Shown here in pieces: positions 1-64,000 of a stretch of DNA of 64,000 nucleotides. Position 1 is the first letter of the stretch; every line of letters begins with the position of its first letter. Both the position numbers and the translations under genes were made by a program. The stretch comes from Minisyncoccota bacterium (GTDB lineage Bacteria; Patescibacteriota; Minisyncoccia; Phycocordibacterales; UBA9973), in contig JAGOUR010000003.1 in assembly GCA_018061145.1 (NCBI GenBank), forward strand, positions 32,170 through 96,169, written 5' to 3'. The notes below the pieces were generated by a model. The model worked only from the letters and a program-made list of their open reading frames with translations, made no database searches and was not told the origin of the DNA.

Positions 1-202
1 GCTGGTCAACGTTATTATTTTGGGCCAACTGAATCCGAGTCTGTAACTACGTATGCATTTAGAAATTACTGTTTGGTAATCCATTTTATTATTTTGAATG
101 ATTTGATGTCAATTAAAAAGATATCAGACAATCATCAAAAAATAAAATTTTACCAAGCCGGAGATTCTCAGGAACAAAATCTGGCTAATGGAGAATGAAA
201 AG

Positions 203-233
203 ATTCCTCCTTGTACTTGTTGCAAGGAGGAAT
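203..233 (+). terminator. Stem-loop (ATTCCTCCTTG / CAAGGAGGAAT, 11-bp stem) followed by a T-rich tail; likely an intrinsic terminator for an upstream unit
   Basis: Perfect inverted repeat read directly at 203-213 and 223-233, then ttaattt. Confidence 0.45.
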
Positions 234-237
234 TTAA

Positions 238-270
238 TTTGAGCAAATGCGTATATTGTGATAATGTTTA
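238..270 (+). promoter_or_regulatory. Putative sigma70-type promoter for the tRNA-Ser gene (-35 TTGAGC, extended -10 TGtGATAAT)
   Basis: TTGAGC at 238-243 and gataat about 16 nt downstream preceded by tg; the tRNA starts about 12 nt after the -10. Confidence 0.4.
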
Positions 271-277
271 ATTACTT

Positions 278-364
278 GGAACCGTGTCAGAGCGGTCTAA
301 CGTACCTCTTTGCTAAAGAGGCAGGGTGTAAAAGCCCTCGCGAGTTCGAATCTCGCCGGTTCCG
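278..364 (+). tRNA. tRNA-Ser (anticodon GCT), type II with a long variable arm
   Basis: Acceptor GGAACCG/CGGTTCC. Anticodon stem CCTCT/AGAGG with loop TTGCTAA. Long variable arm. T-arm GCGAG-TTCGAAT-CTCGC. Discriminator G. CCA not encoded. The ORF 258..491 predicted over it is spurious. Confidence 0.85.
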
Positions 365-407
365 CAAATACAAAATCAAGCCCTCTGGGGCTATTTTGTA
401 TTTGCGG
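362..407 (+). terminator. Long hairpin (CCGCAAATACAAAAT ... ATTTTGTATTTGCGG) overlapping the tRNA 3' end; terminator or processing structure
   Basis: 15-bp perfect inverted repeat seen directly. Confidence 0.5.
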
Positions 408-536
408 AACCATGAAAGAAAACTACTTTTCTTTCATGGGAGATTCGAAGACCTTTTCCTTATGAGCTTGCGAATGGAAAAGGTGTACTGAAACTGTAAG
501 TTTCGAAAAGCGTAATCGCGGTCCGTCCGGTTCCGC

Positions 537-572
537 AATAATAAAAACCACCTTATGGTGGTTTTTATTATT
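537..572. terminator. Bidirectional intrinsic terminator (AATAATAAAAACCACC-TTAT-GGTGGTTTTTATTATT)
   Basis: 16-bp perfect stem with T/A runs on both sides; located 3' of the minus-strand CDS 577..1080. Confidence 0.7.
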
Positions 573-576
573 GTAT

Positions 577-1080
577 TTATTTTTTAATGTACCTGTCTAC
601 TCCGATCCATCCTGCTGTTTTATGTGAAGCGATGATGAATATCTGTAGGAGTAGTAGCCATGGATTTGAGCTAACTGTTCCTGCGAATAGATAATTGAAA
701 TTCATAAATGCTCCAAAGAAAGCAGAGAGTCTGGTCCATAGGCCGATGATGAGTGCTATACCGATAGCGATCTCTCCATAAGTCACTATGTATGATAAGG
801 TAGTGGCATTCGGCAGAAATACATGATTGATTAGCCATCCGTACCACATAGATACATCTGGGTGTTCTCCCGCCATCTTTGCGAGCGCACCATTTAAGAA
901 TCCACTGACAGCTACTCCCGCCTGATCCCCAGTCCATACTGGTACACCCAGTTTGTGCCAGCCAGCTATTAACCATTCATAACCTACATACACACGTACG
1001 AATACCCATAGAAATGCAGAACGCTTATCTTCTGTGAAAAAACTTAAAATTTTTTTCAACAAGATTTTAATGTTGTTCAT
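577..1080 (-). CDS. DoxX-family-like small integral membrane protein
   Basis: 167 aa with 4 predicted TM helices; the W/G-rich pattern VYVGYEWLIAGWHKL resembles the DoxX/DoxD family; by-eye only. Confidence 0.4.
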   Translation of the reverse strand: MNNIKILLKKILSFFTEDKRSAFLWVFVRVYVGYEWLIAGWHKLGVPVWTGDQAGVAVSGFLNGALAKMAGEHPDVSMWYGWLINHVFLPNATTLSYIVTYGEIAIGIALIIGLWTRLSAFFGAFMNFNYLFAGTVSSNPWLLLLQIFIIASHKTAGWIGVDRYIKK

Positions 1081-1270
1081 AAAATAAAGTAAATTATTAA
1101 TTTACCTTTGATGATTGTTAATATATATAGTATAGACCCGCCTTATACAGTAGGCAAGCAAATTTTCTTTGCGGAGGGTGTGAGTTCAATACCCACGAGT
1201 TCAAATCTTGTAAGCCTATTTTAGTACATTTTGAGAACTATAAAATAATCATGTGAGTTACTAAAATAAA

Positions 1271-1300
1271 TACAAAAATCCCATTATTAATGGGATTTTT
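1271..1300 (-). terminator. Intrinsic terminator hairpin (AAATCCCAT-TATT-AATGGGATTT) 3' of CDS 1307..1495
   Basis: Perfect 9-bp stem flanked by A/T runs. Confidence 0.6.
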
Positions 1301-1306
1301 GTGAGA

Positions 1307-1495
1307 TTATTTTTTATCAGTATTTATTAAATCTCCAAACTCTTCTGCTTTCATCTGATCTCTTCCTGAACCGATAATTCCTGATTCATCTTCTTGCGCT
1401 ACATAATCAGGATCTATTTCATCTGGAGCAGTCTTAAACACCTTCTTATCTTCTGGTTTTTTGGGTTCAGGTATTTTATTAAATGAATTTTCCAT
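1307..1495 (-). CDS. Hypothetical small acidic protein (62 aa)
   Basis: ORF with flanking terminator; no recognisable motif. Confidence 0.3.
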   Translation of the reverse strand: MENSFNKIPEPKKPEDKKVFKTAPDEIDPDYVAQEDESGIIGSGRDQMKAEEFGDLINTDKK

Positions 1496-1582
1496 GTTTT
1501 TAAGTTAAATTAATTTTAGCTATTTCGACCATTATTTTTAATTATCTAAGTATGTGAGTCTTCTGATTCTTTATTTTTCGTG

Positions 1583-1667
1583 CGGAGGCGGTGAGATTCG
1601 AACTCACGGTCCTGTAACAGACGACGGTTTAGTAAACCGTTGATTTAAACCACTCATCCACGCCTCC
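1583..1667 (-). tRNA. Type II tRNA (Ser-like, long variable arm); the anticodon reads as ACT, which is unusual
   Basis: On the minus strand: acceptor GGAGGCG/CGCCTCC, 3-bp D-stem with an 11-nt loop containing GG, anticodon stem ACGGT/ACCGT with loop TTACTAA, long variable arm, T-arm GTGAG-TTCGAAT-CTCAC, discriminator G. Confidence 0.7.
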
Positions 1668-1685
1668 ATATATTATGTTTACATA

Positions 1686-1786
1686 ATGGAGGTCGCCAAG
1701 GGCGATGCCGTAGATGAGTGGTCTCTCGCTTCACTCGCGGGTAAATATAAAGCAGTTTATATTTACCCCATCTCATCCACGCCTCC
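1686..1786 (-). ncRNA. tRNA-adjacent structured element of about 100 nt whose 5' 17 nt are identical to the 5' end of the neighbouring tRNA; function unknown (possibly tRNA-derived remnant or ncRNA)
   Basis: ctcatccacgcctccat is repeated at 1644-1660 and 1764-1780. On the minus strand the element folds into a closing GGAGG/CCTCC helix, a 9-bp helix with a G.U pair (which is a mismatch on the plus strand, arguing for minus-strand function), a 13-bp AT hairpin and a 5-bp GC hairpin. No T-loop motif, so it is not a tRNA. Confidence 0.3.
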
Positions 1787-1835
1787 ATGTATGATTTTTC
1801 GAGTATATCAGAAAATATGATTTTTTAAAAGATTT

Positions 1836-2489
1836 CTAATGCGCCACAGCCAGACCGCGGATTTCGCGGGCGCCGGCTTTTTTTAGTATATGAATTATTT
1901 CAGATAGGGTACCTCCGGTAGTCGTCACATCGTCTACCACAAAAATTATTTTATTTTTTACATTTGCTCCATCTTTTAACTTAAAAGCACCTTTGATATT
2001 TTTCAATCTTCTCTTTTTGTTGTTTATCCGTGCCTGGGGTCCGGTATTTATTTGCTTTACCACTATGTCTGTATTTAAAACAAAAATATTTGGATTTGCA
2101 TTTACAAACCCACGAGCTATGTATTCTGCCTGATTGTATCCTCGCTCCCTGTGTCTCTCTCTAGATAGGGGAACGGGTATCACGATGAATGGCTCGCCTC
2201 TGTGTAGTATATGCAGATCGGATATTTCTTCTTGTACATATTCATATAGATGTCTGCCTAGTACTGCCCCAGCGGATCTCTTGTTGTAATATTTTAAATC
2301 CCATATCATTTTTTTGATTATCGGATTTCTGTAATCAAAACAAGCATCTATATTTTCTAGGCTCTCGATTTCTCGCCTGTTGGGTGGGGGTATGCAGTCA
2401 TCGCATATATAGGATCCGTTCTTTTTGCAGGATATACATCGGAGAGGAAAAAGGATATCAACGATAATGTTGTATATACTTGTTAACAT
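1836..2489 (-). CDS. comFC: ComF-family competence protein (double zinc-ribbon N-terminus plus phosphoribosyltransferase domain)
   Basis: N-terminal CxxC...CxxC ribbons and a C-terminal PRTase signature FVVDDVTTTGGTL. Confidence 0.8.
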   Translation of the reverse strand: MLTSIYNIIVDILFPLRCISCKKNGSYICDDCIPPPNRREIESLENIDACFDYRNPIIKKMIWDLKYYNKRSAGAVLGRHLYEYVQEEISDLHILHRGEPFIVIPVPLSRERHRERGYNQAEYIARGFVNANPNIFVLNTDIVVKQINTGPQARINNKKRRLKNIKGAFKLKDGANVKNKIIFVVDDVTTTGGTLSEIIHILKKAGAREIRGLAVAH

Positions 2490-2534
2490 ATTCCCTTATT
2501 TTACATTGTTTGTGATATAATATGAATACTATAT

Positions 2535-3656
2535 ATGGGTAATTCTTTTGGCGACATAATTAAAAATGGACTGCAGTCTCTCTTTGGAAAAGAGAGTAAC
2601 AAGAGCGCCCTGGGTGTAGATATTGGCTCATCTTCTATCAAGCTAGTTCAGATTAAAAAACAAGGAGGTAAAGCAGTGCTCGAGACTTATGGGGCCCTGG
2701 CTCTTGGTCCATATATGCAGACAGATGTGGGTCAGGTGGTAAATGCGCCTGTAGATGTCATCGCTCAGGCTCTGACTGACCTGATGAAAGAAGCAAATGT
2801 CACTACAAATTTTGGCGTAGTTGCTATCCCGTCTTTATCTAGTTTTATGTCTGTAATCTCACTGCCTAGCAGTGTAGACAAGGATAAATTCGCTGAGATT
2901 ATACCAAATGAAGCTCGCAAATATATCCCCATCCCGATGTCTGAGGTGACTCTAGATTGGTGGCCTATACCTAGGCAAGTAGAGTCTTATGAGGAGAATG
3001 AGGGAGGAGTCAGGCCCGAAGTAAAGAACGAGGTTCTTTTGGTTGCTATACACAATGACACTCTCACTAAATACAAAGATGTATTGACCAAGGTTGGCCT
3101 CACTGCAGATTTCTTTGAGCTTGAGATTTTTTCATCTGTACGTTCTACTTTTTCTCACGACATCGCCCCTGTACTATTTATAGATTTTGGTGCCTCAAAA
3201 ACAAAATTATCTATTGTTGAGTACGGTATCATTCGAGTTTTCCATATCGTAAATCGTGGTGGTGCAGATATCACAAAAAATATTTCTCAATCATTATCTA
3301 TACCATTCAAAGACGCAGAACAATTAAAGAGGGAAGTGGGTATCGATCGCAATGCGAATAAAGATGTCGCAGAAGTTGTGTCGCTCTCTGTAGAATATAT
3401 GTTATCTGATGCAAATAATATTGTGCTTGCATTTGAAAAGAAGTATAATAAAAATATCAGTAAAGTTATACTCTCGGGTGGTGGAGCTCTCACAAAAGGC
3501 CTACTCGCTCGTGCTACAGAAAATTTCCGTGCAGAGGTTGTTTACGGTGCCCCATTTTCAAAAACAGAAGCTCCCGCATTTCTTACTCCTGTTCTCGAAG
3601 TTAGTGGGCCAGAGTTTGCTGCGGCTGTCGGTATATCTTTGCGACAGTTGTCATAA
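2535..3656 (+). CDS. pilM: Type IV pilus assembly protein PilM (actin-like ATPase fold)
   Basis: 373 aa; GVDIGSSSIKLVQI N-terminus typical of PilM/FtsA-like proteins; first gene of a pilMNO-pilB block. Confidence 0.85.
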   Translation: MGNSFGDIIKNGLQSLFGKESNKSALGVDIGSSSIKLVQIKKQGGKAVLETYGALALGPYMQTDVGQVVNAPVDVIAQALTDLMKEANVTTNFGVVAIPSLSSFMSVISLPSSVDKDKFAEIIPNEARKYIPIPMSEVTLDWWPIPRQVESYEENEGGVRPEVKNEVLLVAIHNDTLTKYKDVLTKVGLTADFFELEIFSSVRSTFSHDIAPVLFIDFGASKTKLSIVEYGIIRVFHIVNRGGADITKNISQSLSIPFKDAEQLKREVGIDRNANKDVAEVVSLSVEYMLSDANNIVLAFEKKYNKNISKVILSGGGALTKGLLARATENFRAEVVYGAPFSKTEAPAFLTPVLEVSGPEFAAAVGISLRQLS

Positions 3657-3662
3657 TAAATT

Positions 3663-4412
3663 ATGGATAAATCTTTTCAAACATCATTTATACCCAAAAA
3701 ACCATTAACCATCGAATCCTCGTCATCAGGGGGGTCTATGAGTCTTTTGTCTTTTATATCTATCGTTATGATAGTAGGCACACTGCTGGCACTAGGTGGG
3801 GTATTTCTATACAAAGGATATCTCGTTCAGCAAAAGACTAGCGCTGAGAGCTCTCTGATAGCTTCTCGTGGTAGATTTGAACCCAATACTATAAAGCTAT
3901 TAGAAGTTTTTGATAAGAGGACAAATGTGTCAAAGCAATTACTGTCTAGTCACGTGGTCATGTCTCCATTTTTTGATACATTGGCGAATTTAACTGTCCC
4001 ATCTATTCAATATACAAAGTTCAGTATTGAGACAGGAGAGAAGACTACATCTGTCACCATGTCAGGGGTAGCACGTGATTATCAATATATTGCATTGCAA
4101 GCTCAGACTTTCAATAATGCCCCAGGTTTTTATTTCAAGAATGTGGTATTTTCTGACCTAGTAAAAGACAAGAAGGGTAGTGTTACTTTTAAAGTATCTT
4201 TTGATGTAGATCCTGCGCTTTTTTCTTATGAAAAAGATGTACTGAAGCCAAGAGCTGATACCCCAAAAGTTGACGTGGTTATCCCTGTTACACCAGATGT
4301 AGTTGTCAAAGATGTAAATACAGATAGTACTGTTACTCCATCAGTAGTACCTACTTCAAAATCTTCATCATCTTCAAGTTTAAATATTAAAACAATTACA
4401 CCTAAACCATAA
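3663..4412 (+). CDS. pilN: PilN-like bitopic membrane protein with an S/T/P/V-rich C-terminal tail
   Basis: Single N-terminal TM helix; position directly after pilM. Confidence 0.5.
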   Translation: MDKSFQTSFIPKKPLTIESSSSGGSMSLLSFISIVMIVGTLLALGGVFLYKGYLVQQKTSAESSLIASRGRFEPNTIKLLEVFDKRTNVSKQLLSSHVVMSPFFDTLANLTVPSIQYTKFSIETGEKTTSVTMSGVARDYQYIALQAQTFNNAPGFYFKNVVFSDLVKDKKGSVTFKVSFDVDPALFSYEKDVLKPRADTPKVDVVIPVTPDVVVKDVNTDSTVTPSVVPTSKSSSSSSLNIKTITPKP

Positions 4413-4415
4413 TAT

Positions 4416-5033
4416 ATGCGCAATCTTTTCCCTGTCATTTTAATACTCGCATCAATAGGATTATTTTTTACCTTAGTAAATCCTACTTATTTAGAGGTGA
4501 GACAACTACGCAATGACGTGGCTGTTTATGACAAGGCTCTAACAAATGCTCGAGACCTAGAGAATGTTCGAGATGAATTAAAAAAGAATTATGATCTTAT
4601 AACCAAAGAAGAAAAAGACAGGTTGGATCATTTCCTACCCAATACTGTGGACAATATTCAGCTCATACTCCAAATTCAAAAAATTGCTACTGCTCACAAT
4701 ATGAATCTAAAAAATATCAAATTCGATGCACCGAGTCTGATAAAACAAGATAGTACCTCTGGATCAAAGGCATCAAGTGCATCTAGTAGCAAGAACAATG
4801 CTCTTCCTTATGGCATATTTAATCTTGAGTTTTCTACTGACGCTAGATACGAAGACTTTAAAGCTTTCTTGAAAGATTTAGAGTACAATATTCGTCTTGT
4901 TAATGTAAAAGAGATATCATTTACTGTACCTTCTGGTGACAAAAAGACTGTTTTTGATCCGAATAGTGATATTTCAAACGATCCAAATGTATACACTTAT
5001 TCATTAAAAGTTGAAACATATTGGCTTAAATAA
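4416..5033 (+). CDS. pilO: PilO-like bitopic membrane protein
   Basis: N-terminal TM plus coiled-coil region; synteny after pilN. Confidence 0.45.
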   Translation: MRNLFPVILILASIGLFFTLVNPTYLEVRQLRNDVAVYDKALTNARDLENVRDELKKNYDLITKEEKDRLDHFLPNTVDNIQLILQIQKIATAHNMNLKNIKFDAPSLIKQDSTSGSKASSASSSKNNALPYGIFNLEFSTDARYEDFKAFLKDLEYNIRLVNVKEISFTVPSGDKKTVFDPNSDISNDPNVYTYSLKVETYWLK

Positions 5034-5035
5034 TT

Positions 5036-5422
5036 ATGTCTAAAACACTAAAAATATTTCTAATAGTAGCCATTGTACTCATAGTCGGTTTTGCTGTGTA
5101 TTATTTCAGTGCGAGCTCTGAAGAATCTACTCTGTCAAAGACAGGTGTTGCACCTACTGTGTCTAGTACAGAGAGTACTACTGCTTTCTTGTCCACTCTA
5201 TTGTCTTTGAATAAAATAAAGATTGATGCTTCATTGTTCCAGCATCCTACATTTTCTAAGTTGCAAGATAATACTGTTCCTATATCCAATGATGGTGGGG
5301 TTGTGGGCAGGCCGAACCCTTTTGCTTCTATTGATGGACAGAATTCTACTGACTCATCAATATCTTTCCCCCAGATTAATACTGGCACTAGTACTACACC
5401 CCCTGTAGTACCAGTACGTTAA
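5036..5422 (+). CDS. Hypothetical membrane-anchored S/T-rich protein in the pilus operon (PilP-like by position only)
   Basis: N-terminal TM then low-complexity S/T region; no motif. Confidence 0.25.
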   Translation: MSKTLKIFLIVAIVLIVGFAVYYFSASSEESTLSKTGVAPTVSSTESTTAFLSTLLSLNKIKIDASLFQHPTFSKLQDNTVPISNDGGVVGRPNPFASIDGQNSTDSSISFPQINTGTSTTPPVVPVR

Positions 5423-5423
5423 T

Positions 5424-7157
5424 ATGATATTTCTCGATGAATTAGTTAAGCGAGGTCTTCTATCAGAAGGGCAGATACCCGAGATTGTTCGTATTGCAGA
5501 AGAAAAATATGGAGGTATCATAGATAGAGCTCTGGTTGATATGAAGATAGATGAAAATACTCTTTTGGATATAAAGGGTTCTTTTTACAATGTTCCAGTT
5601 AAAAAGATTGACCCAAAGAGTGTCGCTCCGTCTACATTGAAATATATCCAATTGGAATCTGTAAAAACTTACGGTTTTATTCCCGTAGGTATATCTGATG
5701 ATGTTTTGGAGGTCGGTATTACTGATCCAGAGAATACTTCTGCTATGGATGCATTGCAGTTCATCTCTACTCGCATAAACAAACCATTCAAGGTATTTTT
5801 GATTAGTTATACATTATTTAATCAGCTTATCGAGATGTATCAGAATCTTGGTAGCGAGGTTGATCAGGCTCTGTCAGAGCTTGATTCAGAGATTTCTGAT
5901 GATGATGCGAAAGATGTAAGTATTGAAAACATAAAATTGCAAGACAGTCTAAAACCGGGGGAGGAGGAGAAGATTGTCGAAGATGCACCTATCATAAAAA
6001 TAGTTGCAGTTATACTGCGTCATGCGACAGAGGGTAATGCTTCTGATATTCACATCGAAAACGTGGGTGATAAAGTCAAAGTCCGATTCCGTGTGGATGG
6101 AGTCTTGCATACGTCACTTGTCCTACCATTGAATGTATACAACGGTGTGATTGCTCGTATAAAAATCCTTGCTAAATTGCGCCTAGATGAAAAACGTAAA
6201 CCTCAAGACGGGGGATTTTCTGCGAAAATTGAAGGGCGCAAGATCGACTTTCGTGTATCTACTATGCCTTCTTACTACGGGGAGAAAGTGGTTATGCGTA
6301 TCCTGGATCCAGAAAAAGGTGTGCACCCACTAGATGATATTGGCCTATCTCCCGAGAATCTCAAGATGGTCCGAGATGCCCTGAAGAAGCCTTATGGTCT
6401 TATCCTCATTACTGGTCCTACTGGATCTGGTAAGAGTACTACCCTGTATTCTATGCTCAATGAGCTTGATTCAGAGGAGGACAATATTGTGTCGCTCGAA
6501 GATCCTGTGGAGTATCATATACCAGGGATAAATCAATCTCAGGTTATGCCCGAGATAGGTTATACTTTCGCCTCAGGACTACGCTCTATTCTCCGTCAGG
6601 ACCCGGATATTATCATGGTGGGGGAGATCCGCGACAAAGAGACTGCACAGCTCGCTATACAGGCTGCACTCACTGGTCACCTTGTATTTTCTACTCTCCA
6701 TACGAATAGTGCAGTAGGTGCGATACCACGTCTTGTCGATATGGGTATTGATCCGTATTTGATCGGACCTACTCTTATCCTAGCTATAGGTCAGCGTCTT
6801 TCTCGTCGTATTTACCCAGGCTCTCGCCACCAGATACCGATGGACCCATCTACAAAAGAGATGATTAATAAACAATTTTCAGATTTGCCTGCAGATATCA
6901 GATCAAAACTCCCAATAGGCGATATTATGTATGAATCTGTACCTTCGACTGAGTGTCCTTCTGGATTGCAGGGGCGTATGCCTGTATTTGAGATGTTCTC
7001 TGTGGACAAAGAGATGCAAAATATAATATTGAAAACCCCCACAGAAGGTGAGATATATAAACTAGCTCGCAGTAAAGGCATGCTCACCATGAAAGAAGAC
7101 GCTATTTTAAAGAATATTCAGGGTGAAGTGCCATTCCAAGAAGTTTATGGTTTGTAG
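5424..7157 (+). CDS. pilB: Type IV pilus assembly ATPase PilB (GspE family)
   Basis: N-terminal GSPII_E N-domain; Walker A GPTGSGKST; Asp box and His box; C-terminal tetracysteine-like region. Confidence 0.9.
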   Translation: MIFLDELVKRGLLSEGQIPEIVRIAEEKYGGIIDRALVDMKIDENTLLDIKGSFYNVPVKKIDPKSVAPSTLKYIQLESVKTYGFIPVGISDDVLEVGITDPENTSAMDALQFISTRINKPFKVFLISYTLFNQLIEMYQNLGSEVDQALSELDSEISDDDAKDVSIENIKLQDSLKPGEEEKIVEDAPIIKIVAVILRHATEGNASDIHIENVGDKVKVRFRVDGVLHTSLVLPLNVYNGVIARIKILAKLRLDEKRKPQDGGFSAKIEGRKIDFRVSTMPSYYGEKVVMRILDPEKGVHPLDDIGLSPENLKMVRDALKKPYGLILITGPTGSGKSTTLYSMLNELDSEEDNIVSLEDPVEYHIPGINQSQVMPEIGYTFASGLRSILRQDPDIIMVGEIRDKETAQLAIQAALTGHLVFSTLHTNSAVGAIPRLVDMGIDPYLIGPTLILAIGQRLSRRIYPGSRHQIPMDPSTKEMINKQFSDLPADIRSKLPIGDIMYESVPSTECPSGLQGRMPVFEMFSVDKEMQNIILKTPTEGEIYKLARSKGMLTMKEDAILKNIQGEVPFQEVYGL

Positions 7158-7234
7158 TAGTGTATACCTACACACTTATTCATAAGTGTGTAGGTATAGT
7201 AAAATTAGTAGTAGTGTAATATAATTAAAATATT

Positions 7235-7627
7235 ATGGAAACAACAAAGAAAAAAATTTTAATTGTTGATGATGACGTATTTCTTTTGGATATGTATGCG
7301 TTAAAATTCAGCCAATCTGTTTTTGAGGTAACAACTGCCCTTGGTCCAGAGGTCGCTCTTGAAAAATTAAAAGGAGGGTATGTTCCTGACGTTATGATTC
7401 TCGATATTATAATGCCAGTTATGGATGGGTTTGAATTCCTTGAAAAAGTAAACGAAGAGAAGCTCATGCCTAATACTATAAAGATTCTATTGTCTAATCG
7501 TGGTCAACAGTCAGATATCACTCGCGGTGAGTCACTAGGTGCAGCTGGGTATATCGTCAAGGCTTCAAATACTCCATCTGAAGTTGTGGAAAAAGTATCA
7601 GTGATTATAAGTAAATATCAAAAATAA
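7235..7627 (+). CDS. Stand-alone response-regulator receiver (REC) domain protein (PilH/CheY-like)
   Basis: KILIVDDD acidic pocket, phospho-acceptor Asp in ILDIIMP, conserved Lys; 130 aa with no output domain. Confidence 0.8.
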   Translation: METTKKKILIVDDDVFLLDMYALKFSQSVFEVTTALGPEVALEKLKGGYVPDVMILDIIMPVMDGFEFLEKVNEEKLMPNTIKILLSNRGQQSDITRGESLGAAGYIVKASNTPSEVVEKVSVIISKYQK

Positions 7628-7630
7628 TAT

Positions 7631-8686
7631 ATGGACAGAAAAGCAAGTATCGAATTGTTCATCACTACATTGATTCGTGAGGGTGGCTCAGATTTACATC
7701 TTGCTACAGGACGAAAGCCAGCTATCCGTGTAAACGGAGATTTGGTTTTTCTTGTTAATCAGCCCGAAATCAGCCAGGATGATATGATTGGTATACTTAC
7801 TACTCTGTTGGGGCAGGATCGTTTCAATAAATTTGTTGAAGAAAAAGAATTTGATTTTTCTTATGCATTTCAGGGTTCAAGGCTCCGCGGTAATGCATTT
7901 TTCCAGAGAGGTCTGATGTGTATGACTTTTCGTCTTATTCCAAAAGCTCAGGCCATATCTGAACTCCGTCTGCCTGCGATTCTTGAAAGTTTTGCTCGTA
8001 GAAAGCAAGGATTCTTTCTTGTTGTCGGTCCAGTAGGTCAAGGTAAATCTACTACATTGTCAGCACTGATAAATATGATAAATCAGGAGCGTGCTGCACA
8101 TATCGTAACGATCGAGGATCCTATAGAATTTGTATATACTCCAGATAAATCAATTATCGATCAACGTGAGGTAGGTATAGATACAAAAGATTTTGCCACA
8201 GCTCTCAAGTCTGCTCTACGTGAAGATGTGAATGTCTTACTTGTAGGGGAGATGCGCAGTCCGGATACTATATCTGCTGCTGTTACTGCTGCGGAAACTG
8301 GACATCTTGTATTTTCTACTCTTCATACTAACAATGCATCTCAAACTATCGATCGTATCATCGACTCATTCCCACCAGGTCAGCAAGACCAGATCCGTAT
8401 TCAGCTTGCGTCTAGTTTGATCGGTATTTTTTCTCAGAGATTGGTGCCTCGTATCGCTGGGGGTCGTGTCCCTGCATATGAATTGCTTATAAATAATAAT
8501 GCTATATCTAATCTTATCCGAGAGAGACGAACTCACGAGATCGATATTGTCATTGAGACAAGCTTTGAGCAAGGTATGATAGATATGAATAGGTCTTTGA
8601 TTGAATTGGTCCAGCAAGGGGAGATATCTATGGAGACTGCTCATCAATACTCATTTAATCCCAAAGCCCTCGAACAATTAATGTAA
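7631..8686 (+). CDS. pilT: Twitching motility / pilus retraction ATPase PilT
   Basis: 351 aa; Walker A GPVGQGKST; PilT family Asp and His boxes. Confidence 0.9.
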   Translation: MDRKASIELFITTLIREGGSDLHLATGRKPAIRVNGDLVFLVNQPEISQDDMIGILTTLLGQDRFNKFVEEKEFDFSYAFQGSRLRGNAFFQRGLMCMTFRLIPKAQAISELRLPAILESFARRKQGFFLVVGPVGQGKSTTLSALINMINQERAAHIVTIEDPIEFVYTPDKSIIDQREVGIDTKDFATALKSALREDVNVLLVGEMRSPDTISAAVTAAETGHLVFSTLHTNNASQTIDRIIDSFPPGQQDQIRIQLASSLIGIFSQRLVPRIAGGRVPAYELLINNNAISNLIRERRTHEIDIVIETSFEQGMIDMNRSLIELVQQGEISMETAHQYSFNPKALEQLM

Positions 8687-8699
8687 TTTAATTATCTAA

Positions 8700-9902
8700 A
8701 TGTTATTCACATATAAAGCCATCACTAATACAAATGAGAAAAAGGAGGGGTCTGTAGAGGCTCTGAATCGTGACATGGCAGTCACAGCTCTTCAGCGTAG
8801 GGGATTGGTGGTATTGTCTATCTCCGAAGAGGGTAAACCAAAAAGTTTTCTTGAGATAAAATTGTTTGATGGTGTACCCATGAAAGACATCGTGATAATG
8901 TCTCGTCAGATATCGACACTATTTGAAGCCAATGTCTCCGCCCTCAAGGCATTTAACCTGCTCGCAGACAATACAAAGAATGAAAAGCTTTCACACACCC
9001 TACATACTATATGCGAGGATATCCAGGCTGGGTCACCTATCAATGGTGCCATGTCAAAGCACCCAGATATATTCTCTGATTTTTATGTGAATATGGTAAA
9101 AGCTGGAGAGGAGTCTGGAAAATTGACTCAAACATTTACATACTTGGCTGACTATCTAGAGCGTCAGTATCAGCTAACTTCAAAAACAAAGAATGCGCTC
9201 ATATACCCATCTTTTGTTATCGGTATATTTATAACCGTTATGACTCTGATGTTCGTATTTATCATCCCAAAACTATCTGCTATCATCAAAGAATCAGGGC
9301 AGGAAATCCCATTTTTTACAAAGATTATCATGGGGATGAGTGATTTGTTGGTGAATTATGGTATCTTTATTTTAGTTTTTATTGCTATAGGCGTATTCTT
9401 CTTGTATCGTTTTACTCGCACTGATAATGGCCAATCCTATCTAGATAGATTAAAGATTAGTATTCCTATCGTGAGCAACATATATCAAAAACTGTATCTG
9501 TCTCGTATGGCAGACAATATGGAGACTATGCTATCTTCTGGTATACCTATTATCAGATCTATCGAGCTGACTTCTGCTGTGGTGGGTAATCGTGTATATG
9601 CAGATATTCTCAAGGATACTACTGCTATGGTGAAATCAGGGAGCTCACTTTCTGATGCATTTGCAAAACACAAAGAGATACCAGAGATTATGTCTCAGAT
9701 GATCAAGGTGGGGGAGGAGACTGGATCACTCGGCAATATCCTCAAGACATTAGGACATTTTTATAATCGTGAAGTCCAGGATGCAGTCGATACGCTCGTC
9801 GGACTCATCGAGCCTATCATGATCGTAGCATTGGGTCTGGGAGTGGGTATACTCCTATCTGCCGTACTGATGCCTATCTATAATATTGCAAGTGGAATAT
9901 AA
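8700..9902 (+). CDS. pilC: Type IV pilus inner-membrane platform protein PilC (GspF family)
   Basis: 400 aa; duplicated GspF domains with 3 TM; synteny with pilB/pilT. Confidence 0.85.
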   Translation: MLFTYKAITNTNEKKEGSVEALNRDMAVTALQRRGLVVLSISEEGKPKSFLEIKLFDGVPMKDIVIMSRQISTLFEANVSALKAFNLLADNTKNEKLSHTLHTICEDIQAGSPINGAMSKHPDIFSDFYVNMVKAGEESGKLTQTFTYLADYLERQYQLTSKTKNALIYPSFVIGIFITVMTLMFVFIIPKLSAIIKESGQEIPFFTKIIMGMSDLLVNYGIFILVFIAIGVFFLYRFTRTDNGQSYLDRLKISIPIVSNIYQKLYLSRMADNMETMLSSGIPIIRSIELTSAVVGNRVYADILKDTTAMVKSGSSLSDAFAKHKEIPEIMSQMIKVGEETGSLGNILKTLGHFYNREVQDAVDTLVGLIEPIMIVALGLGVGILLSAVLMPIYNIASGI

Positions 9903-9935
9903 CACAAAAACCCTCGAAAGAGGGTTTTTGTTATC
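9903..9935 (+). terminator. Intrinsic terminator (AAAAACCCTC-GAAA-GAGGGTTTTTG)
   Basis: Perfect hairpin plus T-run directly after the pilC stop. Confidence 0.75.
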
Positions 9936-9942
9936 CACACTA

Positions 9943-9973
9943 TTGCACTTTTTAATATTGTTTATGATATAAT
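9943..9973 (+). promoter_or_regulatory. Strong sigma70-like promoter for the major pilin (-35 TTGCAC, extended -10 TGaTATAAT), followed by a 5' UTR hairpin
   Basis: TTGCAC at 9943-9948 and TATAAT at 9968-9973 preceded by TG; hairpin GCTCTAT-CGT-ATAGAGC at about 9996-10012. Confidence 0.5.
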
Positions 9974-10037
9974 ATTACTATTAGAAATAAGGTCGCGCTC
10001 TATCGTATAGAGCACAATTATTAATAGTTTTAAAATT

Positions 10038-10478
10038 ATGAAATTAAATTATAAAAAAGGTTTTACATTGATCGAATTGTTGGTTGTTATCGCAATCATC
10101 GGTATCCTCGCATCTATCGTTCTTACGTCTTTGACATCAGCAAAGAACAAAGCTAATCGTACAGCTGCAATGGCAAATCTACGTGGGGTTATGCCTGAAT
10201 TAATTATGTGTGCTGACGGTGGAGGTTATGGTTATACTGCGGGTGCTCCGACGGGGGGTACGACTTATGTTTGTCAGGCTGCTGCTACTGGAAATGCATT
10301 ACCAGCAAATTACATTGGACCAGTTTGGCCATCACTTGGTAATACAGGATGGGCATATGGAACACCTGTAGTTACTCCAGCTGGAACTCTTTCTGCGGCT
10401 ACTTCATACGTTTATACAGCTACAAAAACTGGAGAGGCAACTATTACTTGTACTTTCCCTACAGGAACCTGTTCATAG
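10038..10478 (+). CDS. pilA: Major type IV pilin (class III signal peptide)
   Basis: KKGF|TLIELLVVIAIIGILASIV prepilin leader with Gly-1 and Glu+5; followed by a terminator at about 10490-10525. Confidence 0.85.
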   Translation: MKLNYKKGFTLIELLVVIAIIGILASIVLTSLTSAKNKANRTAAMANLRGVMPELIMCADGGGYGYTAGAPTGGTTYVCQAAATGNALPANYIGPVWPSLGNTGWAYGTPVVTPAGTLSAATSYVYTATKTGEATITCTFPTGTCS

Positions 10479-10553
10479 TATTTTTTCTTAAAAAACCACC
10501 CATTTGGGTGGTTTTTGTTTTGAATGGTATCTGTATGATGATATAATAATAGT

Positions 10554-11363
10554 ATGATTACTCTTATTTATATATTTATTTTTTGTCTCGGTTGTATTAT
10601 TGGTAGCTTTTTGAATGTCGTTATTTATAGATTCAATAGTGGCAAGACACTAGGGGGGAGGTCTATGTGTATGACTTGTAGCAAGACTCTGTCTTGGTAT
10701 GAATTGATCCCTGTCATCAGTTTTTTATTCCAAAAAGGCAAGTGCAATACTTGCGCCACAAAAATCTCGCATCAGTATCCGATAGTAGAGTTCATCACTG
10801 GGGCTGTGTTCACAGCTGTGGCATACCATTTTTCTCCGCTCCTATCGTATGCTTTTAATCAGTACGTTCTATTGGTGACATTGTATACAATGATGTTTTC
10901 TTTGCTCATTGTCATATCTGTTTATGATATGCGCCACAAGATTATCCCAGACATGCTCGTATTTGTTTTTGGCATATTCGCTTTCTCTTCTATGTTTATA
11001 AATCAGGGTATCGGTTCTAGTATGCTTATACAGCCGACATTCCTATCTCTCATATCTGGTGTCGTGTATGCGTTACCTTTTGCATTGATATCTCTTGTGT
11101 CTAGGCAGAGGCTTATGGGTTTTGGTGATTCAAAAATGATCCTAGGTATAGGGTGGATGCTCGGATTGATGCAGGGTGGTGCTGCTATTATGTTGGCATT
11201 TTGGATTGGGACTCTCGCTAGTTTGGCTGTAATGTTTATCGGAAGGCATAAAGTTTCTATGAATACAGAAGTTCCATTTGGACCATTTCTAGCTATCAGT
11301 GCATTTTTAGTCTTTATATTTAATATAAATATCTTTGATTTAGCTTCTGTTTTTACATTTTAA
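10554..11363 (+). CDS. pilD: Prepilin peptidase PilD (A24 family)
   Basis: N-terminal CxxC...CxxC zinc motif; polytopic membrane protein with catalytic Asp motifs (YDMRHKIIPD, GFGDSKM). Confidence 0.85.
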   Translation: MITLIYIFIFCLGCIIGSFLNVVIYRFNSGKTLGGRSMCMTCSKTLSWYELIPVISFLFQKGKCNTCATKISHQYPIVEFITGAVFTAVAYHFSPLLSYAFNQYVLLVTLYTMMFSLLIVISVYDMRHKIIPDMLVFVFGIFAFSSMFINQGIGSSMLIQPTFLSLISGVVYALPFALISLVSRQRLMGFGDSKMILGIGWMLGLMQGGAAIMLAFWIGTLASLAVMFIGRHKVSMNTEVPFGPFLAISAFLVFIFNINIFDLASVFTF

Positions 11364-11369
11364 AATATT

Positions 11370-12068
11370 ATGCGTGGACATTTATTAAAATATAATAGAG
11401 GTATGACCCTAGTAGAATTACTGGTGGTGCTTTCTATTTTTGCTATTATATCTATGACTGTCGCTTTTAATTATAGTAGCTATAAATCTACAACATCTAC
11501 AAATGTCCTAGCTCAAGACGTAGCCCTGTCTATCCGTGAAGCCCAAGGTTATGCTATGGGTGTAAAATCCGTATCTACTGCAGGCAGTAGTATATTCCCT
11601 GGGTATGGTGTACATTTCAGTCCTAGTGGTAGTGGTCCGATATCTGGTAGTTCAAAATCTTTTATTCTTTTTGCTGATATACCATTTGATATTAATAATC
11701 CTCAAGACAAGGGTGATTCTGAATATGGGTTTCCTGTCTCTGCCACCCCAGATCAATCTGCTTGTGATGGGTCAGTGTTAGGTTCCGATAATGAGTGTAT
11801 CTCCGTCATCACTATATCCGGAGGGGATAAGATTCTAGGTGTCTGTGCTAACTCTGAATGCGAAGATTTAACCCCAAATCCAAATGGGTCTCTGGATATT
11901 GTGTTCCGTAGGCCAAATCCCGATGCTGTATTTTGTTATAGAGTGAATGCTAGTGATAGTTGTGCTCCTGAGATTTCTTCTGTTGGTATTATAGTTCAAT
12001 CAGAGTCAGATCAAAATATTTTAAAAAAAATAGTAGTCTGGAATACTGGCCAAATAAGCGTAGAATAA
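11370..12068 (+). CDS. Minor pilin / pseudopilin (prepilin-type N-terminal methylation domain)
   Basis: RGMTLVELLVVLSIFAIISM leader. Confidence 0.7.
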   Translation: MRGHLLKYNRGMTLVELLVVLSIFAIISMTVAFNYSSYKSTTSTNVLAQDVALSIREAQGYAMGVKSVSTAGSSIFPGYGVHFSPSGSGPISGSSKSFILFADIPFDINNPQDKGDSEYGFPVSATPDQSACDGSVLGSDNECISVITISGGDKILGVCANSECEDLTPNPNGSLDIVFRRPNPDAVFCYRVNASDSCAPEISSVGIIVQSESDQNILKKIVVWNTGQISVE

Positions 12069-12072
12069 TATA

Positions 12073-12690
12073 ATGACTAATTGCGAATTACTAATTACAA
12101 ATAAAGGGAAGAATCATATCGCCACTAAAAACAAGATGGGGGGTTTTACTCTGATCGAGTTAATGGTGTCTATGTCTATCTTCATGATTGTCATGATCAT
12201 GGCGCTAGGTGCTCTTGTGAATATAAGCAATGTAGCCAAGAAGTCTCGTGCACTCCATCAGGCTATGGACAATGTGAATTTTGCCATGGAGAGTATGACT
12301 AGATCTCTACGTACTGGTAGCAATTATGATTGCGGTAGTACAGATTTATCAACTCAAGATACAGATGATTGTCCTAGTGGGGAAGATTCTATTTCTTTTA
12401 TTTCTCAAAACAAGGGTTCGACTTCAAACAAGGATGTGGCTTATGAGTTGTCAAACAATGGTTCTTTACAAAAATGTGTTTTGAATAGTTTTAATTCAAA
12501 AGAGTGTATTAGTATGACTTCATCAAATGTTAAGATTGAGAATCTACAATTTTACGTGACTGGCTCCGACCCTATTCTGGATCAGATCCAGCCGAGTGTA
12601 TATATATCTATGAAGGGTAGCGTGTCTGTCGGATCTGAAAAAACAGAATTTGCTCTGCAGACTTTTGTCTCTCAGAGAAATAGCGAATAA
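12073..12690 (+). CDS. Minor pilin / pseudopilin
   Basis: GGFTLIELMVSMSIFMIVMI leader. Confidence 0.7.
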   Translation: MTNCELLITNKGKNHIATKNKMGGFTLIELMVSMSIFMIVMIMALGALVNISNVAKKSRALHQAMDNVNFAMESMTRSLRTGSNYDCGSTDLSTQDTDDCPSGEDSISFISQNKGSTSNKDVAYELSNNGSLQKCVLNSFNSKECISMTSSNVKIENLQFYVTGSDPILDQIQPSVYISMKGSVSVGSEKTEFALQTFVSQRNSE

Positions 12691-12693
12691 TTT

Positions 12694-13281
12694 ATGATTA
12701 AAAAGATAAATAAAAATAAAGGTTTTACTATACTAGAGACTCTCATCGCAGTCGTGCTCCTTTCTCTTGTCTTGAATTCAGTGTTGACCCTCATCTCTAG
12801 GAGTCTTTTTACTGCTCAGTATGCGAAGAATGACATGATCGCTTCCTATCTACTCCAAGAGTCTGCAGACTATATTCGCAATACTCGCGATACTCAGATG
12901 AAGATAGATCCAGCTGTCGGGTGGGGGAATTTTCTCGACTTTTATAATTTGAATGATTCAAATGGTCAGCAGACTAGGGTGTGTAAAATAAAAATATACC
13001 CTGGTTCAATTTCTAGCCCAACTGCACCCGAATGTTCCAATAATAATGGGAATAATGCACCAGATGTATTCTACTATCACAAGGACACTAGTGGTGGCAG
13101 TTATTATTCTACAGAAAAGGGGAGTGACTATGCTGACACTACTTTCAGCCGATTGGTTGTATTGTCAAAGAATAATAGTGGCGACGAGGTGGATGTTTCT
13201 ATTACGATAAATTGGAAAAATGGTAATAACTCTAAATCAAAATCTTACAATTTGAGCTTTACTGATTGGCAGACAAATTAA
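12694..13281 (+). CDS. Minor pilin / pseudopilin
   Basis: KGFTILETLIAVVLLSLVL leader. Confidence 0.7.
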   Translation: MIKKINKNKGFTILETLIAVVLLSLVLNSVLTLISRSLFTAQYAKNDMIASYLLQESADYIRNTRDTQMKIDPAVGWGNFLDFYNLNDSNGQQTRVCKIKIYPGSISSPTAPECSNNNGNNAPDVFYYHKDTSGGSYYSTEKGSDYADTTFSRLVVLSKNNSGDEVDVSITINWKNGNNSKSKSYNLSFTDWQTN

Positions 13282-13284
13282 TAT

Positions 13285-15895
<2,611 letters not shown>

Positions 15896-15896
15896 A

Positions 15897-15930
15897 AAAA
15901 AGGGAGCTGACATTGTCAACTCCCTTTAAT
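15897..15930. terminator. Bidirectional terminator hairpin (GGGAGCTGACA-T-TGTCAACTCCC) between convergent genes
   Basis: Inverted repeat seen directly. Confidence 0.6.
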
Positions 15931-16842
15931 TTCTTTCATGGCTTCGCTTAATCTTTTTTTGATTAAGTACTTCGCGGCTTTTTTACCAATCCACGATGTC
16001 GCAAAAATATTTTCCATTATTTGAAAAATAAAATAACTATTTTTTTCAAATTCTTTCAATATTTTTAGCCTCTCTTCTTTGTGCCAAGATGCAAGCTGAT
16101 CACTATTTACTAAAGGATTTTTTCCTTTCAATAAAATATTTTCATCTATCTTGTGCAAATCTGCATCTTCTTTTGAAATAGTGATAATACCTAGATTGGC
16201 ATCATGATTAAAATCATTGACCCAATCCATCCTAGTAATAAAACCATTTAGTTGATAAGCTAGGTTTATACATTTCTTTGTATTACCCCTTAGTACCTTG
16301 GAAACAAAAGATACAAATAGTAGATCTTGATAATTAGCAAAGGACGATAATTCTTCCTTTGTCCTCAGCGAAGGGAAAAATCTGGATTCATTTTCTTTTA
16401 TCATATAACTCCACAAACTAAACACATCATCTTTCAATAAGATTTTATGTTTTTCAGATTGAGAAATTAGGAACAAAAGTAGTAAATCTTCTTTTCTTGT
16501 GACTTGGATTTTGTTGGCATCTGAGCATTTCATTAATTGGTTCACGAATACTTTTTTTTCTTTTAGGTAATCTTCGTGTTTTAAGCCGTGCAATGGAGCT
16601 TTTTCTTCATCCATAATGTCATCAACTGTTCTGAACCATCCATAACAAGACAAAATCATCATTCCTCTTTTTCCAAAAAAAATAATACCAATCAATACAA
16701 AACCGATTGAAAAAATTACCGATTTTAATTTGTTGATAAGAGTTTTTTCTTCTAAGAAAAGTAATTTCTTTGTCAGGAGCATGTTGAATACATACCAGGG
16801 GACATACAGATAGATTGAAATTCTGTTTTCTTCTAATTTCAT
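15916..16842 (-). CDS. Hypothetical membrane-anchored protein with a DDxxD motif (possible isoprenoid-synthase-like fold; weak)
   Basis: 308 aa; N-terminal TM; VDDIMDEE (DDxxD) and a later NDFNHD motif; no strong family call. Confidence 0.3.
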   Translation of the reverse strand: MKLEENRISIYLYVPWYVFNMLLTKKLLFLEEKTLINKLKSVIFSIGFVLIGIIFFGKRGMMILSCYGWFRTVDDIMDEEKAPLHGLKHEDYLKEKKVFVNQLMKCSDANKIQVTRKEDLLLLFLISQSEKHKILLKDDVFSLWSYMIKENESRFFPSLRTKEELSSFANYQDLLFVSFVSKVLRGNTKKCINLAYQLNGFITRMDWVNDFNHDANLGIITISKEDADLHKIDENILLKGKNPLVNSDQLASWHKEERLKILKEFEKNSYFIFQIMENIFATSWIGKKAAKYLIKKRLSEAMKEIKGS

Positions 16843-16926
16843 AAGGTTATTAATTTTTAAAAACTATATAACATTAAAGAATAATTGTCAATTAATATAA
16901 AAAGATATTTAGTATATAATTTGAGC

Positions 16927-17208
16927 ATGCAATTAGAAGATATTAAAAAACTAGCAGAGATGGCTCGTGTAGATATGAGCGATGAACAGATGAGTCAGAT
17001 GGCTCATGATTTTGATGGTATTTTGGCATATGTAGGCCAAGTCCAAGAGGCTGTAAAGCTCGTAGAAGAAAACGATGCCAATTTTACTTTGAACAATGTA
17101 GCCCGAGAAGATGTGCAGACAAATCGCGGTGGTGAATATACAAGCAAGATTATTGAGCAATTCCCTGATCAGAATAACGGATACCTGAAGGTCAAACAAA
17201 TTTTATAA
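16927..17208 (+). CDS. gatC: Glu/Asp-tRNA amidotransferase subunit C (GatC); start taken at the internal Met
   Basis: Size about 95 aa; pattern LEDIKKLAEMARVDMSDEQ...AHDFDGILAYVGQVQE typical of GatC; immediately upstream of gatA. Confidence 0.7.
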   Translation: MQLEDIKKLAEMARVDMSDEQMSQMAHDFDGILAYVGQVQEAVKLVEENDANFTLNNVAREDVQTNRGGEYTSKIIEQFPDQNNGYLKVKQIL

Positions 17209-17298
17209 TTTTGTAATTTTTAAATAATGTCTAAATTAATTAATTCTAAACATTAAAAATTATTTATAAAATTAAAAATTCTAAATTAAAAATTATTT

Positions 17299-18732
17299 AT
17301 GAACATAAATCTCAAAGAACTTACAATAGAAAAGGCACATGCAGATATGAAAGGCGGGGTATATACTCCGACTGATCTTGCGAATGCATATCTTTCTGTA
17401 ATCGCAGAAAAAAATGCAGATATTAACGCGTACGTAGAAGTGTATCCAGATGTGTTGGATCAGGCAAAGAGAGCAGAGGAAATGTTTGCAAATGGAACTG
17501 CGACTATGATGACTGGTATACCAGTTGCATTAAAAGACAATATGCTCCGTGATGGATATGTAGCTTCAGCTGCTTCTACTATTCTCAAAAATTATAAATC
17601 TACTTATGATTCTTTTGTTGTAAAACAATTAAAGGATGCAGGTGCGGTATTCCTAGGTAGGGCAAATATGGACGATGCTGCTATGGGTAGCTCAACTGAG
17701 ACGAGTGCCTATGGTCCTACAAAGAATCCACTCAACACCGACTATGTTCCTGGTGGTTCATCTGGTGGTTCAGTATCTGCCGTCGCTATGGATGGTGCAC
17801 TCGTAGCTCTAGGGTCTGATACTGGTGGATCTATTCGTCAGCCAGCATCTTTTACAAATCTCGTAGGGTTCAAGCCTACATATGGGGCTGTGTCACGTAG
17901 CGGTATCATCGCTATGGCAAGTTCGCTGGATCAAGTAGGTCCTATAGCCAAAACTGTAGCTGATGCAGAAATTCTTTTCAATGCGATAAATGCCCACGAT
18001 CCTATGGATGGGACATCTGCTCCAAAAGAATTATTAAGTACTATTGATAATTCACCAATCAAGAAAAAAATTGGCATACCTCGTGAATTTTTGAAGGGGG
18101 ATGGTATAGATGCTGATGTTTTGAAAAATTTTGAAGAAAGTTGTGAGAAATTAAAAAATGCAGGATATGAATTGGTGGATGTATCTTTGCCTCTCATAAA
18201 ATATTCTCTCTCTGTTTATTATATAGTTCAGCCAGCTGAAGTATCTAGCAATCTAGGTCGCTACGATGGTATGCGCTATGGATTGAATGTTGAGGCAGGG
18301 AAGCTTTTTGACGTCTATGCAAAATCACGAGGTCAAGGATTTGGTAAAGAAGTTCTCCGTCGTATTATCCTCGGCACATATATTCTGTCTCATGGATATT
18401 ATGATGCATACTACAATACCGCTGTAAAAGTTCGTGAGGGGATAAAAAAGGAGTTAGCAAATGTGTTTAAGGATGTAGATGTTATCATCACACCTACTAC
18501 ACCTACACCTCCATTTAAATTTGGGGCAAAATCAAAAGACCCACTTTCTATGTATATGTCTGATCTATTTTGTGTCCCAGCAAATATAGCTGGCATCCCA
18601 GCTATATCTATACCATCAGGGTTGTCAGATGATGGTATGCCTCTTGGGTTCCAGATGATGGCCCCACATTTCCGTGAAGATATTCTATTTACTATTGGGA
18701 AAGATTTTGAGCGGGAGGTATTATCCCGTTAG
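17299..18732 (+). CDS. gatA: Glu-tRNA(Gln) amidotransferase subunit A (GatA), amidase signature family
   Basis: GGSSGGS amidase signature, Ser-cisSer-Lys triad context; 477 aa. Confidence 0.9.
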   Translation: MNINLKELTIEKAHADMKGGVYTPTDLANAYLSVIAEKNADINAYVEVYPDVLDQAKRAEEMFANGTATMMTGIPVALKDNMLRDGYVASAASTILKNYKSTYDSFVVKQLKDAGAVFLGRANMDDAAMGSSTETSAYGPTKNPLNTDYVPGGSSGGSVSAVAMDGALVALGSDTGGSIRQPASFTNLVGFKPTYGAVSRSGIIAMASSLDQVGPIAKTVADAEILFNAINAHDPMDGTSAPKELLSTIDNSPIKKKIGIPREFLKGDGIDADVLKNFEESCEKLKNAGYELVDVSLPLIKYSLSVYYIVQPAEVSSNLGRYDGMRYGLNVEAGKLFDVYAKSRGQGFGKEVLRRIILGTYILSHGYYDAYYNTAVKVREGIKKELANVFKDVDVIITPTTPTPPFKFGAKSKDPLSMYMSDLFCVPANIAGIPAISIPSGLSDDGMPLGFQMMAPHFREDILFTIGKDFEREVLSR

Positions 18733-18840
18733 AAGCCGCGATCGCACTATAGCGTTAAACAACAGAACATATTATAATATGTTTATTATGAATAATTATT
18801 GCAGATTCAATTTAATCGCGATCTGCTTCTAACGGGATGG
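18722..18840. repeat. Long inverted-repeat element (about 21-bp arms around about 75 bp of AT-rich sequence with an internal perfect 18-bp palindrome) spanning the gatA stop and the next gene's start
   Basis: ATCCCGTTAGAAGCCGCGATCGC ... GCGATCTGCTTCTAACGGGAT; internal AACATATTATAATATGTT. Confidence 0.6.
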
Positions 18841-19517
18841 CAGAAAAGCATGATGATCATGGTGGAGGAGGAATAGGGGATGAGATACTATGGGTAATCA
18901 TAGGACTCATTGTTTTGTTCGTTGTAATTTTTGGTTTTACTAAACCATTCGATCCCACCTATATAAATCTTTATGCTGTTTTCGGTAAGATACTCCCTGG
19001 ATTCCAGGTATTGATGAGGTCGATTCTCGATCCACATCTATGGTCCACATTGGGCTATATATCTATGTCTATATCTCTTCTCTGTATATCTATAATAATA
19101 TTCTCTCTTGTTCGAATGTTTGAAATTCAATTTCATGAAGATGATGAGATAGAGCACGAGATACGTGAGGCTCTAGCTCGCGATGCCGAGAGGGAACGCA
19201 ATGAGAATCCAAGATGGAGATATATCCAGACCCTAGTAGATAGTCCAAATGAATCTGATTGGCGAATTGCTATTATCGAGGCTGATACCATGCTCGACGA
19301 GATACTCTCTGATCGTGGATACAGTGGCAATACTCTAGCTGAAAAATTAAAGGAAGTAGATGCCGGAGCATTCTCTAGTCTGCAGAGTGCGTGGGACGCA
19401 CATGCTATGAGAAACAAGATTGCTCATGAAGGTTCAGATTTTTCTATAACAGAGCTCGAAGCTCGCCGTGTCATCAAAATGTTCCAAAATGTCTTTGAAG
19501 AATTAAGAGCGATATAA
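18837..19517 (+). CDS. Hypothetical membrane protein (2-3 TM helices, then a soluble C-terminal domain)
   Basis: 226 aa ORF, hydrophobic stretches; no motif. Confidence 0.4.
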   Translation: MAEKHDDHGGGGIGDEILWVIIGLIVLFVVIFGFTKPFDPTYINLYAVFGKILPGFQVLMRSILDPHLWSTLGYISMSISLLCISIIIFSLVRMFEIQFHEDDEIEHEIREALARDAERERNENPRWRYIQTLVDSPNESDWRIAIIEADTMLDEILSDRGYSGNTLAEKLKEVDAGAFSSLQSAWDAHAMRNKIAHEGSDFSITELEARRVIKMFQNVFEELRAI

Positions 19518-19588
19518 ACATTGCAAAATATCTGTTTTTTTAGTATAGTGTATTTGCTCATCTGAGCGTTGTTTTTGTTATATTATAT

Positions 19589-19659
19589 AGCGGGATAGAG
19601 AAGAGGTATCTCGTAAGGCTCATAACCTTAAGACGGCCGTTCGATTCGGCCTCCCGCAA
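19589..19659 (+). tRNA. tRNA-Met (CAT), initiator-like (1:72 mismatch, A11:U24)
   Basis: Acceptor AGCGGGA/TCCCGCA with A1.A72 unpaired; D-stem GAGA/TCTC; anticodon stem TAAGG/CCTTA with loop CTCATAA; T-arm GGCCG-TTCGATT-CGGCC; discriminator A. Confidence 0.65.
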
Positions 19660-19782
19660 CAATCGGCAAGTGACATGCCAAAACATGTCCATTGCTGAAA
19701 ATGTTTTATGTCGATGTAGCTGTTTTAGTTAGAAAGCAAATATATGGCATATAGCTTGTTTTATGGTTAAGTGTATATAAAT

Positions 19783-19859
19783 GTCGATATAGCTCAGGTA
19801 GTTAGAGCATCGCACTCATAAAGCGAAGGTCGCAGGTGCAACTCCTGCTATCGACACCA
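19783..19859 (+). tRNA. tRNA-Met or tRNA-Ile2 (anticodon CAT), elongator type, CCA encoded
   Basis: Acceptor GTCGATA/TATCGAC; D-stem GCTC/GAGC; anticodon loop CTCATAA; T-stem GCAGG/CCTGC with an unusual T-loop TGCAACT. Confidence 0.7.
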
Positions 19860-19884
19860 TGCAGATTTATCTGCATTAAAAATT

Positions 19885-19958
19885 GCGGTCGTAGCTCAAC
19901 TGGTTAGAGCACTCGCCTGTCACGCGAGAGGTTGCCGGTTCAAGTCCGGTCGACCGCG
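19885..19958 (+). tRNA. tRNA-Asp (GTC)
   Basis: Acceptor GCGGTCG/CGACCGC; anticodon stem CTCGC/GCGAG with loop CTGTCAC; T-arm CCGG-TTCAAGT-CCGG. Confidence 0.85.
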
Positions 19959-20007
19959 CATTGAAAAATACCTATGAATGAGTTATCATTCATAGGTATT
20001 TTTCTTT

Positions 20008-20080
20008 TGCCGTCATAGCTTAGTGGTAAAGCACTGTCTTGGTAAGACAGAGACCGTGAGTCCGATTCTCACTGACGGCT
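20008..20080 (+). tRNA. tRNA-Thr (GGT)
   Basis: Acceptor GCCGTCA/TGACGGC; anticodon stem CTGTC/GACAG with loop TTGGTAA; T-arm GTGAG-TCCGATT-CTCAC. Confidence 0.85.
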
Positions 20081-20088
20081 CAATATAA

Positions 20089-20160
20089 GCCTCTTTAGTT
20101 CAGTGGCAGAACAACGGTATCGTAAACCGTGAACACCAGTCCGATTCTGGTAGGAGGCTC
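20089..20160 (+). tRNA. tRNA-Thr (CGT)
   Basis: Acceptor GCCTCTT/AGGAGGC (one G.U); anticodon stem ACGGT/ACCGT with loop ATCGTAA; T-arm ACCAG-TCCGATT-CTGGT. Confidence 0.8.
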
Positions 20161-20209
20161 ATTGATTTAACTATGTTTTTAATGTATAGTTTTTAAAAAC
20201 CAAAACAGT

Positions 20210-21211
20210 ATGCACATGTCAAATCAACTAGAAATTTCCGTAAATAAATACGGAGGAGTCGTTCTGGGAACGGCCAATCACTACAAAAATGTTTTAGCTT
20301 ATCATGAGAATGGGGGAAGTGGTAGCTCAAAGACCATAAATGTCTGTTCAGCTTCTGGTAAAACCACTGAGCTATTGCGTGGAATCACTGATGTGTTTGA
20401 GCTATATGAATTAATCCCAAAAGCTTCATACCAAAAACTCATTAAAAGATTTTTAGATCAGTTCAAATTCAATCACATCAAATTAATTGGAGAACTTTTT
20501 CAAGATCAAAAACCCAGAGGAAGAAATGCTAAAGATCATTTCATGCTTCATTACGGAAATTTGAAAATGATCATAGATTCTATGGATTTTAGTGACTTTT
20601 CAATTAACCAATTTAATCATTCTACAAAGAAAGCTGAAATATTGGGATTTGGGGAGTTGGCTAGTTCAGCAATTTTTAGTGATTATTTTAATGCTTTCGA
20701 AATTCGAAATCTTTTACTAGATTCAAGGGAATTTATCAAAACTGCGAGTCCTGGAGTTGAAGACACTTACATGTTTGATTACACAAATGCTCCAGTAGAT
20801 TTTGAAGAAACAAAAAAAATCTGCATCCCTAAGTTCACTTTTTCTTTTGAGAATTATGACATGATAGTTTGTCAGGGTTTCGTGGCAAAAGATTCTCGTA
20901 CAGGTAAAGATACCTTACTGGGGGATGATGGGTCTGATTACTCTGGCGCAGTATTGGGGGTAACTCTGAGAGTAAAAGATGTGTCTTATTTTAAAGATGT
21001 AGATGCCGTTATGACGGAAGATCCGGAAAAAAACCCTGATGCACGAGCTATCTACGACATCTCCTACGAGGATTATGACAAATTGTGTCAAAAAAATGGT
21101 GGGGGCCCTGTACGTAGGGATTCTGTAGCTCTTTTGGGGAGTTCTAGTATTCCAACCTATGTAAGGTTCGTCGATCGTCCTTTTAGTAAAAAATACACAA
21201 CTATTCATTGA
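20210..21211 (+). CDS. Amino-acid-kinase family protein (aspartokinase-like catalytic domain without ACT domains)
   Basis: KYGGVVLGTA and VCSASGKTTELL N-terminal motifs, and DDGSDYSGAVLG...DVDAVMTEDP, resembling the aspartokinase / UMP-kinase fold; 333 aa. Confidence 0.5.
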   Translation: MHMSNQLEISVNKYGGVVLGTANHYKNVLAYHENGGSGSSKTINVCSASGKTTELLRGITDVFELYELIPKASYQKLIKRFLDQFKFNHIKLIGELFQDQKPRGRNAKDHFMLHYGNLKMIIDSMDFSDFSINQFNHSTKKAEILGFGELASSAIFSDYFNAFEIRNLLLDSREFIKTASPGVEDTYMFDYTNAPVDFEETKKICIPKFTFSFENYDMIVCQGFVAKDSRTGKDTLLGDDGSDYSGAVLGVTLRVKDVSYFKDVDAVMTEDPEKNPDARAIYDISYEDYDKLCQKNGGGPVRRDSVALLGSSSIPTYVRFVDRPFSKKYTTIH

Positions 21212-21293
21212 TTGTTGTTATTAAAGTAAATAAAGAGGGTCTGCTTTTGCAGGCCTTTTTTTATTGCCCATTTTTCAGGTATAATAGGAGGAT

Positions 21294-22193
21294 ATGCAAG
21301 ACATCAATGATATACAGGCACAGATTGATACATTAGAGCAGGAGATGCAGGGTCCCGATTTCTGGTCCGACAAAGTCCGAGCTCAATCTACTATTAAAAA
21401 ACTTCAAGAATTAAAAGATGAATTGCTCGGTGCAGAGAAATACGACCGAGGTAGTGCGATACTGTCTATACTGTCCGGCGCAGGGGGTGATGATGCCGAG
21501 GATTTCACCGCCATGCTCGTACGCATGTATACAAAATATTTTGACCAAAAAGGTTTTTCATATTCATTGATCCATCAACACGAGAATGATCATGGTGGAT
21601 ACCGAAATATTTCTTTTGAGGTAGGAGGTAAGAATGCTTATGGATTGCTGAAGAATGAGTCTGGCGTGCATCGACTAGTCCGTATATCACCATTCAATGC
21701 AAAGTCTCTCCGGCATACATCATTCTCTCTCGTAGAAGTGATTCCAAAATTTGATAAAAACAGTGATCCTATAGAGATACCCGCGGATGACCTTAAGATA
21801 GAATTCTCTAAATCTGGAGGCCCCGGTGGCCAGAATGTGAACAAGAGAGAAACTGCAGTTCGTATCGTGCATATCCCTACGAATCTATCAGTGCACGTCG
21901 CAACAGAGAGATCCCAAGAACAGAATAGGGATAGAGCGATGGAGATGCTAAAAGGAAAGTTGTTCAAGAAGAATGAAGAAGACAAAGCTAAAATAGCATT
22001 GGGTATGACTCCGACAAAGACCACAGAGATAGAGTGGGGTAATCAGATCAGGAACTATGTGCTCCATCCATATAAATTGGTAAAAGATTTGCGCACAGGG
22101 GTGGAGACTTCAAATGTCGATAAGGTATTGGAAGATGGAGATATAGAGGAATTTATCACAGCAGGACAAAAACTCCAATCGGGCAATATTTAA
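21294..22193 (+). CDS. prfB: Peptide chain release factor 2 (short form; no programmed frameshift site evident)
   Basis: SPF tripeptide motif (RISPFNAKS) and GGQ motif (SGGPGGQNVNK); TATAAT at 21280-21285 and AGGAGG RBS directly upstream of the ATG. Confidence 0.85.
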   Translation: MQDINDIQAQIDTLEQEMQGPDFWSDKVRAQSTIKKLQELKDELLGAEKYDRGSAILSILSGAGGDDAEDFTAMLVRMYTKYFDQKGFSYSLIHQHENDHGGYRNISFEVGGKNAYGLLKNESGVHRLVRISPFNAKSLRHTSFSLVEVIPKFDKNSDPIEIPADDLKIEFSKSGGPGGQNVNKRETAVRIVHIPTNLSVHVATERSQEQNRDRAMEMLKGKLFKKNEEDKAKIALGMTPTKTTEIEWGNQIRNYVLHPYKLVKDLRTGVETSNVDKVLEDGDIEEFITAGQKLQSGNI

Positions 22194-22227
22194 AAAATAT
22201 ATAAACACTGTATAATAGAATAATAAA

Positions 22228-22914
22228 ATGATTTACTTCAATAATGTTACAAAAAAATATGCAGAATTCGACACAGAGCCATCACTCGAAGATGTAACCC
22301 TATCTATAGCTCCAGGGGAGTTCGTGACTGTAGTCGGCCACTCTGGCGCAGGCAAGACGACTCTGACAAAGCTCATTCTAGCAGAAGAAAAGCCTACATC
22401 AGGTACCGTTTCTTTTCAGTCTGTAGATATTCATAAGTTATCAGAAAAAGATTTAACAAAACTACGCCAGAGAATAGGTGTAGTTTTTCAAGATTTTAGA
22501 TTGATACCAAACAAGAATGCCTACGAGAATATAGCCTTTGCTATGGAGGCTATCGGCCGTGATGATGACGAGATAGATTCCGATGTAAATCATGTACTAG
22601 CCCTAGTGGGCCTCGAGAATAGGGCACTACACTTCCCACACCAGCTCTCTGGGGGAGAAAAGCAAAGACTAGCTATCGCCAGGGCGATAATAAACCAACC
22701 GGACATCATAATCGCTGATGAGCCTACGGGGAATCTAGATCCAAAGAATGCTCACGAGATAGTGAATATTCTAAAGAAGATAAATACATTGGGTACTACA
22801 GTGGTCCTGACTACTCACAACAAGGGTATAGTGGATAGTCTAGGCAAGCGTGTAGTTACACTTGAAAATGGGCGCATTATTCGCGACGATAAGGATGGTA
22901 AGTATGTGATATAA
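22228..22914 (+). CDS. ftsE: Cell-division ABC ATPase FtsE
   Basis: Walker [13 protein letters not shown] signature [14 protein letters not shown], Walker [13 protein letters not shown]; followed by ftsX. Confidence 0.85.
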
Positions 22915-22925
22915 TAAATATATAT

Positions 22926-23849
22926 ATGTCTTGGAAAAATACTAAAAGAACAATTCGTGCTGGTTCCCGTAGCTTCTTCCGAAGTGGATTTACCTCTGTA
23001 TCTGCTGTGCTTGTGATGGTCATCACACTATTCGTCATCACAGGCTTGTTTTTTGTCCAAGCTTCTTTGACTACAGCTCTTTCAAATATGAAAGACAAAG
23101 TAGATGTGACTGTATATTTTGTCCCTCGTGCTAATGTGGACACTATTGAATCCATAGAATCTGCTATCAAGAAAGCTCCCGAGGTAAAGAGCGTGGAATA
23201 TGTATCCGCAGAAGAAGCCCTAGCTATATATAAAGAAAAGCATTCAAATGACAATCTGATTCTCCAGGTTTTTGATATTTTAGACGAGAACCCACTAGGA
23301 GCATCCCTAAATATAAAAGCAAAAGATCCAGCTCAGTATGAGAGTATCTTAAATTATCTAAAGAGTGATAGTGTACTGTCTGCAGGCATGCTCTCTGTTA
23401 TCGACTCTGTTGACTATAGTCGCAACAAACTGGTGATAGATAGATTGAATAATATAATAGACGGCGCTCAGCGTATGGGATTTATGTTGGCTGTGATTCT
23501 AGTCTTTATATCTATCATAATTACTTTCAATACTATGCGCCTGATCATATATATGTCTCGCGAGGATATCAGTGTTATGAAGCTAGTAGGTGCGGGGAAT
23601 AAATACATCCGTGGTCCATTCATCATCTCTGGTATATTGGTTGGATTATTTGCATCAGTCATCAGCATCCTATTGTTTTGGCCGGCATCATACTGGCTGG
23701 GCCACTCTATGACAGACTTCCTCGGTATTGATCTTTATGTATATTACAAATCTCAATTTGTTCAATTATTCTTTATCCAGATTATCGCAGGTATAGCTAT
23801 CGGTGCTGTGTCGAGCTTCCTTGCTGTGCATAAATATCTAAATAAATAA
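22926..23849 (+). CDS. ftsX: Cell-division permease-like protein FtsX
   Basis: 307 aa; N-terminal TM, large periplasmic loop, 3 C-terminal TM helices; synteny with ftsE. Confidence 0.8.
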   Translation: MSWKNTKRTIRAGSRSFFRSGFTSVSAVLVMVITLFVITGLFFVQASLTTALSNMKDKVDVTVYFVPRANVDTIESIESAIKKAPEVKSVEYVSAEEALAIYKEKHSNDNLILQVFDILDENPLGASLNIKAKDPAQYESILNYLKSDSVLSAGMLSVIDSVDYSRNKLVIDRLNNIIDGAQRMGFMLAVILVFISIIITFNTMRLIIYMSREDISVMKLVGAGNKYIRGPFIISGILVGLFASVISILLFWPASYWLGHSMTDFLGIDLYVYYKSQFVQLFFIQIIAGIAIGAVSSFLAVHKYLNK

Positions 23850-23852
23850 ATT

Positions 23853-25529
23853 ATGAAAAAGACTGAAAACAATTCATCAGCCAAGGATGTGTCTAAATGC
23901 AAATATGTGTTTGTCGTCGGTGGTGTAATATCCGGAGTAGGAAAGGGTATAGCTGCTTCATCTATCGCTCGTATCCTACAGGATCGTGGTCAGGTGGTGA
24001 CTGCAATCAAGATTGATCCGTATATAAATATAGATGCGGGGACTATGAATCCTACAGAGCACGGAGAAGTCTTTGTGACAAATAGTGGAGATGAGTGTGA
24101 TCAGGATATGGGTAACTACGAGAGATTCCTGAATATAAATCTAGAGCATATAAACTACATGACTACTGGTCGTGTATATCAATCAGTCATAGAACGCGAG
24201 CGCAATCTGGGATACGGTGGGGCGTGCGTACAGGTGGTGCCTCATATTCCGCTCGAAGTCATCGGCCGTATCGAGGCTGCTCGTGACGCAGTAGGTGCAG
24301 ATGTCGTAGTGATCGAGATCGGTGGTACTGTAGGTGAATACGAAAACATTCTATTTCTAGAAGCTGCCCGAATGCTCAAGATAAAGCATCCAAAGGATGT
24401 ATTCTTTGTGATGGTCTCATATCTACCGATACCTTCAAAGGTAGGCGAGATGAAGACAAAGCCTACACAGCATGCAGTCCGCACTCTGAACTCTTCTGGT
24501 ATTCAGCCAGATATTATAATCGCACGTAGCAATCAGCCACTAGATGAAAAGCGTAAAGAAAAGCTATCAATGTTCTGCAATGTGTCACCGGAGAGGATAA
24601 TCTCTGCTCCTGATGTGGATAGTGTATACGACATACCTATCAATTTTGAAAAGGAGGGTCTGGGCGATATGATCTGCGATGTAGTATCTATGACTTGCGA
24701 TCCTGCGGACAATCCTGGGTCTCGTGCTTGGAGGAAATTTGTAAAATCTACACACAATACAAAAGGCGAGGTAAAGATCGCCGTGATCGGTAAATATTTT
24801 GACACAGGAGATTTTACTTTTTCTGATTCATATCTGTCTGTTATCGAAGCTATAAAGTACTCTGCATATGCAGTCGGTCGCAAACCAGTACTGACATGGC
24901 TATCATCTACTACTTTTGAAAAAGATCCAAAGAAATTAAAAGAACTTTCTGGCTATGATGGTATTATCGTTCCTGGTGGGTTCGGTACTCGTGGTGTAGA
25001 GGGGATTATAAAAGCGATAGAATACGCCCGCAAGAATAAGATCCCATACTTTGGATTATGCTACGGTATGCAACTACTCGTGATCGAGTACGCTCGAAAT
25101 GTACTAGGACTAAAAGATGCACACACGAGAGAGGTGAATCCAAAATCTACAAATATCATAATCGATATTATGGAGAGTCAAAAAGAAAATGTAGCTACAA
25201 AGCGTATGGGAGGATCGATGCGTCTGGGTGCATATACTGCAGTCTTGAAAAAGGGTAGTGTAGCAGCAAAGGCATATGGCAAGACCGAGGTGAGCGAGCG
25301 CCACCGCCATCGCTACGAAGTGAACAATGATTATGTAGAGAGGTTAGAAAAAGCAGGATTGGTATTCTCTGGAAAATCTCCAGACGGACATCTATGTGAA
25401 GTAGCCGAGTTGAAATCAGCAGAGCATCCATTCTTCCTAGGTACTCAATATCATCCGGAATTCCTAGCTCGACCACTGGATCCGCATCCACTGTTCACTG
25501 CATTTATGAAAGCTTGTATAAAGAAGTAA
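23853..25529 (+). CDS. pyrG: CTP synthase
   Basis: KYVFVVGGVISGVGKGIAASS N-terminal synthetase motif; C-terminal class-I glutamine amidotransferase (GLCYGMQ, HRYEVN); 558 aa; terminator hairpin at about 25542-25570. Confidence 0.95.
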   Translation: MKKTENNSSAKDVSKCKYVFVVGGVISGVGKGIAASSIARILQDRGQVVTAIKIDPYINIDAGTMNPTEHGEVFVTNSGDECDQDMGNYERFLNINLEHINYMTTGRVYQSVIERERNLGYGGACVQVVPHIPLEVIGRIEAARDAVGADVVVIEIGGTVGEYENILFLEAARMLKIKHPKDVFFVMVSYLPIPSKVGEMKTKPTQHAVRTLNSSGIQPDIIIARSNQPLDEKRKEKLSMFCNVSPERIISAPDVDSVYDIPINFEKEGLGDMICDVVSMTCDPADNPGSRAWRKFVKSTHNTKGEVKIAVIGKYFDTGDFTFSDSYLSVIEAIKYSAYAVGRKPVLTWLSSTTFEKDPKKLKELSGYDGIIVPGGFGTRGVEGIIKAIEYARKNKIPYFGLCYGMQLLVIEYARNVLGLKDAHTREVNPKSTNIIIDIMESQKENVATKRMGGSMRLGAYTAVLKKGSVAAKAYGKTEVSERHRHRYEVNNDYVERLEKAGLVFSGKSPDGHLCEVAELKSAEHPFFLGTQYHPEFLARPLDPHPLFTAFMKACIKK

Positions 25530-25576
25530 AATATAAAATTCCCCACCAGTCGGACTGGTGGGGAATTTTATATTTA

Positions 25577-26305
25577 TTATGCTAGTGTTGCTTTTCCGTC
25601 TCTGATCTTTGTATTCTTGATGATTTTCAGTATCTCATCTTCATCATCAGTGATAGTGTACAAATCAAAATCTTTTTCTGCGACAGTTTTGAATTTATCT
25701 ACCATTACACTCTTGATAGCATTTTGGAATGGCATCCAGAACTCTGTGCCTACTAGTATGATCGGCACATCATCTATTTTTTTTGTCTGGCGTAGTGTGA
25801 GCATCTCGAACAATTCATCGAATGTACCAAAACCTCCAGCAAAGAATAGACAAGCCTCAGTAGTGTAGGACATAGATATTTTTCTTGTGAAAAAGAAATA
25901 GAAGGGTACTACATCTGTGACATATGGATTGGTCTTTTGCTCAAAGGGGAGCTTGATAGTCAGGCCTACTGATTTTCCTCCTGCATCGTATCCTCCGCGA
26001 TTTGCCGCCTCCATGATACCACCACCTCCACCGGATAGAATCGCTGCACCTGTCTCCTCAGATATACGCTGTGCTATCCTGCGAGCTCTTATGTATTCTG
26101 GGTGATCTTCTGGTAGTCTTGCTGAACCGTAGAATGTGACAGATGGACTAAAAGACTGGATCATATCTATACCTTGTCTGAATTCCTCTTGGACCATACA
26201 TAGCTTTGTCTCTTCATTGTCCTCTCCGTATAATGTGACACATCCTTCACGGATGTCGTCTATTGTTAAATGTTTCGGTCTAAATACTTGTGGTTCTTCT
26301 TTCAT
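25577..26305 (-). CDS. LOG-family protein (TIGR00730; cytokinin riboside 5'-monophosphate phosphoribohydrolase-like)
   Basis: GGGGGIMEAANRG and FAGGFGTFDELFE (PGGxGTxxE-like) motifs. Confidence 0.8.
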   Translation of the reverse strand: MKEEPQVFRPKHLTIDDIREGCVTLYGEDNEETKLCMVQEEFRQGIDMIQSFSPSVTFYGSARLPEDHPEYIRARRIAQRISEETGAAILSGGGGGIMEAANRGGYDAGGKSVGLTIKLPFEQKTNPYVTDVVPFYFFFTRKISMSYTTEACLFFAGGFGTFDELFEMLTLRQTKKIDDVPIILVGTEFWMPFQNAIKSVMVDKFKTVAEKDFDLYTITDDEDEILKIIKNTKIRDGKATLA

Positions 26306-26424
26306 CCTTTAATAATAACCCGCCGTACTATATTTTTCAATTGTTTTTTATCTATTTTGTGGTAATATACCAATTTTTTGTGCAGGGAGCTTCATGATTA
26401 TATAAATCAGTAATTTAAGAGTAT

Positions 26425-26718
26425 TTAATCTAATAAAACAATACGATTAAAAGGGTTCCATTCATAATCGATTTCTTCTGCGCTGACTAAAAATTCACCC
26501 TTATCCCAGAAAAGATAAGAAACCTGATTTTTAGAGAGGGTGTTTGGGAAATAATATCCAACATTATCTTCTTTAAGCATTTTTCTTGCCTCAATCGGAT
26601 TTGCAAGTACCCAATCAAAATCTTTATCACCCGCAGGGTTACCCCCTAACTTTTCGATTGCTTCCTTAATAGTATTTGCTTCAGTTTGAATGCTTCTAAA
26701 TATAGGTTTGTTTTCCAT
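26425..26718 (-). CDS. Hypothetical protein (97 aa)
   Basis: ORF only. Confidence 0.3.
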   Translation of the reverse strand: MENKPIFRSIQTEANTIKEAIEKLGGNPAGDKDFDWVLANPIEARKMLKEDNVGYYFPNTLSKNQVSYLFWDKGEFLVSAEEIDYEWNPFNRIVLLD

Positions 26719-26796
26719 TGTGAAATTATACTATAAAAATAGTAATTAAATAATACAGAACTCTGTATTATAAATTTATTTGCTGCCCGATAGGGA

Positions 26797-26968
26797 ATTT
26801 CGATCCTTACATGATCAGTACACCTTTTCCATTCGCGAGTACGCTCATAAGGAAAAGGTCTTTGGGGGACCGTGAGTACACTTTTCGATCCTTACAGGAT
26901 CAGTACACCTTTTCCATTCGCGAGTACGCTCATAAGGAAAAGGTCTTCGAATCCCTAATGCATATGAA
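26797..26968. repeat. Tandem direct repeat, two 86-bp units with about 98 percent identity, each with a 9-bp hairpin (ACCTTTTCC...GGAAAAGGT), next to tRNA-Gln
   Basis: tcgatccttaca[T/G]gatcagtacaccttttccattcgcgagtacgctcataaggaaaaggtct occurs at 26800-26862 and 26886-26948. Confidence 0.7.
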
Positions 26969-27017
26969 GCAGTTCATATGCTTCGGGCGCAAAAAACTCG
27001 CTATGCTCATTTATTTG

Positions 27018-27088
27018 CTGCCCGATAGGGATTCGAACCCCAATTAACGGTTCCAGAAACCGCTGTCCTACCATTAGACGATCAGGCA
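27018..27088 (-). tRNA. tRNA-Gln (CTG)
   Basis: On the minus strand: U1-A72 pair and G73 (Gln identity elements); acceptor TGCCTGA/TCGGGCA; anticodon stem GCGGT/ACCGT with loop TTCTGGA; T-arm TGGGG-TTCGAAT-CCCTA. Confidence 0.8.
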
Positions 27089-27208
27089 ATAGTATCGATA
27101 TATTAGCACAATTTTATAAAAAATCACATGTTTATCACAAATAGAACTTTTTAAAATTTTTTGACATTAATATGTATTAATGATTAAATACATAAAAAAC
27201 AGTAAGAC

Positions 27209-27637
27209 ATGAACAATTTAATACTAATTGGTCCAATTAAGGATCTAATAGACAGTAAGGGTCTATCAAAAAAGTACATCAAAGATGCCAAATTCGTACT
27301 AGTATCTACAGACAATATCGATTACAAGATGATTGTACACTTAAATCAGCATCCATACGATCGCCACGCATTGGCCGTATTTGAATACATGGAAAAGAAT
27401 AGCCTAAAAGAAATCTATTCTTTTGGGGGAGGTAAGATTGTTATGGGTACTATCGATGAGATATTGTTCCATGATCGGTCTTATGCTTTTCACGTAGCTA
27501 ATGAGCAAAAGCTCCAAGAGGTTGCTCGGAGTATTTGGCCTAATTTTTCCCTACAAATATGCACAATGAAACCAAGGTTAAAAGAACCACAACTTCTTTC
27601 CAGAGAGCAAATTTATGAATTTGCTACTCATCCATAA
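27209..27637 (+). CDS. Hypothetical protein (142 aa)
   Basis: ORF followed by a strong terminator at 27653-27683 (AAAAAAGAGCCAA-CCTTGGCTCTTTTTTT). Confidence 0.3.
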   Translation: MNNLILIGPIKDLIDSKGLSKKYIKDAKFVLVSTDNIDYKMIVHLNQHPYDRHALAVFEYMEKNSLKEIYSFGGGKIVMGTIDEILFHDRSYAFHVANEQKLQEVARSIWPNFSLQICTMKPRLKEPQLLSREQIYEFATHP

Positions 27638-27762
27638 CTGGTCTAGTTAAAGATAAAAAAGAGCCAACCTTGGCTCTTTTTTTTGGCAAGAACAGTTCCT
27701 TTTAAAGTTAAAATTTTATAAAAAATCACACTTATTATGTTTAAGTTTTAAAAGATTGTTTA

Positions 27763-28122
27763 TTGTTCTGGTATAATAAAATTATGAAAATCATTAAAAA
27801 ATCTCATGAGACTTTAATTCGCGAAGACGCCCATGGGGGTAGTGGATCACGAAAGGTTTTGCTCTCAGACCGAGAAATTAGCAATGTGCAAGGTTTGACC
27901 TATGGATTTCTTCCAGCAGGTTCTAAATTTGTATGGCATACACATGAAAAGATGAATGAGACTATGCTCGTACTAAAAGGCCACGGAACTGCCAGAGACG
28001 AAGACGATATTTATCAATATAATGAGGGTGATCTGTTTATCTTTCCAGAAGGTGTTTATCACGAAATTGAGAATACATCAGAAGAAGAGAGTGAATATAT
28101 TTTTGTTCGAATTTATAAATAA
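27763..28122 (+). CDS. Cupin-domain protein
   Basis: HTHEKMNETMLVLKGHG ... GDLFIFPEGVYHEIEN, the two-motif cupin pattern. Confidence 0.55.
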   Translation: MFWYNKIMKIIKKSHETLIREDAHGGSGSRKVLLSDREISNVQGLTYGFLPAGSKFVWHTHEKMNETMLVLKGHGTARDEDDIYQYNEGDLFIFPEGVYHEIENTSEEESEYIFVRIYK

Positions 28123-29069
28123 TGTTTAAATTAAATCCAGAAAGAAATATACAGATAAATCAAGAGATAATTTCTAAATTTTTAGAATTATATGATATTT
28201 CTGATTTTACTTTTAAATCGATAGATGAGGGCATTTCCAATAATTCTTTTTTAATAGAAAGTAATAATAAGAAATATGTTCTACGTGTTTATTCTCAAGA
28301 CAGAAAAACTAATGACGAAATTTTATTAGAAATTAAATTTCAGGATTATTTACGAGATAATGGTATAAAAATTCCGTTAATTTACAAGAACAATAAAGAT
28401 GAAGATTTTTTTGTTTTAAATATTGAGGATAAGGATTGGCAATTTTTGTTAATGGAATTTGTGGAAGGGAATAGTATTAATTCTAATATTGACCGTATTT
28501 TGATATCTGACATTGCACAAACTCAGGCAAGGATGCATTTACTTGGCATACAATTTTCAGATTTAGTAAAGGAAGACAATAACAAATGGGCTGATTTGAA
28601 AGATACTATGGCTAATAAAATTGTATCTTTGCCTGTGGATAATTCAGAAGTTTCAGATTTTTTGGAAAGAGTAAGGGCATATAAGTATATCTTAAACCCT
28701 GAACTACCTCATGGATACAATCATCTAGATCTTGATTTTGATGGTAATATAATCGTATTGGACAATAAGGTGAATGGCATAATAGATTTTGATGATCTGA
28801 GCTATTCTCCTTCTGTAGTCTGCCTGGGTTATAGTTTATGGAATATTCTAGGTGATGAAGGCGTTGAGTCTATGAATTATTATTTGGGTGAGTATCAAAA
28901 AATTAGACCCTTAAACAATTTAGAGTTAGAAACTCTCCCAAACATAATTACATTTAGAAATTACGTTATTGGAATTATTAGATTATTGCTTTGGGATGAA
29001 AATACTCCCTTGTCAGACATAGAGGATTTAATTAAATTGGAAGAAAAAATCCCACATTTAAAATTTTAA
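28122..29069 (+). CDS. Phosphotransferase-enzyme-family kinase (APH / homoserine-kinase-II / choline-kinase-like)
   Basis: Brenner motif HGYNHLDLDFDGNII and IDFDDLSYS (catalytic loop and DFG-like Asp). Confidence 0.65.
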   Translation: MFKLNPERNIQINQEIISKFLELYDISDFTFKSIDEGISNNSFLIESNNKKYVLRVYSQDRKTNDEILLEIKFQDYLRDNGIKIPLIYKNNKDEDFFVLNIEDKDWQFLLMEFVEGNSINSNIDRILISDIAQTQARMHLLGIQFSDLVKEDNNKWADLKDTMANKIVSLPVDNSEVSDFLERVRAYKYILNPELPHGYNHLDLDFDGNIIVLDNKVNGIIDFDDLSYSPSVVCLGYSLWNILGDEGVESMNYYLGEYQKIRPLNNLELETLPNIITFRNYVIGIIRLLLWDENTPLSDIEDLIKLEEKIPHLKF

Positions 29070-29081
29070 AATAATGAACAT

Positions 29082-29711
29082 ATGAAAATTACTAAATTTG
29101 AGCAATCTGGTTTTATTATTGAAAATAAAAATGGCTACAAGTTAGCCATCGATATCGCTGCGTATACCCCAGCAGAAAAACTCGAAGGTATAAACGTAGA
29201 TGCTATGATAGTGTCTCATATACATGGTGATCATTTTAATGTTGAACAAATAAAGAAATTGTCTCCCAAAAAATTGTACTTAAATCATGAATGTATCGAA
29301 GTGTTAGGTGAAGAAGAATTATCTTCAGAAATTATACAGATAAAGACTGGGGATATAGTAGATGTAGATGGTATAACTGTGGAATGTTTTGATGTAGACC
29401 ATGGTCCAAATGTGACAGTAAGACCGCTTGAAAATTTTGGTTTTTTAATAAATGTAGATGGAGAAAAAGTTTATTTTTCTGGAGATATGTTTTACTCTTC
29501 TGGCTTAGATGTGTCTAATTTAGAAGTAGACTACGCCCTGATACCTGTCGGAGGCTATTATACATTTGGTCCACAAGAGGCTTTTGATCATGTAAAAAAA
29601 TTCAAAAATATTAAGAATGTGGTTCCTATGCATTATGAAAAGACAAATAATACAAAAGATGAATTTATATCTTTAGCTTCAGGTGAAAATTTTAAAGTGT
29701 TGAGTATTTAA
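29082..29711 (+). CDS. MBL-fold metallo-hydrolase
   Basis: HxHxDH motif VSHIHGDHF; downstream His/Asp ligands. Confidence 0.7.
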   Translation: MKITKFEQSGFIIENKNGYKLAIDIAAYTPAEKLEGINVDAMIVSHIHGDHFNVEQIKKLSPKKLYLNHECIEVLGEEELSSEIIQIKTGDIVDVDGITVECFDVDHGPNVTVRPLENFGFLINVDGEKVYFSGDMFYSSGLDVSNLEVDYALIPVGGYYTFGPQEAFDHVKKFKNIKNVVPMHYEKTNNTKDEFISLASGENFKVLSI

Positions 29712-29776
29712 TTTTTATCACAATCGCAGTTCTCGCAAAACAGTCTAATTATGTTCAGAATCAAAGAAAATATGAA

Positions 29777-29812
29777 ATAGCCTAACTGTTGTATCGCAGT
29801 TAGGCTATTTTT
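29777..29812 (+). terminator. Intrinsic terminator (AGCCTAACTG-ttgtatcg-CAGTTAGGCT plus T-run)
   Basis: 10-bp perfect stem followed by ATTTTT. Confidence 0.65.
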
Positions 29813-29814
29813 GC

Positions 29815-29849
29815 TTGCAATACATATTAGCATATGCTAATATGTATTT
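29815..29849 (+). promoter_or_regulatory. Sigma70 promoter (-35 TTGCAA, 17-nt spacer, -10 TAATAT) overlapped by a perfect 28-bp palindrome (ATACATATTAGCATA|TGCTAATATGTAT), the likely operator of the downstream ArsR-family repressor; the start codon lies about 7 nt after the -10, so the mRNA may be leaderless
   Basis: Hexamers and spacing counted directly; the palindrome at 29820-29847 is self-reverse-complementary. Confidence 0.6.
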
Positions 29850-30104
29850 ATGAGTAAAGACAATGTATATAGAGCATTTTCAAATGAGCAAAGATTGAAT
29901 TTGCTAAATTGCCTATCAAAGCCCCAAAATGTTGGTGATCTGATGGGACACTGTACTCTGACCCAGTCTGCACTATCTCAGCATTTAAAAGTACTGAGGG
30001 ATGCGGGTGTGGTAAAGACTTGCAGAGATGGTAAAGAAGTCGTTTATTGTGTAAAGAGTAAAAAAATTACACAAATTACAAAATTATTATTAAATCTTAA
30101 ATAA
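29850..30104 (+). CDS. ArsR/SmtB-family HTH transcriptional regulator
   Basis: 84 aa; winged-helix pattern QRLNLLNCL...VGDLMGHCTLTQSALSQHLKVLRDAGVV. Confidence 0.65.
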   Translation: MSKDNVYRAFSNEQRLNLLNCLSKPQNVGDLMGHCTLTQSALSQHLKVLRDAGVVKTCRDGKEVVYCVKSKKITQITKLLLNLK

Positions 30105-30108
30105 ATAT

Positions 30109-30345
30109 ATGACAAAAAAAGTTATCGTGTATTCTACTCCTACATGTCCGTACTGTGTGTATGCTAAAAAGTTTTTCAAGGAAAAGGGTATAGAGTTTGA
30201 AGATGTAGATGTATCAAAAGATCGCAATCGTGCTATGGAGATGGTAGACAAGAGCGGTCAGATGGGTGTACCTGTGGTTGATATTGGTGGTGTTATCACA
30301 GTAGGATTCCAGCCGGAAGTATTTAATCAGTTGATTAATAGTTAA
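30109..30345 (+). CDS. Glutaredoxin-like protein (NrdH/YruB-type, CPYC active site)
   Basis: KVIVYSTPTCPYCVYAKKFF thioredoxin-fold N-terminus; 78 aa. Confidence 0.75.
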   Translation: MTKKVIVYSTPTCPYCVYAKKFFKEKGIEFEDVDVSKDRNRAMEMVDKSGQMGVPVVDIGGVITVGFQPEVFNQLINS

Positions 30346-30355
30346 TCATAATAAT

Positions 30356-31354
30356 ATGCAAATTAAAAAATATATTGCTCATATATCTATCGCTGCCATC
30401 TTCGTACTATTCATAATTTTTAGATTAAGTGGTGGTGATACAAAATTATCAGGTACTGAATTTGTAAATAGCTATAAAAACACTCCGAATTCTGTACTAG
30501 TTGATGTGCGTACTCCAGGGGAATTTGCAGAGGGGCACATAGACGGTGCGACAAATATTGATTTTGAAAATAAAAACTTCATAGATGAAGTTCAGAAATT
30601 AGACAAAGACGGGACGTATTTCGTATACTGTCGATCCGGAAATAGGTCTGGCCAAGCAATTTCAATAATGAAATCAAATGGTATAAAAAATATTTTTGAG
30701 CTAGATGGAGGTATTGTTTCAAATAAAGATGAATTATCTCTTACTATTTCTTCTGGTTCAGATTATGTTGTGGACCCTAGTGATATGCTAGATAGTAGAT
30801 CTATTGTCTCTGGAATTGCGGGAACAGATATTACAGATAAAGAGATAGCTGGTCTGATTCAAATGAGAGAAGAAGAAAAGCTTGCCCGGGATGTATATAC
30901 TACTCTAGGCGGCGTATGGGGATCAAAGATATTTTCAAATATTTCAGCCTCAGAGCAGACACATACTGATTCAGTAAAGATTCTTCTCCAGAGATATGGA
31001 ATCAAGGACCCCGTTACCAATGATTCTGTTGGAGTATTTACTTCCAAGTCCATGCAGGATCTATATGATGGATTTATTGAGAAAGGAAAGATTTCACTTG
31101 TTGATGCTCTTGTTGTAGGTGCGACAGTAGAAGACCTAGATATTAGAGATTTAGAAAATCTTAAAAAAGAGACTACTAAAGAAGATATAAAAATCACATA
31201 CAACAATCTCCAGAAAGGTTCTAGGAATCATTTGAGGGCTTTTGTAAAAAACATACAGTCAAATGGTGGTACATATTCACCTCAATATCTAAGTATTGCA
31301 GAATATAAATCAATCATTGATTCGCCTCAAGAAAAGGGAAGATCTATGCAATAA
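30356..31354 (+). CDS. Membrane-anchored rhodanese-domain sulfurtransferase with a C-terminal ferritin-like (DUF2202-like) domain
   Basis: N-terminal TM; rhodanese motifs VLVDVRTPGEFAEGHIDGA and the active-site loop YCRSGNRS; the C-terminal domain call is weak. Confidence 0.65.
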   Translation: MQIKKYIAHISIAAIFVLFIIFRLSGGDTKLSGTEFVNSYKNTPNSVLVDVRTPGEFAEGHIDGATNIDFENKNFIDEVQKLDKDGTYFVYCRSGNRSGQAISIMKSNGIKNIFELDGGIVSNKDELSLTISSGSDYVVDPSDMLDSRSIVSGIAGTDITDKEIAGLIQMREEEKLARDVYTTLGGVWGSKIFSNISASEQTHTDSVKILLQRYGIKDPVTNDSVGVFTSKSMQDLYDGFIEKGKISLVDALVVGATVEDLDIRDLENLKKETTKEDIKITYNNLQKGSRNHLRAFVKNIQSNGGTYSPQYLSIAEYKSIIDSPQEKGRSMQ

Positions 31355-31356
31355 TA

Positions 31357-31390
31357 AAAAAGACCTGAGGGAAACCTCGGGTCTTTTTCT
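31357..31390. terminator. Bidirectional terminator (AAAAAAGACCTGAGGGAAACCTCGGGTCTTTTTC)
   Basis: Hairpin with A-run and T-run; near-copy of the terminator at 32063-32098. Confidence 0.7.
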
Positions 31391-32017
31391 TTAGAGATAC
31401 ATGTCACCAATCTGAATCCAGTCCGTGGTTTTCCTTTTTGGGTCAATTTCAGGATGGTAATTGTGAGGATCAAATAAAAAAGATGGGACTGCTCCGCGCA
31501 TATCATTTACTTCATGTAGAGAGTCATCAAAAAATGCTATCTTGTACCCATCAATACTGTCCACATACTCTCTTTTTGTTACAATTTTAGTTTTCCCATC
31601 TGGGTCTACTCTTGATACGCAGTGGATGTGTTGCATAGCACCTCCTAAATGAGTGTCAATCATGTATTTAATAACATCAAAACCTGTAAATTGTCTTGCT
31701 GTTAGTGTATGCAGGATATACTTTTCTCTCAGGGCCCTGATAACTTGTGGGGCATTTTTCATCGGTTGTATGTCTTTGTGCCGTTCTAGGGACATAAGAT
31801 AATTTTCATTATACAACTTGTAAAACTGCCTCTTGGTGATAGATAGGTCTCCGGTATGCTTTTGGATTATCAATTCGATCTCACTTCCACGATTTACAAT
31901 TTCATTTAATTTAATGTCTGTGTTGTAGGTTTGATTGATAAATAAAAGGGTAGATGGTAATGTGTCAAAAGTCATCCCATCAAAATCAAAGAATAAATGT
32001 TCTTTTTTCATATGCAT
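31391..32017 (-). CDS. Hypothetical protein with a HAD-like motif I (FDFDGMTFDT)
   Basis: DxDG(T/M) N-terminal motif and a later FFDDS; otherwise unassigned. Confidence 0.35.
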   Translation of the reverse strand: MHMKKEHLFFDFDGMTFDTLPSTLLFINQTYNTDIKLNEIVNRGSEIELIIQKHTGDLSITKRQFYKLYNENYLMSLERHKDIQPMKNAPQVIRALREKYILHTLTARQFTGFDVIKYMIDTHLGGAMQHIHCVSRVDPDGKTKIVTKREYVDSIDGYKIAFFDDSLHEVNDMRGAVPSFLFDPHNYHPEIDPKRKTTDWIQIGDMYL

Positions 32018-32062
32018 TTTTGTTTTTTATAAGTTTACAATTTATAGGTATTTTGTCAAATA

Positions 32063-32098
32063 TAAAAAAGACCTGAGGGGAGCCTCAGGTTTTTTTAA
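32063..32098. terminator. Bidirectional terminator (AAAAAAGACCTGAGGGGAGCCTCAGGTTTTTTT)
   Basis: Hairpin with A and T runs. Confidence 0.7.
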
Positions 32099-33103
32099 TT
32101 AATTTATCTCGATATCTACATACAGTATCTCTGGGAATTTTTCACGGATTTTTTGCTCTATCTCGTCTATATGATTGCCGACTAGGCGGGGGATGCGGTC
32201 CGTTGTTCGGAACATTAGTTTTGTGAATTCTTTGAAGTCGTCTTTGATATTATCAAATTCTTCTTTTAGGTCTCCTGATCCGTAGATCTCTTCGTACAGT
32301 GGAGATCCATTCCACTCCACTGTCGCATAGATTCTATACTTGCTAGTGTCTACTGCTACAGATTTGAAATCTGTAATATTTTCTATGCATGGGTCTTGTT
32401 GTAGGAATTCTATGATTTCTTCTTGGACTTCTGCTTTGAGAGGCTTGCCTATGATGTACTGATAATTCTTTGTTATCAGTACTATGGCTAGGATTCCTAG
32501 TATGAGTCCGACGATGATACCTCCGATTCCGTCATATATATGATTGCCTGTAGTGTACAGCAAAAACTGTGAAAGTAATGCGATGAGTACACCGAGTACT
32601 GCTGCTCCATCCTCGTATACTACGGCTAGTGTCACAGGGTCTGCATCTTCAAATATTTTTTTAGAAAGTTTTCTTCCACCTTTCAATTCTCGGATAGCTA
32701 CAATAAGAGTGAATCCCTCGATAACAAAAGCGATGATCAATACTACTATACTGATGTAGTTAAATGAAGTCGTATTTCCTCCGTGCCCTAGTAGGGAATC
32801 GATAGAGTGGTATATAGTCACACCCGCACCGATGAACAATATTCCGCATGCAGATATCAGTGACCAGAAAAATCTCTCTATCCCATATCCATATCCTCGT
32901 ATGTGGTCGGCTGGTTTTTGTGATCTTTTTAGTCCTATGAGAAGGAGGGATTGATTCAATGTGTCAGCGATACTGTGCACACTCTCGGCAAACATACTGG
33001 CTGATCCAGTTATTACGGCTACTATTGTCTTTATTATCGCTACTATTGTATTACCTGCTAGTGCTGTGATGACTGAGGTTGACCCATGTGTCTTTGTTTT
33101 CAT
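32099..33103 (-). CDS. Cation diffusion facilitator (CDF) family metal efflux transporter
   Basis: 6 TM helices with the HSIADTLNQ motif in TM2 and a C-terminal cytoplasmic domain; 334 aa. Confidence 0.7.
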   Translation of the reverse strand: MKTKTHGSTSVITALAGNTIVAIIKTIVAVITGSASMFAESVHSIADTLNQSLLLIGLKRSQKPADHIRGYGYGIERFFWSLISACGILFIGAGVTIYHSIDSLLGHGGNTTSFNYISIVVLIIAFVIEGFTLIVAIRELKGGRKLSKKIFEDADPVTLAVVYEDGAAVLGVLIALLSQFLLYTTGNHIYDGIGGIIVGLILGILAIVLITKNYQYIIGKPLKAEVQEEIIEFLQQDPCIENITDFKSVAVDTSKYRIYATVEWNGSPLYEEIYGSGDLKEEFDNIKDDFKEFTKLMFRTTDRIPRLVGNHIDEIEQKIREKFPEILYVDIEIN

Positions 33104-33163
33104 AAGGGGTATTATACCATTTTTATTTATAAATATTCGCCTTTTTAGTGTTTCTGTATTATA

Positions 33164-33928
33164 GTGTCATATATGGCAAAGCAAGAAAAAATCTATATTT
33201 ATGGCAAGCACGCATTGGTAGAGGCGCTGACAAATAGCCCTCAATCCGTCAAAAAGGTATTCCTAGCTCGTGAAGACGACAAAGAGCTCGTGTATCTGAT
33301 CAAAAAAGCAGGAATCACTATATCTCAGCTAGGTAAAGGCGAGGGTGTGGGTGATGTGTCGAATGATAGCAAGCACCAAGGTGTGATCGGACTATTGTCT
33401 TTAGACAGGATTATCCGTCCTTATGAAAAGTTCATGAATGAGCTAGTTGTCACTCCAAATACTTCTATTGTGATATTGGGTGAATTAGAGGATCCTCAGA
33501 ATGTAGGATCTATCATCCGTACTGCAGCAGCTATGGGTGTAGCCGGAGTATTTATCCCAGAGCACAATCAGGCCCCGATCACTGGCGCAGTGGTCAAAGT
33601 ATCTGCAGGGATGGTATTCCGAGTGCCAGTAGTACAGATTGGTAATATCAACAATGTGATACGTGATCTAAAAGAAAAAGGTTTTTGGGTATACGGGCTC
33701 GACGGTGAATCAAAGCAGTCTATTAATGAAGAAAATTTTGATACTCCTACAGCATTTATCATAGGGAATGAAGCTCGAGGTATCCGGGAAAAGACTCGTG
33801 AGCTGTGCGACATCATGCTCCGCATCCCGATGCATCCTCAGTGCGAATCGATGAATGCCGCAGTCTCTACTGCTATCGCACTATATGCATGGAGCGCAAA
33901 ACACCCAGATTCTGTAAAAATAATATAA
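33164..33928 (+). CDS. rlmB: TrmH/SpoU-family rRNA 2'-O-methyltransferase (RlmB-like)
   Basis: N-terminal substrate-binding domain (YIYGKHALVEAL) and SPOUT motifs (GNEARGI, IPMHPQCESMNAAVSTAIALY). Confidence 0.8.
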   Translation: MSYMAKQEKIYIYGKHALVEALTNSPQSVKKVFLAREDDKELVYLIKKAGITISQLGKGEGVGDVSNDSKHQGVIGLLSLDRIIRPYEKFMNELVVTPNTSIVILGELEDPQNVGSIIRTAAAMGVAGVFIPEHNQAPITGAVVKVSAGMVFRVPVVQIGNINNVIRDLKEKGFWVYGLDGESKQSINEENFDTPTAFIIGNEARGIREKTRELCDIMLRIPMHPQCESMNAAVSTAIALYAWSAKHPDSVKII

Positions 33929-33990
33929 TTTTAAAAAGCCCCATATCGGGGCTTTTTAAATATTTATTTTGCTAGTATACTACCATCTAT

Positions 33991-34911
33991 ATGAATAAAA
34001 TGGGAATTAAAAATTGGGGACCGGTATTTATAATTATCGCTGCACTCTTGTGGGCTTTTGATGGTGTCATTCGAAGATCTCTGTATAGTCTACCACCTAT
34101 AACTATAATATTTTTTGAACATATAATAGGCCTAGTCATACTGCTACCTTTTGTTTGGAAGAAAATTATTTTAGAAAAAATTGATAGGCGTAGTTTCTGG
34201 TTGCTATTGCTCGTCGCTATACTCAGTGGACTACTCGGTACTCTATGGTTCACTACTGCATTACTAAAAGTGCATTTCATTTCTTTTTCTGTTGTTTTCT
34301 TGTTGCAAAAGATTCAGCCTATTTTTGCTATAACTAGTTCATCTATTCTGCTGAAAGAAAAATTTGAAAAGTCATATATAAAGTGGGCTGTCATCGCTAT
34401 CATCGCAGCATTTTTTGTGACATTTAAAGATGGCTATGTGAACCTAGCGACGGGGGGAGATACTGTTGTCGCCGCACTCTATGCGGTGGGAGCAGCATTT
34501 GCTTGGGGTACATCAACTACATTCTCCAAGATGATCCTCACAAAGATTTCTCATGAAGTGACTACTTTTTATAGATTCCTATTTACTGGTGTCATCTCTT
34601 TAGTTGTACTTTTGGTCCTTGGATATGGAGGTTCATTATTTCTACCGACCCTGAATCAGTTCGGCTTGTTTGGCTTGATTGCTGTGTCTACTGGGATGGT
34701 TGCCCTGGTTATCTACTACAAGGGGCTGTCTATGACAAAAGTCCACATCGCTACAATTTTGGAACTGACATTCCCATTTGTGGCTATACTCATAGATATG
34801 AAGCTATATAATAACTTTTTGTCCGTATCTCAGTTAATCGCTGCTTTTATTCTTTGTTTTTCTATATATAAAATCGCCCGGATTAATCAATCTGTCCAGA
34901 TTACAAATTAA
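33991..34911 (+). CDS. EamA-like (DMT superfamily) transporter
   Basis: 10 predicted TM helices in two repeated halves; 306 aa. Confidence 0.55.
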   Translation: MNKMGIKNWGPVFIIIAALLWAFDGVIRRSLYSLPPITIIFFEHIIGLVILLPFVWKKIILEKIDRRSFWLLLLVAILSGLLGTLWFTTALLKVHFISFSVVFLLQKIQPIFAITSSSILLKEKFEKSYIKWAVIAIIAAFFVTFKDGYVNLATGGDTVVAALYAVGAAFAWGTSTTFSKMILTKISHEVTTFYRFLFTGVISLVVLLVLGYGGSLFLPTLNQFGLFGLIAVSTGMVALVIYYKGLSMTKVHIATILELTFPFVAILIDMKLYNNFLSVSQLIAAFILCFSIYKIARINQSVQITN

Positions 34912-34934
34912 TCTAAATAGTGTAAAATATTTAA

Positions 34935-35306
34935 ATGGTATTTCAATCAAAACATGTAAAAGGTATTGGTCGTGGAAAAAATCTAGGGTTTCCTACAATC
35001 AATTTATCAATTCCTGAGGATCTAATGTTAGAAGATGGTATTTATGCTGCGTGGATAGATATCGGTGGTAGGGCATACAAGGGGGCATTACACTTTGGTC
35101 CGGTCCCTACTTTTGGGGAAAAAGAATCTCAGCTCGAAGTGCACCTGATAGATGTTACCGATGATAATTTCCCAAATACAGATGGTGTAGATATAGAAGT
35201 AGACATAGTAGAACATATAAGAGATATACAGAGATTTGATGAGACGGTAGATTTGATTGAACAAATAGCTCGTGATGTAGAAAAAGTAAATAAAATTTTG
35301 AAATAA
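34935..35306 (+). CDS. Riboflavin kinase (monofunctional, RibF C-terminal-domain type)
   Basis: GIGRGKNLGFPTINL ... GIYAAW ... EVHLID motifs. Confidence 0.7.
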   Translation: MVFQSKHVKGIGRGKNLGFPTINLSIPEDLMLEDGIYAAWIDIGGRAYKGALHFGPVPTFGEKESQLEVHLIDVTDDNFPNTDGVDIEVDIVEHIRDIQRFDETVDLIEQIARDVEKVNKILK

Positions 35307-35312
35307 TTTTTT

Positions 35313-35924
35313 ATGGACACATTAAGAGAAAAAGAAATAGTTTTGGTTCAGATATTTTATCTGTTTCTCTTGCCTGTATTTTTATTGTATTTTAATATTA
35401 TTCCTGGTAGCTATCGTTTCCTGGTTTTATTTTTTGTGGCTATTATGCTCCTCGGTGTTATACATAGAGCGGCTTGGACATATGAAGACATAGGTTTTAA
35501 AAAAGACTGGTGGGCAGACTGGAAATACTACTTACTCTTTACTTTTGGTGCAATTTTTTTCTTGTTGTGGCTCGAGACTCTAGTCCCTCATAACCCGATG
35601 CTTGATTGGTATGAAAACAAGAAATTCTTATTGCTATTTGCTCCTATTAGTATTCTCCAAGAGATAATTTTCCGTGGTGTCTTGATCAAGATGTTATTAA
35701 AAGCTTTTGATGATATAAAGATAGTGATATTCATAAATGCCTTAGTCTTTGCCTTGATCCATGTGATATATGCAAATGCAGTATTTGTATTGCCTCTGAC
35801 TTTTATGGCAGGAATAGGTTTTGCCTGGATGTATGTATACAAGCCGAATATAATACTTATATCTATTAGTCATACTATATTGAATTTTATAGCTATGGTT
35901 CTAGGGTTTTTCATTATTAGATAA
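35313..35924 (+). CDS. CPBP-family intramembrane metalloprotease (CAAX protease homologue)
   Basis: EEIIFRG motif 1 and FALIH motif. Confidence 0.7.
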   Translation: MDTLREKEIVLVQIFYLFLLPVFLLYFNIIPGSYRFLVLFFVAIMLLGVIHRAAWTYEDIGFKKDWWADWKYYLLFTFGAIFFLLWLETLVPHNPMLDWYENKKFLLLFAPISILQEIIFRGVLIKMLLKAFDDIKIVIFINALVFALIHVIYANAVFVLPLTFMAGIGFAWMYVYKPNIILISISHTILNFIAMVLGFFIIR

Positions 35925-35929
35925 TTTCA

Positions 35930-37207
35930 TTGATTGTGCAAAAAATTAATTTTCAAAAAATAAATAAGATTATAAGTCGCAAAATACGCAAAACTGTTGC
36001 GGTGAGTTTTTTGACCACAGTAGCTACACTCTTGGTTTTTTGTTTGGTTATTTTTTTGAATAAAAATAAAATTATTGATTTTATTTTGACTGATCAGGAT
36101 AATCAGGCTGTCTCTGTTTACTCAAATATACCAGAGCCTGTATTGGATACTGAGCCTACTCCTGTCGCATCGCAACAGGTAAAGAATCCGACTGTCGTAG
36201 ACGTAGTTCGCAAATCAAATGTAGCTGTAGTCTCTATCGTGGGAATGAAAGATGTCCCTAAATATGATGTAGTTTACAATGACACCAATGTTTTTGGTGG
36301 AATATTTAGAACCCCTACTTATGTCCAGAACGGTACGGAGAAGAAAAAGACTGGTAGTGGGACCGGCTTCCTCATATCTTCTGATGGATATATAGTCACA
36401 AATAAGCATGTAGTATCTGATACTAGTGCTTCATATAGTGTCACTCTGAATAATAGCAAGGTGTATGATGCGACGGTTCTCGCACGGGATGATGTGCTAG
36501 ACGTAGCAATATTAAAAGTATCTTCAACGGATAAATTCTCATATTTGCAATTAGGGGATTCAGATAGTATCGAAGTGGGGCAGAGTGTAGTAGCTATAGG
36601 TAATGCTCTGGGTCAATTCAAAAATACTGTATCTGTGGGTGTGGTGTCTGGATTGTCTAGGTCTGTAACTGCATCGACTGGCGGGGGCGGATCTGAAAAA
36701 TTAAGTAAAGTGATTCAGACTGATGCAGCTATCAATCCTGGGAATTCTGGTGGCCCACTACTCGATATAAATTCAAATGTTATCGGAGTGAATGTTGCTG
36801 TTGTTTCTGGGTCTGAGAATATTGGGTTTGCTCTACCTATCAATAGTATAAAAAGTGTTATTGATTCAGTAAGAAAGACGGGTTCTATATCTAGGCCATA
36901 TGTAGGAGTAAGATACGTCACGATAAATCCAGAGATTAAAAAGAGCAAGGGTCTGACTGTGGACTATGGTGTGTGGATTACAAAAGGATCCAAGGGGGAA
37001 CCAGCTATTGTGCCAAATTCTCCAGCTGAGAAAGCCGGCATCAAAGAGGGTGATGTCATCCTGGAAATAGACGGTCAAAAGATAGATGAAGAAGGAGATT
37101 TTACTTTTCTGATTAGAGATAAAAATGTAGGTGACTACGTAGAATTAAAAGTATTGTCCGGCAACATAATCAGACTAATAACTATTAAACTAGAAAAAGT
37201 TTCTTAA
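35930..37207 (+). CDS. htrA: HtrA/DegP-family serine protease with a C-terminal PDZ domain
   Basis: Catalytic His (VTNKHVV), Asp, and Ser in GNSGGPL; PDZ at the C-terminus; N-terminal TM anchor; terminator at about 37212-37245. Confidence 0.9.
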   Translation: MIVQKINFQKINKIISRKIRKTVAVSFLTTVATLLVFCLVIFLNKNKIIDFILTDQDNQAVSVYSNIPEPVLDTEPTPVASQQVKNPTVVDVVRKSNVAVVSIVGMKDVPKYDVVYNDTNVFGGIFRTPTYVQNGTEKKKTGSGTGFLISSDGYIVTNKHVVSDTSASYSVTLNNSKVYDATVLARDDVLDVAILKVSSTDKFSYLQLGDSDSIEVGQSVVAIGNALGQFKNTVSVGVVSGLSRSVTASTGGGGSEKLSKVIQTDAAINPGNSGGPLLDINSNVIGVNVAVVSGSENIGFALPINSIKSVIDSVRKTGSISRPYVGVRYVTINPEIKKSKGLTVDYGVWITKGSKGEPAIVPNSPAEKAGIKEGDVILEIDGQKIDEEGDFTFLIRDKNVGDYVELKVLSGNIIRLITIKLEKVS

Positions 37208-37293
37208 TAATAAAAAAACAATGGATTTATGATCCATTGTTTTTTTATTATTTTGTGGTAATATCACAAAAAACCCATTTTAATTTAATACGT

Positions 37294-37920
37294 ATGAAAA
37301 AACTTAGAATTGCCATTTTGTTTACTGGCGGCGGCAGCTCCGGTGTATTTCTGTCTGAGAAAGACCCGAATTGTAATAAAAATTATGAATTCGTTTGTGC
37401 TGTGTCGAGTGCTGAGGGTGCCAGTGGTATTTCGTATTTTCAAAAAATAGGAATACCTTGTATTGTAAAAGATTGGAAAAAATTTCGCACAGATCTTTCA
37501 TCAAAAGAAAAACGAGCCCAGTATTTTTTTGGAATTGAAACAATACTGGATACCTATCAGGTTGACTTGGTATTGCTCGCTGGATTTATGTTGATTATTC
37601 CTAATTCTTTTATTGATACTTATCATAAGAAAATTGTGAATGTTCACCCAGCAGATTTAAGGATATTGGGTGATGACAAAAAACCAAAGTACAGAGGCGA
37701 CAATGCTGTGGTGGGTGCCTTTATGGATGGCCAGTCTGAATTCTGTTCCACTATACATTATGTGGATCCCGGTGATTATGACTGCGGGGAGATAATCTGT
37801 GTATCTGATCCTTACAAGCCAGGTGATGTAAACGACCCTGTACTTATTCAGGGAAACATGAAAACACTTTGTGATGGACCGGCTTATCAAAAAGCCCTTG
37901 AAATCCTCTGTGGTAAGTAA
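37294..37920 (+). CDS. Formyltransferase-family protein (PurN / GAR-transformylase-like); start at the internal ATG
   Basis: LRIAILFTGGGS, LAGFM, NVHPADL (cf. NIHPSLLP), STIHYV motifs. Confidence 0.5.
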   Translation: MKKLRIAILFTGGGSSGVFLSEKDPNCNKNYEFVCAVSSAEGASGISYFQKIGIPCIVKDWKKFRTDLSSKEKRAQYFFGIETILDTYQVDLVLLAGFMLIIPNSFIDTYHKKIVNVHPADLRILGDDKKPKYRGDNAVVGAFMDGQSEFCSTIHYVDPGDYDCGEIICVSDPYKPGDVNDPVLIQGNMKTLCDGPAYQKALEILCGK

Positions 37921-37977
37921 TTTTCTAAACCGAAATAAAGAGCCTTTAGTCGTAAGATTAAGGGCTCTTTTGTTATC

Positions 37978-38343
37978 TTGGCTTTTATGGATAAAAGGCA
38001 TATAATCTTATACATGGTAGACCTGAAGGAATTACAAAAGGAAGTGATGAGGAATAAGGTTGAGAAAGGTTTTAATACTACCGATATGGCCTTGGATTTT
38101 TGTCGTGCACATGAGGAGCTCTCTGAAGCATTTTCTAAATTCAATAAAAATCAAGACGGAGTAGCAGAGGAGCTTGCTGATGTGATGATATTCATACTCG
38201 GTATGTGTGAGATTCTGGGCTATGATTTGGAAAAAGAGTTAGTCAGAAAGATTGAGGTTAATAAACACAGAAAATATATTAAGACAAAATCTCCAGATGG
38301 CAAGGATATATTCATTAGAGAAAAAACAGATATTGATCCATAA
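37978..38343 (+). CDS. MazG-like nucleoside-triphosphate pyrophosphohydrolase (small all-alpha type)
   Basis: EELSEAFSK ... EELADVMIFILGMCEILGYDLE motif pair; 121 aa; bidirectional terminator at about 38346-38385. Confidence 0.55.
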   Translation: MAFMDKRHIILYMVDLKELQKEVMRNKVEKGFNTTDMALDFCRAHEELSEAFSKFNKNQDGVAEELADVMIFILGMCEILGYDLEKELVRKIEVNKHRKYIKTKSPDGKDIFIREKTDIDP

Positions 38344-38376
38344 AATAAAATACCCCCGACGAATGTCGGGGGTATT

Positions 38377-38874
38377 TTATTTTCTTTCGTAAATTGCAAA
38401 ATCTAGATTGTAGATATTTTCATCATCTGCCTCGAAATGCTCATTCTTTATTTTGCCCCATATGCTCTCATCTATAGTAGGGAAGTGTATCTCTGCCTCT
38501 TTATCTTCCATGTCGACATGGGTGATATATAATCTGTCTGCTTTTTCTATCATGATCTTGTATATCTGACCACCACCGATTATAAATATCTCTTCATCAA
38601 TAGTTGCTGTATTTTTTAGTAGCTCTTCTAAGTCATCTATGGAGTACACTATCTCCACTCCCTCTGGGTGGAATGCTTCATCTTTTGTCAGTACGATATT
38701 TCTGCGCCTAGGTAGTGGGCGACCTAGGGATTCAAAAGTCTTTTGGCCCATGACGATGGTCCGTCCACTGGTAGTCTCGCGGAAATGCTTCATATCACGA
38801 GGCAGGTCCCACAGCAGGGTATTTGCCTTGCCTAATTCATTATTGCGACCTATGGCTGCGATGAGTGATATCAT
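38377..38874 (-). CDS. folA: Dihydrofolate reductase
   Basis: MISLIAAIGRNNELG ... LPW ... TIVMGQKTFESLGRPLPRRRNIVLT; 165 aa. Confidence 0.9.
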   Translation of the reverse strand: MISLIAAIGRNNELGKANTLLWDLPRDMKHFRETTSGRTIVMGQKTFESLGRPLPRRRNIVLTKDEAFHPEGVEIVYSIDDLEELLKNTATIDEEIFIIGGGQIYKIMIEKADRLYITHVDMEDKEAEIHFPTIDESIWGKIKNEHFEADDENIYNLDFAIYERK

Positions 38875-38875
38875 T

Positions 38876-39709
38876 TTATAAAACTATATCCAATCCAGAT
38901 ATAGGAGCTAGTGGTTGATAATTTTTTGAAAATTCTGCAAACATTTCTTCTATTAGTGATTCGTCTTTTCCTCTTGATCTCTTTATCGCATCTTTTGGGA
39001 TCTGAATAGAAATATTTTGATGGTCGTTTACTCTACTCATTATCTCTTTTGCACCTTCGTAGTGATTGTCGTATATGTGGGCATTGGCTATGCTGTGAGT
39101 ATATATCCCAGGTTTTACACCTAGGTGCTCTGCTATCATGCACTGCAGTAATGCAAAACCAAAAGTATCAAAAGGTGTACCTAGCATGATGTCATTTGAT
39201 CTGATTATGTTATGCATATGCAATCTGCCACCAATAATATTTATAGTAAAAGCATAAGGGCAGGGTACATTCTTTTTTGGTGTACCACCGTATCCATCAT
39301 CTGCGGGATCCCATGTGATGACTACTCCGTGGCGTGAGCTCGGATCTTTTTCTAGTAGCTCTATGGCTTTACCTAGCTGGTCACGTCCAAAGTGGTGCTT
39401 CCATCTCCATCCATATGCAGAAGATAGTGTGCCATCTTCTTCTAAGAAAAGATCCCACATCTTTGTGAACTTGCGTAGAAATGTAGCATCCTTGTCTCCC
39501 TGTAGGAACCATACTTGTTCTGCTATTGGAGATTTTAGTGGTTGCTTGCGGAGAGTAAGCAAAGGGAAACCATCTTTTTCTATATCAATCTGAAAAGTTA
39601 CCCCAGGGAGGGCCTTTGTCTTGTGTCCAGTGCGAACATTCAATTCCTCGATTCCTTCATCCATGATTTTTCTGACTATATCTTGGTATATTGTGTCGAA
39701 TGTTGTCAT
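38876..39709 (-). CDS. thyA: Thymidylate-synthase (ThyA) family enzyme with Asp at the Asn177-equivalent specificity position and Asn at the Asp218-equivalent folate-contact position (E. coli numbering); substrate possibly not dUMP
   Basis: VRTGHKT, GFPLLTLRK, WFLQGD, AYGWRW, PC(P)YAF catalytic Cys, IIRSNDIMLGTPFD, AHIYDNH; aligned by eye against E. coli ThyA. Confidence 0.8.
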   Translation of the reverse strand: MTTFDTIYQDIVRKIMDEGIEELNVRTGHKTKALPGVTFQIDIEKDGFPLLTLRKQPLKSPIAEQVWFLQGDKDATFLRKFTKMWDLFLEEDGTLSSAYGWRWKHHFGRDQLGKAIELLEKDPSSRHGVVITWDPADDGYGGTPKKNVPCPYAFTINIIGGRLHMHNIIRSNDIMLGTPFDTFGFALLQCMIAEHLGVKPGIYTHSIANAHIYDNHYEGAKEIMSRVNDHQNISIQIPKDAIKRSRGKDESLIEEMFAEFSKNYQPLAPISGLDIVL

Positions 39710-39739
39710 ATTTTTGATTATACAATAGAATGTAAATAT

Positions 39740-40237
39740 ATGGAAAATATTAAATATCCTTATTTACCAGAAGGCAGAACTCTGTTGCATGTACCAGAGG
39801 GTAATAAATACATGGAAGCTGCTTGTCTTGTAGCTAAAAATGAATCATCTGACAAAAAGACTTCCACGGGGGTTGTCGTTGTGAATGATGAGGGGGTCAT
39901 CCTTGTTGGAGCAGCAAACAAATCAGCTTTAACAAATGATTTTCTGCTAAAAACTCATAAAGATTGGTGTATAAGAAAAAATCTAAAAATACCATCAGGA
40001 CAAAAGTATTGGTTATGTCCTGGTTGCGCTTCTAGTAAGTATCATGCAGAGAGTCATGCGATGCTGAAAGCTAAAAAAAGTAAAATAGATATTTCAAATT
40101 GTGATGTCTATCTATGGGGTCATTGGTGGTGTTGTAAAGATTGTTGGGATTCAATGATTGATTCAAAGATTCGCAATGTTTATTTGATGGAGGGTACTAC
40201 GAATGGTTTTAATAATTCAAATCCGATTAATAAATAA
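39740..40237 (+). CDS. dCMP deaminase (cytidine/deoxycytidylate deaminase zinc-binding family); start at the internal ATG
   Basis: HAESHAML (H-A-E zinc/catalytic motif) and LCPGCA (PCxxC) motif; 165 aa; terminator at 40243-40270. Confidence 0.8.
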   Translation: MENIKYPYLPEGRTLLHVPEGNKYMEAACLVAKNESSDKKTSTGVVVVNDEGVILVGAANKSALTNDFLLKTHKDWCIRKNLKIPSGQKYWLCPGCASSKYHAESHAMLKAKKSKIDISNCDVYLWGHWWCCKDCWDSMIDSKIRNVYLMEGTTNGFNNSNPINK

Positions 40238-40511
40238 ATTAAAAAGACATAGAAATATGTCTTTTTAATTTCTTAACATACTTTGTATTTAAGCGTACAT
40301 TCTAATGTATATATCTTTAACAATAAGAGGTTGGGTAAGTATCCCTATGTTTGTGTGCGTTACTATTTTTATGATAATAACGACACATTATTGTACAAGA
40401 AACAAATCATTGCACACTAAAAGCCAGATTTTCCAATGGAAATACTGGCTTTTTGTTTATCATTTTACTGTGATAGAATACCTATATTAATCCCTAATTT
40501 TTTTAATCTAT

Positions 40512-41693
40512 ATGGCAATGAAAGACAAACAGGTAGAAAAACTTATCAAAGCAGAAGACAAGCGTCAGAAGAGTGTGGTGAATCTGATCGCTTCTGAGAA
40601 CTATGTATCACGGGATGTGCTCGCCGCATTGGGTTCAACACTGACAAACAAATATGCCGAGGGTTACCCGGGCCGTCGCTACTATGGTGGCAATGAGATC
40701 ATAGATCAGGTAGAACAGCTCTGCATCGATCGTGCTCTAAAACTTTTCAAAATAAAAAACACAGAGTGGCATGTGAATGCTCAGCTACTATCCGGATCTC
40801 CTGCAAACTTTGCACTGTACTCCGCGCTCGTACCACTAGGGGAGAAGATTATGGGTATGAAGCTCACATCTGGTGGACATCTCACACACGGACATCCACT
40901 GTCTATGACGGGCAAGCTCTGGAAGCCTGTGCAATTCGAACTCGATGGAGAGAGTGAAGTTATAGATTACGATGCACTCATGGAGATAGCAAAGAAAGAG
41001 AAGCCGGCGATCATCGTCGCAGGATTCACTGCATATCCACGCACTGTAGATTTCAAAAAATTCCGTGCTATCGCTGATGCGTGCGGAGCGATACTTCACG
41101 TAGACATGTCTCACTTTGGTGGGCTCGTAGCTGGTGGGGCATACCCAAGTCCATTCCCATATGCGGACTCTGTGATGACTACTACTCACAAATCTCTCCG
41201 TGGTCCGAGACAGGCACTGCTATTTGTAAAAAAAGATGAAAGAGGTTTTGACAAGAAACTCGACAAGATGGTCATCCCTGGACTCTTTGGTGGTCCGCAC
41301 GAGAACAATATAGCAGCCGTGGCTATAGCACTGGCTGAAGCCTCAAAACCAGAATTCAAAAAGTATGCAAAGCAAGTAGTAAAGAACGCACAGACACTAG
41401 CAAAAGAATTGAAAAAACTCGGATGGCATATCATCTCTGGTGGTACAGACTCACATTTGATATTGGTGGATACATGGATGGGTGGTGCGGGCATTGCAGG
41501 GAGTGATGCGAGCAAGAAGCTAGAAAAGGCAGGCATCATAGTAAATATGAATACGATTCCAGGAGACAAGCGCTCTGTGATGGATCCATCTGGTATCCGC
41601 CTCGGTACATGCGCAGAGACTACTCGCGGAAGAAAGGAGAAGGATATGATAAAGATTGCAGTAAAGATGGATAAAATTCTAAGAGGGAAATAA
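40512..41693 (+). CDS. glyA: Serine hydroxymethyltransferase
   Basis: NLIASENYVSRDVLAALGS ... TNKYAEGYPGRRYYGG ... TTTHKSLRGPR (PLP Lys). Confidence 0.95.
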   Translation: MAMKDKQVEKLIKAEDKRQKSVVNLIASENYVSRDVLAALGSTLTNKYAEGYPGRRYYGGNEIIDQVEQLCIDRALKLFKIKNTEWHVNAQLLSGSPANFALYSALVPLGEKIMGMKLTSGGHLTHGHPLSMTGKLWKPVQFELDGESEVIDYDALMEIAKKEKPAIIVAGFTAYPRTVDFKKFRAIADACGAILHVDMSHFGGLVAGGAYPSPFPYADSVMTTTHKSLRGPRQALLFVKKDERGFDKKLDKMVIPGLFGGPHENNIAAVAIALAEASKPEFKKYAKQVVKNAQTLAKELKKLGWHIISGGTDSHLILVDTWMGGAGIAGSDASKKLEKAGIIVNMNTIPGDKRSVMDPSGIRLGTCAETTRGRKEKDMIKIAVKMDKILRGK

Positions 41694-41696
41694 TTT

Positions 41697-42110
41697 ATGA
41701 AAATATATTTCTCAGGGTCAATAAGCGGAGGGAGAGATTATCAGGCTTGGTACGATTTTATCGTAAAGCAGATTTCCAATTACGGAGAGGTTCTTTCTGA
41801 GTTTGTAGCAGACAAGAGTCTGACTAGTTATGGATCTGTGAATATGACTGACGAAGAGATATATAATAGAGATGTAAGGTTGATAGAGGAGTGCGATATC
41901 GTCATCGCTGATATCACCAATCCATCCCTTGGAGTCGGGTACGAGATCGCCTATGCGGAAAAATTAAATAAAAAGATTTATTGCTTGTATCTAAAAGTAG
42001 AAGGTAAAAAAGTTTCTGCTATGATTGTCGGAAATAAAGATTTTGAAATTCATCCGTATACATCAGAATCTGAAATAGTCGAAATCATAAAAAATATTTT
42101 TGAGAAATAG
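41697..42110 (+). CDS. DNPH1/Rcl-like 2'-deoxynucleoside 5'-phosphate N-glycosidase (nucleoside 2-deoxyribosyltransferase superfamily)
   Basis: YFSGSISGGRD ... DIVIADITNPSLGVGYEIAYA ... closely matches the recalled DNPH1 pattern YFCGSIRGGR ... VVVAEVTQPSLGVGYELGRA. Confidence 0.7.
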   Translation: MKIYFSGSISGGRDYQAWYDFIVKQISNYGEVLSEFVADKSLTSYGSVNMTDEEIYNRDVRLIEECDIVIADITNPSLGVGYEIAYAEKLNKKIYCLYLKVEGKKVSAMIVGNKDFEIHPYTSESEIVEIIKNIFEK

Positions 42111-42111
42111 T

Positions 42112-42600
42112 ATGGCACATATTCATGAAAAGATAGATTTTTGTGTAGAAGTATTTATTGTTCACAAAGACAAAGTCCTACTTCGTATGCATGATAAATA
42201 TAAATTCTGGTTATCAGTCGGTGGGCATATAGAACTCGACGAGGATCCAATACAGGCTGCATATCGTGAAGTAAAAGAGGAAGTAGGCTTGGATATTAAA
42301 ATAGCAGGATCTGCGGATGGAATAGACGAGGACAGCCCGGCAAATCGTGGATATAAATACCTTATACCACCTAGATACCTAGGCAGACACTCAGTATCTG
42401 GGACTCACGAGCACATTGCACTAGTATATTTTGCTACTTCAGATAGTGATGTAATTACGGATTCCATTCTTGATCATGAAAAGGGTGTCGAGACAAAATG
42501 GTTCACAATGGAAGAACTAGAGAATGCAAATCTTGTGCCCAATGTCTTATTTTATGCATCCGAAGCATTAAAAGAACTAGGAGATAAAAATGGAAAATAA
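42112..42600 (+). CDS. NUDIX hydrolase
   Basis: Nudix box GGHIELDEDPIQAAYREVKEEVGL. Confidence 0.7.
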   Translation: MAHIHEKIDFCVEVFIVHKDKVLLRMHDKYKFWLSVGGHIELDEDPIQAAYREVKEEVGLDIKIAGSADGIDEDSPANRGYKYLIPPRYLGRHSVSGTHEHIALVYFATSDSDVITDSILDHEKGVETKWFTMEELENANLVPNVLFYASEALKELGDKNGK

Positions 42601-43006
42601 TCATATCAAAGTAGGTGTAGGCGTGATGGTTTTTAAAGACGGAAAAGTTTTGATGGGTAAAAGAAAAGGTAAACATGGGGCAGGTGAGTATTCATGGCCT
42701 GGAGGACATTTAGAATATATGGAATCAATAATTGAATGTACCAAAAGAGAGGTTTTTGAAGAATGCGGAATAGAAATTAAAAATATTAAATTTCTTCGTT
42801 TGTTAAATATGAAAAAATATGACAAACATTATATAGATATCGCAATGACTGCAGATTGGGGCAGTGGGGAAGTTACACTAAAAGAACCAGAAAAATGCGA
42901 AGGTTGGGATTGGTATGACATAAATAATTTACCTGAACCTTTGTTTGCACCACTTCAGACTTATTTTGAAGCATTAAAAACGGGTAAGATTTTTTTTGAT
43001 AATTAA
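42590..43006 (+). CDS. NUDIX hydrolase
   Basis: Nudix box GGHLEYMESIIECTKREVFEECGI. Confidence 0.75.
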   Translation: MENNHIKVGVGVMVFKDGKVLMGKRKGKHGAGEYSWPGGHLEYMESIIECTKREVFEECGIEIKNIKFLRLLNMKKYDKHYIDIAMTADWGSGEVTLKEPEKCEGWDWYDINNLPEPLFAPLQTYFEALKTGKIFFDN

Positions 43007-43727
43007 TATGAAAAAACAAAAAGGCAAACTCATAGTAATAGATGGTACAGATGGTAGTGGCAAGGCTACACAGGTGGATTTATTGATGAAGAGATTAAAG
43101 GGGGATGGCTACACTGTAAAGACTGTAGATTTTCCAGAATACTATCAGAACTTTTTTGGTAAATTCATCGGGCACTGTCTTTCCGAGCAGTACTACAATT
43201 TTGTGAATGTTCACCCAAAGATCGCCTCGGTCCTGTACGCGGCAGATAGATTTGAGTCCAAGGGGCAGATGGAAGATTGGCTCGCAAAGGGGTATGTAGT
43301 GATTGCGAATAGATATGTCAGTGCAAATCAGATCCACCAGGGTGGAAAGATAAAGAATACAAAAAAGCGCCAAGCATTCATCGAGTGGCTCGATGAGATG
43401 GAGCATGAAGTATTCAAGATTCCAAGACCAGATGTGATATTTTACTTAAGTCTTCCTATAGCTATCAGCAAGGCATTAATGGCCGAGAGAAATAAAAAGG
43501 ATGCACGCGCTTATCTGGGTAAGAAGCAGGATGTACATGAAAAGGATAATAATTTTCTCGAGAATTCTCGGGCTAGTGCACTGTGGCTAGCCAAGACACA
43601 AAAGAATTATGTGCAGGTGGATTGCTCTGTGAAGAATACCCTGCGCACCCGAGAGGATATACACGAGGAAGTGTACGCCAAAGCAATCAAATCCCTCCCA
43701 AAGATCAAAAAGGCATCAAAGAATTAG
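42996..43727 (+). CDS. tmk: Thymidylate (dTMP) kinase-like nucleoside-monophosphate kinase
   Basis: P-loop IVIDGTDGSGKATQ, DRY-like motif NRYVSANQIHQG, lid region; 243 aa (longer than canonical Tmk). Confidence 0.7.
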   Translation: MIINMKKQKGKLIVIDGTDGSGKATQVDLLMKRLKGDGYTVKTVDFPEYYQNFFGKFIGHCLSEQYYNFVNVHPKIASVLYAADRFESKGQMEDWLAKGYVVIANRYVSANQIHQGGKIKNTKKRQAFIEWLDEMEHEVFKIPRPDVIFYLSLPIAISKALMAERNKKDARAYLGKKQDVHEKDNNFLENSRASALWLAKTQKNYVQVDCSVKNTLRTREDIHEEVYAKAIKSLPKIKKASKN

Positions 43728-43786
43728 ACTATTGACAATATGTGATATAGGGGTAGTATGAAGGTAAAATTAAATCCCAATATATT

Positions 43787-44125
43787 ATGAAACCCGAGAT
43801 AAAGCCGTACTTAGTACCGGTTGCCGCATTCTTTTTGTACAAGATGACACAACAGAAGCTATTTTCAGATGAATTTGATGGAATTCTATTTAGGAGAGAC
43901 TTTCTCTCAATAGATGAGTACAATGAATTTCCAAAGATTACTGATGGAGAGTTATTTGAAAAAAGACTCCTCGATGCTCGTGAAGAATTATCGGAAAAAG
44001 AATTTCATGATTTTATCGCTACTTTTCATTGCCTCCCTTATTACATATTAGAAGATGATGAAAAGGAAAAATTAAAGCAAATTATGGATGTTCTGTTTAC
44101 CACTAACCACTTCCGTAAACCGTAA
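43787..44125 (+). CDS. Hypothetical protein (112 aa)
   Basis: ORF plus terminator at 44128-44162. Confidence 0.3.
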   Translation: MKPEIKPYLVPVAAFFLYKMTQQKLFSDEFDGILFRRDFLSIDEYNEFPKITDGELFEKRLLDAREELSEKEFHDFIATFHCLPYYILEDDEKEKLKQIMDVLFTTNHFRKP

Positions 44126-44192
44126 AGGAAAAGTCCTCTCGATCAAAAGAGAGGACTTTTTGTTTGCCTTTTTATGTGTATAATTACTTTAT

Positions 44193-44687
44193 ATGAAGAT
44201 TCCAGTAGTAAATGAACAAGATGAGATAATAGGGTATAAAGATAGATTAGACAGGAGCCCTGAGGATATTATTCGTATAACTTCTATATGGATAACTGAT
44301 GAAAATGGAGATATTTTAATGCAACAAAGAAAATTTAATAAAAAAAATAATCCGGGTAAATGGAGTGCCGCAGTGGCAGGAACAGTAGAAGAAAGTGAGA
44401 CATATGAGAGTAATGCGTATAAAGAAATGGAGGAAGAAATCGGAGTGAGTGATGTACCTCTTACTATATCAAAAAAATTGTACGGAGAGACAGCTGGAGG
44501 TAAAAGATTTTTGCAAATATATACTGCAAAATTCTCAAAAGATAAAAAATTGACAGCTCAAGAGAATGAAGTGGAACAATTAAAATGGTTCACAAAAGAA
44601 GAACTATTGAGAGAGTTAAAAGAAAACCCAAATGATTTTGTCGGATCTATGCATAGCAAAGAAGTAAAAGAGTTATTTTTATCATGA
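44193..44687 (+). CDS. NUDIX hydrolase
   Basis: Nudix box GTVEESETYESNAYKEMEEEIGV. Confidence 0.6.
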   Translation: MKIPVVNEQDEIIGYKDRLDRSPEDIIRITSIWITDENGDILMQQRKFNKKNNPGKWSAAVAGTVEESETYESNAYKEMEEEIGVSDVPLTISKKLYGETAGGKRFLQIYTAKFSKDKKLTAQENEVEQLKWFTKEELLRELKENPNDFVGSMHSKEVKELFLS

Positions 44688-45112
44688 AAATCAAAATTAA
44701 GAGAATTGAAAAAGAATTACCGTTACCTTTGTATCAGACTACTGGTGCTGTAGCTTTTGATTTGTATTCACGTGTGGATATGGTTGTCTTACCAAAGACA
44801 TTGGTGAGATTGCCGACAAATGTTATCATTGAGACTCCAAAAGGGTACATGCTAGAAATCAAGGATCGTTCAAGTACCTTAAAGAAGAAGGGTCTATTGG
44901 TAAGTACTGGCTACATAGATAATGATTTTTGCGGAGAAGCCGATGAGATACTTTTACAGGTTTACAACATTACAGACAGTGAAGTCGTTGTTGAGAAAGG
45001 GGAGAGATTAGGCCAAGGTGTTTTTGTTAAAATAGAAGTTGCAGAATGGGAGGAAGTTGATATTATGGAAGGGGTAAATCGTGGTGGTTTTGGTACGACC
45101 GGTAATAAATAA
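44684..45112 (+). CDS. dut: dUTP diphosphatase
   Basis: dUTPase motif III GYIDNDFCGE and surrounding beta-strand pattern; 142 aa. Confidence 0.7.
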   Translation: MKIKIKRIEKELPLPLYQTTGAVAFDLYSRVDMVVLPKTLVRLPTNVIIETPKGYMLEIKDRSSTLKKKGLLVSTGYIDNDFCGEADEILLQVYNITDSEVVVEKGERLGQGVFVKIEVAEWEEVDIMEGVNRGGFGTTGNK

Positions 45113-45113
45113 T

Positions 45114-46832
45114 ATGAATATAAAAACAAAAATACAAAATACAATACTAGAAGCTCTAAGGAGCCTCGGCATCGAGGCGACGGTTATTACCCTGGAGCAT
45201 CCCGCAGATTTGAATAATGGCGACTATTCTACAAATGTAGCCATGGCCTATGCAAAGCAAATCGGAATGAATCCAAGAGAGTTGGCAGAAAAAATAGTTG
45301 CAGAAATCTCCGCTAGGCAAGACCTAGCGGAGATAGAAAAAATAGAAGTTGCAGGAGCTGGATTTATAAACTTTTACCTATCACGTGAATTCTTTGTTGG
45401 TAGCGTAAAAGATATTTTGAATAAAAAAGAAAATTGGGGAAAAAATGATTTGTCCAATGGCAAGAAAATAATGGTGGAGTATACAGATCCGAATCCATTC
45501 AAGCCATTTCATATTGGACACCTTATGACCAATGCTATTGGTGAATCTATCGCTCGCGTCGTAGAATTCTCTGGCGCAAAGACTGTCCGTGCAAACTATC
45601 AGGGTGATGTGGGTCTACACGTAGCAAAAGCGATATATGGACTGCAGAATTTTGGTATGCCAGACGAAAATCTTTCTGTATCAGAAAAGGCGCAGTATAT
45701 CGGCGTGCAGTATGCAAAGGGTAGTGATGAATATGAGAATAATCCTGATGCAAAGAGCGCTATAGATGCTATCAACAAAAAGATATACGAAAAGAGTGAT
45801 GAAGAGATAAATAAAATCTACGCATGGGGTAGAGAGGTCACATTGGCTGCCTTTGAAGAGATATACTCACTCCTAGGTACAAAATTTAATCACTATTTCT
45901 TTGAGTCTGTTATGGCTCCAATAGGTGAGAAGATCGTCCGAGCAAATACTCCAAATGTATTCGAGGAATCTGACGGGGCAATAGTATTCAAAGCAGATAA
46001 ATACAATCCAAAACTGCACACTCGAGTATTCATCACTAGTAGTGGTCTGCCACTATACGAGACAAAGGAGATCGGCCTGACAATGACAAAATTCGAAAAG
46101 GAAGAAAATCTCGATCTATCTATAGTGACTACAGCTATCGAGCAGGGTGAGTATATGAAGGTAGTCCAACAGGCTATATCACTCATGCATCCAGATCTTG
46201 AGAAAAAGATGAAGCATATCACTCACGGTATGATGCGCCTCGCCTCTGGCAAGATGTCTTCTCGCAAGGGTAATGTAGTCACAGGTGAATCACTACTTCA
46301 GGACTCTATGGATGTAGTTCGAGAAAAGGTAGCCGAGCGTGAGCTATCTGCCGAAGAGAAAGAGAATATAGCTCAGACTGTAGGAGTAGCTGCACTCAAG
46401 TATTCTATCCTCCGATCATCTCTTGGATCAGATATCATTTATGATTTTGAAAAATCTATTTCTTTTGATGGTGACTCTGGTCCATATCTGCAGTACACAG
46501 CAGTACGCGCAAATGGTATCCACAAGAAAGCCGAGGGCGAGGGTATTTGCGTAGCGTATACAGACATACCATCTGATATCACAGTACTGGAGAAAACTCT
46601 ATACAGATTCCCAGAGGTAGTAGCTCATGCATATGAACAACTAGAACCTCATCATATCGCTACATATCTGACCGAGCTCGCATCTGCATTCAACTCTTTC
46701 TATGGAAATACAATGATAGTGAACAAGAATGATCCATATGCACCGTATCGTGTGGCACTGGTATCCGCATTCCATACTACAATGCAAAACGGCCTTTACC
46801 TCCTAGGTATCAAAACTCCAGAGAAGATGTAA
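45114..46832 (+). CDS. argS: Arginine--tRNA ligase; start at the internal ATG 45114
   Basis: N-terminal Add-1 domain, PNPFKPFHIGH (HIGH) motif, C-terminal DALR anticodon-binding domain ending LGIKTPEKM. Confidence 0.9.
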   Translation: MNIKTKIQNTILEALRSLGIEATVITLEHPADLNNGDYSTNVAMAYAKQIGMNPRELAEKIVAEISARQDLAEIEKIEVAGAGFINFYLSREFFVGSVKDILNKKENWGKNDLSNGKKIMVEYTDPNPFKPFHIGHLMTNAIGESIARVVEFSGAKTVRANYQGDVGLHVAKAIYGLQNFGMPDENLSVSEKAQYIGVQYAKGSDEYENNPDAKSAIDAINKKIYEKSDEEINKIYAWGREVTLAAFEEIYSLLGTKFNHYFFESVMAPIGEKIVRANTPNVFEESDGAIVFKADKYNPKLHTRVFITSSGLPLYETKEIGLTMTKFEKEENLDLSIVTTAIEQGEYMKVVQQAISLMHPDLEKKMKHITHGMMRLASGKMSSRKGNVVTGESLLQDSMDVVREKVAERELSAEEKENIAQTVGVAALKYSILRSSLGSDIIYDFEKSISFDGDSGPYLQYTAVRANGIHKKAEGEGICVAYTDIPSDITVLEKTLYRFPEVVAHAYEQLEPHHIATYLTELASAFNSFYGNTMIVNKNDPYAPYRVALVSAFHTTMQNGLYLLGIKTPEKM

Positions 46833-46837
46833 AAAAT

Positions 46838-47341
46838 ATGAAATTTAAAATTATTACATTACCAAAAGAAAGATGGCAAGAATACAAAGAACTTCGCCTT
46901 CTTGCTGTTTCGTCTGAACCGGTAGCTTTTTGGCCTACAGAAACTGAAGAGAAAGAAAGAACAATAGAGGGGTGGACTATGTATCTTGATAAAAATTCAC
47001 CACAAACAATGTTTTTTGCTGAATGTAACAATGAACTTGTTGGGATGATTAGATTGGCAATAAATAAAGAAGAAAAAGTAAAGCATAATGCGTGGATTTA
47101 CTCCTTTTTTGTTAAGTCAGAAGCTCGTGGTAGTGGTATAGGAAAAAGTTTATTAACTCAGGCAATAAATTTTTTGAAAGAAAAAAATGTTGAAAATATT
47201 TGTTTGAATGTTGCTGTTACTCAGAAAGGTGCTATTAAACTATATAAAAGTTTTGGATTTAAAAAGATTGGAAAATACAAAAATCTAGTAAAGTATAATG
47301 GAAAATATTACGATGAAGATATTATGTGTCTAAGCCTTTAA
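46838..47341 (+). CDS. GNAT-family N-acetyltransferase
   Basis: Acetyl-CoA binding motif A RGSGIGKSLL. Confidence 0.8.
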   Translation: MKFKIITLPKERWQEYKELRLLAVSSEPVAFWPTETEEKERTIEGWTMYLDKNSPQTMFFAECNNELVGMIRLAINKEEKVKHNAWIYSFFVKSEARGSGIGKSLLTQAINFLKEKNVENICLNVAVTQKGAIKLYKSFGFKKIGKYKNLVKYNGKYYDEDIMCLSL

Positions 47342-47368
47342 TTTTATATGGAATTTAACTATGTTTCT

Positions 47369-47685
47369 TTTTAGTGTATTATGATTATTCTATATATAGA
47401 TTTGGAAATAAATTTGCATAGGTCCGACCTATACAAAAGTATAACCCAGATCAAAACTCCAGAAAAAATGTAATAAAAAATTCCCCGGGGTGAAAGGCCG
47501 ATCGGGGAATTTAGTGGTTCGTTGCGCTATAAAAGGTCCTGATAGATAATCAGGAAATGTATGGACGGAGCTTTTTGTAGTGTCCCTACATTGTTTTATA
47601 TCCTGGAGAAGGTACAAAGAATTAGGTCTTATATTACTCATATTTTGGAAAAAAGCAAGCTTCTCAATAAATCTTGCTTTTTTAG
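47369..47685 (+). ncRNA. Unassigned structured intergenic RNA candidate, about 300 nt. It begins with a 33-nt promoter-like repeat also found at the start of the T-box leader, contains three strong hairpins, and ends in an intrinsic terminator (AGCAAG...CTTGCTTTTTT)
   Basis: Repeat TTTAGTGT(A/T)TTATG(A/G)TTATTCT(A/G)TATATA at 47369 and 47680. Hairpins AATTCCCCG...CGGGGAATT at 47488-47520 and CCTGAT...ATCAGG at 47536-47558. Terminator at 47653-47685. Confidence 0.3.
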
Positions 47686-47711
47686 TGTTTTATGGTTATT
47701 CTGTATATACA

Positions 47712-47866
47712 GATGTTGAAGGGGCTATCACCCTGGAGTCTTGGGAAGAAATCCTCTGAAAAAGGACGTAGAACCCAGTAAATGAGAAGTAAGCAAGGTG
47801 GTACCGCGGTAAAAAATCGCCCTTGGAATGCAATCGTAGGATTGTTATTCAAGGGCGATTTTTCAT
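47712..47866 (+). promoter_or_regulatory. T-box riboswitch leader for ileS (short Stem-I type, ATC specifier candidate), with T-box sequence AAGGTGGTACCGCGG and an overlapping terminator / antiterminator
   Basis: T-box consensus at 47790-47808; terminator stem ATCGCCCTTG...CAAGGGCGAT plus T-run at 47812-47866; candidate specifier hairpin GGGG-CTATCA-CCC at 47721-47733 presenting the Ile codon AUC. Confidence 0.75.
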
Positions 47867-47881
47867 TTATTAGTTAAAAAT

Positions 47882-50800
47882 ATGATCATGGAAGAAAAAA
47901 ATACAAAATCACAAAATGCAGAGCGTGAGGAAAAGATACTATCGTTTTGGAAAGAGAATGATACTTTTAAAAAGAGTATAGAAAAGGAGGCCCCAAAAGG
48001 GAAGTACGTCTTCTACGATGGGCCACCTTTTGCTACAGGACTACCACACTATGGCCATATTCTAGGATCTACTGCAAAAGATGTCGTAGGTAGATATCAG
48101 ACTATGCGCGGTTACTCTGTACCTCGTAGATGGGGTTGGGACTGTCATGGTCTACCGATAGAGAATATCGTAGAAAAAGACCTGGGTATCTCTGGTAAAA
48201 AAGCTATCGAGGAATACGGCATAGAGAAGTTCTCTGAGCATGCTCGTAGCAAGGTATTGACCTATGTATCAGAATGGAAAAAGACTGTCGACCGCATGGG
48301 GCGATGGGTGGATTTCGATAATTCATACAAGACTATGGATAATAGTTTTATCGAGAGTGTCTGGTGGGCCCTGGGTGAGCTGAATAACAAGGGACTCCTA
48401 TACGAAGGTGTGCGAGTACTCGCATACTGTTCACGATGTGAGACTCCGATTGCAAACTCGGAGATTGCCATGGACAACAGCTACAAAGATATAAATGATA
48501 TTTCTGTATATGTAAAATTTAGATTAACTCCTACGCAGAAAATGCACCCTCTCTTTAACGCGAGTACGCTAACCCGTTCGGATGCATTTTCTGCTCCGGA
48601 AATATTCCTTTTGGCTTGGACTACTACTCCATGGACGCTACCGGGTAATACTGCGATAGCGATAAATAAAGATTTGCAGTATGTATATGTAAAAAACAAT
48701 GTTCCAGATAAAGATGAGACATTCATAATCGCAAAAGATTTATTTGAAAATCTAAAAACAAAATTCACAGATCCAGAAATCATAAAAGAAGTTTCTGGTA
48801 ATGAATTAGTGGGATTATCATACGAACCGGTTTTTGATTATTATAAAAATGCAGATATGCCAAATAAAGAAAATATTTGGAAAGTTTGGCATGCGGATTT
48901 TATAACAGCAGATGCAGGTACTGGTATCGCTCACGAAGCTCCGGCTTTTGGTGAGGATGATATGAATCTAGCAAAGGAAAACAATATTCCATTTATCCGC
49001 CACGTAGAACCAAACGGAGTATTTTCTGCAGAAGTGACTGATTTTGCTGGTCAATATGTAAAACCAAAAAGTGAAGATGAAAAAATAAGATTTCAAGCTG
49101 ATATAAATATCATAAAATATTTGCAAGAGAGTGGGGCGTATTTTGATAAAGAAAAAATAAAGCACTCATATCCACACTGCTACCGATGTGATACACCACT
49201 ACTGTACTACGCACTACCTTCATGGTTTGTGAATATTCAAAAAGTAAAAGCAGATCTCCTAGAAAAAGCTGAATCAATGAACTGGGTCCCAGCACACTTA
49301 AAAGATGGAAGATTCCATCATACAATGGAAAATGCACCGGATTGGACTATCTCTCGCAATAGATATTGGGCCAGTCCTTTGCCTATCTGGAAATCAGAGA
49401 GCGGGCAGATGATGTTCACTAGCTCTGTTGATGATCTAAAATCAAAAGTTAAAAAATCTGGCAACAAATACTTTGTAATGCGTCATGGGGAGTCAACTCA
49501 CAATACAGATGGTGTATGTAGTTCTGTTGCGGATTACCCCCATCACCTAACAGAAAAGGGTAAAGAAGTAGTTTCTGAAAATGCATCTATTTTGAAATCA
49601 GAGAATATATCGATGATATATTGTTCACCTTTTATTAGAACAAAGGAGACTGCAGAGATAGTTGCAGATTTAATTGGTTTTGATAAAAGTAAAATTATCT
49701 ATGATGATAGAATTACTGAATATAAATTTGGTGATTTTAATGCTAAGTTATTTAGTGATTATCTAAAATGGCGCAAAGAAATTGGTGACACTGTAGATCT
49801 ATGTCCTCCAAACGGAGAGAGTGTTGTTGATGCTCGTCGAAGATTTTCTTCATTTTATTATGACATAGATAATATACATAAAAATGAGAATATATTAGTT
49901 ATTACACATGGTATTGGCTTGGAAACCTTAGATGCTGTTAAGAATGTATATAACGATGAAGTCATGTGGAAAAATTGGAAGATGAATTCTGTATTGCCTG
50001 GACATTTTGTTAAGTTTGATTTTTATCCTCTTCCTCACAATGCGAATTACGAACTTGATCTACACCGCCCATATATAGACAGTATCGTCTTGGTGGATGA
50101 AAATGGTACAGAGTACAAGAGAATCCCCGAGGTTATCGACTGCTGGTTTGAATCTGGCTCCATGCCATTTGCTCAGGATCACTATCCATTCGAGAATCCA
50201 GAGTGGAAACAAAATAATTTCCCTGGTGGATTTGTAGCTGAATATATAGCTCAGACTAGAACATGGTTCTACTATACCCATGCTATATCTACTATGCTAT
50301 TTGGAGAGGCTCCATTTAAGAATGTAGTCACTACGGGTACAGTGCTAGCCGAGGACGGTAGCAAGATGAGTAAATCAAAAAACAATTATCCAGATCCATG
50401 GATACTATTTGATAAGTATGGAGTGGATGCTCTACGATTTTATCTGATGTCTTCTACTCTGATGAAGGGTGAAGATGTGAACTTCTCTGAGAAGGGGGTC
50501 CAGGATATCGCAAGCAAGATCGTATCTCGTCTAGAAAATGTAGCTACATTCTACGAGCTCTACAGAGATGTATCTATTGAAAATGGTGAACTTGATTTAG
50601 AAAAAAATACAAATGTACTGGATCAATGGATCCTAGCTCGATTAAGCTCCCTCGTGTCGGAGGTGACTGTATCTATGGATGCATACGATATGGCCGGAGC
50701 TACGAGACCTTTTGAATTGTTTATAGAAGATCTTTCTACTTGGTATCTACGACGCTCTCGTGATCGTCTAAAGGATGGTGACGTGAATGCAAAGAAGACA

Positions 50801-51421
50801 CTATACTACGTACTGAAAACTACAGTTTCTGTATTGGCGCCATTCGCACCATTTATATCAGAGAGTGTATGGCAAAAATTAAAGAATGAAAACGATGCAG
50901 AATCTGTACATCTTTGTGATTGGCCAGCATTCTCTTATGAAAATTCTGATGTTGTAGGTATGATGCAGCAAGTTCGCGATGTAGTCACACTAGGTCTGCA
51001 GTCTCGTCAAAAAGCTGGTGTCCCTGTGCGCCAGCCTCTTGGAAAATTTAGTATACCTATGGAATTCACGTCTTTGTATACAGAGATTATTGAAGATGAA
51101 TTGAATGTAAAAGAAATTGTCTGTGACACTACACTATCTGATGTATTTATGAGTTTTGATATCACATCTGAACTGAAAAAAGAGGGTCAGTATCGTGAAT
51201 TTGTCCGTGCAGTTCAAGACCTACGAAAAAAGACAGGGCTTATGCCTGCTGATGTAGTGACTCTATATGTGCAGTGTGGCGAGATAGAAAAAGATATTGT
51301 AAATACATTTCTCCCTGAATTCCAAAAGACTACAGGATTAAGGGAGGTAGTATGGGGTGATACATCTGGCGATGAAATAAAAATCGGAGATCTAGTATTT
51401 GTAGTAAAGATAGAAAAATAA
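47882..51421 (+). CDS. ileS: Isoleucine--tRNA ligase carrying an inserted histidine-phosphatase (PGAM-like) domain of about 220 aa
   Basis: HYGHILG (HIGH), WTISRNRYWASPLPIW, VIDCWFESGSMPF, GSKMSKSKNN (KMSKS). An RHGESTHN plus ITHG domain lies between the WxSRQRxWG and DVxDxWFxSG motifs. Total 1179 aa. Confidence 0.95.
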   Translation: MIMEEKNTKSQNAEREEKILSFWKENDTFKKSIEKEAPKGKYVFYDGPPFATGLPHYGHILGSTAKDVVGRYQTMRGYSVPRRWGWDCHGLPIENIVEKDLGISGKKAIEEYGIEKFSEHARSKVLTYVSEWKKTVDRMGRWVDFDNSYKTMDNSFIESVWWALGELNNKGLLYEGVRVLAYCSRCETPIANSEIAMDNSYKDINDISVYVKFRLTPTQKMHPLFNASTLTRSDAFSAPEIFLLAWTTTPWTLPGNTAIAINKDLQYVYVKNNVPDKDETFIIAKDLFENLKTKFTDPEIIKEVSGNELVGLSYEPVFDYYKNADMPNKENIWKVWHADFITADAGTGIAHEAPAFGEDDMNLAKENNIPFIRHVEPNGVFSAEVTDFAGQYVKPKSEDEKIRFQADINIIKYLQESGAYFDKEKIKHSYPHCYRCDTPLLYYALPSWFVNIQKVKADLLEKAESMNWVPAHLKDGRFHHTMENAPDWTISRNRYWASPLPIWKSESGQMMFTSSVDDLKSKVKKSGNKYFVMRHGESTHNTDGVCSSVADYPHHLTEKGKEVVSENASILKSENISMIYCSPFIRTKETAEIVADLIGFDKSKIIYDDRITEYKFGDFNAKLFSDYLKWRKEIGDTVDLCPPNGESVVDARRRFSSFYYDIDNIHKNENILVITHGIGLETLDAVKNVYNDEVMWKNWKMNSVLPGHFVKFDFYPLPHNANYELDLHRPYIDSIVLVDENGTEYKRIPEVIDCWFESGSMPFAQDHYPFENPEWKQNNFPGGFVAEYIAQTRTWFYYTHAISTMLFGEAPFKNVVTTGTVLAEDGSKMSKSKNNYPDPWILFDKYGVDALRFYLMSSTLMKGEDVNFSEKGVQDIASKIVSRLENVATFYELYRDVSIENGELDLEKNTNVLDQWILARLSSLVSEVTVSMDAYDMAGATRPFELFIEDLSTWYLRRSRDRLKDGDVNAKKTLYYVLKTTVSVLAPFAPFISESVWQKLKNENDAESVHLCDWPAFSYENSDVVGMMQQVRDVVTLGLQSRQKAGVPVRQPLGKFSIPMEFTSLYTEIIEDELNVKEIVCDTTLSDVFMSFDITSELKKEGQYREFVRAVQDLRKKTGLMPADVVTLYVQCGEIEKDIVNTFLPEFQKTTGLREVVWGDTSGDEIKIGDLVFVVKIEK

Positions 51422-51424
51422 GGT

Positions 51425-51465
51425 TTTTTTAAAATAAAACGAGGTAAAAGCCTCGTTTTATTTTT
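51425..51465 (+). terminator. Intrinsic terminator (AACGAGG-taaaag-CCTCGTT plus T-run)
   Basis: Hairpin plus ttttatttttt. Confidence 0.7.
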
Positions 51466-51482
51466 TATGGTAAACTAGGTAT

Positions 51483-51911
51483 ATGATTACAGAATACTCT
51501 GCGGGATTTATCCTCGTACTACGCAAGGATGGCGAGGAAGATAAATTTCTATTAATAAAACAATTGTCTGGCAATTGGAGTTTTCCAAAGGGGCATCTCG
51601 AAGAAGGGGAAGATTCTAAAACTGCTGCTATTCGAGAACTGCAGGAGGAGACAGGTATTACAGAATTTAAATTTGCTGAACTACCTACTCTAATGGAAGA
51701 ATATGATTTCAATCATAGTGGAGACATACGCCACAAGGTGAATGAATATTTTATCGCATATGCAAAACAAGTCGATGTGAAAATCCAAGAAGGTGAAATA
51801 GTAGACTTTAAGTGGGTGACATACGATCAGGCTTTGGAAACTTTTACATTCGATGATCAAAAGGTGGTTCTGAAAGAAGCTAAAAAATATTTAGATAATT
51901 TAAATAAATAA
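51483..51911 (+). CDS. NUDIX hydrolase (Ap4A-hydrolase-like size)
   Basis: Nudix box GHLEEGEDSKTAAIRELQEETGI. Confidence 0.7.
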   Translation: MITEYSAGFILVLRKDGEEDKFLLIKQLSGNWSFPKGHLEEGEDSKTAAIRELQEETGITEFKFAELPTLMEEYDFNHSGDIRHKVNEYFIAYAKQVDVKIQEGEIVDFKWVTYDQALETFTFDDQKVVLKEAKKYLDNLNK

Positions 51912-51917
51912 ATAAAA

Positions 51918-52508
51918 ATGGCTCAGCATCATATCTATCACACACATGGATTCATCATATCTTCACGGGCAAGCGGTGAAGCTAACAAGATGCTATCTAT
52001 ATATACTAGGGAACTAGGTCTAGTCCGTGCTATGGCCGGTGGTATTAGGCTCGCAAAATCCAAGCTCCGATATACACTGCAGGATATGTCCTATGCCAAG
52101 ATTGATCTAGTAAAAGGCCGAGATATCTGGCGGGTGACTTCGGCTACGACGATATCATCATTCCCGATTGCTCGTAGTAAAAAAGAATCTATCGTATTCA
52201 TGTCTAGGGTATCTGCACTGATCGACCGTCTCTGTCGTGGAGAGGAGGGGAATGATGAAGTTTTTGATTTGATTATCCAATCATTCTTATTATTGGATGA
52301 CGAGAATTTTAATCATGAATCACTGTCTGCATTGGAGCTTCATACTGTACTATCTATAGTGCACTCTCTGGGTTATGTCGGAGATAGTGATGATATGCAT
52401 GATTATATCGGTGGTACATTTGATAAAGACAAGATACATAAATTGCTATCTGAAAAGAAATCCATAATATCACATATCAATCGTGCATTGCGTGAAAGTG
52501 GACTGTAA
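51918..52508 (+). CDS. recO: RecO-like DNA repair protein (short form)
   Basis: N-terminal OB-fold pattern HGFIISSRASGEANKMLSIYTRELGLVRAMAGGIR ... typical of RecO; 196 aa. Confidence 0.45.
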   Translation: MAQHHIYHTHGFIISSRASGEANKMLSIYTRELGLVRAMAGGIRLAKSKLRYTLQDMSYAKIDLVKGRDIWRVTSATTISSFPIARSKKESIVFMSRVSALIDRLCRGEEGNDEVFDLIIQSFLLLDDENFNHESLSALELHTVLSIVHSLGYVGDSDDMHDYIGGTFDKDKIHKLLSEKKSIISHINRALRESGL

Positions 52509-52526
52509 AAATGTTATAATTTTTTT

Positions 52527-54413
52527 ATGAAGGAAAATGAAAATCTAAGTAAAATAGAAGATGTAAAGAGGAGGCTCTATGACAGGTCCTCTACTGTATC
52601 TTCGCACGACCGGCAAGGTGTACTGCATCCCGTATATCACGAGGCTAGTACTAGCTGGAAAAAAGAAGAAGAAACAGATATGACAAAAACAAAACCAACA
52701 ACATTTTTTAAAAAATTCTTTATCGCTACTCTTATATTTTTTGTATTCGCAATTGGTTTCGCTGCGTATATGTTTTTCCGCGGAGCTAGCTCTGTGTCCA
52801 ATGACAATATAGATATCACCGTCCTAGGTAATGCCTTTACAGAAGGGGGTAGTGAATTGCCTCTACAAGTAGAGATAGTAAATAGAAACAAGGCAGACCT
52901 CGAATTAGCAAATCTAGTCATCGAGTATCCGCGTGGTGCTAGTGATGATGCTACTGATGTAGTCCGACTCGCTAGGGAATCTATAGGCACTATATCTGCT
53001 GGTGGACGCGCTGAGAGACTTTTCAAAGTGACATTATACGGAGACCAGGGTCTAGTCCGTAATGTAAAAATAAAATTAGAGTATCACCCTGCTGGGTCAA
53101 ATGCAATATTTACAAAAGAGTCTGCGTACCCTGTGACTATAAACTCTTCTCCCATATCTCTGATTGTAGACTCACCTACGCAGACCAGCGCAAATCAACC
53201 TTTCACTTTTAATATCAGTGCTACTTTAAACACAAATCTACCAGAGGAAGAGACTGTGCTCGAAGTCAGCTACCCTCAAGGATTTGTGTTTGATAGTGCT
53301 AGCCCCGCACCTACAAATGGCAACACAATGTGGAGCCTAAAAGATCTAACAAAAACTACTCCATTTAAATTATCTGTGACTGGTCATATGGTGGGTCAGG
53401 ATGGAGACGAGCAAGCTTTCCACGTGTATGTCGGGACAAAAAAGGCAGGTAAGTCATCTGTGGATGTAGTCTATAATTCTTTCCTTCAAACTATCAGTAT
53501 CGTCCGACCATTCCTGGATGCTAGGGTGGTAGTCGGTGGTAATGATGTCGATGTGCCTAGTGTGTCTGGTGGCCAGAGAGTGAGTGCGGATATAATATGG
53601 TCAAATAATCTACCTACTTCTATCTCTGATGTGCAGATTACAGCTAAAATATCTGGTAATGTTTTGGACAAGAGTGCTGTCTCTGCCCTGGATGGATTCT
53701 ATGACTCTACTTCTAGTCAAATAATATGGAATAAAAATACTATGCCAGATCTATCTTATGTAGCACCAGGAGAACAGGGTAGATTGAATTTTGATTTTAT
53801 ACCTGTGTCTCTGTTGGGCTCAGATTCAAAAATAAGTAGTCCTCAGATTCTCGTAGAAGTCAGCATAAAAGGTATGCAGTCTGATTCAGGTAGTGGGTTC
53901 GTAGCTGTAAATAATTTTTCAAAAAAGATAATAAAGGTAGCATCTGATTTACAGCTCGCTACTAGTATGAACTACATATCTGGATCTCTGCCCCCGCAAG
54001 CTGAAACTGAGACTAGATACAAGATCAGTTGGGTATTGTCGAATTCCACAAATTCTATATCCGGAGCAGAAGCTCGTGCAGTGCTACCACTATATGTAAA
54101 GTATGTAGGCCGTGTATCTGGCAACACAGAAAATATTTCTTACAATGATGTGTCTCGTGAGATAATCTGGAAGATCGGTAATGTCAGCCCGAATACTGGC
54201 TCTGGGGCAAATAATCGTGAAGCAGATTTCGTAGTATCATTTGTGCCTTCACTTTCTCAAGTTGGCACAATACCAGAGATCATAAAGAGTGTAGTTCTAG
54301 TGGGACAAGACACTTTTGCAGGCACAACAGTACGTAGTAGTAGAGGTCCACTGAATACAAATCTTAAAAACGATCCAGCCTTTAAATCTGGTGACGAACG
54401 TGTTATAAAGTAA
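52527..54413 (+). CDS. Large hypothetical membrane-anchored extracellular protein (628 aa; beta-rich, S/T/N-rich)
   Basis: N-terminal TM after about 60 aa, then a long low-complexity extracellular region; no motif recognised. Confidence 0.4.
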   Translation: MKENENLSKIEDVKRRLYDRSSTVSSHDRQGVLHPVYHEASTSWKKEEETDMTKTKPTTFFKKFFIATLIFFVFAIGFAAYMFFRGASSVSNDNIDITVLGNAFTEGGSELPLQVEIVNRNKADLELANLVIEYPRGASDDATDVVRLARESIGTISAGGRAERLFKVTLYGDQGLVRNVKIKLEYHPAGSNAIFTKESAYPVTINSSPISLIVDSPTQTSANQPFTFNISATLNTNLPEEETVLEVSYPQGFVFDSASPAPTNGNTMWSLKDLTKTTPFKLSVTGHMVGQDGDEQAFHVYVGTKKAGKSSVDVVYNSFLQTISIVRPFLDARVVVGGNDVDVPSVSGGQRVSADIIWSNNLPTSISDVQITAKISGNVLDKSAVSALDGFYDSTSSQIIWNKNTMPDLSYVAPGEQGRLNFDFIPVSLLGSDSKISSPQILVEVSIKGMQSDSGSGFVAVNNFSKKIIKVASDLQLATSMNYISGSLPPQAETETRYKISWVLSNSTNSISGAEARAVLPLYVKYVGRVSGNTENISYNDVSREIIWKIGNVSPNTGSGANNREADFVVSFVPSLSQVGTIPEIIKSVVLVGQDTFAGTTVRSSRGPLNTNLKNDPAFKSGDERVIK

Positions 54414-54414
54414 T

Positions 54415-54543
54415 ATATGGATCCCGTACGAAATGTGTATGTCATGTTTCTACGGATTTCAAATAATAGACTTAGTCGGTATTATTAATGATAAACTATA
54501 ATTAAATACGGAAATGTAAACATTTCCTATTTCGTACGGGATG
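54415..54543. repeat. Long inverted-repeat element (GGATCCCGTACGAAAT ... ATTTCGTACGGGATGG) containing an internal 8-bp-stem hairpin; the right arm embeds the glyQS ATG
   Basis: 14-16-bp arms read directly at 54418-54434 and 54527-54543; internal GGAAATGT-aa-ACATTTCC. Confidence 0.6.
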
Positions 54544-55839
54544 GATAAAAATGACGATAAACTAATGGAGAAGATAATCTCCCTCTGCAAGCGCCGAGGC
54601 TTTATTTACCAAGGGTCCGAGATCTACGGGGGTCTGGCTGGTACATTTGATTATGGCCCATTGGGTGTGATGCTGAAGAATAATATCAAGGATTCTTGGC
54701 GTAAAAAATTCGTGTCATCTAGACACGATATGTATGAAGTAGATGCTGCTATATTGATGAACTCTGCTGTCTGGCAAGCGTCTGGACACGTAGATACTTT
54801 TACTGCTCCACTAGTAGAGTGTACAAAATGTAAAAAAAGATTACGCGAAGATAAATTAAAAGAGAAGGGTAAGTGCGATGATTGTGGTTCACCTGTAGGT
54901 GAGGCTCGTCAGTTTAATGAAATGTTTGCTACAAAAATAGGGGCAGCGGAAGACACTGCTTCTACTGTATATCTACGCCCCGAAACAGCTCAAGGTATAT
55001 TTGTGAACTTTAAAAATATCGTAGATTCGTTCCACCCAAAGCTTCCATTTGGTATGGCTCAGATTGGTAAAGCTTTCCGTAATGAGATCACCCCCCGTGA
55101 TTTTATCTTCCGTGTGCGTGAGATAGAGCAGATGGAAATTGAATATTTTGTACGACCTGATGATTGGGAAAAATATTTTACTTTCTTTAAAGAGGAAATG
55201 ATCGAGTGGATGGAAGGTGTGGGTATTGATATGAGCAAGGTTCATGAAATAGAAGTGGGGGCAGAAGACCGGGCTTTTTATTCTAGTAGAACAATAGATT
55301 TTGAATTTAATTTTCCATTTGGACAAAATGAGCTTTATGGTCTTGCATATAGAACAGATTATGATTTAGGTAAGCATAATCTTTCATATCAAGACGAGGA
55401 GACTGCTCAAAAATTCATACCTCATGTTATCGAACCATCTTTTGGTGTAGATCGTACAGTGTTAGCACTGTTGACCTCTGCATACATGGAAGATGACAAA
55501 GATGGGGAAGTACGTAGTTATCTAAAATTTGAACCGCATATGGCACCTGTCGTATGTGCAGTGTCGCCACTATTGAAGAACAAGCCAGAACTCATAGAAA
55601 AAGCTCGTATAGTATACGGCACACTCAAGAATGAATTTGGTCGCGTGATGTGGGATGACAATGGAAATATAGGTAAGAGATACAGAAGACAAGATGAGAT
55701 AGGTACACCATGGTGTATAGTCATCGACTTTGATACTCTGACTGATGATACTGTGACTATCCGAGATCGTGATACTGGCACTCAAGAACGTATTGCTATC
55801 ATAGAACTAGTGGATCATATAAAAGAAAAATTGGGATAA
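54541..55839 (+). CDS. glyQS: Glycine--tRNA ligase, alpha2 homodimeric (archaeal/eukaryote-like) type
   Basis: YGGLAGTFDYGPLGV, class-II motifs, C-terminal anticodon-binding domain; 432 aa; terminator at about 55842-55875. Confidence 0.9.
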   Translation: MDKNDDKLMEKIISLCKRRGFIYQGSEIYGGLAGTFDYGPLGVMLKNNIKDSWRKKFVSSRHDMYEVDAAILMNSAVWQASGHVDTFTAPLVECTKCKKRLREDKLKEKGKCDDCGSPVGEARQFNEMFATKIGAAEDTASTVYLRPETAQGIFVNFKNIVDSFHPKLPFGMAQIGKAFRNEITPRDFIFRVREIEQMEIEYFVRPDDWEKYFTFFKEEMIEWMEGVGIDMSKVHEIEVGAEDRAFYSSRTIDFEFNFPFGQNELYGLAYRTDYDLGKHNLSYQDEETAQKFIPHVIEPSFGVDRTVLALLTSAYMEDDKDGEVRSYLKFEPHMAPVVCAVSPLLKNKPELIEKARIVYGTLKNEFGRVMWDDNGNIGKRYRRQDEIGTPWCIVIDFDTLTDDTVTIRDRDTGTQERIAIIELVDHIKEKLG

Positions 55840-55897
55840 AATTTGAACAAAACCGGCATTTGCCGGTTTTGTTGTTTGTGGGTGTTTTTATGATATA

Positions 55898-57184
55898 TTG
55901 GACTATATGTTAAAACCAAAAAAGAAAATATTAAAGAATGGATTGCGTGTGGTGACTGTTCCTATGAAGGACAATCCGACTGTCACTGTTCTCGTACTAG
56001 TGGGTACAGGGTCTGATTACGAGACTAGGGATATCAATGGTATATCTCACTTTCTCGAGCATATGTGCTTCAAGGGTACTATAAAGCGCCCGACTGCACA
56101 GTCTATATCCCACGAGCTCGATGCACTAGGATCACAGTACAATGCCTTTACTGATCACGAGATGACAGGGTACTACGCCAAAGCTGATAGTAAAAAATTC
56201 AAACAGATTTTCGATGTTGTTTCTGATATATATCTGAACTCTACTTTTCCTGAGACAGAGTTGGAAAAGGAAAAAGGTGTGATTATCGAGGAGATAAATA
56301 TGTATGAGGATATGCCACAGAGCCATGTCCAGGATATGTTCCAAGAAGCCCTCTATGGAGATCAACCTGCAGGATGGAATATCGCCGGACCAAAAGAAAA
56401 TATTAAAAAGATGACAAGGAATGATTTTGTTAAATACAAAAATGCACACTACGTAGCAGGTAGCACTGTGATAGTTGTTGCTGGCAATGTGACTGAAAAA
56501 GAAGTGGGTGAGCAAGTCAAGAAATATTTTGGTGACATTTCTGCATCGTCAAAAGGTAAAAAGAAAAAGACTATTGTTAAGCAGGGTGAACCAAAAGTAC
56601 TACTAAAACACAAGACCACAGACCAGACTCACTTTGTACTAGGTATGCGGACTTTTGATATGTTCGACTCTCGCAATCCTATACTGTCCGTACTCTCTGG
56701 GGTCCTCGGTGCGGGGATGAGTTCACGCCTCTTTATAAAGCTTCGCGAGGAGATGGGTGTGGCGTACTATGTGCGTAGCTACAATAGTACATCTCTGGAT
56801 CATGGAGTATTCCAGATATCTGCAGGTGTAAATAATGCTCGTACAAAAGAAGTAATAGTAGAAATTTTGAAAGAATGTGGAAAATTAAAAACTGAATTAG
56901 TTAGTGATTTAGAATTGAAAAAAGTAAAATCATTTCTCTCTGGCAATATGAAGATGGCACTAGAAGCTACGGACGATATAGCCAGCTACTATGGTACCCA
57001 AGAATTGATGAAGGGGGATATGCGGACAGTAGAAGAGAGAATCAAATTGATTGAAAAGGTCACATCTCTCGATATCAAGAAGATGGCTCAGAAGATTTTC
57101 ACAGACAAGAATCTCACTCTAGCAGTCATCGGTCCAGACAAGGACGCTGATTCGTTTGTCTGTCTATTGAATTTTAAAAAATAA
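55898..57184 (+). CDS. M16-family zinc peptidase (insulinase/pitrilysin-like)
   Basis: Inverted zinc motif HFLEHMCFKGT (HxxEH) plus downstream Glu. Confidence 0.85.
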   Translation: MDYMLKPKKKILKNGLRVVTVPMKDNPTVTVLVLVGTGSDYETRDINGISHFLEHMCFKGTIKRPTAQSISHELDALGSQYNAFTDHEMTGYYAKADSKKFKQIFDVVSDIYLNSTFPETELEKEKGVIIEEINMYEDMPQSHVQDMFQEALYGDQPAGWNIAGPKENIKKMTRNDFVKYKNAHYVAGSTVIVVAGNVTEKEVGEQVKKYFGDISASSKGKKKKTIVKQGEPKVLLKHKTTDQTHFVLGMRTFDMFDSRNPILSVLSGVLGAGMSSRLFIKLREEMGVAYYVRSYNSTSLDHGVFQISAGVNNARTKEVIVEILKECGKLKTELVSDLELKKVKSFLSGNMKMALEATDDIASYYGTQELMKGDMRTVEERIKLIEKVTSLDIKKMAQKIFTDKNLTLAVIGPDKDADSFVCLLNFKK

Positions 57185-57308
57185 AAAATACACTGCCAGA
57201 CATTCGCATTCTGGCCTGGAAGGGCAAGTTATTTCTGGTCGCAGCGCAGATGTCTTATGGTGTATTTCTTTATTTTTTAAGTTATATTATTGTGTTATAA
57301 TAATAATT

Positions 57309-58379
57309 ATGAGTGAACATATTACAAAGCATGAAGTGAGTATCTCGACAAGTACATTAGTACGGATTTTTGTGTTTATATTAATAATGTTGGCATTATT
57401 TAAGCTAACAAATATCATTCTAGTCACATTGACTTCTATTGTATTGGCTTCTTTTGTTGAGTTCTCTTTCTTGAAATTGCGCAAATTTATTCCAAATAGG
57501 ACATTGGCTGTATTTTTGATTTATACTCTGACTATCAGTTTGCTCGTATGGCTATCATCTGTGTTTATCCCTGTATTCGTGCAGGAGATGTCTGGCCTAG
57601 TAGCACAGCTAGGTAAATATATACCAGATAGCAGTATCCTCAATAGCTTCCAGACAGATACTATCAGTGGAGCTCAGAATGTAGTAAAGACTATATCTTC
57701 TAGCAAGGCTTCTCTGCCTGATTTGATAAAGAGTACTCAGAATCTGATCTCTACATTCTCTGGTGGATTCTTTGAAGTAGCAGGTAATGCTTTTGGTAGT
57801 ATATTCAATCTTATCCTTATCGTGATCATATCTTTTTATCTTTCTGCAAAAGAAAAGGGTATTGAGAATTTCCTACGAATTGTCATCCCTGATACTCATG
57901 AAGAGTACGTGATATCACTATGGCAGAGGACAGAGCGAAAGATCGGTCTTTGGATGCAGGGCCAGCTACTACTAGGTGTGATCATCGGAATGCTCGCATA
58001 TCTATCACTGACTATATTAGGAGTACAGTACTCTCTAGTCATAGCCATCATCACTGCACTATTTGAGCTTATTCCTTTTGGTATATATCTGGCTATGGTA
58101 CCTGCTGTGATGTTCGGATTCCTGTCTGGTGGTATACCTATGGCTATTATGAGCTTTGTGATATATATAATACTGCATCAATTTGAAACTTATCTTATAG
58201 CCCCATTGATTATAAAAAAGGTGGTAGGCATATCACCGCTCGTAGTCATCTTGTCTGTCATCATCGGTTTTGAATTGGCTGGATTCTGGGGTGTAGTGCT
58301 CTCTATCCCTGGGGCTGTGTGTCTGCTTGAATTCCTAGATGACATAGAAAAGAAAAAGATCCTTTCCCGAACGAATTAA
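57309..58379 (+). CDS. AI-2E (PerM/YhhT) family transporter-like membrane protein
   Basis: 356 aa, about 8 TM helices with a size and topology pattern typical of UPF0118/AI-2E; weak. Confidence 0.45.
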   Translation: MSEHITKHEVSISTSTLVRIFVFILIMLALFKLTNIILVTLTSIVLASFVEFSFLKLRKFIPNRTLAVFLIYTLTISLLVWLSSVFIPVFVQEMSGLVAQLGKYIPDSSILNSFQTDTISGAQNVVKTISSSKASLPDLIKSTQNLISTFSGGFFEVAGNAFGSIFNLILIVIISFYLSAKEKGIENFLRIVIPDTHEEYVISLWQRTERKIGLWMQGQLLLGVIIGMLAYLSLTILGVQYSLVIAIITALFELIPFGIYLAMVPAVMFGFLSGGIPMAIMSFVIYIILHQFETYLIAPLIIKKVVGISPLVVILSVIIGFELAGFWGVVLSIPGAVCLLEFLDDIEKKKILSRTN

Positions 58380-58380
58380 T

Positions 58381-59841
58381 ATGAACAAAAAACCTTTTTA
58401 CCTGACAACAACATTGCCATACGTAAATGCAAATCTCCATATGGGGCATGCATTGGAATTTGTGCGTGCAGATGCGATAGTGCGATACAAAAAGCTCAAT
58501 GATTTTGATGTGTATTTCAATACTGGCACAGACGAGCATGGTATGAAGATTTATGAAAAGGCGCAATCACAAAACCTGACTGCTCAAGAATTTGTCGATC
58601 AGAGTTTCCAAAATTTTCGTGAGTCTGTAAATATCTTTGGATTGTCCGATGATATACATTTTATCCGTACTACTGACAAGAGGCATGAGAAGATTGCACA
58701 AAGTTTCTGGATGAAGTGCAAAGACAATGGATATATCTATAAGAAAAATTACCAGACAAAGTACTGCGTAGGCTGTGAATCTGAAAAATCAGACAGTGAA
58801 CTTGTAAATGGTGAGTGCCCTGATCATCCTGGTCGCGCACTCGAAGTAATAGAAGAAGAAAATTACTTCTTCAAATATTCTGCTTTTACAGAAAAGCTGA
58901 CAGAATTTTATAATTCAAATCCAAATTTTGTCGTGCCAGATTTCCGCTACAATGAGATCAAAGCCTTCGTGGCAAGAGGTCTACAAGATTTTTCTATTTC
59001 GCGCCTCGCTACCAAGATGCCATGGGGTATACCCGTGCCAGATGACAGTGACCATGTGATGTATGTATGGTTCGATGCACTTACAAACTATATCTCTACC
59101 TTGGCCGACGATGGAGTAGATACACTTGATGCCCTTGTCGCAAGTGATAAATTCCAAAAATACTGGGTGAACGGAACTCCTACTCAATACTGTGGCAAGG
59201 ATAATCTACGTTTTCAATCTGCGATGTGGCAATCAATGCTCATGGCCGCAGGAGTGCCGAATTCAAAGCAGATAGTAATCAACGGATTCATCACAGCAGA
59301 TGGAGGACTGAAGATGTCCAAGACATTGGGTAATGTTGTTGATCCTCAAGATATAGTGGCTGAATATGGTACAGATGCATTACGATACTTCCTACTTCGC
59401 GAAGTGTCTTCATTTGAAGATTCACCATTCACTATCGAGCGTTTTAAAGATTCATACAACAGTGGCCTTGCGAATGGATTGGGGAATCTGACTAGTCGTA
59501 TTATGACTATGGCAGAGAAACACTTAGAATCTCCTGTGGAATTTGTTGAATATCCTGGTGATCAGTCTGAATATTGGGATAAGTATGAACTAAAAAATGT
59601 TATGGATTTAACTTGGAGTTTTATTGGGGACCTCGATGAATATATCCAAAAAGAACAACCTTTTAAGGTTATTAAAGTAGACGAGCAAGCTGGAAAAGAA
59701 CATATAAAAATATTAGTCGAAAAATTGTCTATAATTGCGCAAAGATTGATTCCTGTACTACCAGATACGGCAGAAAAAATAATTACTTTAATCAAAGCAA
59801 ATAAAAAGCCAGAAAATCCGCTGTTTTTGAGGAAGGATTAA
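58381..59841 (+). CDS. metG: Methionine--tRNA ligase
   Basis: PYVNANLHMGH (HIGH-type), zinc-knuckle Cys pairs, KMSKTLGN (KMSKS). Confidence 0.95.
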   Translation: MNKKPFYLTTTLPYVNANLHMGHALEFVRADAIVRYKKLNDFDVYFNTGTDEHGMKIYEKAQSQNLTAQEFVDQSFQNFRESVNIFGLSDDIHFIRTTDKRHEKIAQSFWMKCKDNGYIYKKNYQTKYCVGCESEKSDSELVNGECPDHPGRALEVIEEENYFFKYSAFTEKLTEFYNSNPNFVVPDFRYNEIKAFVARGLQDFSISRLATKMPWGIPVPDDSDHVMYVWFDALTNYISTLADDGVDTLDALVASDKFQKYWVNGTPTQYCGKDNLRFQSAMWQSMLMAAGVPNSKQIVINGFITADGGLKMSKTLGNVVDPQDIVAEYGTDALRYFLLREVSSFEDSPFTIERFKDSYNSGLANGLGNLTSRIMTMAEKHLESPVEFVEYPGDQSEYWDKYELKNVMDLTWSFIGDLDEYIQKEQPFKVIKVDEQAGKEHIKILVEKLSIIAQRLIPVLPDTAEKIITLIKANKKPENPLFLRKD

Positions 59842-59842
59842 G

Positions 59843-60685
59843 ATGACACCAAAATACATAGACATACATTCACATGTGAACTTCAAAGCATTCGATGAAG
59901 ATCGAGATGCTGTTATTCGTCGGGCGCTCGAAAGTTCTACATGGGTAATCAATGTGGGTACTCAGATAGACACAAGTCGCAAGGCAGTAGAGATGGCTCA
60001 TGAATACGAGGAGGGTGTATATGCCATAATCGGACTACATCCTATACACACTGGTGCCTCATATCATGATGAAAAAGAATTAGGCGAGGGTGGAATAGAA
60101 TTCACTTCTCGTGGAGAAATTTTTAATAAAGAAAAATATCTTGAGTTACTTCGAGATCCAAAAGTAGTAGCAGTGGGGGAGTGTGGACTGGACTATTATC
60201 GCTGTACTCCAGAGACTATGCAAAAACAAAAAGAAGCATTCATCGGACAGATCGAGATAGCAAATGAAATCGGCAAGCCATTGATGATCCACATCCGCAA
60301 TAATCCCGAAGACAAGACATATGATGCATACGCTGATTCACTAGAGATATTAAAACAACATGCCAAGGTAAAAGGGGATGTGCACTTTTTTGCTGGGTCA
60401 CCAGAGGTGGCTCGTGCCTTTGTAGAATTTGGTTTTACACTATCATTCACAGGTGTAGTCACATTTACACACGACTATGATGATGTAATCCGTCAGACCC
60501 CGATCGAGATGATCATGACTGAGACAGACTCACCATATGTGAGTCCAAAGCCATACAGAGGCAAGCGCAATGAGCCCGTATATGTACAGGAAATCACTCG
60601 CAGAATAGCCGAAATAAAGGGTCTAGACCCTGAAGTTGTCGCAGAGACTATCATAGCTAATGCTAAAAGAGTCTTCAAAATATAG
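59843..60685 (+). CDS. tatD: TatD-family metal-dependent hydrolase (DNase)
   Basis: IDIHSHV, GECGLDYYR, MIHIRN, FAGS motifs. Confidence 0.85.
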   Translation: MTPKYIDIHSHVNFKAFDEDRDAVIRRALESSTWVINVGTQIDTSRKAVEMAHEYEEGVYAIIGLHPIHTGASYHDEKELGEGGIEFTSRGEIFNKEKYLELLRDPKVVAVGECGLDYYRCTPETMQKQKEAFIGQIEIANEIGKPLMIHIRNNPEDKTYDAYADSLEILKQHAKVKGDVHFFAGSPEVARAFVEFGFTLSFTGVVTFTHDYDDVIRQTPIEMIMTETDSPYVSPKPYRGKRNEPVYVQEITRRIAEIKGLDPEVVAETIIANAKRVFKI

Positions 60686-60818
60686 CCTTGCCAAAACAGG
60701 GGTTTTCTGCTAATATGTGAGGACTGTTTATTTATCCCTGTACTGAAAACGGGGATACAAAGGTCCATAATAGACAGATTTTAAAAGTAGTAATTATAGC
60801 GTATTTTACGCAAAAAAC

Positions 60819-61289
60819 ATGGAAAATGAAACAAAAGCTCGTACAAGTGTGTATGAGATAGGTTACCTTATGGTTCCTTCTATCGCAGAAGAGAATCTAG
60901 GTGCAGAAGTTACAGCATTTAAAGATATTTTAACTGCAAAAGGTGTGACATTTATTTCAGATGAGTATCCTCGTATGATGGAACTAGCATATGAAATGAG
61001 TCGCAGTATTATGAACAAAAAGCAGAAATTCTCATATGGGTATTTCGGTTGGGTAAAATTTGAGACAACTACAGAAGCTGCAGTTGAAATCAAAGATATG
61101 ATGGAAAAGAATGAGACATTCATCCGTTACCTAATGATCAAGACTGTTCGTGAGAATACTATGTCACAAAAGCGTGCTTACAAGACTGATGGTCCACGTC
61201 GCAAACAAGTTACAAAGACTGATGCAGAGCAAGCTCCAATCGACGAAGAAGCTGTAGACAAAGAAATCGACGCTCTCGTGCTAGAATAG
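60819..61289 (+). CDS. rpsF: 30S ribosomal protein S6 with a C-terminal acidic extension
   Basis: YEIGYLMVP...RMMELAYEM...GYFGWVKFE...FIRYLMIKT matches the S6 pattern; rpsF-ssb-rpsR synteny. Confidence 0.7.
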   Translation: MENETKARTSVYEIGYLMVPSIAEENLGAEVTAFKDILTAKGVTFISDEYPRMMELAYEMSRSIMNKKQKFSYGYFGWVKFETTTEAAVEIKDMMEKNETFIRYLMIKTVRENTMSQKRAYKTDGPRRKQVTKTDAEQAPIDEEAVDKEIDALVLE

Positions 61290-61317
61290 AGGTATTAGTA
61301 GATAACTAAACTCACAT

Positions 61318-61767
61318 ATGTACTTAAACAAAGCATTTATTATCGGAAATTTGACTCGTGATCCAGAGATAAAGGCACTGCCTTCTGGAATCAAAGTTTG
61401 TAGTTTCTCTGTAGCTACCAATCGTGTCTGGAAAGATGCAAATGGTGCAAAACAAGAAGCTGCTGATTATCACAATATCGTAGTATTCGGACGCCAAGCA
61501 GAAACAGTGGCTCAATACATGAAAAAAGGTAGTCAGGTTATGATTGAAGGAAGAATGCAGACAAGAAGTTGGGATGATGCAGGTACAGGTACAAAGAAGT
61601 ATCGCACTGAAGTCATCGCAGACCGTGTACAATTTGGTTCTACTGGATCACCGTCTGGTAGTCCAAGACCAAGTACACCAGGAGCACCAGCTCCAAAAGA
61701 TGATTCATCAATGGACAGTATTGAATACCCAGATGATGCAATCAATGTAGAGGATATCCCATTTTAA
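61318..61767 (+). CDS. ssb: Single-stranded DNA-binding protein
   Basis: OB-fold N-terminus ([10 protein letters not shown]...), Gly/Pro-rich linker, C-terminal acidic tip ending DIPF. Confidence 0.9.
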
Positions 61768-61784
61768 AAATTAACAATAAAAAT

Positions 61785-61985
61785 ATGAAACAAGATTACT
61801 TTAGTTCAAACAACATAAAGCATATCGATTATAAAGATATCGAATTGCTAAAACGTTTCTTGTCTCCAGCTGCAAAGATGATGGCTCGCCGACGCACAAG
61901 TGTCACAGCTAAAAATCAACGCAAGCTAGCAGAAGCTGTAAAGCGCGCAAGATTCATGGGATTGCTACCATACGTAGCAAAATAA
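61785..61985 (+). CDS. rpsR: 30S ribosomal protein S18
   Basis: [14 protein letters not shown] ... [26 protein letters not shown]; terminator at 61987-62030. Confidence 0.9.
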
Positions 61986-62073
61986 CACCCACAAAAAAGC
62001 ACCACATTCTGTGGTGTTTTTTTTGTGGGTATTGTATAATAATGTGTATATTACAATTATTTGTTGCCATTAC

Positions 62074-64000
62074 ATGAAAAAAATTTATTCAATTTTATTA
62101 ATCTTTTTTATATTTATCAGCCTTATTCCGGTGCCTGCATCGGCTGCTATTATTTGGACTGAACAAGTAAATTCTGGAATGAGAGATTGGGCTGGTATTG
62201 CCTCATCGGCAGATGGAACAAAGCTTGTTGCTGTTGTAGGTGGTGGATACATATATACATCTGCTGACAGTGGTGCCACATGGACCGAGCAAACAAATTC
62301 TGGAAATAAAAGTTGGCGTCGTGTGGCTATTTCATCAGACGGCACAAAAATAGCTGCTACTACAAGTTATGACTATATTTACACCTCTACAAACAGTGGT
62401 GCCACATGGACCGAGCAAACAAATTCTGGTATTAGAGACTGGTATGGTATTGCTTCTTCTTCGGATGGCACAAAACTCGTTGCCGTAGAATGGTCCGGAT
62501 ATATTTACACCTCTACAAACAGTGGTGCCACATGGACCGAGCAAACAAAATCTGGTAGTAGAAACTGGAGTGTCATTGATTCTTCTTCCGACGGAACAAA
62601 GATCTTTGCCGCCGTTCAGGGTGGATACATATATACATCTGCTGACAGTGGTGCCACATGGACCGAGCAAACAAATTCTGGTAGTAGAAACTGGTATGGT
62701 ATTGCTTCTTCTTCAGATGGTACAAAACTCTCTGCTGCTGTTAACGGGGGATACATATATACATCAGCTGACAGTGGTGTCACATGGACCGAGCAAACAG
62801 ATTCTGGTAGTAGAAACTGGTATGGTATTGCTTCTTCTTCGGATGGCACAAAAATTATATCAGGTGTAGATGCTGGGTATGTGTATACTTCTGGTGATTC
62901 TGGCGTAACGTGGGAAGTACATACATTTTCAAGTGGTTATAATACTAGAGTTAATTCGTCTTCTGATGGAACAAAATTAATCGTTGCTACGTATAATCAT
63001 TCTGTCTATACTTCGGTTTCAGTTGTCGCCCCCACAATTACCACTGGCTCTTCATCCAGCATTACCACCACAACCGCAACCCTCTCAGGTAACATCACAA
63101 ACACAGGAGGTGAGAACAACACTGCTCGAGGATTCCACTACGGCCTAACAGCAAGTTACGGATCTACATCCTCTGAATCTGGCTCATACAGTACTGGTGC
63201 ATACACTGCAGATATCACAGGACTATCATGTAACACTCTGTATCACTACCGTGCATTTGCTACAAATACAGCAGGTACGACCAATGGCTCTGATTCTACT
63301 TTCACTACTGCTGCATGTGCCCCTACAATCTCCACTACATCTGCATCCAGTATCACTACTGAGACTGCGACACTAGGTGGTAACATCACAAACACAGGAG
63401 GTGAGAACAACACTGCCCGTGGATTCCACTATGGCCTAACAGACAGTTACGGATCTACATCCTCTGAATCTGGCTCATACAGTACTGGTGTATATACTGC
63501 AGACATAACAGGGCTTGATTGTAATACTACGTATCACTACCGTGCTTTCTCTACTAACACTGCAGGTACTACAAATGGCTCTGACTCTACTTTCACTACA
63601 TCATCATGCCCTAGAAGATATGGAAGTTCTTCTTCATCTTCAAGATACTCTGCCCCTGCTGTATCAGTCGTAGTCGCACCCACTCCTGTCGTAGTACCAG
63701 TCAATGCTCCTACACCAACTACAATTCCAAATACAAAGTGTACTGCATTGACTCAAAAGATCAGATCTGGAGCCAGAGACGGTGCATACAATACATATAC
63801 CAAGAATGTAGTCAGTGATGTAAAGATACTTCAATCTCATATGAACAGACTAGGTTATGGACCAGTCAAAGAGGATGGAATATTTGGACTAAATACAAAA
63901 TCAGTAGTTATTAAAATGCAAAACAAATTTGGTGTCACTGGTGATGGACTAGTAGGACCAAAGACGAGAGAGATGATTAACAGTTCTTGTGCAGAAGTTA
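62074..64000 (+). CDS. Secreted surface protein (3' partial, runs off the window): signal peptide, seven BNR/Asp-box repeats (SxDxGxTW), two near-identical Fn3-like domains, C-terminal peptidoglycan-binding (PG_binding_1-like) domain
   Basis: Repeated Y(I/V)YTS(A/T)(D/N)SGATWTEQ motifs. A duplicated block of about 280 bp lies at 63040-63300 and 63320-63600. LGYGPVKEDGIFG...VGPKTREMI at the end. Not in the ORF track because no stop lies within the window. Confidence 0.7.
   Translation, partial: MKKIYSILLIFFIFISLIPVPASAAIIWTEQVNSGMRDWAGIASSADGTKLVAVVGGGYIYTSADSGATWTEQTNSGNKSWRRVAISSDGTKIAATTSYDYIYTSTNSGATWTEQTNSGIRDWYGIASSSDGTKLVAVEWSGYIYTSTNSGATWTEQTKSGSRNWSVIDSSSDGTKIFAAVQGGYIYTSADSGATWTEQTNSGSRNWYGIASSSDGTKLSAAVNGGYIYTSADSGVTWTEQTDSGSRNWYGIASSSDGTKIISGVDAGYVYTSGDSGVTWEVHTFSSGYNTRVNSSSDGTKLIVATYNHSVYTSVSVVAPTITTGSSSSITTTTATLSGNITNTGGENNTARGFHYGLTASYGSTSSESGSYSTGAYTADITGLSCNTLYHYRAFATNTAGTTNGSDSTFTTAACAPTISTTSASSITTETATLGGNITNTGGENNTARGFHYGLTDSYGSTSSESGSYSTGVYTADITGLDCNTTYHYRAFSTNTAGTTNGSDSTFTTSSCPRRYGSSSSSSRYSAPAVSVVVAPTPVVVPVNAPTPTTIPNTKCTALTQKIRSGARDGAYNTYTKNVVSDVKILQSHMNRLGYGPVKEDGIFGLNTKSVVIKMQNKFGVTGDGLVGPKTREMINSSCAEV

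Follow-up and report, generated by a model that had tools for sequence, protein, structure and literature searches.

Gene content and conservation of the locus

The window, a stretch of 64,000 nt, is an ordinary chromosomal segment of a member of the Patescibacteria (Nomurabacteria/Paceibacteria) in which, as in relatives, ribosomal-protein and tRNA-synthetase genes lie beside the module described here. The genes named in the original prediction are present at the positions it had given, and Pfam confirmed the families to which it had assigned them:

37978..38343, + strand: MazG-like all-alpha nucleoside-triphosphate pyrophosphatase, 121 aa (PF12643, 30 bits)
38377..38874, - strand: dihydrofolate reductase (DHFR), folA (PF00186, 186 bits, full length)
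38876..39709, - strand: ThyA-family enzyme, predicted dCMP 5-methyltransferase (Thymidylat_synt, 190 bits)
39737..40237, + strand: divergent dCMP-deaminase-fold zinc deaminase, 166 aa (PF00383 dCMP_cyt_deam_1, 45 bits)
40512..41693, + strand: serine hydroxymethyltransferase (SHMT), glyA (PF00464 SHMT, 496 bits)
41697..42110, + strand: DNPH1/Rcl-like 2'-deoxynucleoside 5'-phosphate N-hydrolase (Nuc_deoxyrib_tr)
42100..42600, + strand: Nudix hydrolase A, substrate unknown (PF00293)
42590..43006, + strand: Nudix hydrolase B, NUDX1/NUDT15 type, nucleoside-triphosphate diphosphatase-like (PF00293)
42996..43727, + strand: dTMP kinase-like dNMP kinase, tmk (PF02223 Thymidylate_kin, 70 bits)
43787..44125, + strand: 112-aa ORF without family, module membership uncertain (gene call in sister contig L006)
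44193..44687, + strand: Nudix hydrolase C, substrate unknown (PF00293)
44684..45112, + strand: dUTPase, dut (PF00692, 64 bits)
51483-51911: fourth NUDIX gene

Gene neighbourhoods were compared at 80 loci from species-representative genomes related to the source. The island had been proposed as a unit, and only part of it is conserved as such: a near-invariant core of four genes, encoding the divergent deaminase, a ThyA homologue with Asp at position 177 (E. coli numbering), folA and one nucleoside-triphosphate pyrophosphatase. This module is fixed in Patescibacteria chromosomes. glyA is frequent (43/80 loci, on the deaminase side), and the DNPH1-like, Nudix, tmk and dut genes are looser, lineage-specific additions around the core. 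The DNPH1-like gene is often located directly 3' of the deaminase gene; its assignment as a DNPH1/Rcl homologue holds, with phmmer E-values of 9e-26 for rat Rcl (2khz) and 1e-23 for human DNPH1 and aligned GSIxGGR and GVGYE motifs. Nudix A (about 5 to 6 of 80 loci) best matches an uncharacterised Nudix protein in the PDB (3f6a), Nudix B (about 7 to 8 loci) matches Arabidopsis NUDX1 (5e-28) and human NUDT15 (1e-20), and Nudix C (about 1 locus) matches YfcD (2fkb, 9.5e-12) and DR_0079 (1q27, 5e-7). The tmk gene, found at about 23/80 loci, scores 81.6 bits with TIGR00041 (NCBIfam), slightly below the cutoff of 83.25, and dut occurs at about 12/80. The 112-aa ORF, present at a single locus, had no match in Pfam, NCBIfam or PHROG.

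Specificity residues and relatives of the ThyA homologue

The original prediction rested on an aspartate at the position of E. coli ThyA Asn177, for which an alignment check had been set beforehand. In HMMER alignments to solved thymidylate synthases, the query 'RSNDIMLGTPFD' aligned on 'RSADIFLGVPFN', and a MAFFT alignment with E. coli ThyA also placed Asp at this position, so that both methods uphold the assignment. The protein further carries Pro147, Asn143, Phe83 and Ile165 (D181, P151 and N147 of the query correspond to Asp177, Pro147 and Asn143), and Cys146, Arg166, Ser167, Asp169, Tyr94, His207 and Tyr209 are conserved. A second substitution, described as affecting Asp218, was mislabeled and lacks the significance given to it: in E. 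coli the aspartate of GGDTHLY is Asp205, and the Asn which replaces it here is also found in several canonical Asn177 enzymes and is thus not diagnostic. The E. coli counterpart of human Asp218 is presumably Asp169, a residue that the ThyA homologue retains.

Asp177 is not a chance substitution, as it is kept in all 80 species-representative genomes and in 113 of the 113 readable sequences among the 120 closest database homologues (the other seven, missed by the search pattern, were not inspected and are excluded from the count). Across the 80 genomes Pro147 and Asn143 show little or no variation, and Asp177 co-varies with both of them, with Phe83 and with a hydrophobic side chain at 165, a combination shared with the dCMP 5-methyltransferases of phages Xp12 and PaMx74. 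At least 228 related species besides the source bacterium possess a ThyA homologue with this pattern of dCMP-methylating phage enzymes. Counting against the dCMP-methylase reading, Arg127, present in Xp12, is replaced by His in the Patescibacteria clade. It has been reported that phage contigs with modified cytosine are best told apart from unmodified ones by positions 177 and 147 (PMC8670742) and that N177D confers dCMP preference (PMC13326640).

BLASTP bit scores of the ThyA homologue were 188 with PaMx74, 181 with Xp12, 120 with E. coli ThyA and 34 with T4 gp42. The Xp12/PaMx74 group provided the top phage matches (E about 1e-50 to 1e-55, vs about 1e-33 for T4-like thymidylate synthases), and a neighbour-joining tree placed the query, Xp12 and PaMx74 in a D/P/N clade apart from the canonical N/H/L clade. 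Fusions of Asp177 ThyA exist, one type with a deaminase and one with PRA-PH. Production of 5mdC has been demonstrated for the Xp12 enzyme and for five of its metagenomic relatives (bioRxiv 10.1101/2024.12.05.627091). Residue pattern and clade support, in the absence of any enzyme assay, the proposed cytosine specificity, and the protein is predicted to be a dCMP 5-methyltransferase.

Asp177 alone leaves the product undetermined since T4 gp42 and MilA also carry Asp (PMC13326640). The enzyme might accept both dCMP and dUMP, or form 5-hydroxymethyl-dCMP or another C5 derivative for small-molecule or DNA modification, an option which we regard as quite improbable. Its residue at position 143 is neither acidic nor bulky-hydrophobic, which would be compatible with such a product, and a DNPH1-like glycosidase beside a cytosine-specific ThyA resembles the MilA and MilB pair of mildiomycin biosynthesis; however, the DNPH1-like gene is restricted to about 14/80 loci and similarity to T4 gp42 is weak. 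Hydroxymethylases are recognised by an acidic residue at 143, and 5-hydroxy-dCMP synthases by the D169N change (PMC13326640). Position 143 is Asn in the island enzyme and Xp12 but acidic in T4 gp42 and MilA, Asp169 is kept, which argues against a 5-hydroxy-dCMP synthase, and the KNVPCP motif is identical in Xp12, a 5mdC producer. In addition, tight coupling to DHFR implies folate oxidation and hence reductive methylation. Of the two readings initially put forward, the hydroxymethyl option is disfavoured because of Asn143 and the coupled DHFR, and the unusual route to thymidylate (dCMP to m5dCMP to dTMP) is favoured.

Core partners and the order of reactions

The start codon of folA lies 2 nt past the thyA stop, and folA is translationally coupled to thyA; it was found in 73/80 loci, immediately downstream of thyA in most. 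SHMT is inferred to regenerate 5,10-methylene-THF.

The pyrophosphatase slot is occupied by one of three unrelated and mutually exclusive families, MazG-like (38/80 loci), dCTP-deaminase-like (DCD-like) or NTPase_I-T. Exactly one is present at 77/80 loci, and the remaining three loci stop less than 400 bp downstream of thyA. The MazG-like protein contains EELSE...EELAD acidic motifs, matches a PHROG pyrophosphatase (1.7e-13) and, weakly, MazG-type structures (1vmg and 7ody); it is inferred to supply substrate by converting dCTP to dCMP and PPi. In the DCD-like proteins, Pro replaces the deaminase glutamate (Dcd Glu138) in 37/37 alignable copies, one additional contig-end fragment being left out of the count, and a dUTPase-type motif is retained.

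The deaminase gene adjoins thyA divergently at 77/80 loci, and in the window 27 bp separate the two start codons. The protein scores only 22.9 bits with ComEB (NCBIfam, cutoff 219), sequence searches of the PDB and of phage sequences returned no match, and no sequence similarity to the Xp12 deaminase was detectable. Its zinc ligands are intact, with invariant H103, E105, C133 and C136 in addition to H74, C78, C94 and C97. The best structural matches of its AlphaFold2 model (pLDDT 82.7) are dCMP deaminases (PBCV-1 7fh4, human 2w4l and T4 1vq2); it has their fold but is distant from the canonical enzymes. We infer that it deaminates a 5-methyl-dC nucleotide. Whether the substrate is the mono- or the triphosphate is undetermined, as the phage 5mC deaminase that has been characterised uses the triphosphate and not the monophosphate (bioRxiv 10.1101/2024.12.05.627091).

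These genes could also serve the ordinary route of Gram-positive bacteria and eukaryotes, in which the pyrophosphatase yields dCMP, the deaminase dUMP, and ThyA methylates dUMP despite Asp177. Pyrophosphatase, deaminase fold, ThyA, DHFR, SHMT, Tmk and Dut fit this order equally well, and the case for methylation first rests solely on the residue pattern of ThyA and its clade. Dut would supply dUMP; its presence implies that dUMP is made, for which the methylation-first model offers no consumer. The ThyA homologue also passes TIGR03284, an NCBIfam thymidylate synthase model (128.8 bits, cutoff 108.35), and Patescibacteria thyA is regarded as ordinary in the literature. However, seven of the eight NCBIfam thymidylate synthase models score it far below cutoff, Asp177, Pro147 and Asn143 vary little or not at all across the 80 genomes, and the protein groups in the tree with the Xp12 enzyme, whose dCMP methylase activity has been verified by experiment. 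N177D mutants of the E. coli and L. casei thymidylate synthases switch to dCMP, as cited in PMC13326640, and for a housekeeping dCMP deaminase the island protein is unusually divergent. We consider this conventional order unlikely, without dismissing it.

A predicted thymidylate route and its phage counterparts

On balance, we lean towards a conserved Patescibacteria thymidylate route in which dCTP is turned into dTMP by three chemical steps taken in another order than in other cells. Cytosine methylation first and deamination last is proposed on the basis of the ThyA residue pattern and its constant neighbours, the deaminase, DHFR and nucleotide pyrophosphatase. Gene identities, residue pattern, clade membership and linkage were observed directly; all activities and the direction of flux are inferred from sequence, no activity having been measured. 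The pyrophosphatase, MazG-like here and in sister lineages a DCD-like protein lacking the deaminase glutamate or an NTPase_I-T protein, would convert dCTP to dCMP. ThyA(Asp177) would then use 5,10-methylene-THF to form 5-methyl-dCMP and dihydrofolate, the cofactor being restored by the coupled DHFR with SHMT. The deaminase would convert the 5-methylcytosine nucleotide to the thymine nucleotide, which Tmk would take to dTDP, and genomic DNA would remain canonical. The DNPH1-like hydrolase, Nudix proteins and Dut may be accessory clean-up enzymes, acting for instance on dUMP/dUTP unusable by ThyA(Asp177) or on stray 5-methyl-dC nucleotides. The module probably serves thymidylate synthesis, although a second ThyA (with Asn177), a ThyX or a thymidine kinase elsewhere in the genome is not excluded. 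A literature search found no paper describing such an Asp177-ThyA module in cellular organisms.

In phages Xp12 and PaMx74, DNA contains 5mC instead of C (bioRxiv 10.1101/2024.12.05.627091). By analogy, cytosine in the genome could be wholly or partly replaced by 5mC, through phosphorylation of 5-methyl-dCMP to 5-methyl-dCTP and its incorporation; the deaminase would shunt a fraction of this pool to thymidine nucleotides, and dCTP would be drained by the pyrophosphatase. The four-part module matches that of both phages, 5-methyl-dCTP is the substrate of the characterised phage deaminase (bioRxiv 10.1101/2024.12.05.627091), and the island deaminase is structurally most similar to the PBCV-1 enzyme, a bifunctional dCMP/dCTP deaminase. 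The island also contains a dNMP kinase gene, and one related locus a weak T4 gp1-like kinase match. Nevertheless, a promiscuous phage dNMP kinase was co-expressed to introduce 5mC into E. coli DNA (bioRxiv 10.1101/2024.12.05.627091). The module is also found in high-GC Kaiserbacteria (about 54-58% GC, as read from contig-name numbers such as 58_22 and 55_37 and not computed), at odds with strong 5mC-to-T decay, and several adjacent nucleotide hydrolases would, by inference only, better suit pool sanitation than incorporation. To our knowledge, wholesale pre-replicative base replacement is without precedent in cellular organisms. Genomic 5mC of this origin therefore appears very doubtful.

The gene core to which we ascribe the methylation-first thymidylate route has a counterpart in phage Xp12, whose module consists of a PRA-PH pyrophosphatase, ThyA, a deaminase and DHFR. 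These four parts match the Patescibacteria core, in agreement with the initial view of a coherent deoxynucleotide toolkit of phage kind, here fixed in bacterial chromosomes.

Active-site residues of the ThyA homologue

The ThyA-family gene lies together with three others that form the core of a module, within an island (37978-45112) which also holds glyA, a DNPH1-like gene, three Nudix genes, tmk and dut. The four core genes are:

37978-38343, plus strand: MazG-like NTP pyrophosphatase
38377-38874, minus strand: folA, encoding dihydrofolate reductase (DHFR)
38876-39709, minus strand: ThyA-family protein
39737-40237, plus strand: divergent deaminase

The ThyA homologue belongs to PF00303 (190 bits), matches thymidylate synthases of the PDB at 6.6e-40 (phmmer) and shows 100% identity to an annotated 'Candidatus Pacebacteria' protein. 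It is comparable in length to E. coli ThyA (277 aa vs 264 aa), and the alignment of the two reaches to about 10 residues from both C-termini. HMMER alignments to solved thymidylate synthases and a MAFFT alignment with E. coli ThyA, whose numbering is used here, agree in placing Asp at position 177, as the original prediction had read it by eye. The residues which it had reported as conserved (the catalytic Cys146, Arg166, Ser167, Asp169 and Tyr94) are all kept in these alignments, along with Arg21, Arg126, Glu58, Trp80, His207 and Tyr209. The 'Asp218' that it pointed to in the motif GGDTHLY is a slip of numbering, the residue being E. coli Asp205; its replacement by Asn was ruled out as a diagnostic of the substrate and carries no weight because canonical Asn177 enzymes show the same change.

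Asn177, the residue selecting uracil in canonical enzymes, and its partners Gln165 and His147 are absent and replaced by Asp177, Ile165 and Pro147. Among 150 representatives (50% identity) of the nearest relatives found in 1.8 billion proteins, 126 carry Asp177 and 22 Asn177. Other positions co-vary with Asp177, with Pro instead of the canonical His at 147, Asn instead of Leu at 143, Phe instead of Trp at 83, a hydrophobic residue instead of Gln at 165 and Gln or His instead of Arg at 127. The cutoffs of seven out of eight NCBIfam thymidylate synthase equivalog models are missed by about half (e.g. 153.8 vs 327), while that of TIGR03284 is exceeded (128.8 vs 108.35). It has been shown that the N177D substitution shifts the substrate from dUMP to dCMP, and no other two positions discriminate better than 177 and 147 between phage contigs with and without modification (PMC8670742).

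Both Asp177 and Pro147, as found in the dCMP 5-methyltransferases of the Xp12 type, are present in the protein. Around position 143 it reads KKNVPCP, where phage Xp12 has QKNVPCP and T4 gp42 MSDFMC, and KNVPCP is common to the protein, Xp12 and phage PaMx74. When all phage records were searched, the top matches were the Xp12/PaMx74 group (36-42% identity, E-values of ~1e-50 to 1e-55), with T4-like thymidylate synthases well behind (~1e-33). A distance-based neighbour-joining tree, calculated without support values, similarly places the protein with Xp12 and PaMx74 in one clade carrying Asp, Pro and Asn at positions 177, 147 and 143, while E. coli ThyA falls in the clade with Asn, His and Leu. 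T4 gp42 is remote in this tree and scores only 34 bits against the protein.

An acidic residue at position 143 is a mark of hydroxymethylases (T4 gp42, MilA), and D169N one of 5-hydroxy-dCMP synthases (PMC13326640). A T4-type dCMP hydroxymethylase was ruled out on residue 143, which is Asn and not acidic, and a 5-hydroxy-dCMP synthase of the RB69/DLP3 type on Asp169, which is not replaced by Asn and is kept in 80 of 80 genomes. The thyA stop codon and the start of a full-length DHFR gene are 2 nt apart; as DHFR is needed only if the folate is oxidised, this coupling implies a reductive methylation. A dual specificity of the enzyme, or yet another product, is disfavoured by the DHFR coupling together with residues 143 and 169. 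The residue pattern, the Xp12-like Asn143, the retained Asp169 and the coupled DHFR thus lead to the prediction of a dCMP 5-methyltransferase. For this single step the assignment appears quite likely to be correct; the activity is predicted, in the absence of any assay.

A four-gene module conserved across Patescibacteria

To evaluate the distribution of the module, one genome per GTDB species was scanned with two peptide patterns built on seven close sequences. A relative was found in at least 228 Patescibacteria species genomes, a minimum number in which close relatives are over-represented; counts concerning gene neighbourhoods come from 80 retrieved loci. All 80 listed genomes are annotated as Patescibacteria-type, uncultured bacteria or 'uncultured Candidatus Saccharibacteria', and the lineages named among them include Nomurabacteria, Paceibacterota, Vogel-, Taylor-, Kaiser- and Moraniibacteria, and Parcubacteria. 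Asn143, Cys146, Asp169 and Asp177 are invariant in these loci, and Pro147 is present in all but one (79/80). In 77 of the 80 loci, tblastn mapping located the divergent deaminase gene directly upstream of thyA and on the other strand; folA was detected in 73, mostly just downstream of thyA. The flanks in relatives comprise ribosomal-protein operons, NusG/SecE and MurB, which makes the module a resident, housekeeping one rather than a prophage. The stretch itself is a typical segment of a Patescibacteria chromosome, encoding a type IV pilus, LigA, GatA, a release factor, FtsEX, CTP synthase, several tRNA synthetases, RecO and SSB. Neither thyX, a second thyA, tdk, dcd nor a ribonucleotide reductase gene was found within these 64 kb, the rest of the genome being outside the search.

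The deaminase is only weakly matched by the Pfam model dCMP_cyt_deam_1 (45 bits) and scores 22.9 bits with ComEB, for which the cutoff is 219. No sequence match was obtained in the PDB or in all phage records, direct comparison with the Xp12 deaminase gave nothing significant, and homologues were found from Patescibacteria only. Its HAE/CxxC zinc site (H103, E105, C133 and C136) is invariant, and the same holds for a second His/Cys3 cluster. The best fold matches of an AlphaFold2 model (pLDDT 82.7) are dCMP deaminases (TM ~0.5), the bifunctional dCMP/dCTP deaminase of PBCV-1 ranking first, followed by human DCTD and the enzymes of S. mutans, S-TIM5 and T4 (cd). Only this predicted fold, and not the sequence, placed the protein with dCMP deaminases. 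It is best described as an active-looking, highly diverged enzyme with a modeled dCMP-deaminase fold, in one-to-one association with the Asp177 ThyA, and its substrate is inferred.

Next to thyA and folA, a single slot is occupied by one of three unrelated pyrophosphatase families, identified by tblastn as MazG-like in 38 loci, a 215-aa DCD-like protein in 38 and NTPase_I-T in one. Each of these loci has exactly one of them, never two together; in the three loci without any, the sequence ends less than 400 bp past thyA. The DCD-like proteins are encoded in sister loci (L049-L087, e.g. L069:7339-8001, plus strand), in the same slot as the MazG-like gene of the stretch studied here. Alignment with E. 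coli and B. halodurans Dcd shows their catalytic Glu138 to be Pro in 37/37 alignable copies, with the dUTPase-like motif IVDSGYEGQ retained. They look like pyrophosphatases unable to deaminate, an activity inferred from sequence alone, and may constitute an uncharacterised family of dCTP pyrophosphatases.

Every island gene listed in the original prediction was recovered in place and matches the family proposed. The assignment of the DNPH1-like gene is solid, with a match of 9e-26 to rat Rcl (2khz), a match to human DNPH1, and alignment of both the GSIRGGR phosphate loop and the catalytic Glu of GVGYE; its substrate is inferred only by family. Regarding the coherence ascribed to the island, the four-gene core proved to be conserved, but the other genes are looser companions: among the 80 loci, glyA is found in 43, tmk in ~23, the DNPH1-like gene in ~14, often right after the deaminase gene, dut in ~12, and the Nudix genes in 1 to 8. 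Around the core of four genes, the island has grown to 13 genes in a lineage-specific manner. The DNPH1-like, Nudix and Dut proteins may dispose of dUMP and dUTP or of stray 5-methyl-dC nucleotides, which are guesses.

Several other features of the island and its surroundings were noted:

2535-13281, plus strand: complete-looking type IV pilus cluster
25577-26305, minus strand: LOG/'lysine decarboxylase'-family protein (PF03641)
37237-37920, plus strand: PurN-like formyltransferase
40305-40490, plus strand: ORF of 61 aa without family match
43787-44125, plus strand: ORF of 112 aa without family match
44193-44687, plus strand: Nudix C, third Nudix protein
47882-51421, plus strand: isoleucyl-tRNA synthetase, 1179 aa

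The PurN-like gene, directly upstream of the MazG-like gene, adds a third folate-dependent enzyme to the neighbourhood of the module. It scores 76 bits with Formyl_trans_N and 75 bits with the PurN model (cutoff 150), and tblastn detected no such gene in the 80 related loci. Both ORFs without family match are called as genes in a sister contig (L006). Nudix C has a match to Deinococcus DR_0079, an enzyme preferring cytosine di- and triphosphates, that is too weak (5e-7) for a substrate to be assigned. The LOG family includes nucleotide 5'-monophosphate N-glycosidases, and its member would be, besides the DNPH1-like gene, the second gene of this type in the stretch. In the isoleucyl-tRNA synthetase, a histidine-phosphatase domain (His_Phos_1, 2.5e-25; residues 531-680) lies between the two stretches matching the catalytic-domain model, and an RHGES.HN motif is seen in the sequence. 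The pilus cluster comprises PilM, PilB/PilT-type ATPases, PilC, a prepilin peptidase and four pilin-like genes. Such a cluster is usual for Patescibacteria and is regarded as serving DNA uptake, from which deoxynucleotides could be obtained.

Inferred order of the thymidylate route

The core genes, together with glyA and tmk, suggest a route in which the pyrophosphatase would hydrolyse dCTP to dCMP and the Asp177 ThyA would convert dCMP to 5-methyl-dCMP, while DHFR and SHMT would recycle the folate. The deaminase would then convert the 5-methylcytosine nucleotide to the thymine nucleotide, a product that Tmk would carry onward to dTDP. If ThyA is specific for dCMP, the deaminase must be inferred to prefer the methylated substrate, because dCMP would otherwise be drained to dUMP, unusable by ThyA. 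A Dcd-family protein lacking the deaminase residue fits such an order of hydrolysis, methylation and deamination. The gene content suits equally well the canonical order, from dCMP to dUMP to dTMP, with Asp177 merely tolerated, and what opposes this order is only the residue pattern of ThyA and the clade to which it belongs.

It could also be envisaged that 5-methyl-dCMP is phosphorylated and built into the chromosome, as in Xp12, genomic cytosine being partly or wholly 5-methylcytosine (5mC) that is made before replication. The module is the same as that of Xp12, and the phage deaminase acts on the triphosphate. At one related locus (L057:7952-8503, minus strand), the module adjoins a gene for a 183-aa P-loop protein, the N-terminal part of which weakly matches a T4 gp1-type dNMP kinase (PF21448, 29 bits) and which bears on the same question. 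There is no positive evidence for such DNA, however, and the module also occurs in Kaiserbacteria, apparently of high GC judging by contig names. This possibility is considered improbable.

To our knowledge, methylation of dUMP by ThyA or ThyX is treated as the universal thymidylate route of cells, and we know of no proposal to methylate dCMP and then deaminate it outside 5mC-containing phages. No description of an Asp177 ThyA in Patescibacteria or in any cell was found in the literature searched, which does not cover all journals; literature on Patescibacteria treats thyA as ordinary. New aspects are the location of the module on the chromosomes of a large bacterial radiation, where it apparently serves as a housekeeping thymidylate route, its own deaminase family and a pyrophosphatase slot filled in three different ways. 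If the inference about the module holds, methylation of dCMP precedes deamination in a large bacterial lineage, providing a natural case of permuted pathway order in which one enzyme, of the Dcd family, has lost the residue needed for deamination. The annotations 'thymidylate synthase' and 'dCMP deaminase' in Patescibacteria would then be mis-assigned in substrate, the enzymatic toolbox would gain new deaminases of 5-methylcytosine nucleotides and new dCMP methylases, and whether any cell has pre-replicative 5mC DNA would become a testable question. Should 5mC indeed be built into the DNA, a DNA-scavenging epibiont could tell its own DNA from that of its host, and wholesale pre-replicative base replacement would for the first time be seen in a cellular organism.

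Relationship to known systems

In E. coli, dCTP is converted to dUTP (Dcd), dUMP (Dut) and dTMP (ThyA), and a bifunctional Dcd-Dut is also known. The inferred Patescibacteria route has the same start and end and the same chemistries (deamination, pyrophosphate removal and methylation), and a Dcd-family protein supplies the putative pyrophosphatase in half of the related loci. It differs in its order, hydrolysis coming first, then methylation and deamination, and in the DCD-like protein, which lacks Glu138, deamination being assigned to a zinc deaminase of another fold. With canonical ThyA (EC 2.1.1.45), the homologue shares the fold, the catalytic Cys146, the phosphate-binding arginines and the coupled folA, while differing at Asn177 (Asp), His147 (Pro), Leu143 (Asn), Gln165 (Ile), Trp83 (Phe) and Arg127 (His).

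Conversion of 5-methyl-dCMP to dTMP by an enzyme of the dCMP-deaminase fold is established chemistry, mammalian DCTD clearing salvaged 5-methyl-dCMP, and the Patescibacteria deaminase has human DCTD as one of its best structural matches. The mammalian enzyme is a salvage safeguard, though, not the main source of dTMP, and has no dCMP methylase partner. The T4 gp42/gp56 pair also involves a cytosine-specific Asp177 ThyA homologue supplied by a dCTP-hydrolysing enzyme (the gp56 dCTPase), and MilB, which accompanies MilA, is an N-glycosidase of the nucleoside 2-deoxyribosyltransferase family, like the DNPH1-like protein of the island. Position 143 is Asp or Glu in T4 gp42 and MilA and Asn here, DHFR is coupled here, and the locus is neither a phage nor an antibiotic gene cluster.

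The closest parallel is the Xp12-type module. Production of 5mdC in vivo has been demonstrated for the Xp12 enzyme and for five metagenomic relatives, and a route from 5-methyl-dC to thymidine nucleotides has been proposed for such phages (bioRxiv 10.1101/2024.12.05.627091). Fusions within the Asp177 ThyA clade, of a dCMP-deaminase domain (P0144) or a PRA-PH domain (P0153) to ThyA, link the deaminase and pyrophosphatase steps to that of ThyA; a further member (P0148) carries an HNH endonuclease domain. The protein studied here shares with Xp12 and PaMx74 Asp177, Pro147, Asn143 (in KNVPCP), Phe83, a hydrophobic residue at 165 and the kept Asp169, and in Xp12, too, four adjacent genes encode these enzyme types (a PRA-PH pyrophosphatase, ThyA, a deaminase and DHFR). 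In Patescibacteria, by contrast, the module is not phage-encoded and lies in cellular chromosomes amid ribosomal-protein and tRNA-synthetase genes, the deaminase is of a separate family with no detectable similarity to that of Xp12, and the PRA-PH protein gives way to a MazG-like, DCD-like (Glu to Pro) or NTPase_I-T protein. Arg127 is replaced by His, and there is no evidence in Patescibacteria DNA of the 5mC present in the phage. The predicted enzyme does not pass the Asn177 test that defines canonical ThyA; its most suitable classification is as a new, cellular branch within the Xp12-type dCMP methyltransferases.

Follow-up and report, generated by a model that had tools for sequence, protein, structure and literature searches.

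A replaceable histidine-phosphatase domain inside the isoleucyl-tRNA synthetase of a Patescibacteria bacterium

The ileS gene and its inserted domain

The window, i.e., the entire 64-kb stretch of Minisyncoccota DNA that was analysed, contains an uninterrupted open reading frame (ileS, positions 47882–51421, + strand) with an intact frame for a type-2 (eukaryote-like) isoleucyl-tRNA synthetase (IleRS) of 1179 amino acids. The host is a tiny-genome Patescibacteria bacterium. The translation contained the signature motifs HYGH (aa 56–59) and KMSKS (aa 828–832), as well as the editing-domain motif WTTTPWT (WTTTPWTLPGN) and GTGIAHEAPAFGEDD. The protein scored above the curated threshold of the NCBIfam ileS model (TIGR00392; 865 bits, cut-off 621.4) and below those of the mupirocin-resistance models MupA and MupB (NF000257 and NF000258; 666 and 692, cut-off 1900). 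Pfam tRNA-synt_1 was matched in two separate stretches (E = 1.8e-126), Anticodon_1 and DUF5915 were matched in the C-terminal part, and the top PDB matches were IleRS2 and yeast IleRS. The gene order dUTPase-ArgS-IleS-RecO around ileS was conserved. With its conserved synteny and with the HIGH-type and KMSKS motifs intact, the gene represents the ordinary IleRS of its clade. Orthology, synteny, and the low dN/dS of the synthetase body (0.04–0.08) indicate that the enzyme probably aminoacylates tRNAIle.

Alignment with the IleRS2 of Priestia megaterium (P. megaterium; 8c8v) divided the protein into two synthetase parts, with residues 3–519 corresponding to chain residues 1–474 and residues 719–1103 to chain residues 480–870. 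The N-terminal part (aa 1–519; 47882–49438, + strand) comprises the first Rossmann half, the CP core, the CP1 editing domain, CP2, the CP2-3 linker (WTISRNRYW), and the first half of CP3. The C-terminal part (aa 719–1179; 50036–51421, + strand), which extends beyond the aligned chain and was further assigned with Pfam, comprises the second half of CP3 (ELDLHRPYID), the second Rossmann half with KMSKS, the anticodon-binding domain, and the C-terminal junction/DUF5915 region. Between them, approximately 199 residues (aa 520–718; 49439–50035, + strand) stand in place of a 5-residue CP3 loop of IleRS2. This loop lies about 25 residues past the CP2-3 linker. CP3 boundaries were defined from ScIleRS, in which the CP2-3 linker lines the tRNA A76 pocket (PMC7955072).

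A preliminary description of this DNA had located extra sequence in IleS between WTISRNRYWASPLPIW (aa 488–503) and VIDCWFESGSMPF (aa 751–763), with the motifs FVMRHGESTHN (aa 531–541) and LVITHGIGL (aa 672–680). This placement was correct, and the span it proposed (49420–50085; aa 514–735) encloses the insert as delimited by the 8c8v alignment. Pfam His_Phos_1 (PF00300) matched aa 531–680 with an E value of 2.5e-25 and 89.7 bits, against a gathering cut-off of 21.7. In AlphaFold2 (AF2) models, the insert showed a pLDDT of 90–96 within the full-length protein and, modelled alone, formed a discrete and confident fold (pLDDT 96.1, pTM 0.92). The top 50 Foldseek matches of the insert in the PDB were all branch-1 histidine phosphatases (TM 0.6–0.75), in keeping with the alpha/beta fold of this superfamily, its neighbours including PspA, PGM, PhoE, and CobC, and phmmer against the PDB matched it to PhoE (1ebb) at E = 6e-11. 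These results showed that a complete PhoE/PspA-type histidine-phosphatase domain of approximately 200 residues, including conserved linkers on its N-terminal (KKSGNKYF) and C-terminal (F-x-PLPHN) sides, is located in a short CP3 loop of IleRS. The earlier proposal of an in-frame histidine-phosphatase insertion in an otherwise normal IleRS was thereby borne out by profile, predicted structure, structural neighbours, and invariant residues.

Scores of the insert against family-specific models excluded several orthology assignments. The models for dPGM (NF038349, 64.2 against a cut-off of 225; NF002339, 39 against 316; PRK01112, 34.5 against 320), CobC (TIGR03162, 67.1 against 162.9), and PspA (NF045917, 55 against 350) were all rejected, and the term phosphoglycerate-mutase-like fits the insert in fold only. 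Since the equivalog scores for PspA, CobC, dPGM, and GpmB were far below their cut-offs, no substrate can be transferred from these families to the insert.

An intein was likewise rejected, based on the absence of any HINT or intein match in Pfam, the absence of nucleophiles at the junctions, and the histidine-phosphatase fold. The insert starts with the sequence ...KVKKSGNKY, without Cys or Ser at the N-terminal junction. The preliminary description was right that the segment is not an intein, but wrong in stating that it has no HN end, as the C-terminal junction carries a conserved P-H-N (aa 718–720). In orthologues, the residue that follows is A, K, D, E, R, or G and never Cys, Ser, or Thr. 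Because of this, and because H719 has an aligned counterpart in IleRS2, the PHN motif does not represent an intein end.

Conservation, distribution, and cassette replacement

Residues expected for catalysis were surveyed in 72 orthologous inserts that shared 36–72% identity. R534 and H535 of the RHG motif (codons at 49481–49486, + strand), the latter being the predicted phospho-accepting nucleophile, were invariant in all 72 and in an alignment of 120 sequences. The second phosphate-binding arginine, R586 (49637–49639, + strand; motif SPFIRTKETA), and the second catalytic histidine, H676 (49907–49909, + strand; motif ITHG), were also invariant (72/72), and the predicted general acid E613 (49718–49720, + strand) was Glu in 71 inserts and Asp in one. 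The linkers on either side of the insert (KKSGN-Y-F and PLPHN) were highly conserved. In pairs of genes that share one allele, dN/dS was 0.02–0.06 for the insert and 0.04–0.08 for the body; purifying selection on an inherited allele thus matches that on the synthetase body in strength. Retention of the full catalytic core under purifying selection makes it most likely that the domain is an active phosphomonoesterase, which would use a phospho-His535 intermediate. Among 171 distinct inserts, the median pI was 5.7 and the net charge -5.

At least 142 GTDB species of Paceibacteria/Nomurabacteria carried the same insertion in IleS. PF00300 was present in all of the 120 best full-length homologues (loss in 0/120), and 107 of the 139 newly returned nearest representatives of 50%-identity clusters were IleS-like; the nearest relatives of the insert were overwhelmingly located inside IleRS. 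Other lineages contained up to three or four His_Phos domains per IleRS at several sites, namely in CP3 on either side of the DLHRP motif, downstream of WFESGSMPF or of KMSKS, and in tandem arrays, and one ValRS-like protein carried four such domains. On top of His_Phos, one relative (P0180) contained a GNAT domain after WFESGSMPF of IleRS, and another (P0201) contained a P-loop AAA_33/zeta-like kinase domain at the same position. Recurring insertions in class Ia synthetases, together with the predominance of relatives inside IleRS, are not predicted if IleRS is a mere expression carrier, and indicate a real functional link of the domain with aminoacylation or tRNA. The IleS of the P0180 lineage also holds an in-frame IS200-like Y1_Tnp domain. 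More distant relatives keep zinc-knuckle cysteines in CP3 (CxxC...CxC), which are absent from the window protein.

Comparison with the closest genome (L015) revealed a replaceable core within the domain (aa ~542–711; 49506–50014, + strand). The IleRS bodies of the two genomes were 97% identical, whereas their cassettes shared only approximately 27–30% identity. In blastn alignments the flanks were 93–96% identical and the cassette showed no DNA similarity, with sharp breakpoints at 49505/49506 and 50014/50015. Synonymous divergence (dS) was 2.2 in the cassette and 0.21 in the body, and the GC content of the cassette was approximately 0.30, compared to approximately 0.40 in its flanks. Saturated synonymous sites and sharp breakpoints led to rejection of fast evolution in situ. 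In pairs with a body identity of at least 90%, insert identity was bimodal, at either 94–99% or 28–46%. The 120 homologues fell into 47 cassette classes with cassette lengths of 165–181 aa, and for 33 of the 120 the nearest relative by body differed from the nearest relative by cassette. These data showed that the domain is evolutionarily autonomous, its core being exchanged as a cassette between near-identical bodies without compensating changes in the body. Neither this replacement nor the variants with several sites and copies had featured in the preliminary description.

Recent transfer of cassettes between distant bodies was not seen in the sample (insert minus body identity ≤0.085). A search of the 64-kb window and of up to 5 kb on either side of 80 related loci revealed no second His_Phos domain that might represent a donor copy. 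No mobility gene or flanking repeats were found at the insert either. A second, hypervariable patch at the entry to the CP1 editing domain (aa ~216–243; 48527–48610, + strand) was delimited by identity profile, blastn, and pLDDT. Its length is approximately 31 aa in the window protein and approximately 11 aa in close relatives; disorder is predicted for it (pLDDT <50 at aa 226–236). All four combinations of patch and cassette variants occur, so that the two vary separately and a coupling between them was rejected.

Further small segments close to ileS, namely those of the dUTPase and of the GNAT island, were also replaced between the window genome and L015, and cassette turnover may therefore in part stem from a high general rate at which small segments are replaced. 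Repeated exchange for alleles that are old and divergent suggests that selection favours changed specificity or escape from an agent that targets the domain. Within allele lineages there was no excess of non-synonymous change, so that an arms race, if any, is invisible as positive selection on point mutations. A free-standing GNAT gene lies just upstream of ileS (46838–47341). Such an upstream GNAT occurred in 1 of 80 loci and a downstream NUDIX gene in 9 of 80, which indicated variable island content rather than partners of IleRS. The free-standing GNAT shared 26% identity with the GNAT embedded in IleRS, which represents generic similarity only. In relatives, the variable island that adjoins ileS holds genes for small hydrolases (alpha/beta, HAD, NUDIX, and MBL). 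A free-standing relative of the domain (P0056) is found in an island of small genes beside an HTH-Panacea antitoxin pair.

None of the defence families in PADLOC-DB v2 matched the insert, and its assignment to a known defence system was rejected. In PHROGs, the insert matched only phrog_12933, a family of unknown function. A phage origin was rejected, as a GenBank phage collection yielded only generic matches (24–31% identity) and IMG/VR yielded no copy.

Possible functions of the embedded phosphatase

The evidence overall is best explained, with roughly even confidence, by an autonomous, tethered PhoE/PspA-like phosphomonoesterase that is embedded in IleRS and swapped as a cassette. The domain would act in trans on a small phosphorylated compound, nucleotide-like or another metabolite, in a house-cleaning or detoxification role, with IleRS providing guaranteed co-expression and co-localisation. 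We infer action in trans on a small compound from the variable position and orientation of the domain, its usual acidity, and its small-molecule-phosphatase neighbours in structural searches. A precisely placed in-cis partner of the aminoacylation site is less likely. An action on the tRNA end that depends on geometry is mildly disfavoured by the evidence, and the net acidity of the inserts speaks weakly against RNA substrates.

Repair of the tRNA end is an alternative, though unlikely, reading. The phosphatase would strip a 3'-phosphate, a 2',3'-derived phosphate, or a toxin-added 3'-pyrophosphate off the CCA end of bound tRNAIle and thereby permit charging; GNAT and P-loop kinase inserts elsewhere would be further modules for modification or repair of tRNA ends or aminoacyl-tRNA, and alleles would turn over as a result of conflict with toxins that target tRNA. 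Consistent with such a role, the CP3 site is only some 25 residues past the linker that, in ScIleRS, lines the A76 pocket (PMC7955072), and His_Phos domains have been inserted repeatedly and independently in class Ia synthetases, at distinct sites of IleRS and in the ValRS-like protein. The combination of His_Phos with an AAA_33/zeta-like kinase in P0201 and the deep allelic replacement, which is typical of conflict loci, point in the same direction. Pairing of a His_Phos domain with a P-loop kinase recalls end-healing kinase-phosphatase enzymes. However, the site and copy number of the insertions are not conserved, which is difficult to reconcile with a fixed A76 geometry, cassettes are mostly acidic and swap among identical bodies without compensation, and the close structural neighbours are all small-molecule phosphatases. 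To our knowledge, no RNA 3'-phosphatase has the His_Phos fold, none was found in literature on His_Phos domains in RNA repair, and PADLOC defence models gave no match. A broader and tentative reading, possible rather than probable, is that the His_Phos, GNAT, and P-loop kinase domains embedded in IleRS, the tandem arrays, and the ValRS-like case are target-tethered countermeasures in a conflict over class Ia synthetases or their tRNAs, with cassette swaps as the footprint of an arms race. The attack may come from toxins that (pyro)phosphorylate tRNA ends, from phosphorylated antibiotics that mimic adenylates, or from factors of phages.

Other readings account for less of the data. The His_Phos superfamily includes the protein phosphatases SixA, PGAM5, and Sts-1, and HipA-family kinases phosphorylate the synthetases GltX and TrpS. 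Tethering would give a high local concentration to a phosphatase that acts in cis to remove inhibitory phosphorylation of IleRS or a partner, for example by a HipA-like toxin kinase that targets synthetases, and its catalytic residues would be invariant, as observed. Such a role is improbable: neither the window nor 80 related loci showed a kinase partner, the structural searches led to metabolite phosphatases rather than to the protein phosphatases of the superfamily, and tandem arrays and rapid allele replacement are left unexplained. The several insertion sites and copy numbers, the cassette GC content below that of the host gene, the acceptance of an in-frame Y1_Tnp domain by the IleS of P0180, and the replacement of other small segments near ileS would all fit a selfish or neutral passenger that recombines into tolerant loops of large essential genes, is rarely deleted precisely, and has no host function. 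A passenger would, however, lose its active site, and retention of all five catalytic residues (with the single Asp for E613), dN/dS values within allele lineages equal to those of the essential body, a constrained cassette length, the lack of loss among close homologues, and the lack of mobility genes, HINT features, flanking repeats, and viral copies (IMG/VR) make this reading equally improbable. Appended domains of eukaryotic synthetases are often non-catalytic, and conservation of both linkers would suit a docking platform or a pseudo-enzyme that senses phosphate or a ligand and thereby modulates IleRS. This is very improbable in view of the conserved catalytic core, including nucleophile and general acid, and of the exchange of the remaining surface for versions with approximately 30% identity, which argues against a conserved docking surface. 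Finally, the different GC content of the cassette and its lack of DNA similarity to the closest genome might be attributed to a chimeric contig that joined IleS to an unrelated phosphatase gene. This explanation is effectively refuted and was rejected, as the reading frame is intact, an identical 1177-aa protein with the same neighbours is present in an independent NCBI assembly, and genomes of at least 142 species and more than 120 full-length proteins from many studies share this architecture and its site. The findings that the preliminary description had named as refuting its proposal (lack of a significant profile match, lack of catalytic residues, and evidence of a chimera) were accordingly not obtained.

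Significance and comparison with known systems

Aminoacyl-tRNA synthetases are among the most conserved enzymes and their accessory domains are well catalogued. As the preliminary description had supposed, no description of an IleRS with an inserted phosphatase was found in the literature, and the domain catalogue of AARS Online lists neither a catalytic phosphatase in the connective peptide nor an inserted GNAT. Proteins of this architecture have been public since the GW2011 Parcubacteria genomes (P0347); new here is that the core of the domain acts as a replaceable cassette. Should the domain prove active, translation in a large branch of the Candidate Phyla Radiation would involve a bifunctional IleRS-phosphatase, which would suggest an unrecognised tie between tRNA charging and phosphate-ester chemistry, be it nucleotide or metabolite sanitation, tRNA-end repair, or detoxification of inhibitors. 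The cassette data show that a domain within an essential gene can behave in evolution as a flexible genomic island does, in that close relatives exchange old, divergent alleles of constant length that stay under strong purifying selection. Protein engineers can draw on the cassettes as naturally interchangeable domain grafts, and strain-level recombination can be traced through them in lineages that still resist cultivation. If the reading as conflict countermeasures is true, the domain would make an essential translation enzyme a 'self-defending drug target', and would be the first flexible-genome islet that lives in frame inside a housekeeping gene.

Over its body, the window protein is collinear with IleRS2 of P. 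megaterium (8c8v/8c8u) and yeast IleRS (7d5c, 8wnd), with E values of 1e-211 (phmmer) and 3e-73 (Foldseek). It shares their signature motifs and their CP1 editing, anticodon-binding, and C-terminal junction domains, and differs from them by the approximately 199 extra residues in CP3 and the variable patch at aa 216–243. PhoE/YhfR of Geobacillus stearothermophilus (G. stearothermophilus; 1ebb, 1h2e), a broad-specificity enzyme, and the phosphoserine phosphatase PspA of Hydrogenobacter thermophilus (4ij5/4ij6) have the same fold, size (approximately 200 aa), and RHG...R...E...H arrangement as the insert. They are its best matches by sequence (E = 6e-11) and fold (E = 6e-15, TM ~0.72), at 22–24% identity, but are free-standing rather than part of another enzyme. 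NCBIfam NF040702 ('ileS_w_GNAT', IleRS containing an N-acetyltransferase) sets a precedent for accessory enzyme domains within IleRS; the window protein, which has no inserted GNAT, scored 343 bits against this model (cut-off 1999). In the bifunctional RNase H/acid phosphatase (Rv2228c-type, NF005567), a CobC/PhoE-like His_Phos domain is also joined to a nucleic-acid enzyme. The insert matched the phosphatase half of this model (E = 1.6e-16), but with a score of 60.6 against a cut-off of 326, and that protein is an end-to-end fusion with a different partner rather than an internal insertion.

Inteins, too, are foreign in-frame segments that occupy a conserved site in a conserved essential gene and undergo horizontal replacement; in contrast to them, the insert has no homing endonuclease and is a folded enzyme that must stay in the mature protein. 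Restriction-specificity and immunity cassette loci likewise combine divergent alleles of constant length with conserved flanks and exchange among close relatives. As in loci subject to balancing or diversifying selection, synonymous sites in the window cassette are saturated and those outside it have diverged little. In contrast to such loci, the cassette lies within a housekeeping enzyme, of which it forms an internal domain, and the likeness is one of evolutionary pattern only.

A histidine-phosphatase domain within IleRS

The ileS gene (47882..51421, + strand) formed a single, uninterrupted open reading frame of 1179 aa, whose product scored 865 bits against the NCBIfam ileS equivalog (cut-off 621). 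In Pfam, tRNA-synt_1 was matched in two stretches flanking a His_Phos_1 domain (PF00300, aa 531-680, E 2.5e-25; 89.7 bits, gathering score 21.7). In a phmmer comparison with all PDB chains, aa 3-519 and 719-1103 paired with residues 1-474 and 480-870, respectively, of the type-2 IleRS of Priestia megaterium (IleRS2, 8c8v). This split alignment indicated that approximately 199 residues (aa 520-718; nt 49439-50035, + strand) stand in for a 5-residue loop. AlphaFold2 modelled the full-length protein with a mean pLDDT of 82.7 and the insert as a compact alpha/beta unit (pLDDT 90-96); modelled alone, the insert reached a pLDDT of 96.1 and a pTM of 0.92. The preliminary description had proposed a phosphatase domain inside IleS: the motifs it quoted were all found in the translation where it placed them, the Pfam match and confident compact fold confirmed the domain well beyond chance, and its structural interpretation was supported. 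ArgRS (45081-46832, 583 aa), a class II HGTP-type synthetase (54541-55839, 432 aa), and MetRS (58381-59841, 486 aa) were of usual length and carried no added domain, so that, within the window, the insertion is specific to IleRS.

In yeast IleRS, the connective-peptide subdomain CP3 comprises residues 459-526 and follows the CP2-3 linker (ARDWNVSRNRYWG), which lines the binding pocket of the tRNA 3' end and of reveromycin A (PMC7955072). The WTISRNRYW motif of the window IleS corresponds to this linker, and the insertion point, near yeast residue 488, lies within CP3, approximately 25 residues past it. A CxxC...CxCGG zinc knuckle flanking the insert was kept in more distant orthologues; its cysteines were lost from the window protein.

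R534, H535, G536, R586, and H676 were invariant in 72 orthologous inserts (36-72% identity), and E613 was Glu in all except one, which had Asp; the structural motifs LT..G, SP..R..T, and GE....R were likewise kept. Judged from its sequence, the insert holds the complete predicted catalytic core of branch-1 histidine phosphatases. Its nearest solved relative by sequence was PhoE/YhfR (1ebb/1h2e, E 6e-11), with S. pombe PGM, PspA, Shb17, CobC, and TIGAR as further solved relatives; fold neighbours were PspA, PGM, PhoE, CobC, Rv2419c, and TIGAR (TM approximately 0.7). Scores against the substrate-specific equivalogs dPGM, CobC, PspA, and GpmB were far below all cut-offs, and no substrate could therefore be transferred to the insert. 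For pairs of related loci with DNA sequence that shared one insert allele, dN/dS (Nei-Gojobori) was 0.02-0.06 in the insert versus 0.04-0.08 in the synthetase body, indicating that the domain is constrained as much as its essential host enzyme.

The view that the insert is not an intein was borne out. Pfam gave no HINT or intein profile match in IleS, the insert begins with KKSGNKYF, and the residue following the conserved P-H-N (aa 718-720) was A, K, D, E, R, or G, in no case a nucleophile. H719 of this junctional P-H-N aligned to IleRS2 itself. An assembly chimera was rejected, since an independent NCBI assembly (GCA_020047435.1) encoded an identical protein in the same ArgS-GNAT-IleS-NUDIX-RecO setting. 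The survey of IleS orthologues suggested earlier showed the same insertion to be widespread: when one genome was scanned for each GTDB species, the full insert with flanks was encoded in at least 142 genomes, labelled Nomurabacteria, Paceibacterota, Parcubacteria, Zambryskiibacteriota, and Taylorbacteria, some bearing generic 'Saccharibacteria' labels that all came from one bulk study. PF00300 was present in all 120 best full-length homologues, including P0347, a UniRef protein from GW2011 Parcubacteria genomes.

Replacement of the phosphatase cassette

The dUTPase-ArgS-[variable]-IleS-[variable]-RecO-DUF11-like synteny was kept throughout the clade. In the closest genome (L015, JBAYVZ010000002.1), ArgS, RecO, and the DUF11-like protein were 95, 99, and 93% identical to those of the window, and the IleRS body was 97% identical overall, with most 30-residue blocks at 93-100%; over aa ~541-720, identity was only 20-40%. 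Three ileS flanks (47887-48526, 48611-49505, and 50015-51421) aligned at 93-96% DNA identity, while no DNA alignment was obtained between the two genomes over 49506-50014, the replaceable cassette. Synonymous divergence (dS) was 2.2 in the cassette versus 0.21 in the body, which ruled out rapid evolution in place and indicated a swap for an old allele; the cassette was also AT-richer (GC approximately 0.30 versus 0.40). A second hypervariable patch, where the CP1 editing domain begins (nt 48527-48610, IleS aa ~216-243), predicted to be disordered, was also replaced (approximately 31 aa in the window, 11 aa in the homologue P0262 and in L015). Patch and cassette were replaced independently of each other, so that the cassette is exchanged without compensating change in the body and the domain is structurally autonomous.

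Where two of the 120 full-length homologues shared at least 90% body identity, their inserts were either 94-99% or 28-46% identical, with the exception of two pairs near 0.8. Single-linkage clustering at 60% gave 47 cassette classes, up to four of them inside one group of seven near-identical bodies, with cassette length confined to 165-181 aa. A mismatch between the two parts, with a nearest body relative at least 85% identical but a cassette below 50% identity, was seen for 33 of the 120 proteins. No pair in this set had a cassette much more alike than its body (largest excess 0.085), indicating that donors lie outside the sample.

Other small segments near ileS also differed between the window and L015. 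The GNAT island was missing from L015, which had an extra 1.2 kb 3' of ileS, and the dUTPases (window 44684-45112, L015 1142-1543) shared 31% protein identity, with DNA unaligned over 44717-45039. A high general rate of small-segment replacement in these genomes may therefore account for part of the cassette turnover. The dUTPase is another small nucleotide-sanitising enzyme swapped for a divergent homologue between genomes otherwise ~90-95% identical.

In several long contigs, the ileS frame was broken inside the insert: locus L031 had an in-frame TAG directly after RHGES (~3440-3460), and fragments P0029, P0033, P0035, and P0040 (contigs of 76-733 kb) had frameshifted tails. Cassette polymorphism could have led to assembly errors here, or the genes could truly be split or pseudogenised.

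Inserts in other synthetases and genes around ileS

An exhaustive HMMER search of 1.84 billion cluster representatives with the insert as query gave 7189 matches, 57 of them at E ≤1e-30. Among 139 newly returned proteins within the best 150 matches, 107 were IleS-like, 31 had His_Phos only (fragments or free-standing ~200-aa proteins), and one was ValRS-like. In the IleS proteins P0219, P0223, P0241, P0049, and P0051, Pfam and motif maps revealed two or three copies of His_Phos, located at different sites; P0137, a ValRS-like protein of 1161 aa (best PDB match 1gax), had four. Copies within one protein were as divergent as alleles (24-52% mutual identity). P0201, an IleS of 1395 aa, combined His_Phos with a Walker-A P-loop kinase (AAA_33/AAA_18/zeta-like) inserted past WFESGSMPYA, and P0180, a 1066-aa IleS fragment, carried His_Phos and GNAT inserts as well as an in-frame IS200-like Y1_Tnp domain (PF01797, E 7e-12) in the editing region (aa 340-461). 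At least four insertion points were found in these synthetases: in CP3 ahead of the DLHRP motif (as in the window), in CP3 past the second Cys pair (P0219), directly past WFESGSMPF..HYPF, and past KMSKS. An exception model for IleRS with GNAT already exists in NCBIfam. In locus L081 (4741-5803), an HTH plus SocA/Panacea antitoxin-type gene overlapped a 131-aa gene, approximately 200 bp upstream of P0056, which was the nearest relative of the insert among the free-standing His_Phos genes examined; the two overlapping genes may form a toxin-antitoxin pair.

In the window, a free-standing GNAT acetyltransferase gene (46838-47341, + strand; low GC, 0.25-0.33) lies between argS and ileS and a NUDIX hydrolase gene (51483-51911, + strand) directly 3' of ileS. 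These genes, found in 1 and 9 of 80 related loci, respectively, are variable island content; the same slots in relatives held alpha/beta serine hydrolase, HAD, MBL-fold, PaaX-like, and EamA genes, and small 'house-cleaning' hydrolases (alpha/beta, HAD, NUDIX, MBL) filled the islands adjoining ileS. PADLOC gave a weak match of the NUDIX protein to candidate PDC-S07 and a match of the GNAT protein to PDC-M11A.

Upstream of ileS, a short T-box-like leader (47707-47827, + strand; also L036 3461-3594 and L015 3318-3448) contained the canonical GGUGGUACCGCG T-box sequence with a drastically shortened stem I. It scored 34.2 bits (E 3.5e-6) in the window, 68.4 in L036, and 35.6 in L015, all under the Rfam gathering score of 93, and may represent an ultrashort ileS T-box in Patescibacteria. 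Elsewhere in the window, ARAGORN predicted a tRNA-Ser (1582-1667, - strand), confirmed as a tRNA by Rfam, with the anticodon ACT, which is unusual among bacteria.

Proposed function and relation to known families

These results showed the insert to be a PhoE/PspA-like domain that is conserved, under constraint, and complete in its catalytic core, and that is autonomous from the body and prefers IleRS as host. It is predicted to be an active phosphomonoesterase that would act via phospho-His535. A functional link with the synthetase is argued for by the IleRS preference, the repeated independent insertions, the co-occurring GNAT and kinase inserts, and the sequence proximity to the linker of the pocket for A76, the tRNA 3' end residue. 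Such a link could suggest healing of the bound tRNA end, although this is unlikely: a geometry-dependent action is at odds with the variation in insertion site and copy number and with the free swapping of cassettes, the inserts are mostly acidic (median pI 5.7, net charge -5, n=171), every fold neighbour works on small molecules, and house-cleaning hydrolases occupy the islands beside ileS in relatives. Weighed together, these arguments favour, with about even probability, a small-substrate phosphatase that is tethered and acts in trans, with turnover of its alleles driven by selection on specificity or on escape from something targeting the domain. Since dN/dS of same-allele pairs showed no non-synonymous excess inside allele lineages, any such conflict would be waged via replacement of whole cassettes. 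Smaller shares fall to a protein phosphatase acting in cis, a passenger domain, a pseudo-enzyme, and an artefact.

Full-text literature searches turned up no account of a phosphatase embedded in a synthetase, and the AARS Online domain catalogue listed neither phosphatase nor GNAT, in agreement with the preliminary claim of an undescribed architecture. Public annotation of these sequences reads only 'class I tRNA ligase family protein' or 'isoleucyl-tRNA synthetase'. Type-2 IleRS and branch-1 His_Phos are known families, and synthetases with accessory domains are likewise familiar. Well-defined constructs and pairs of alleles now make the function of the inserted domain testable. The evolutionary behaviour of the cassette, which is in frame, constant in length, and deeply polymorphic inside an essential gene, is unusual and, as far as could be found, without earlier report.
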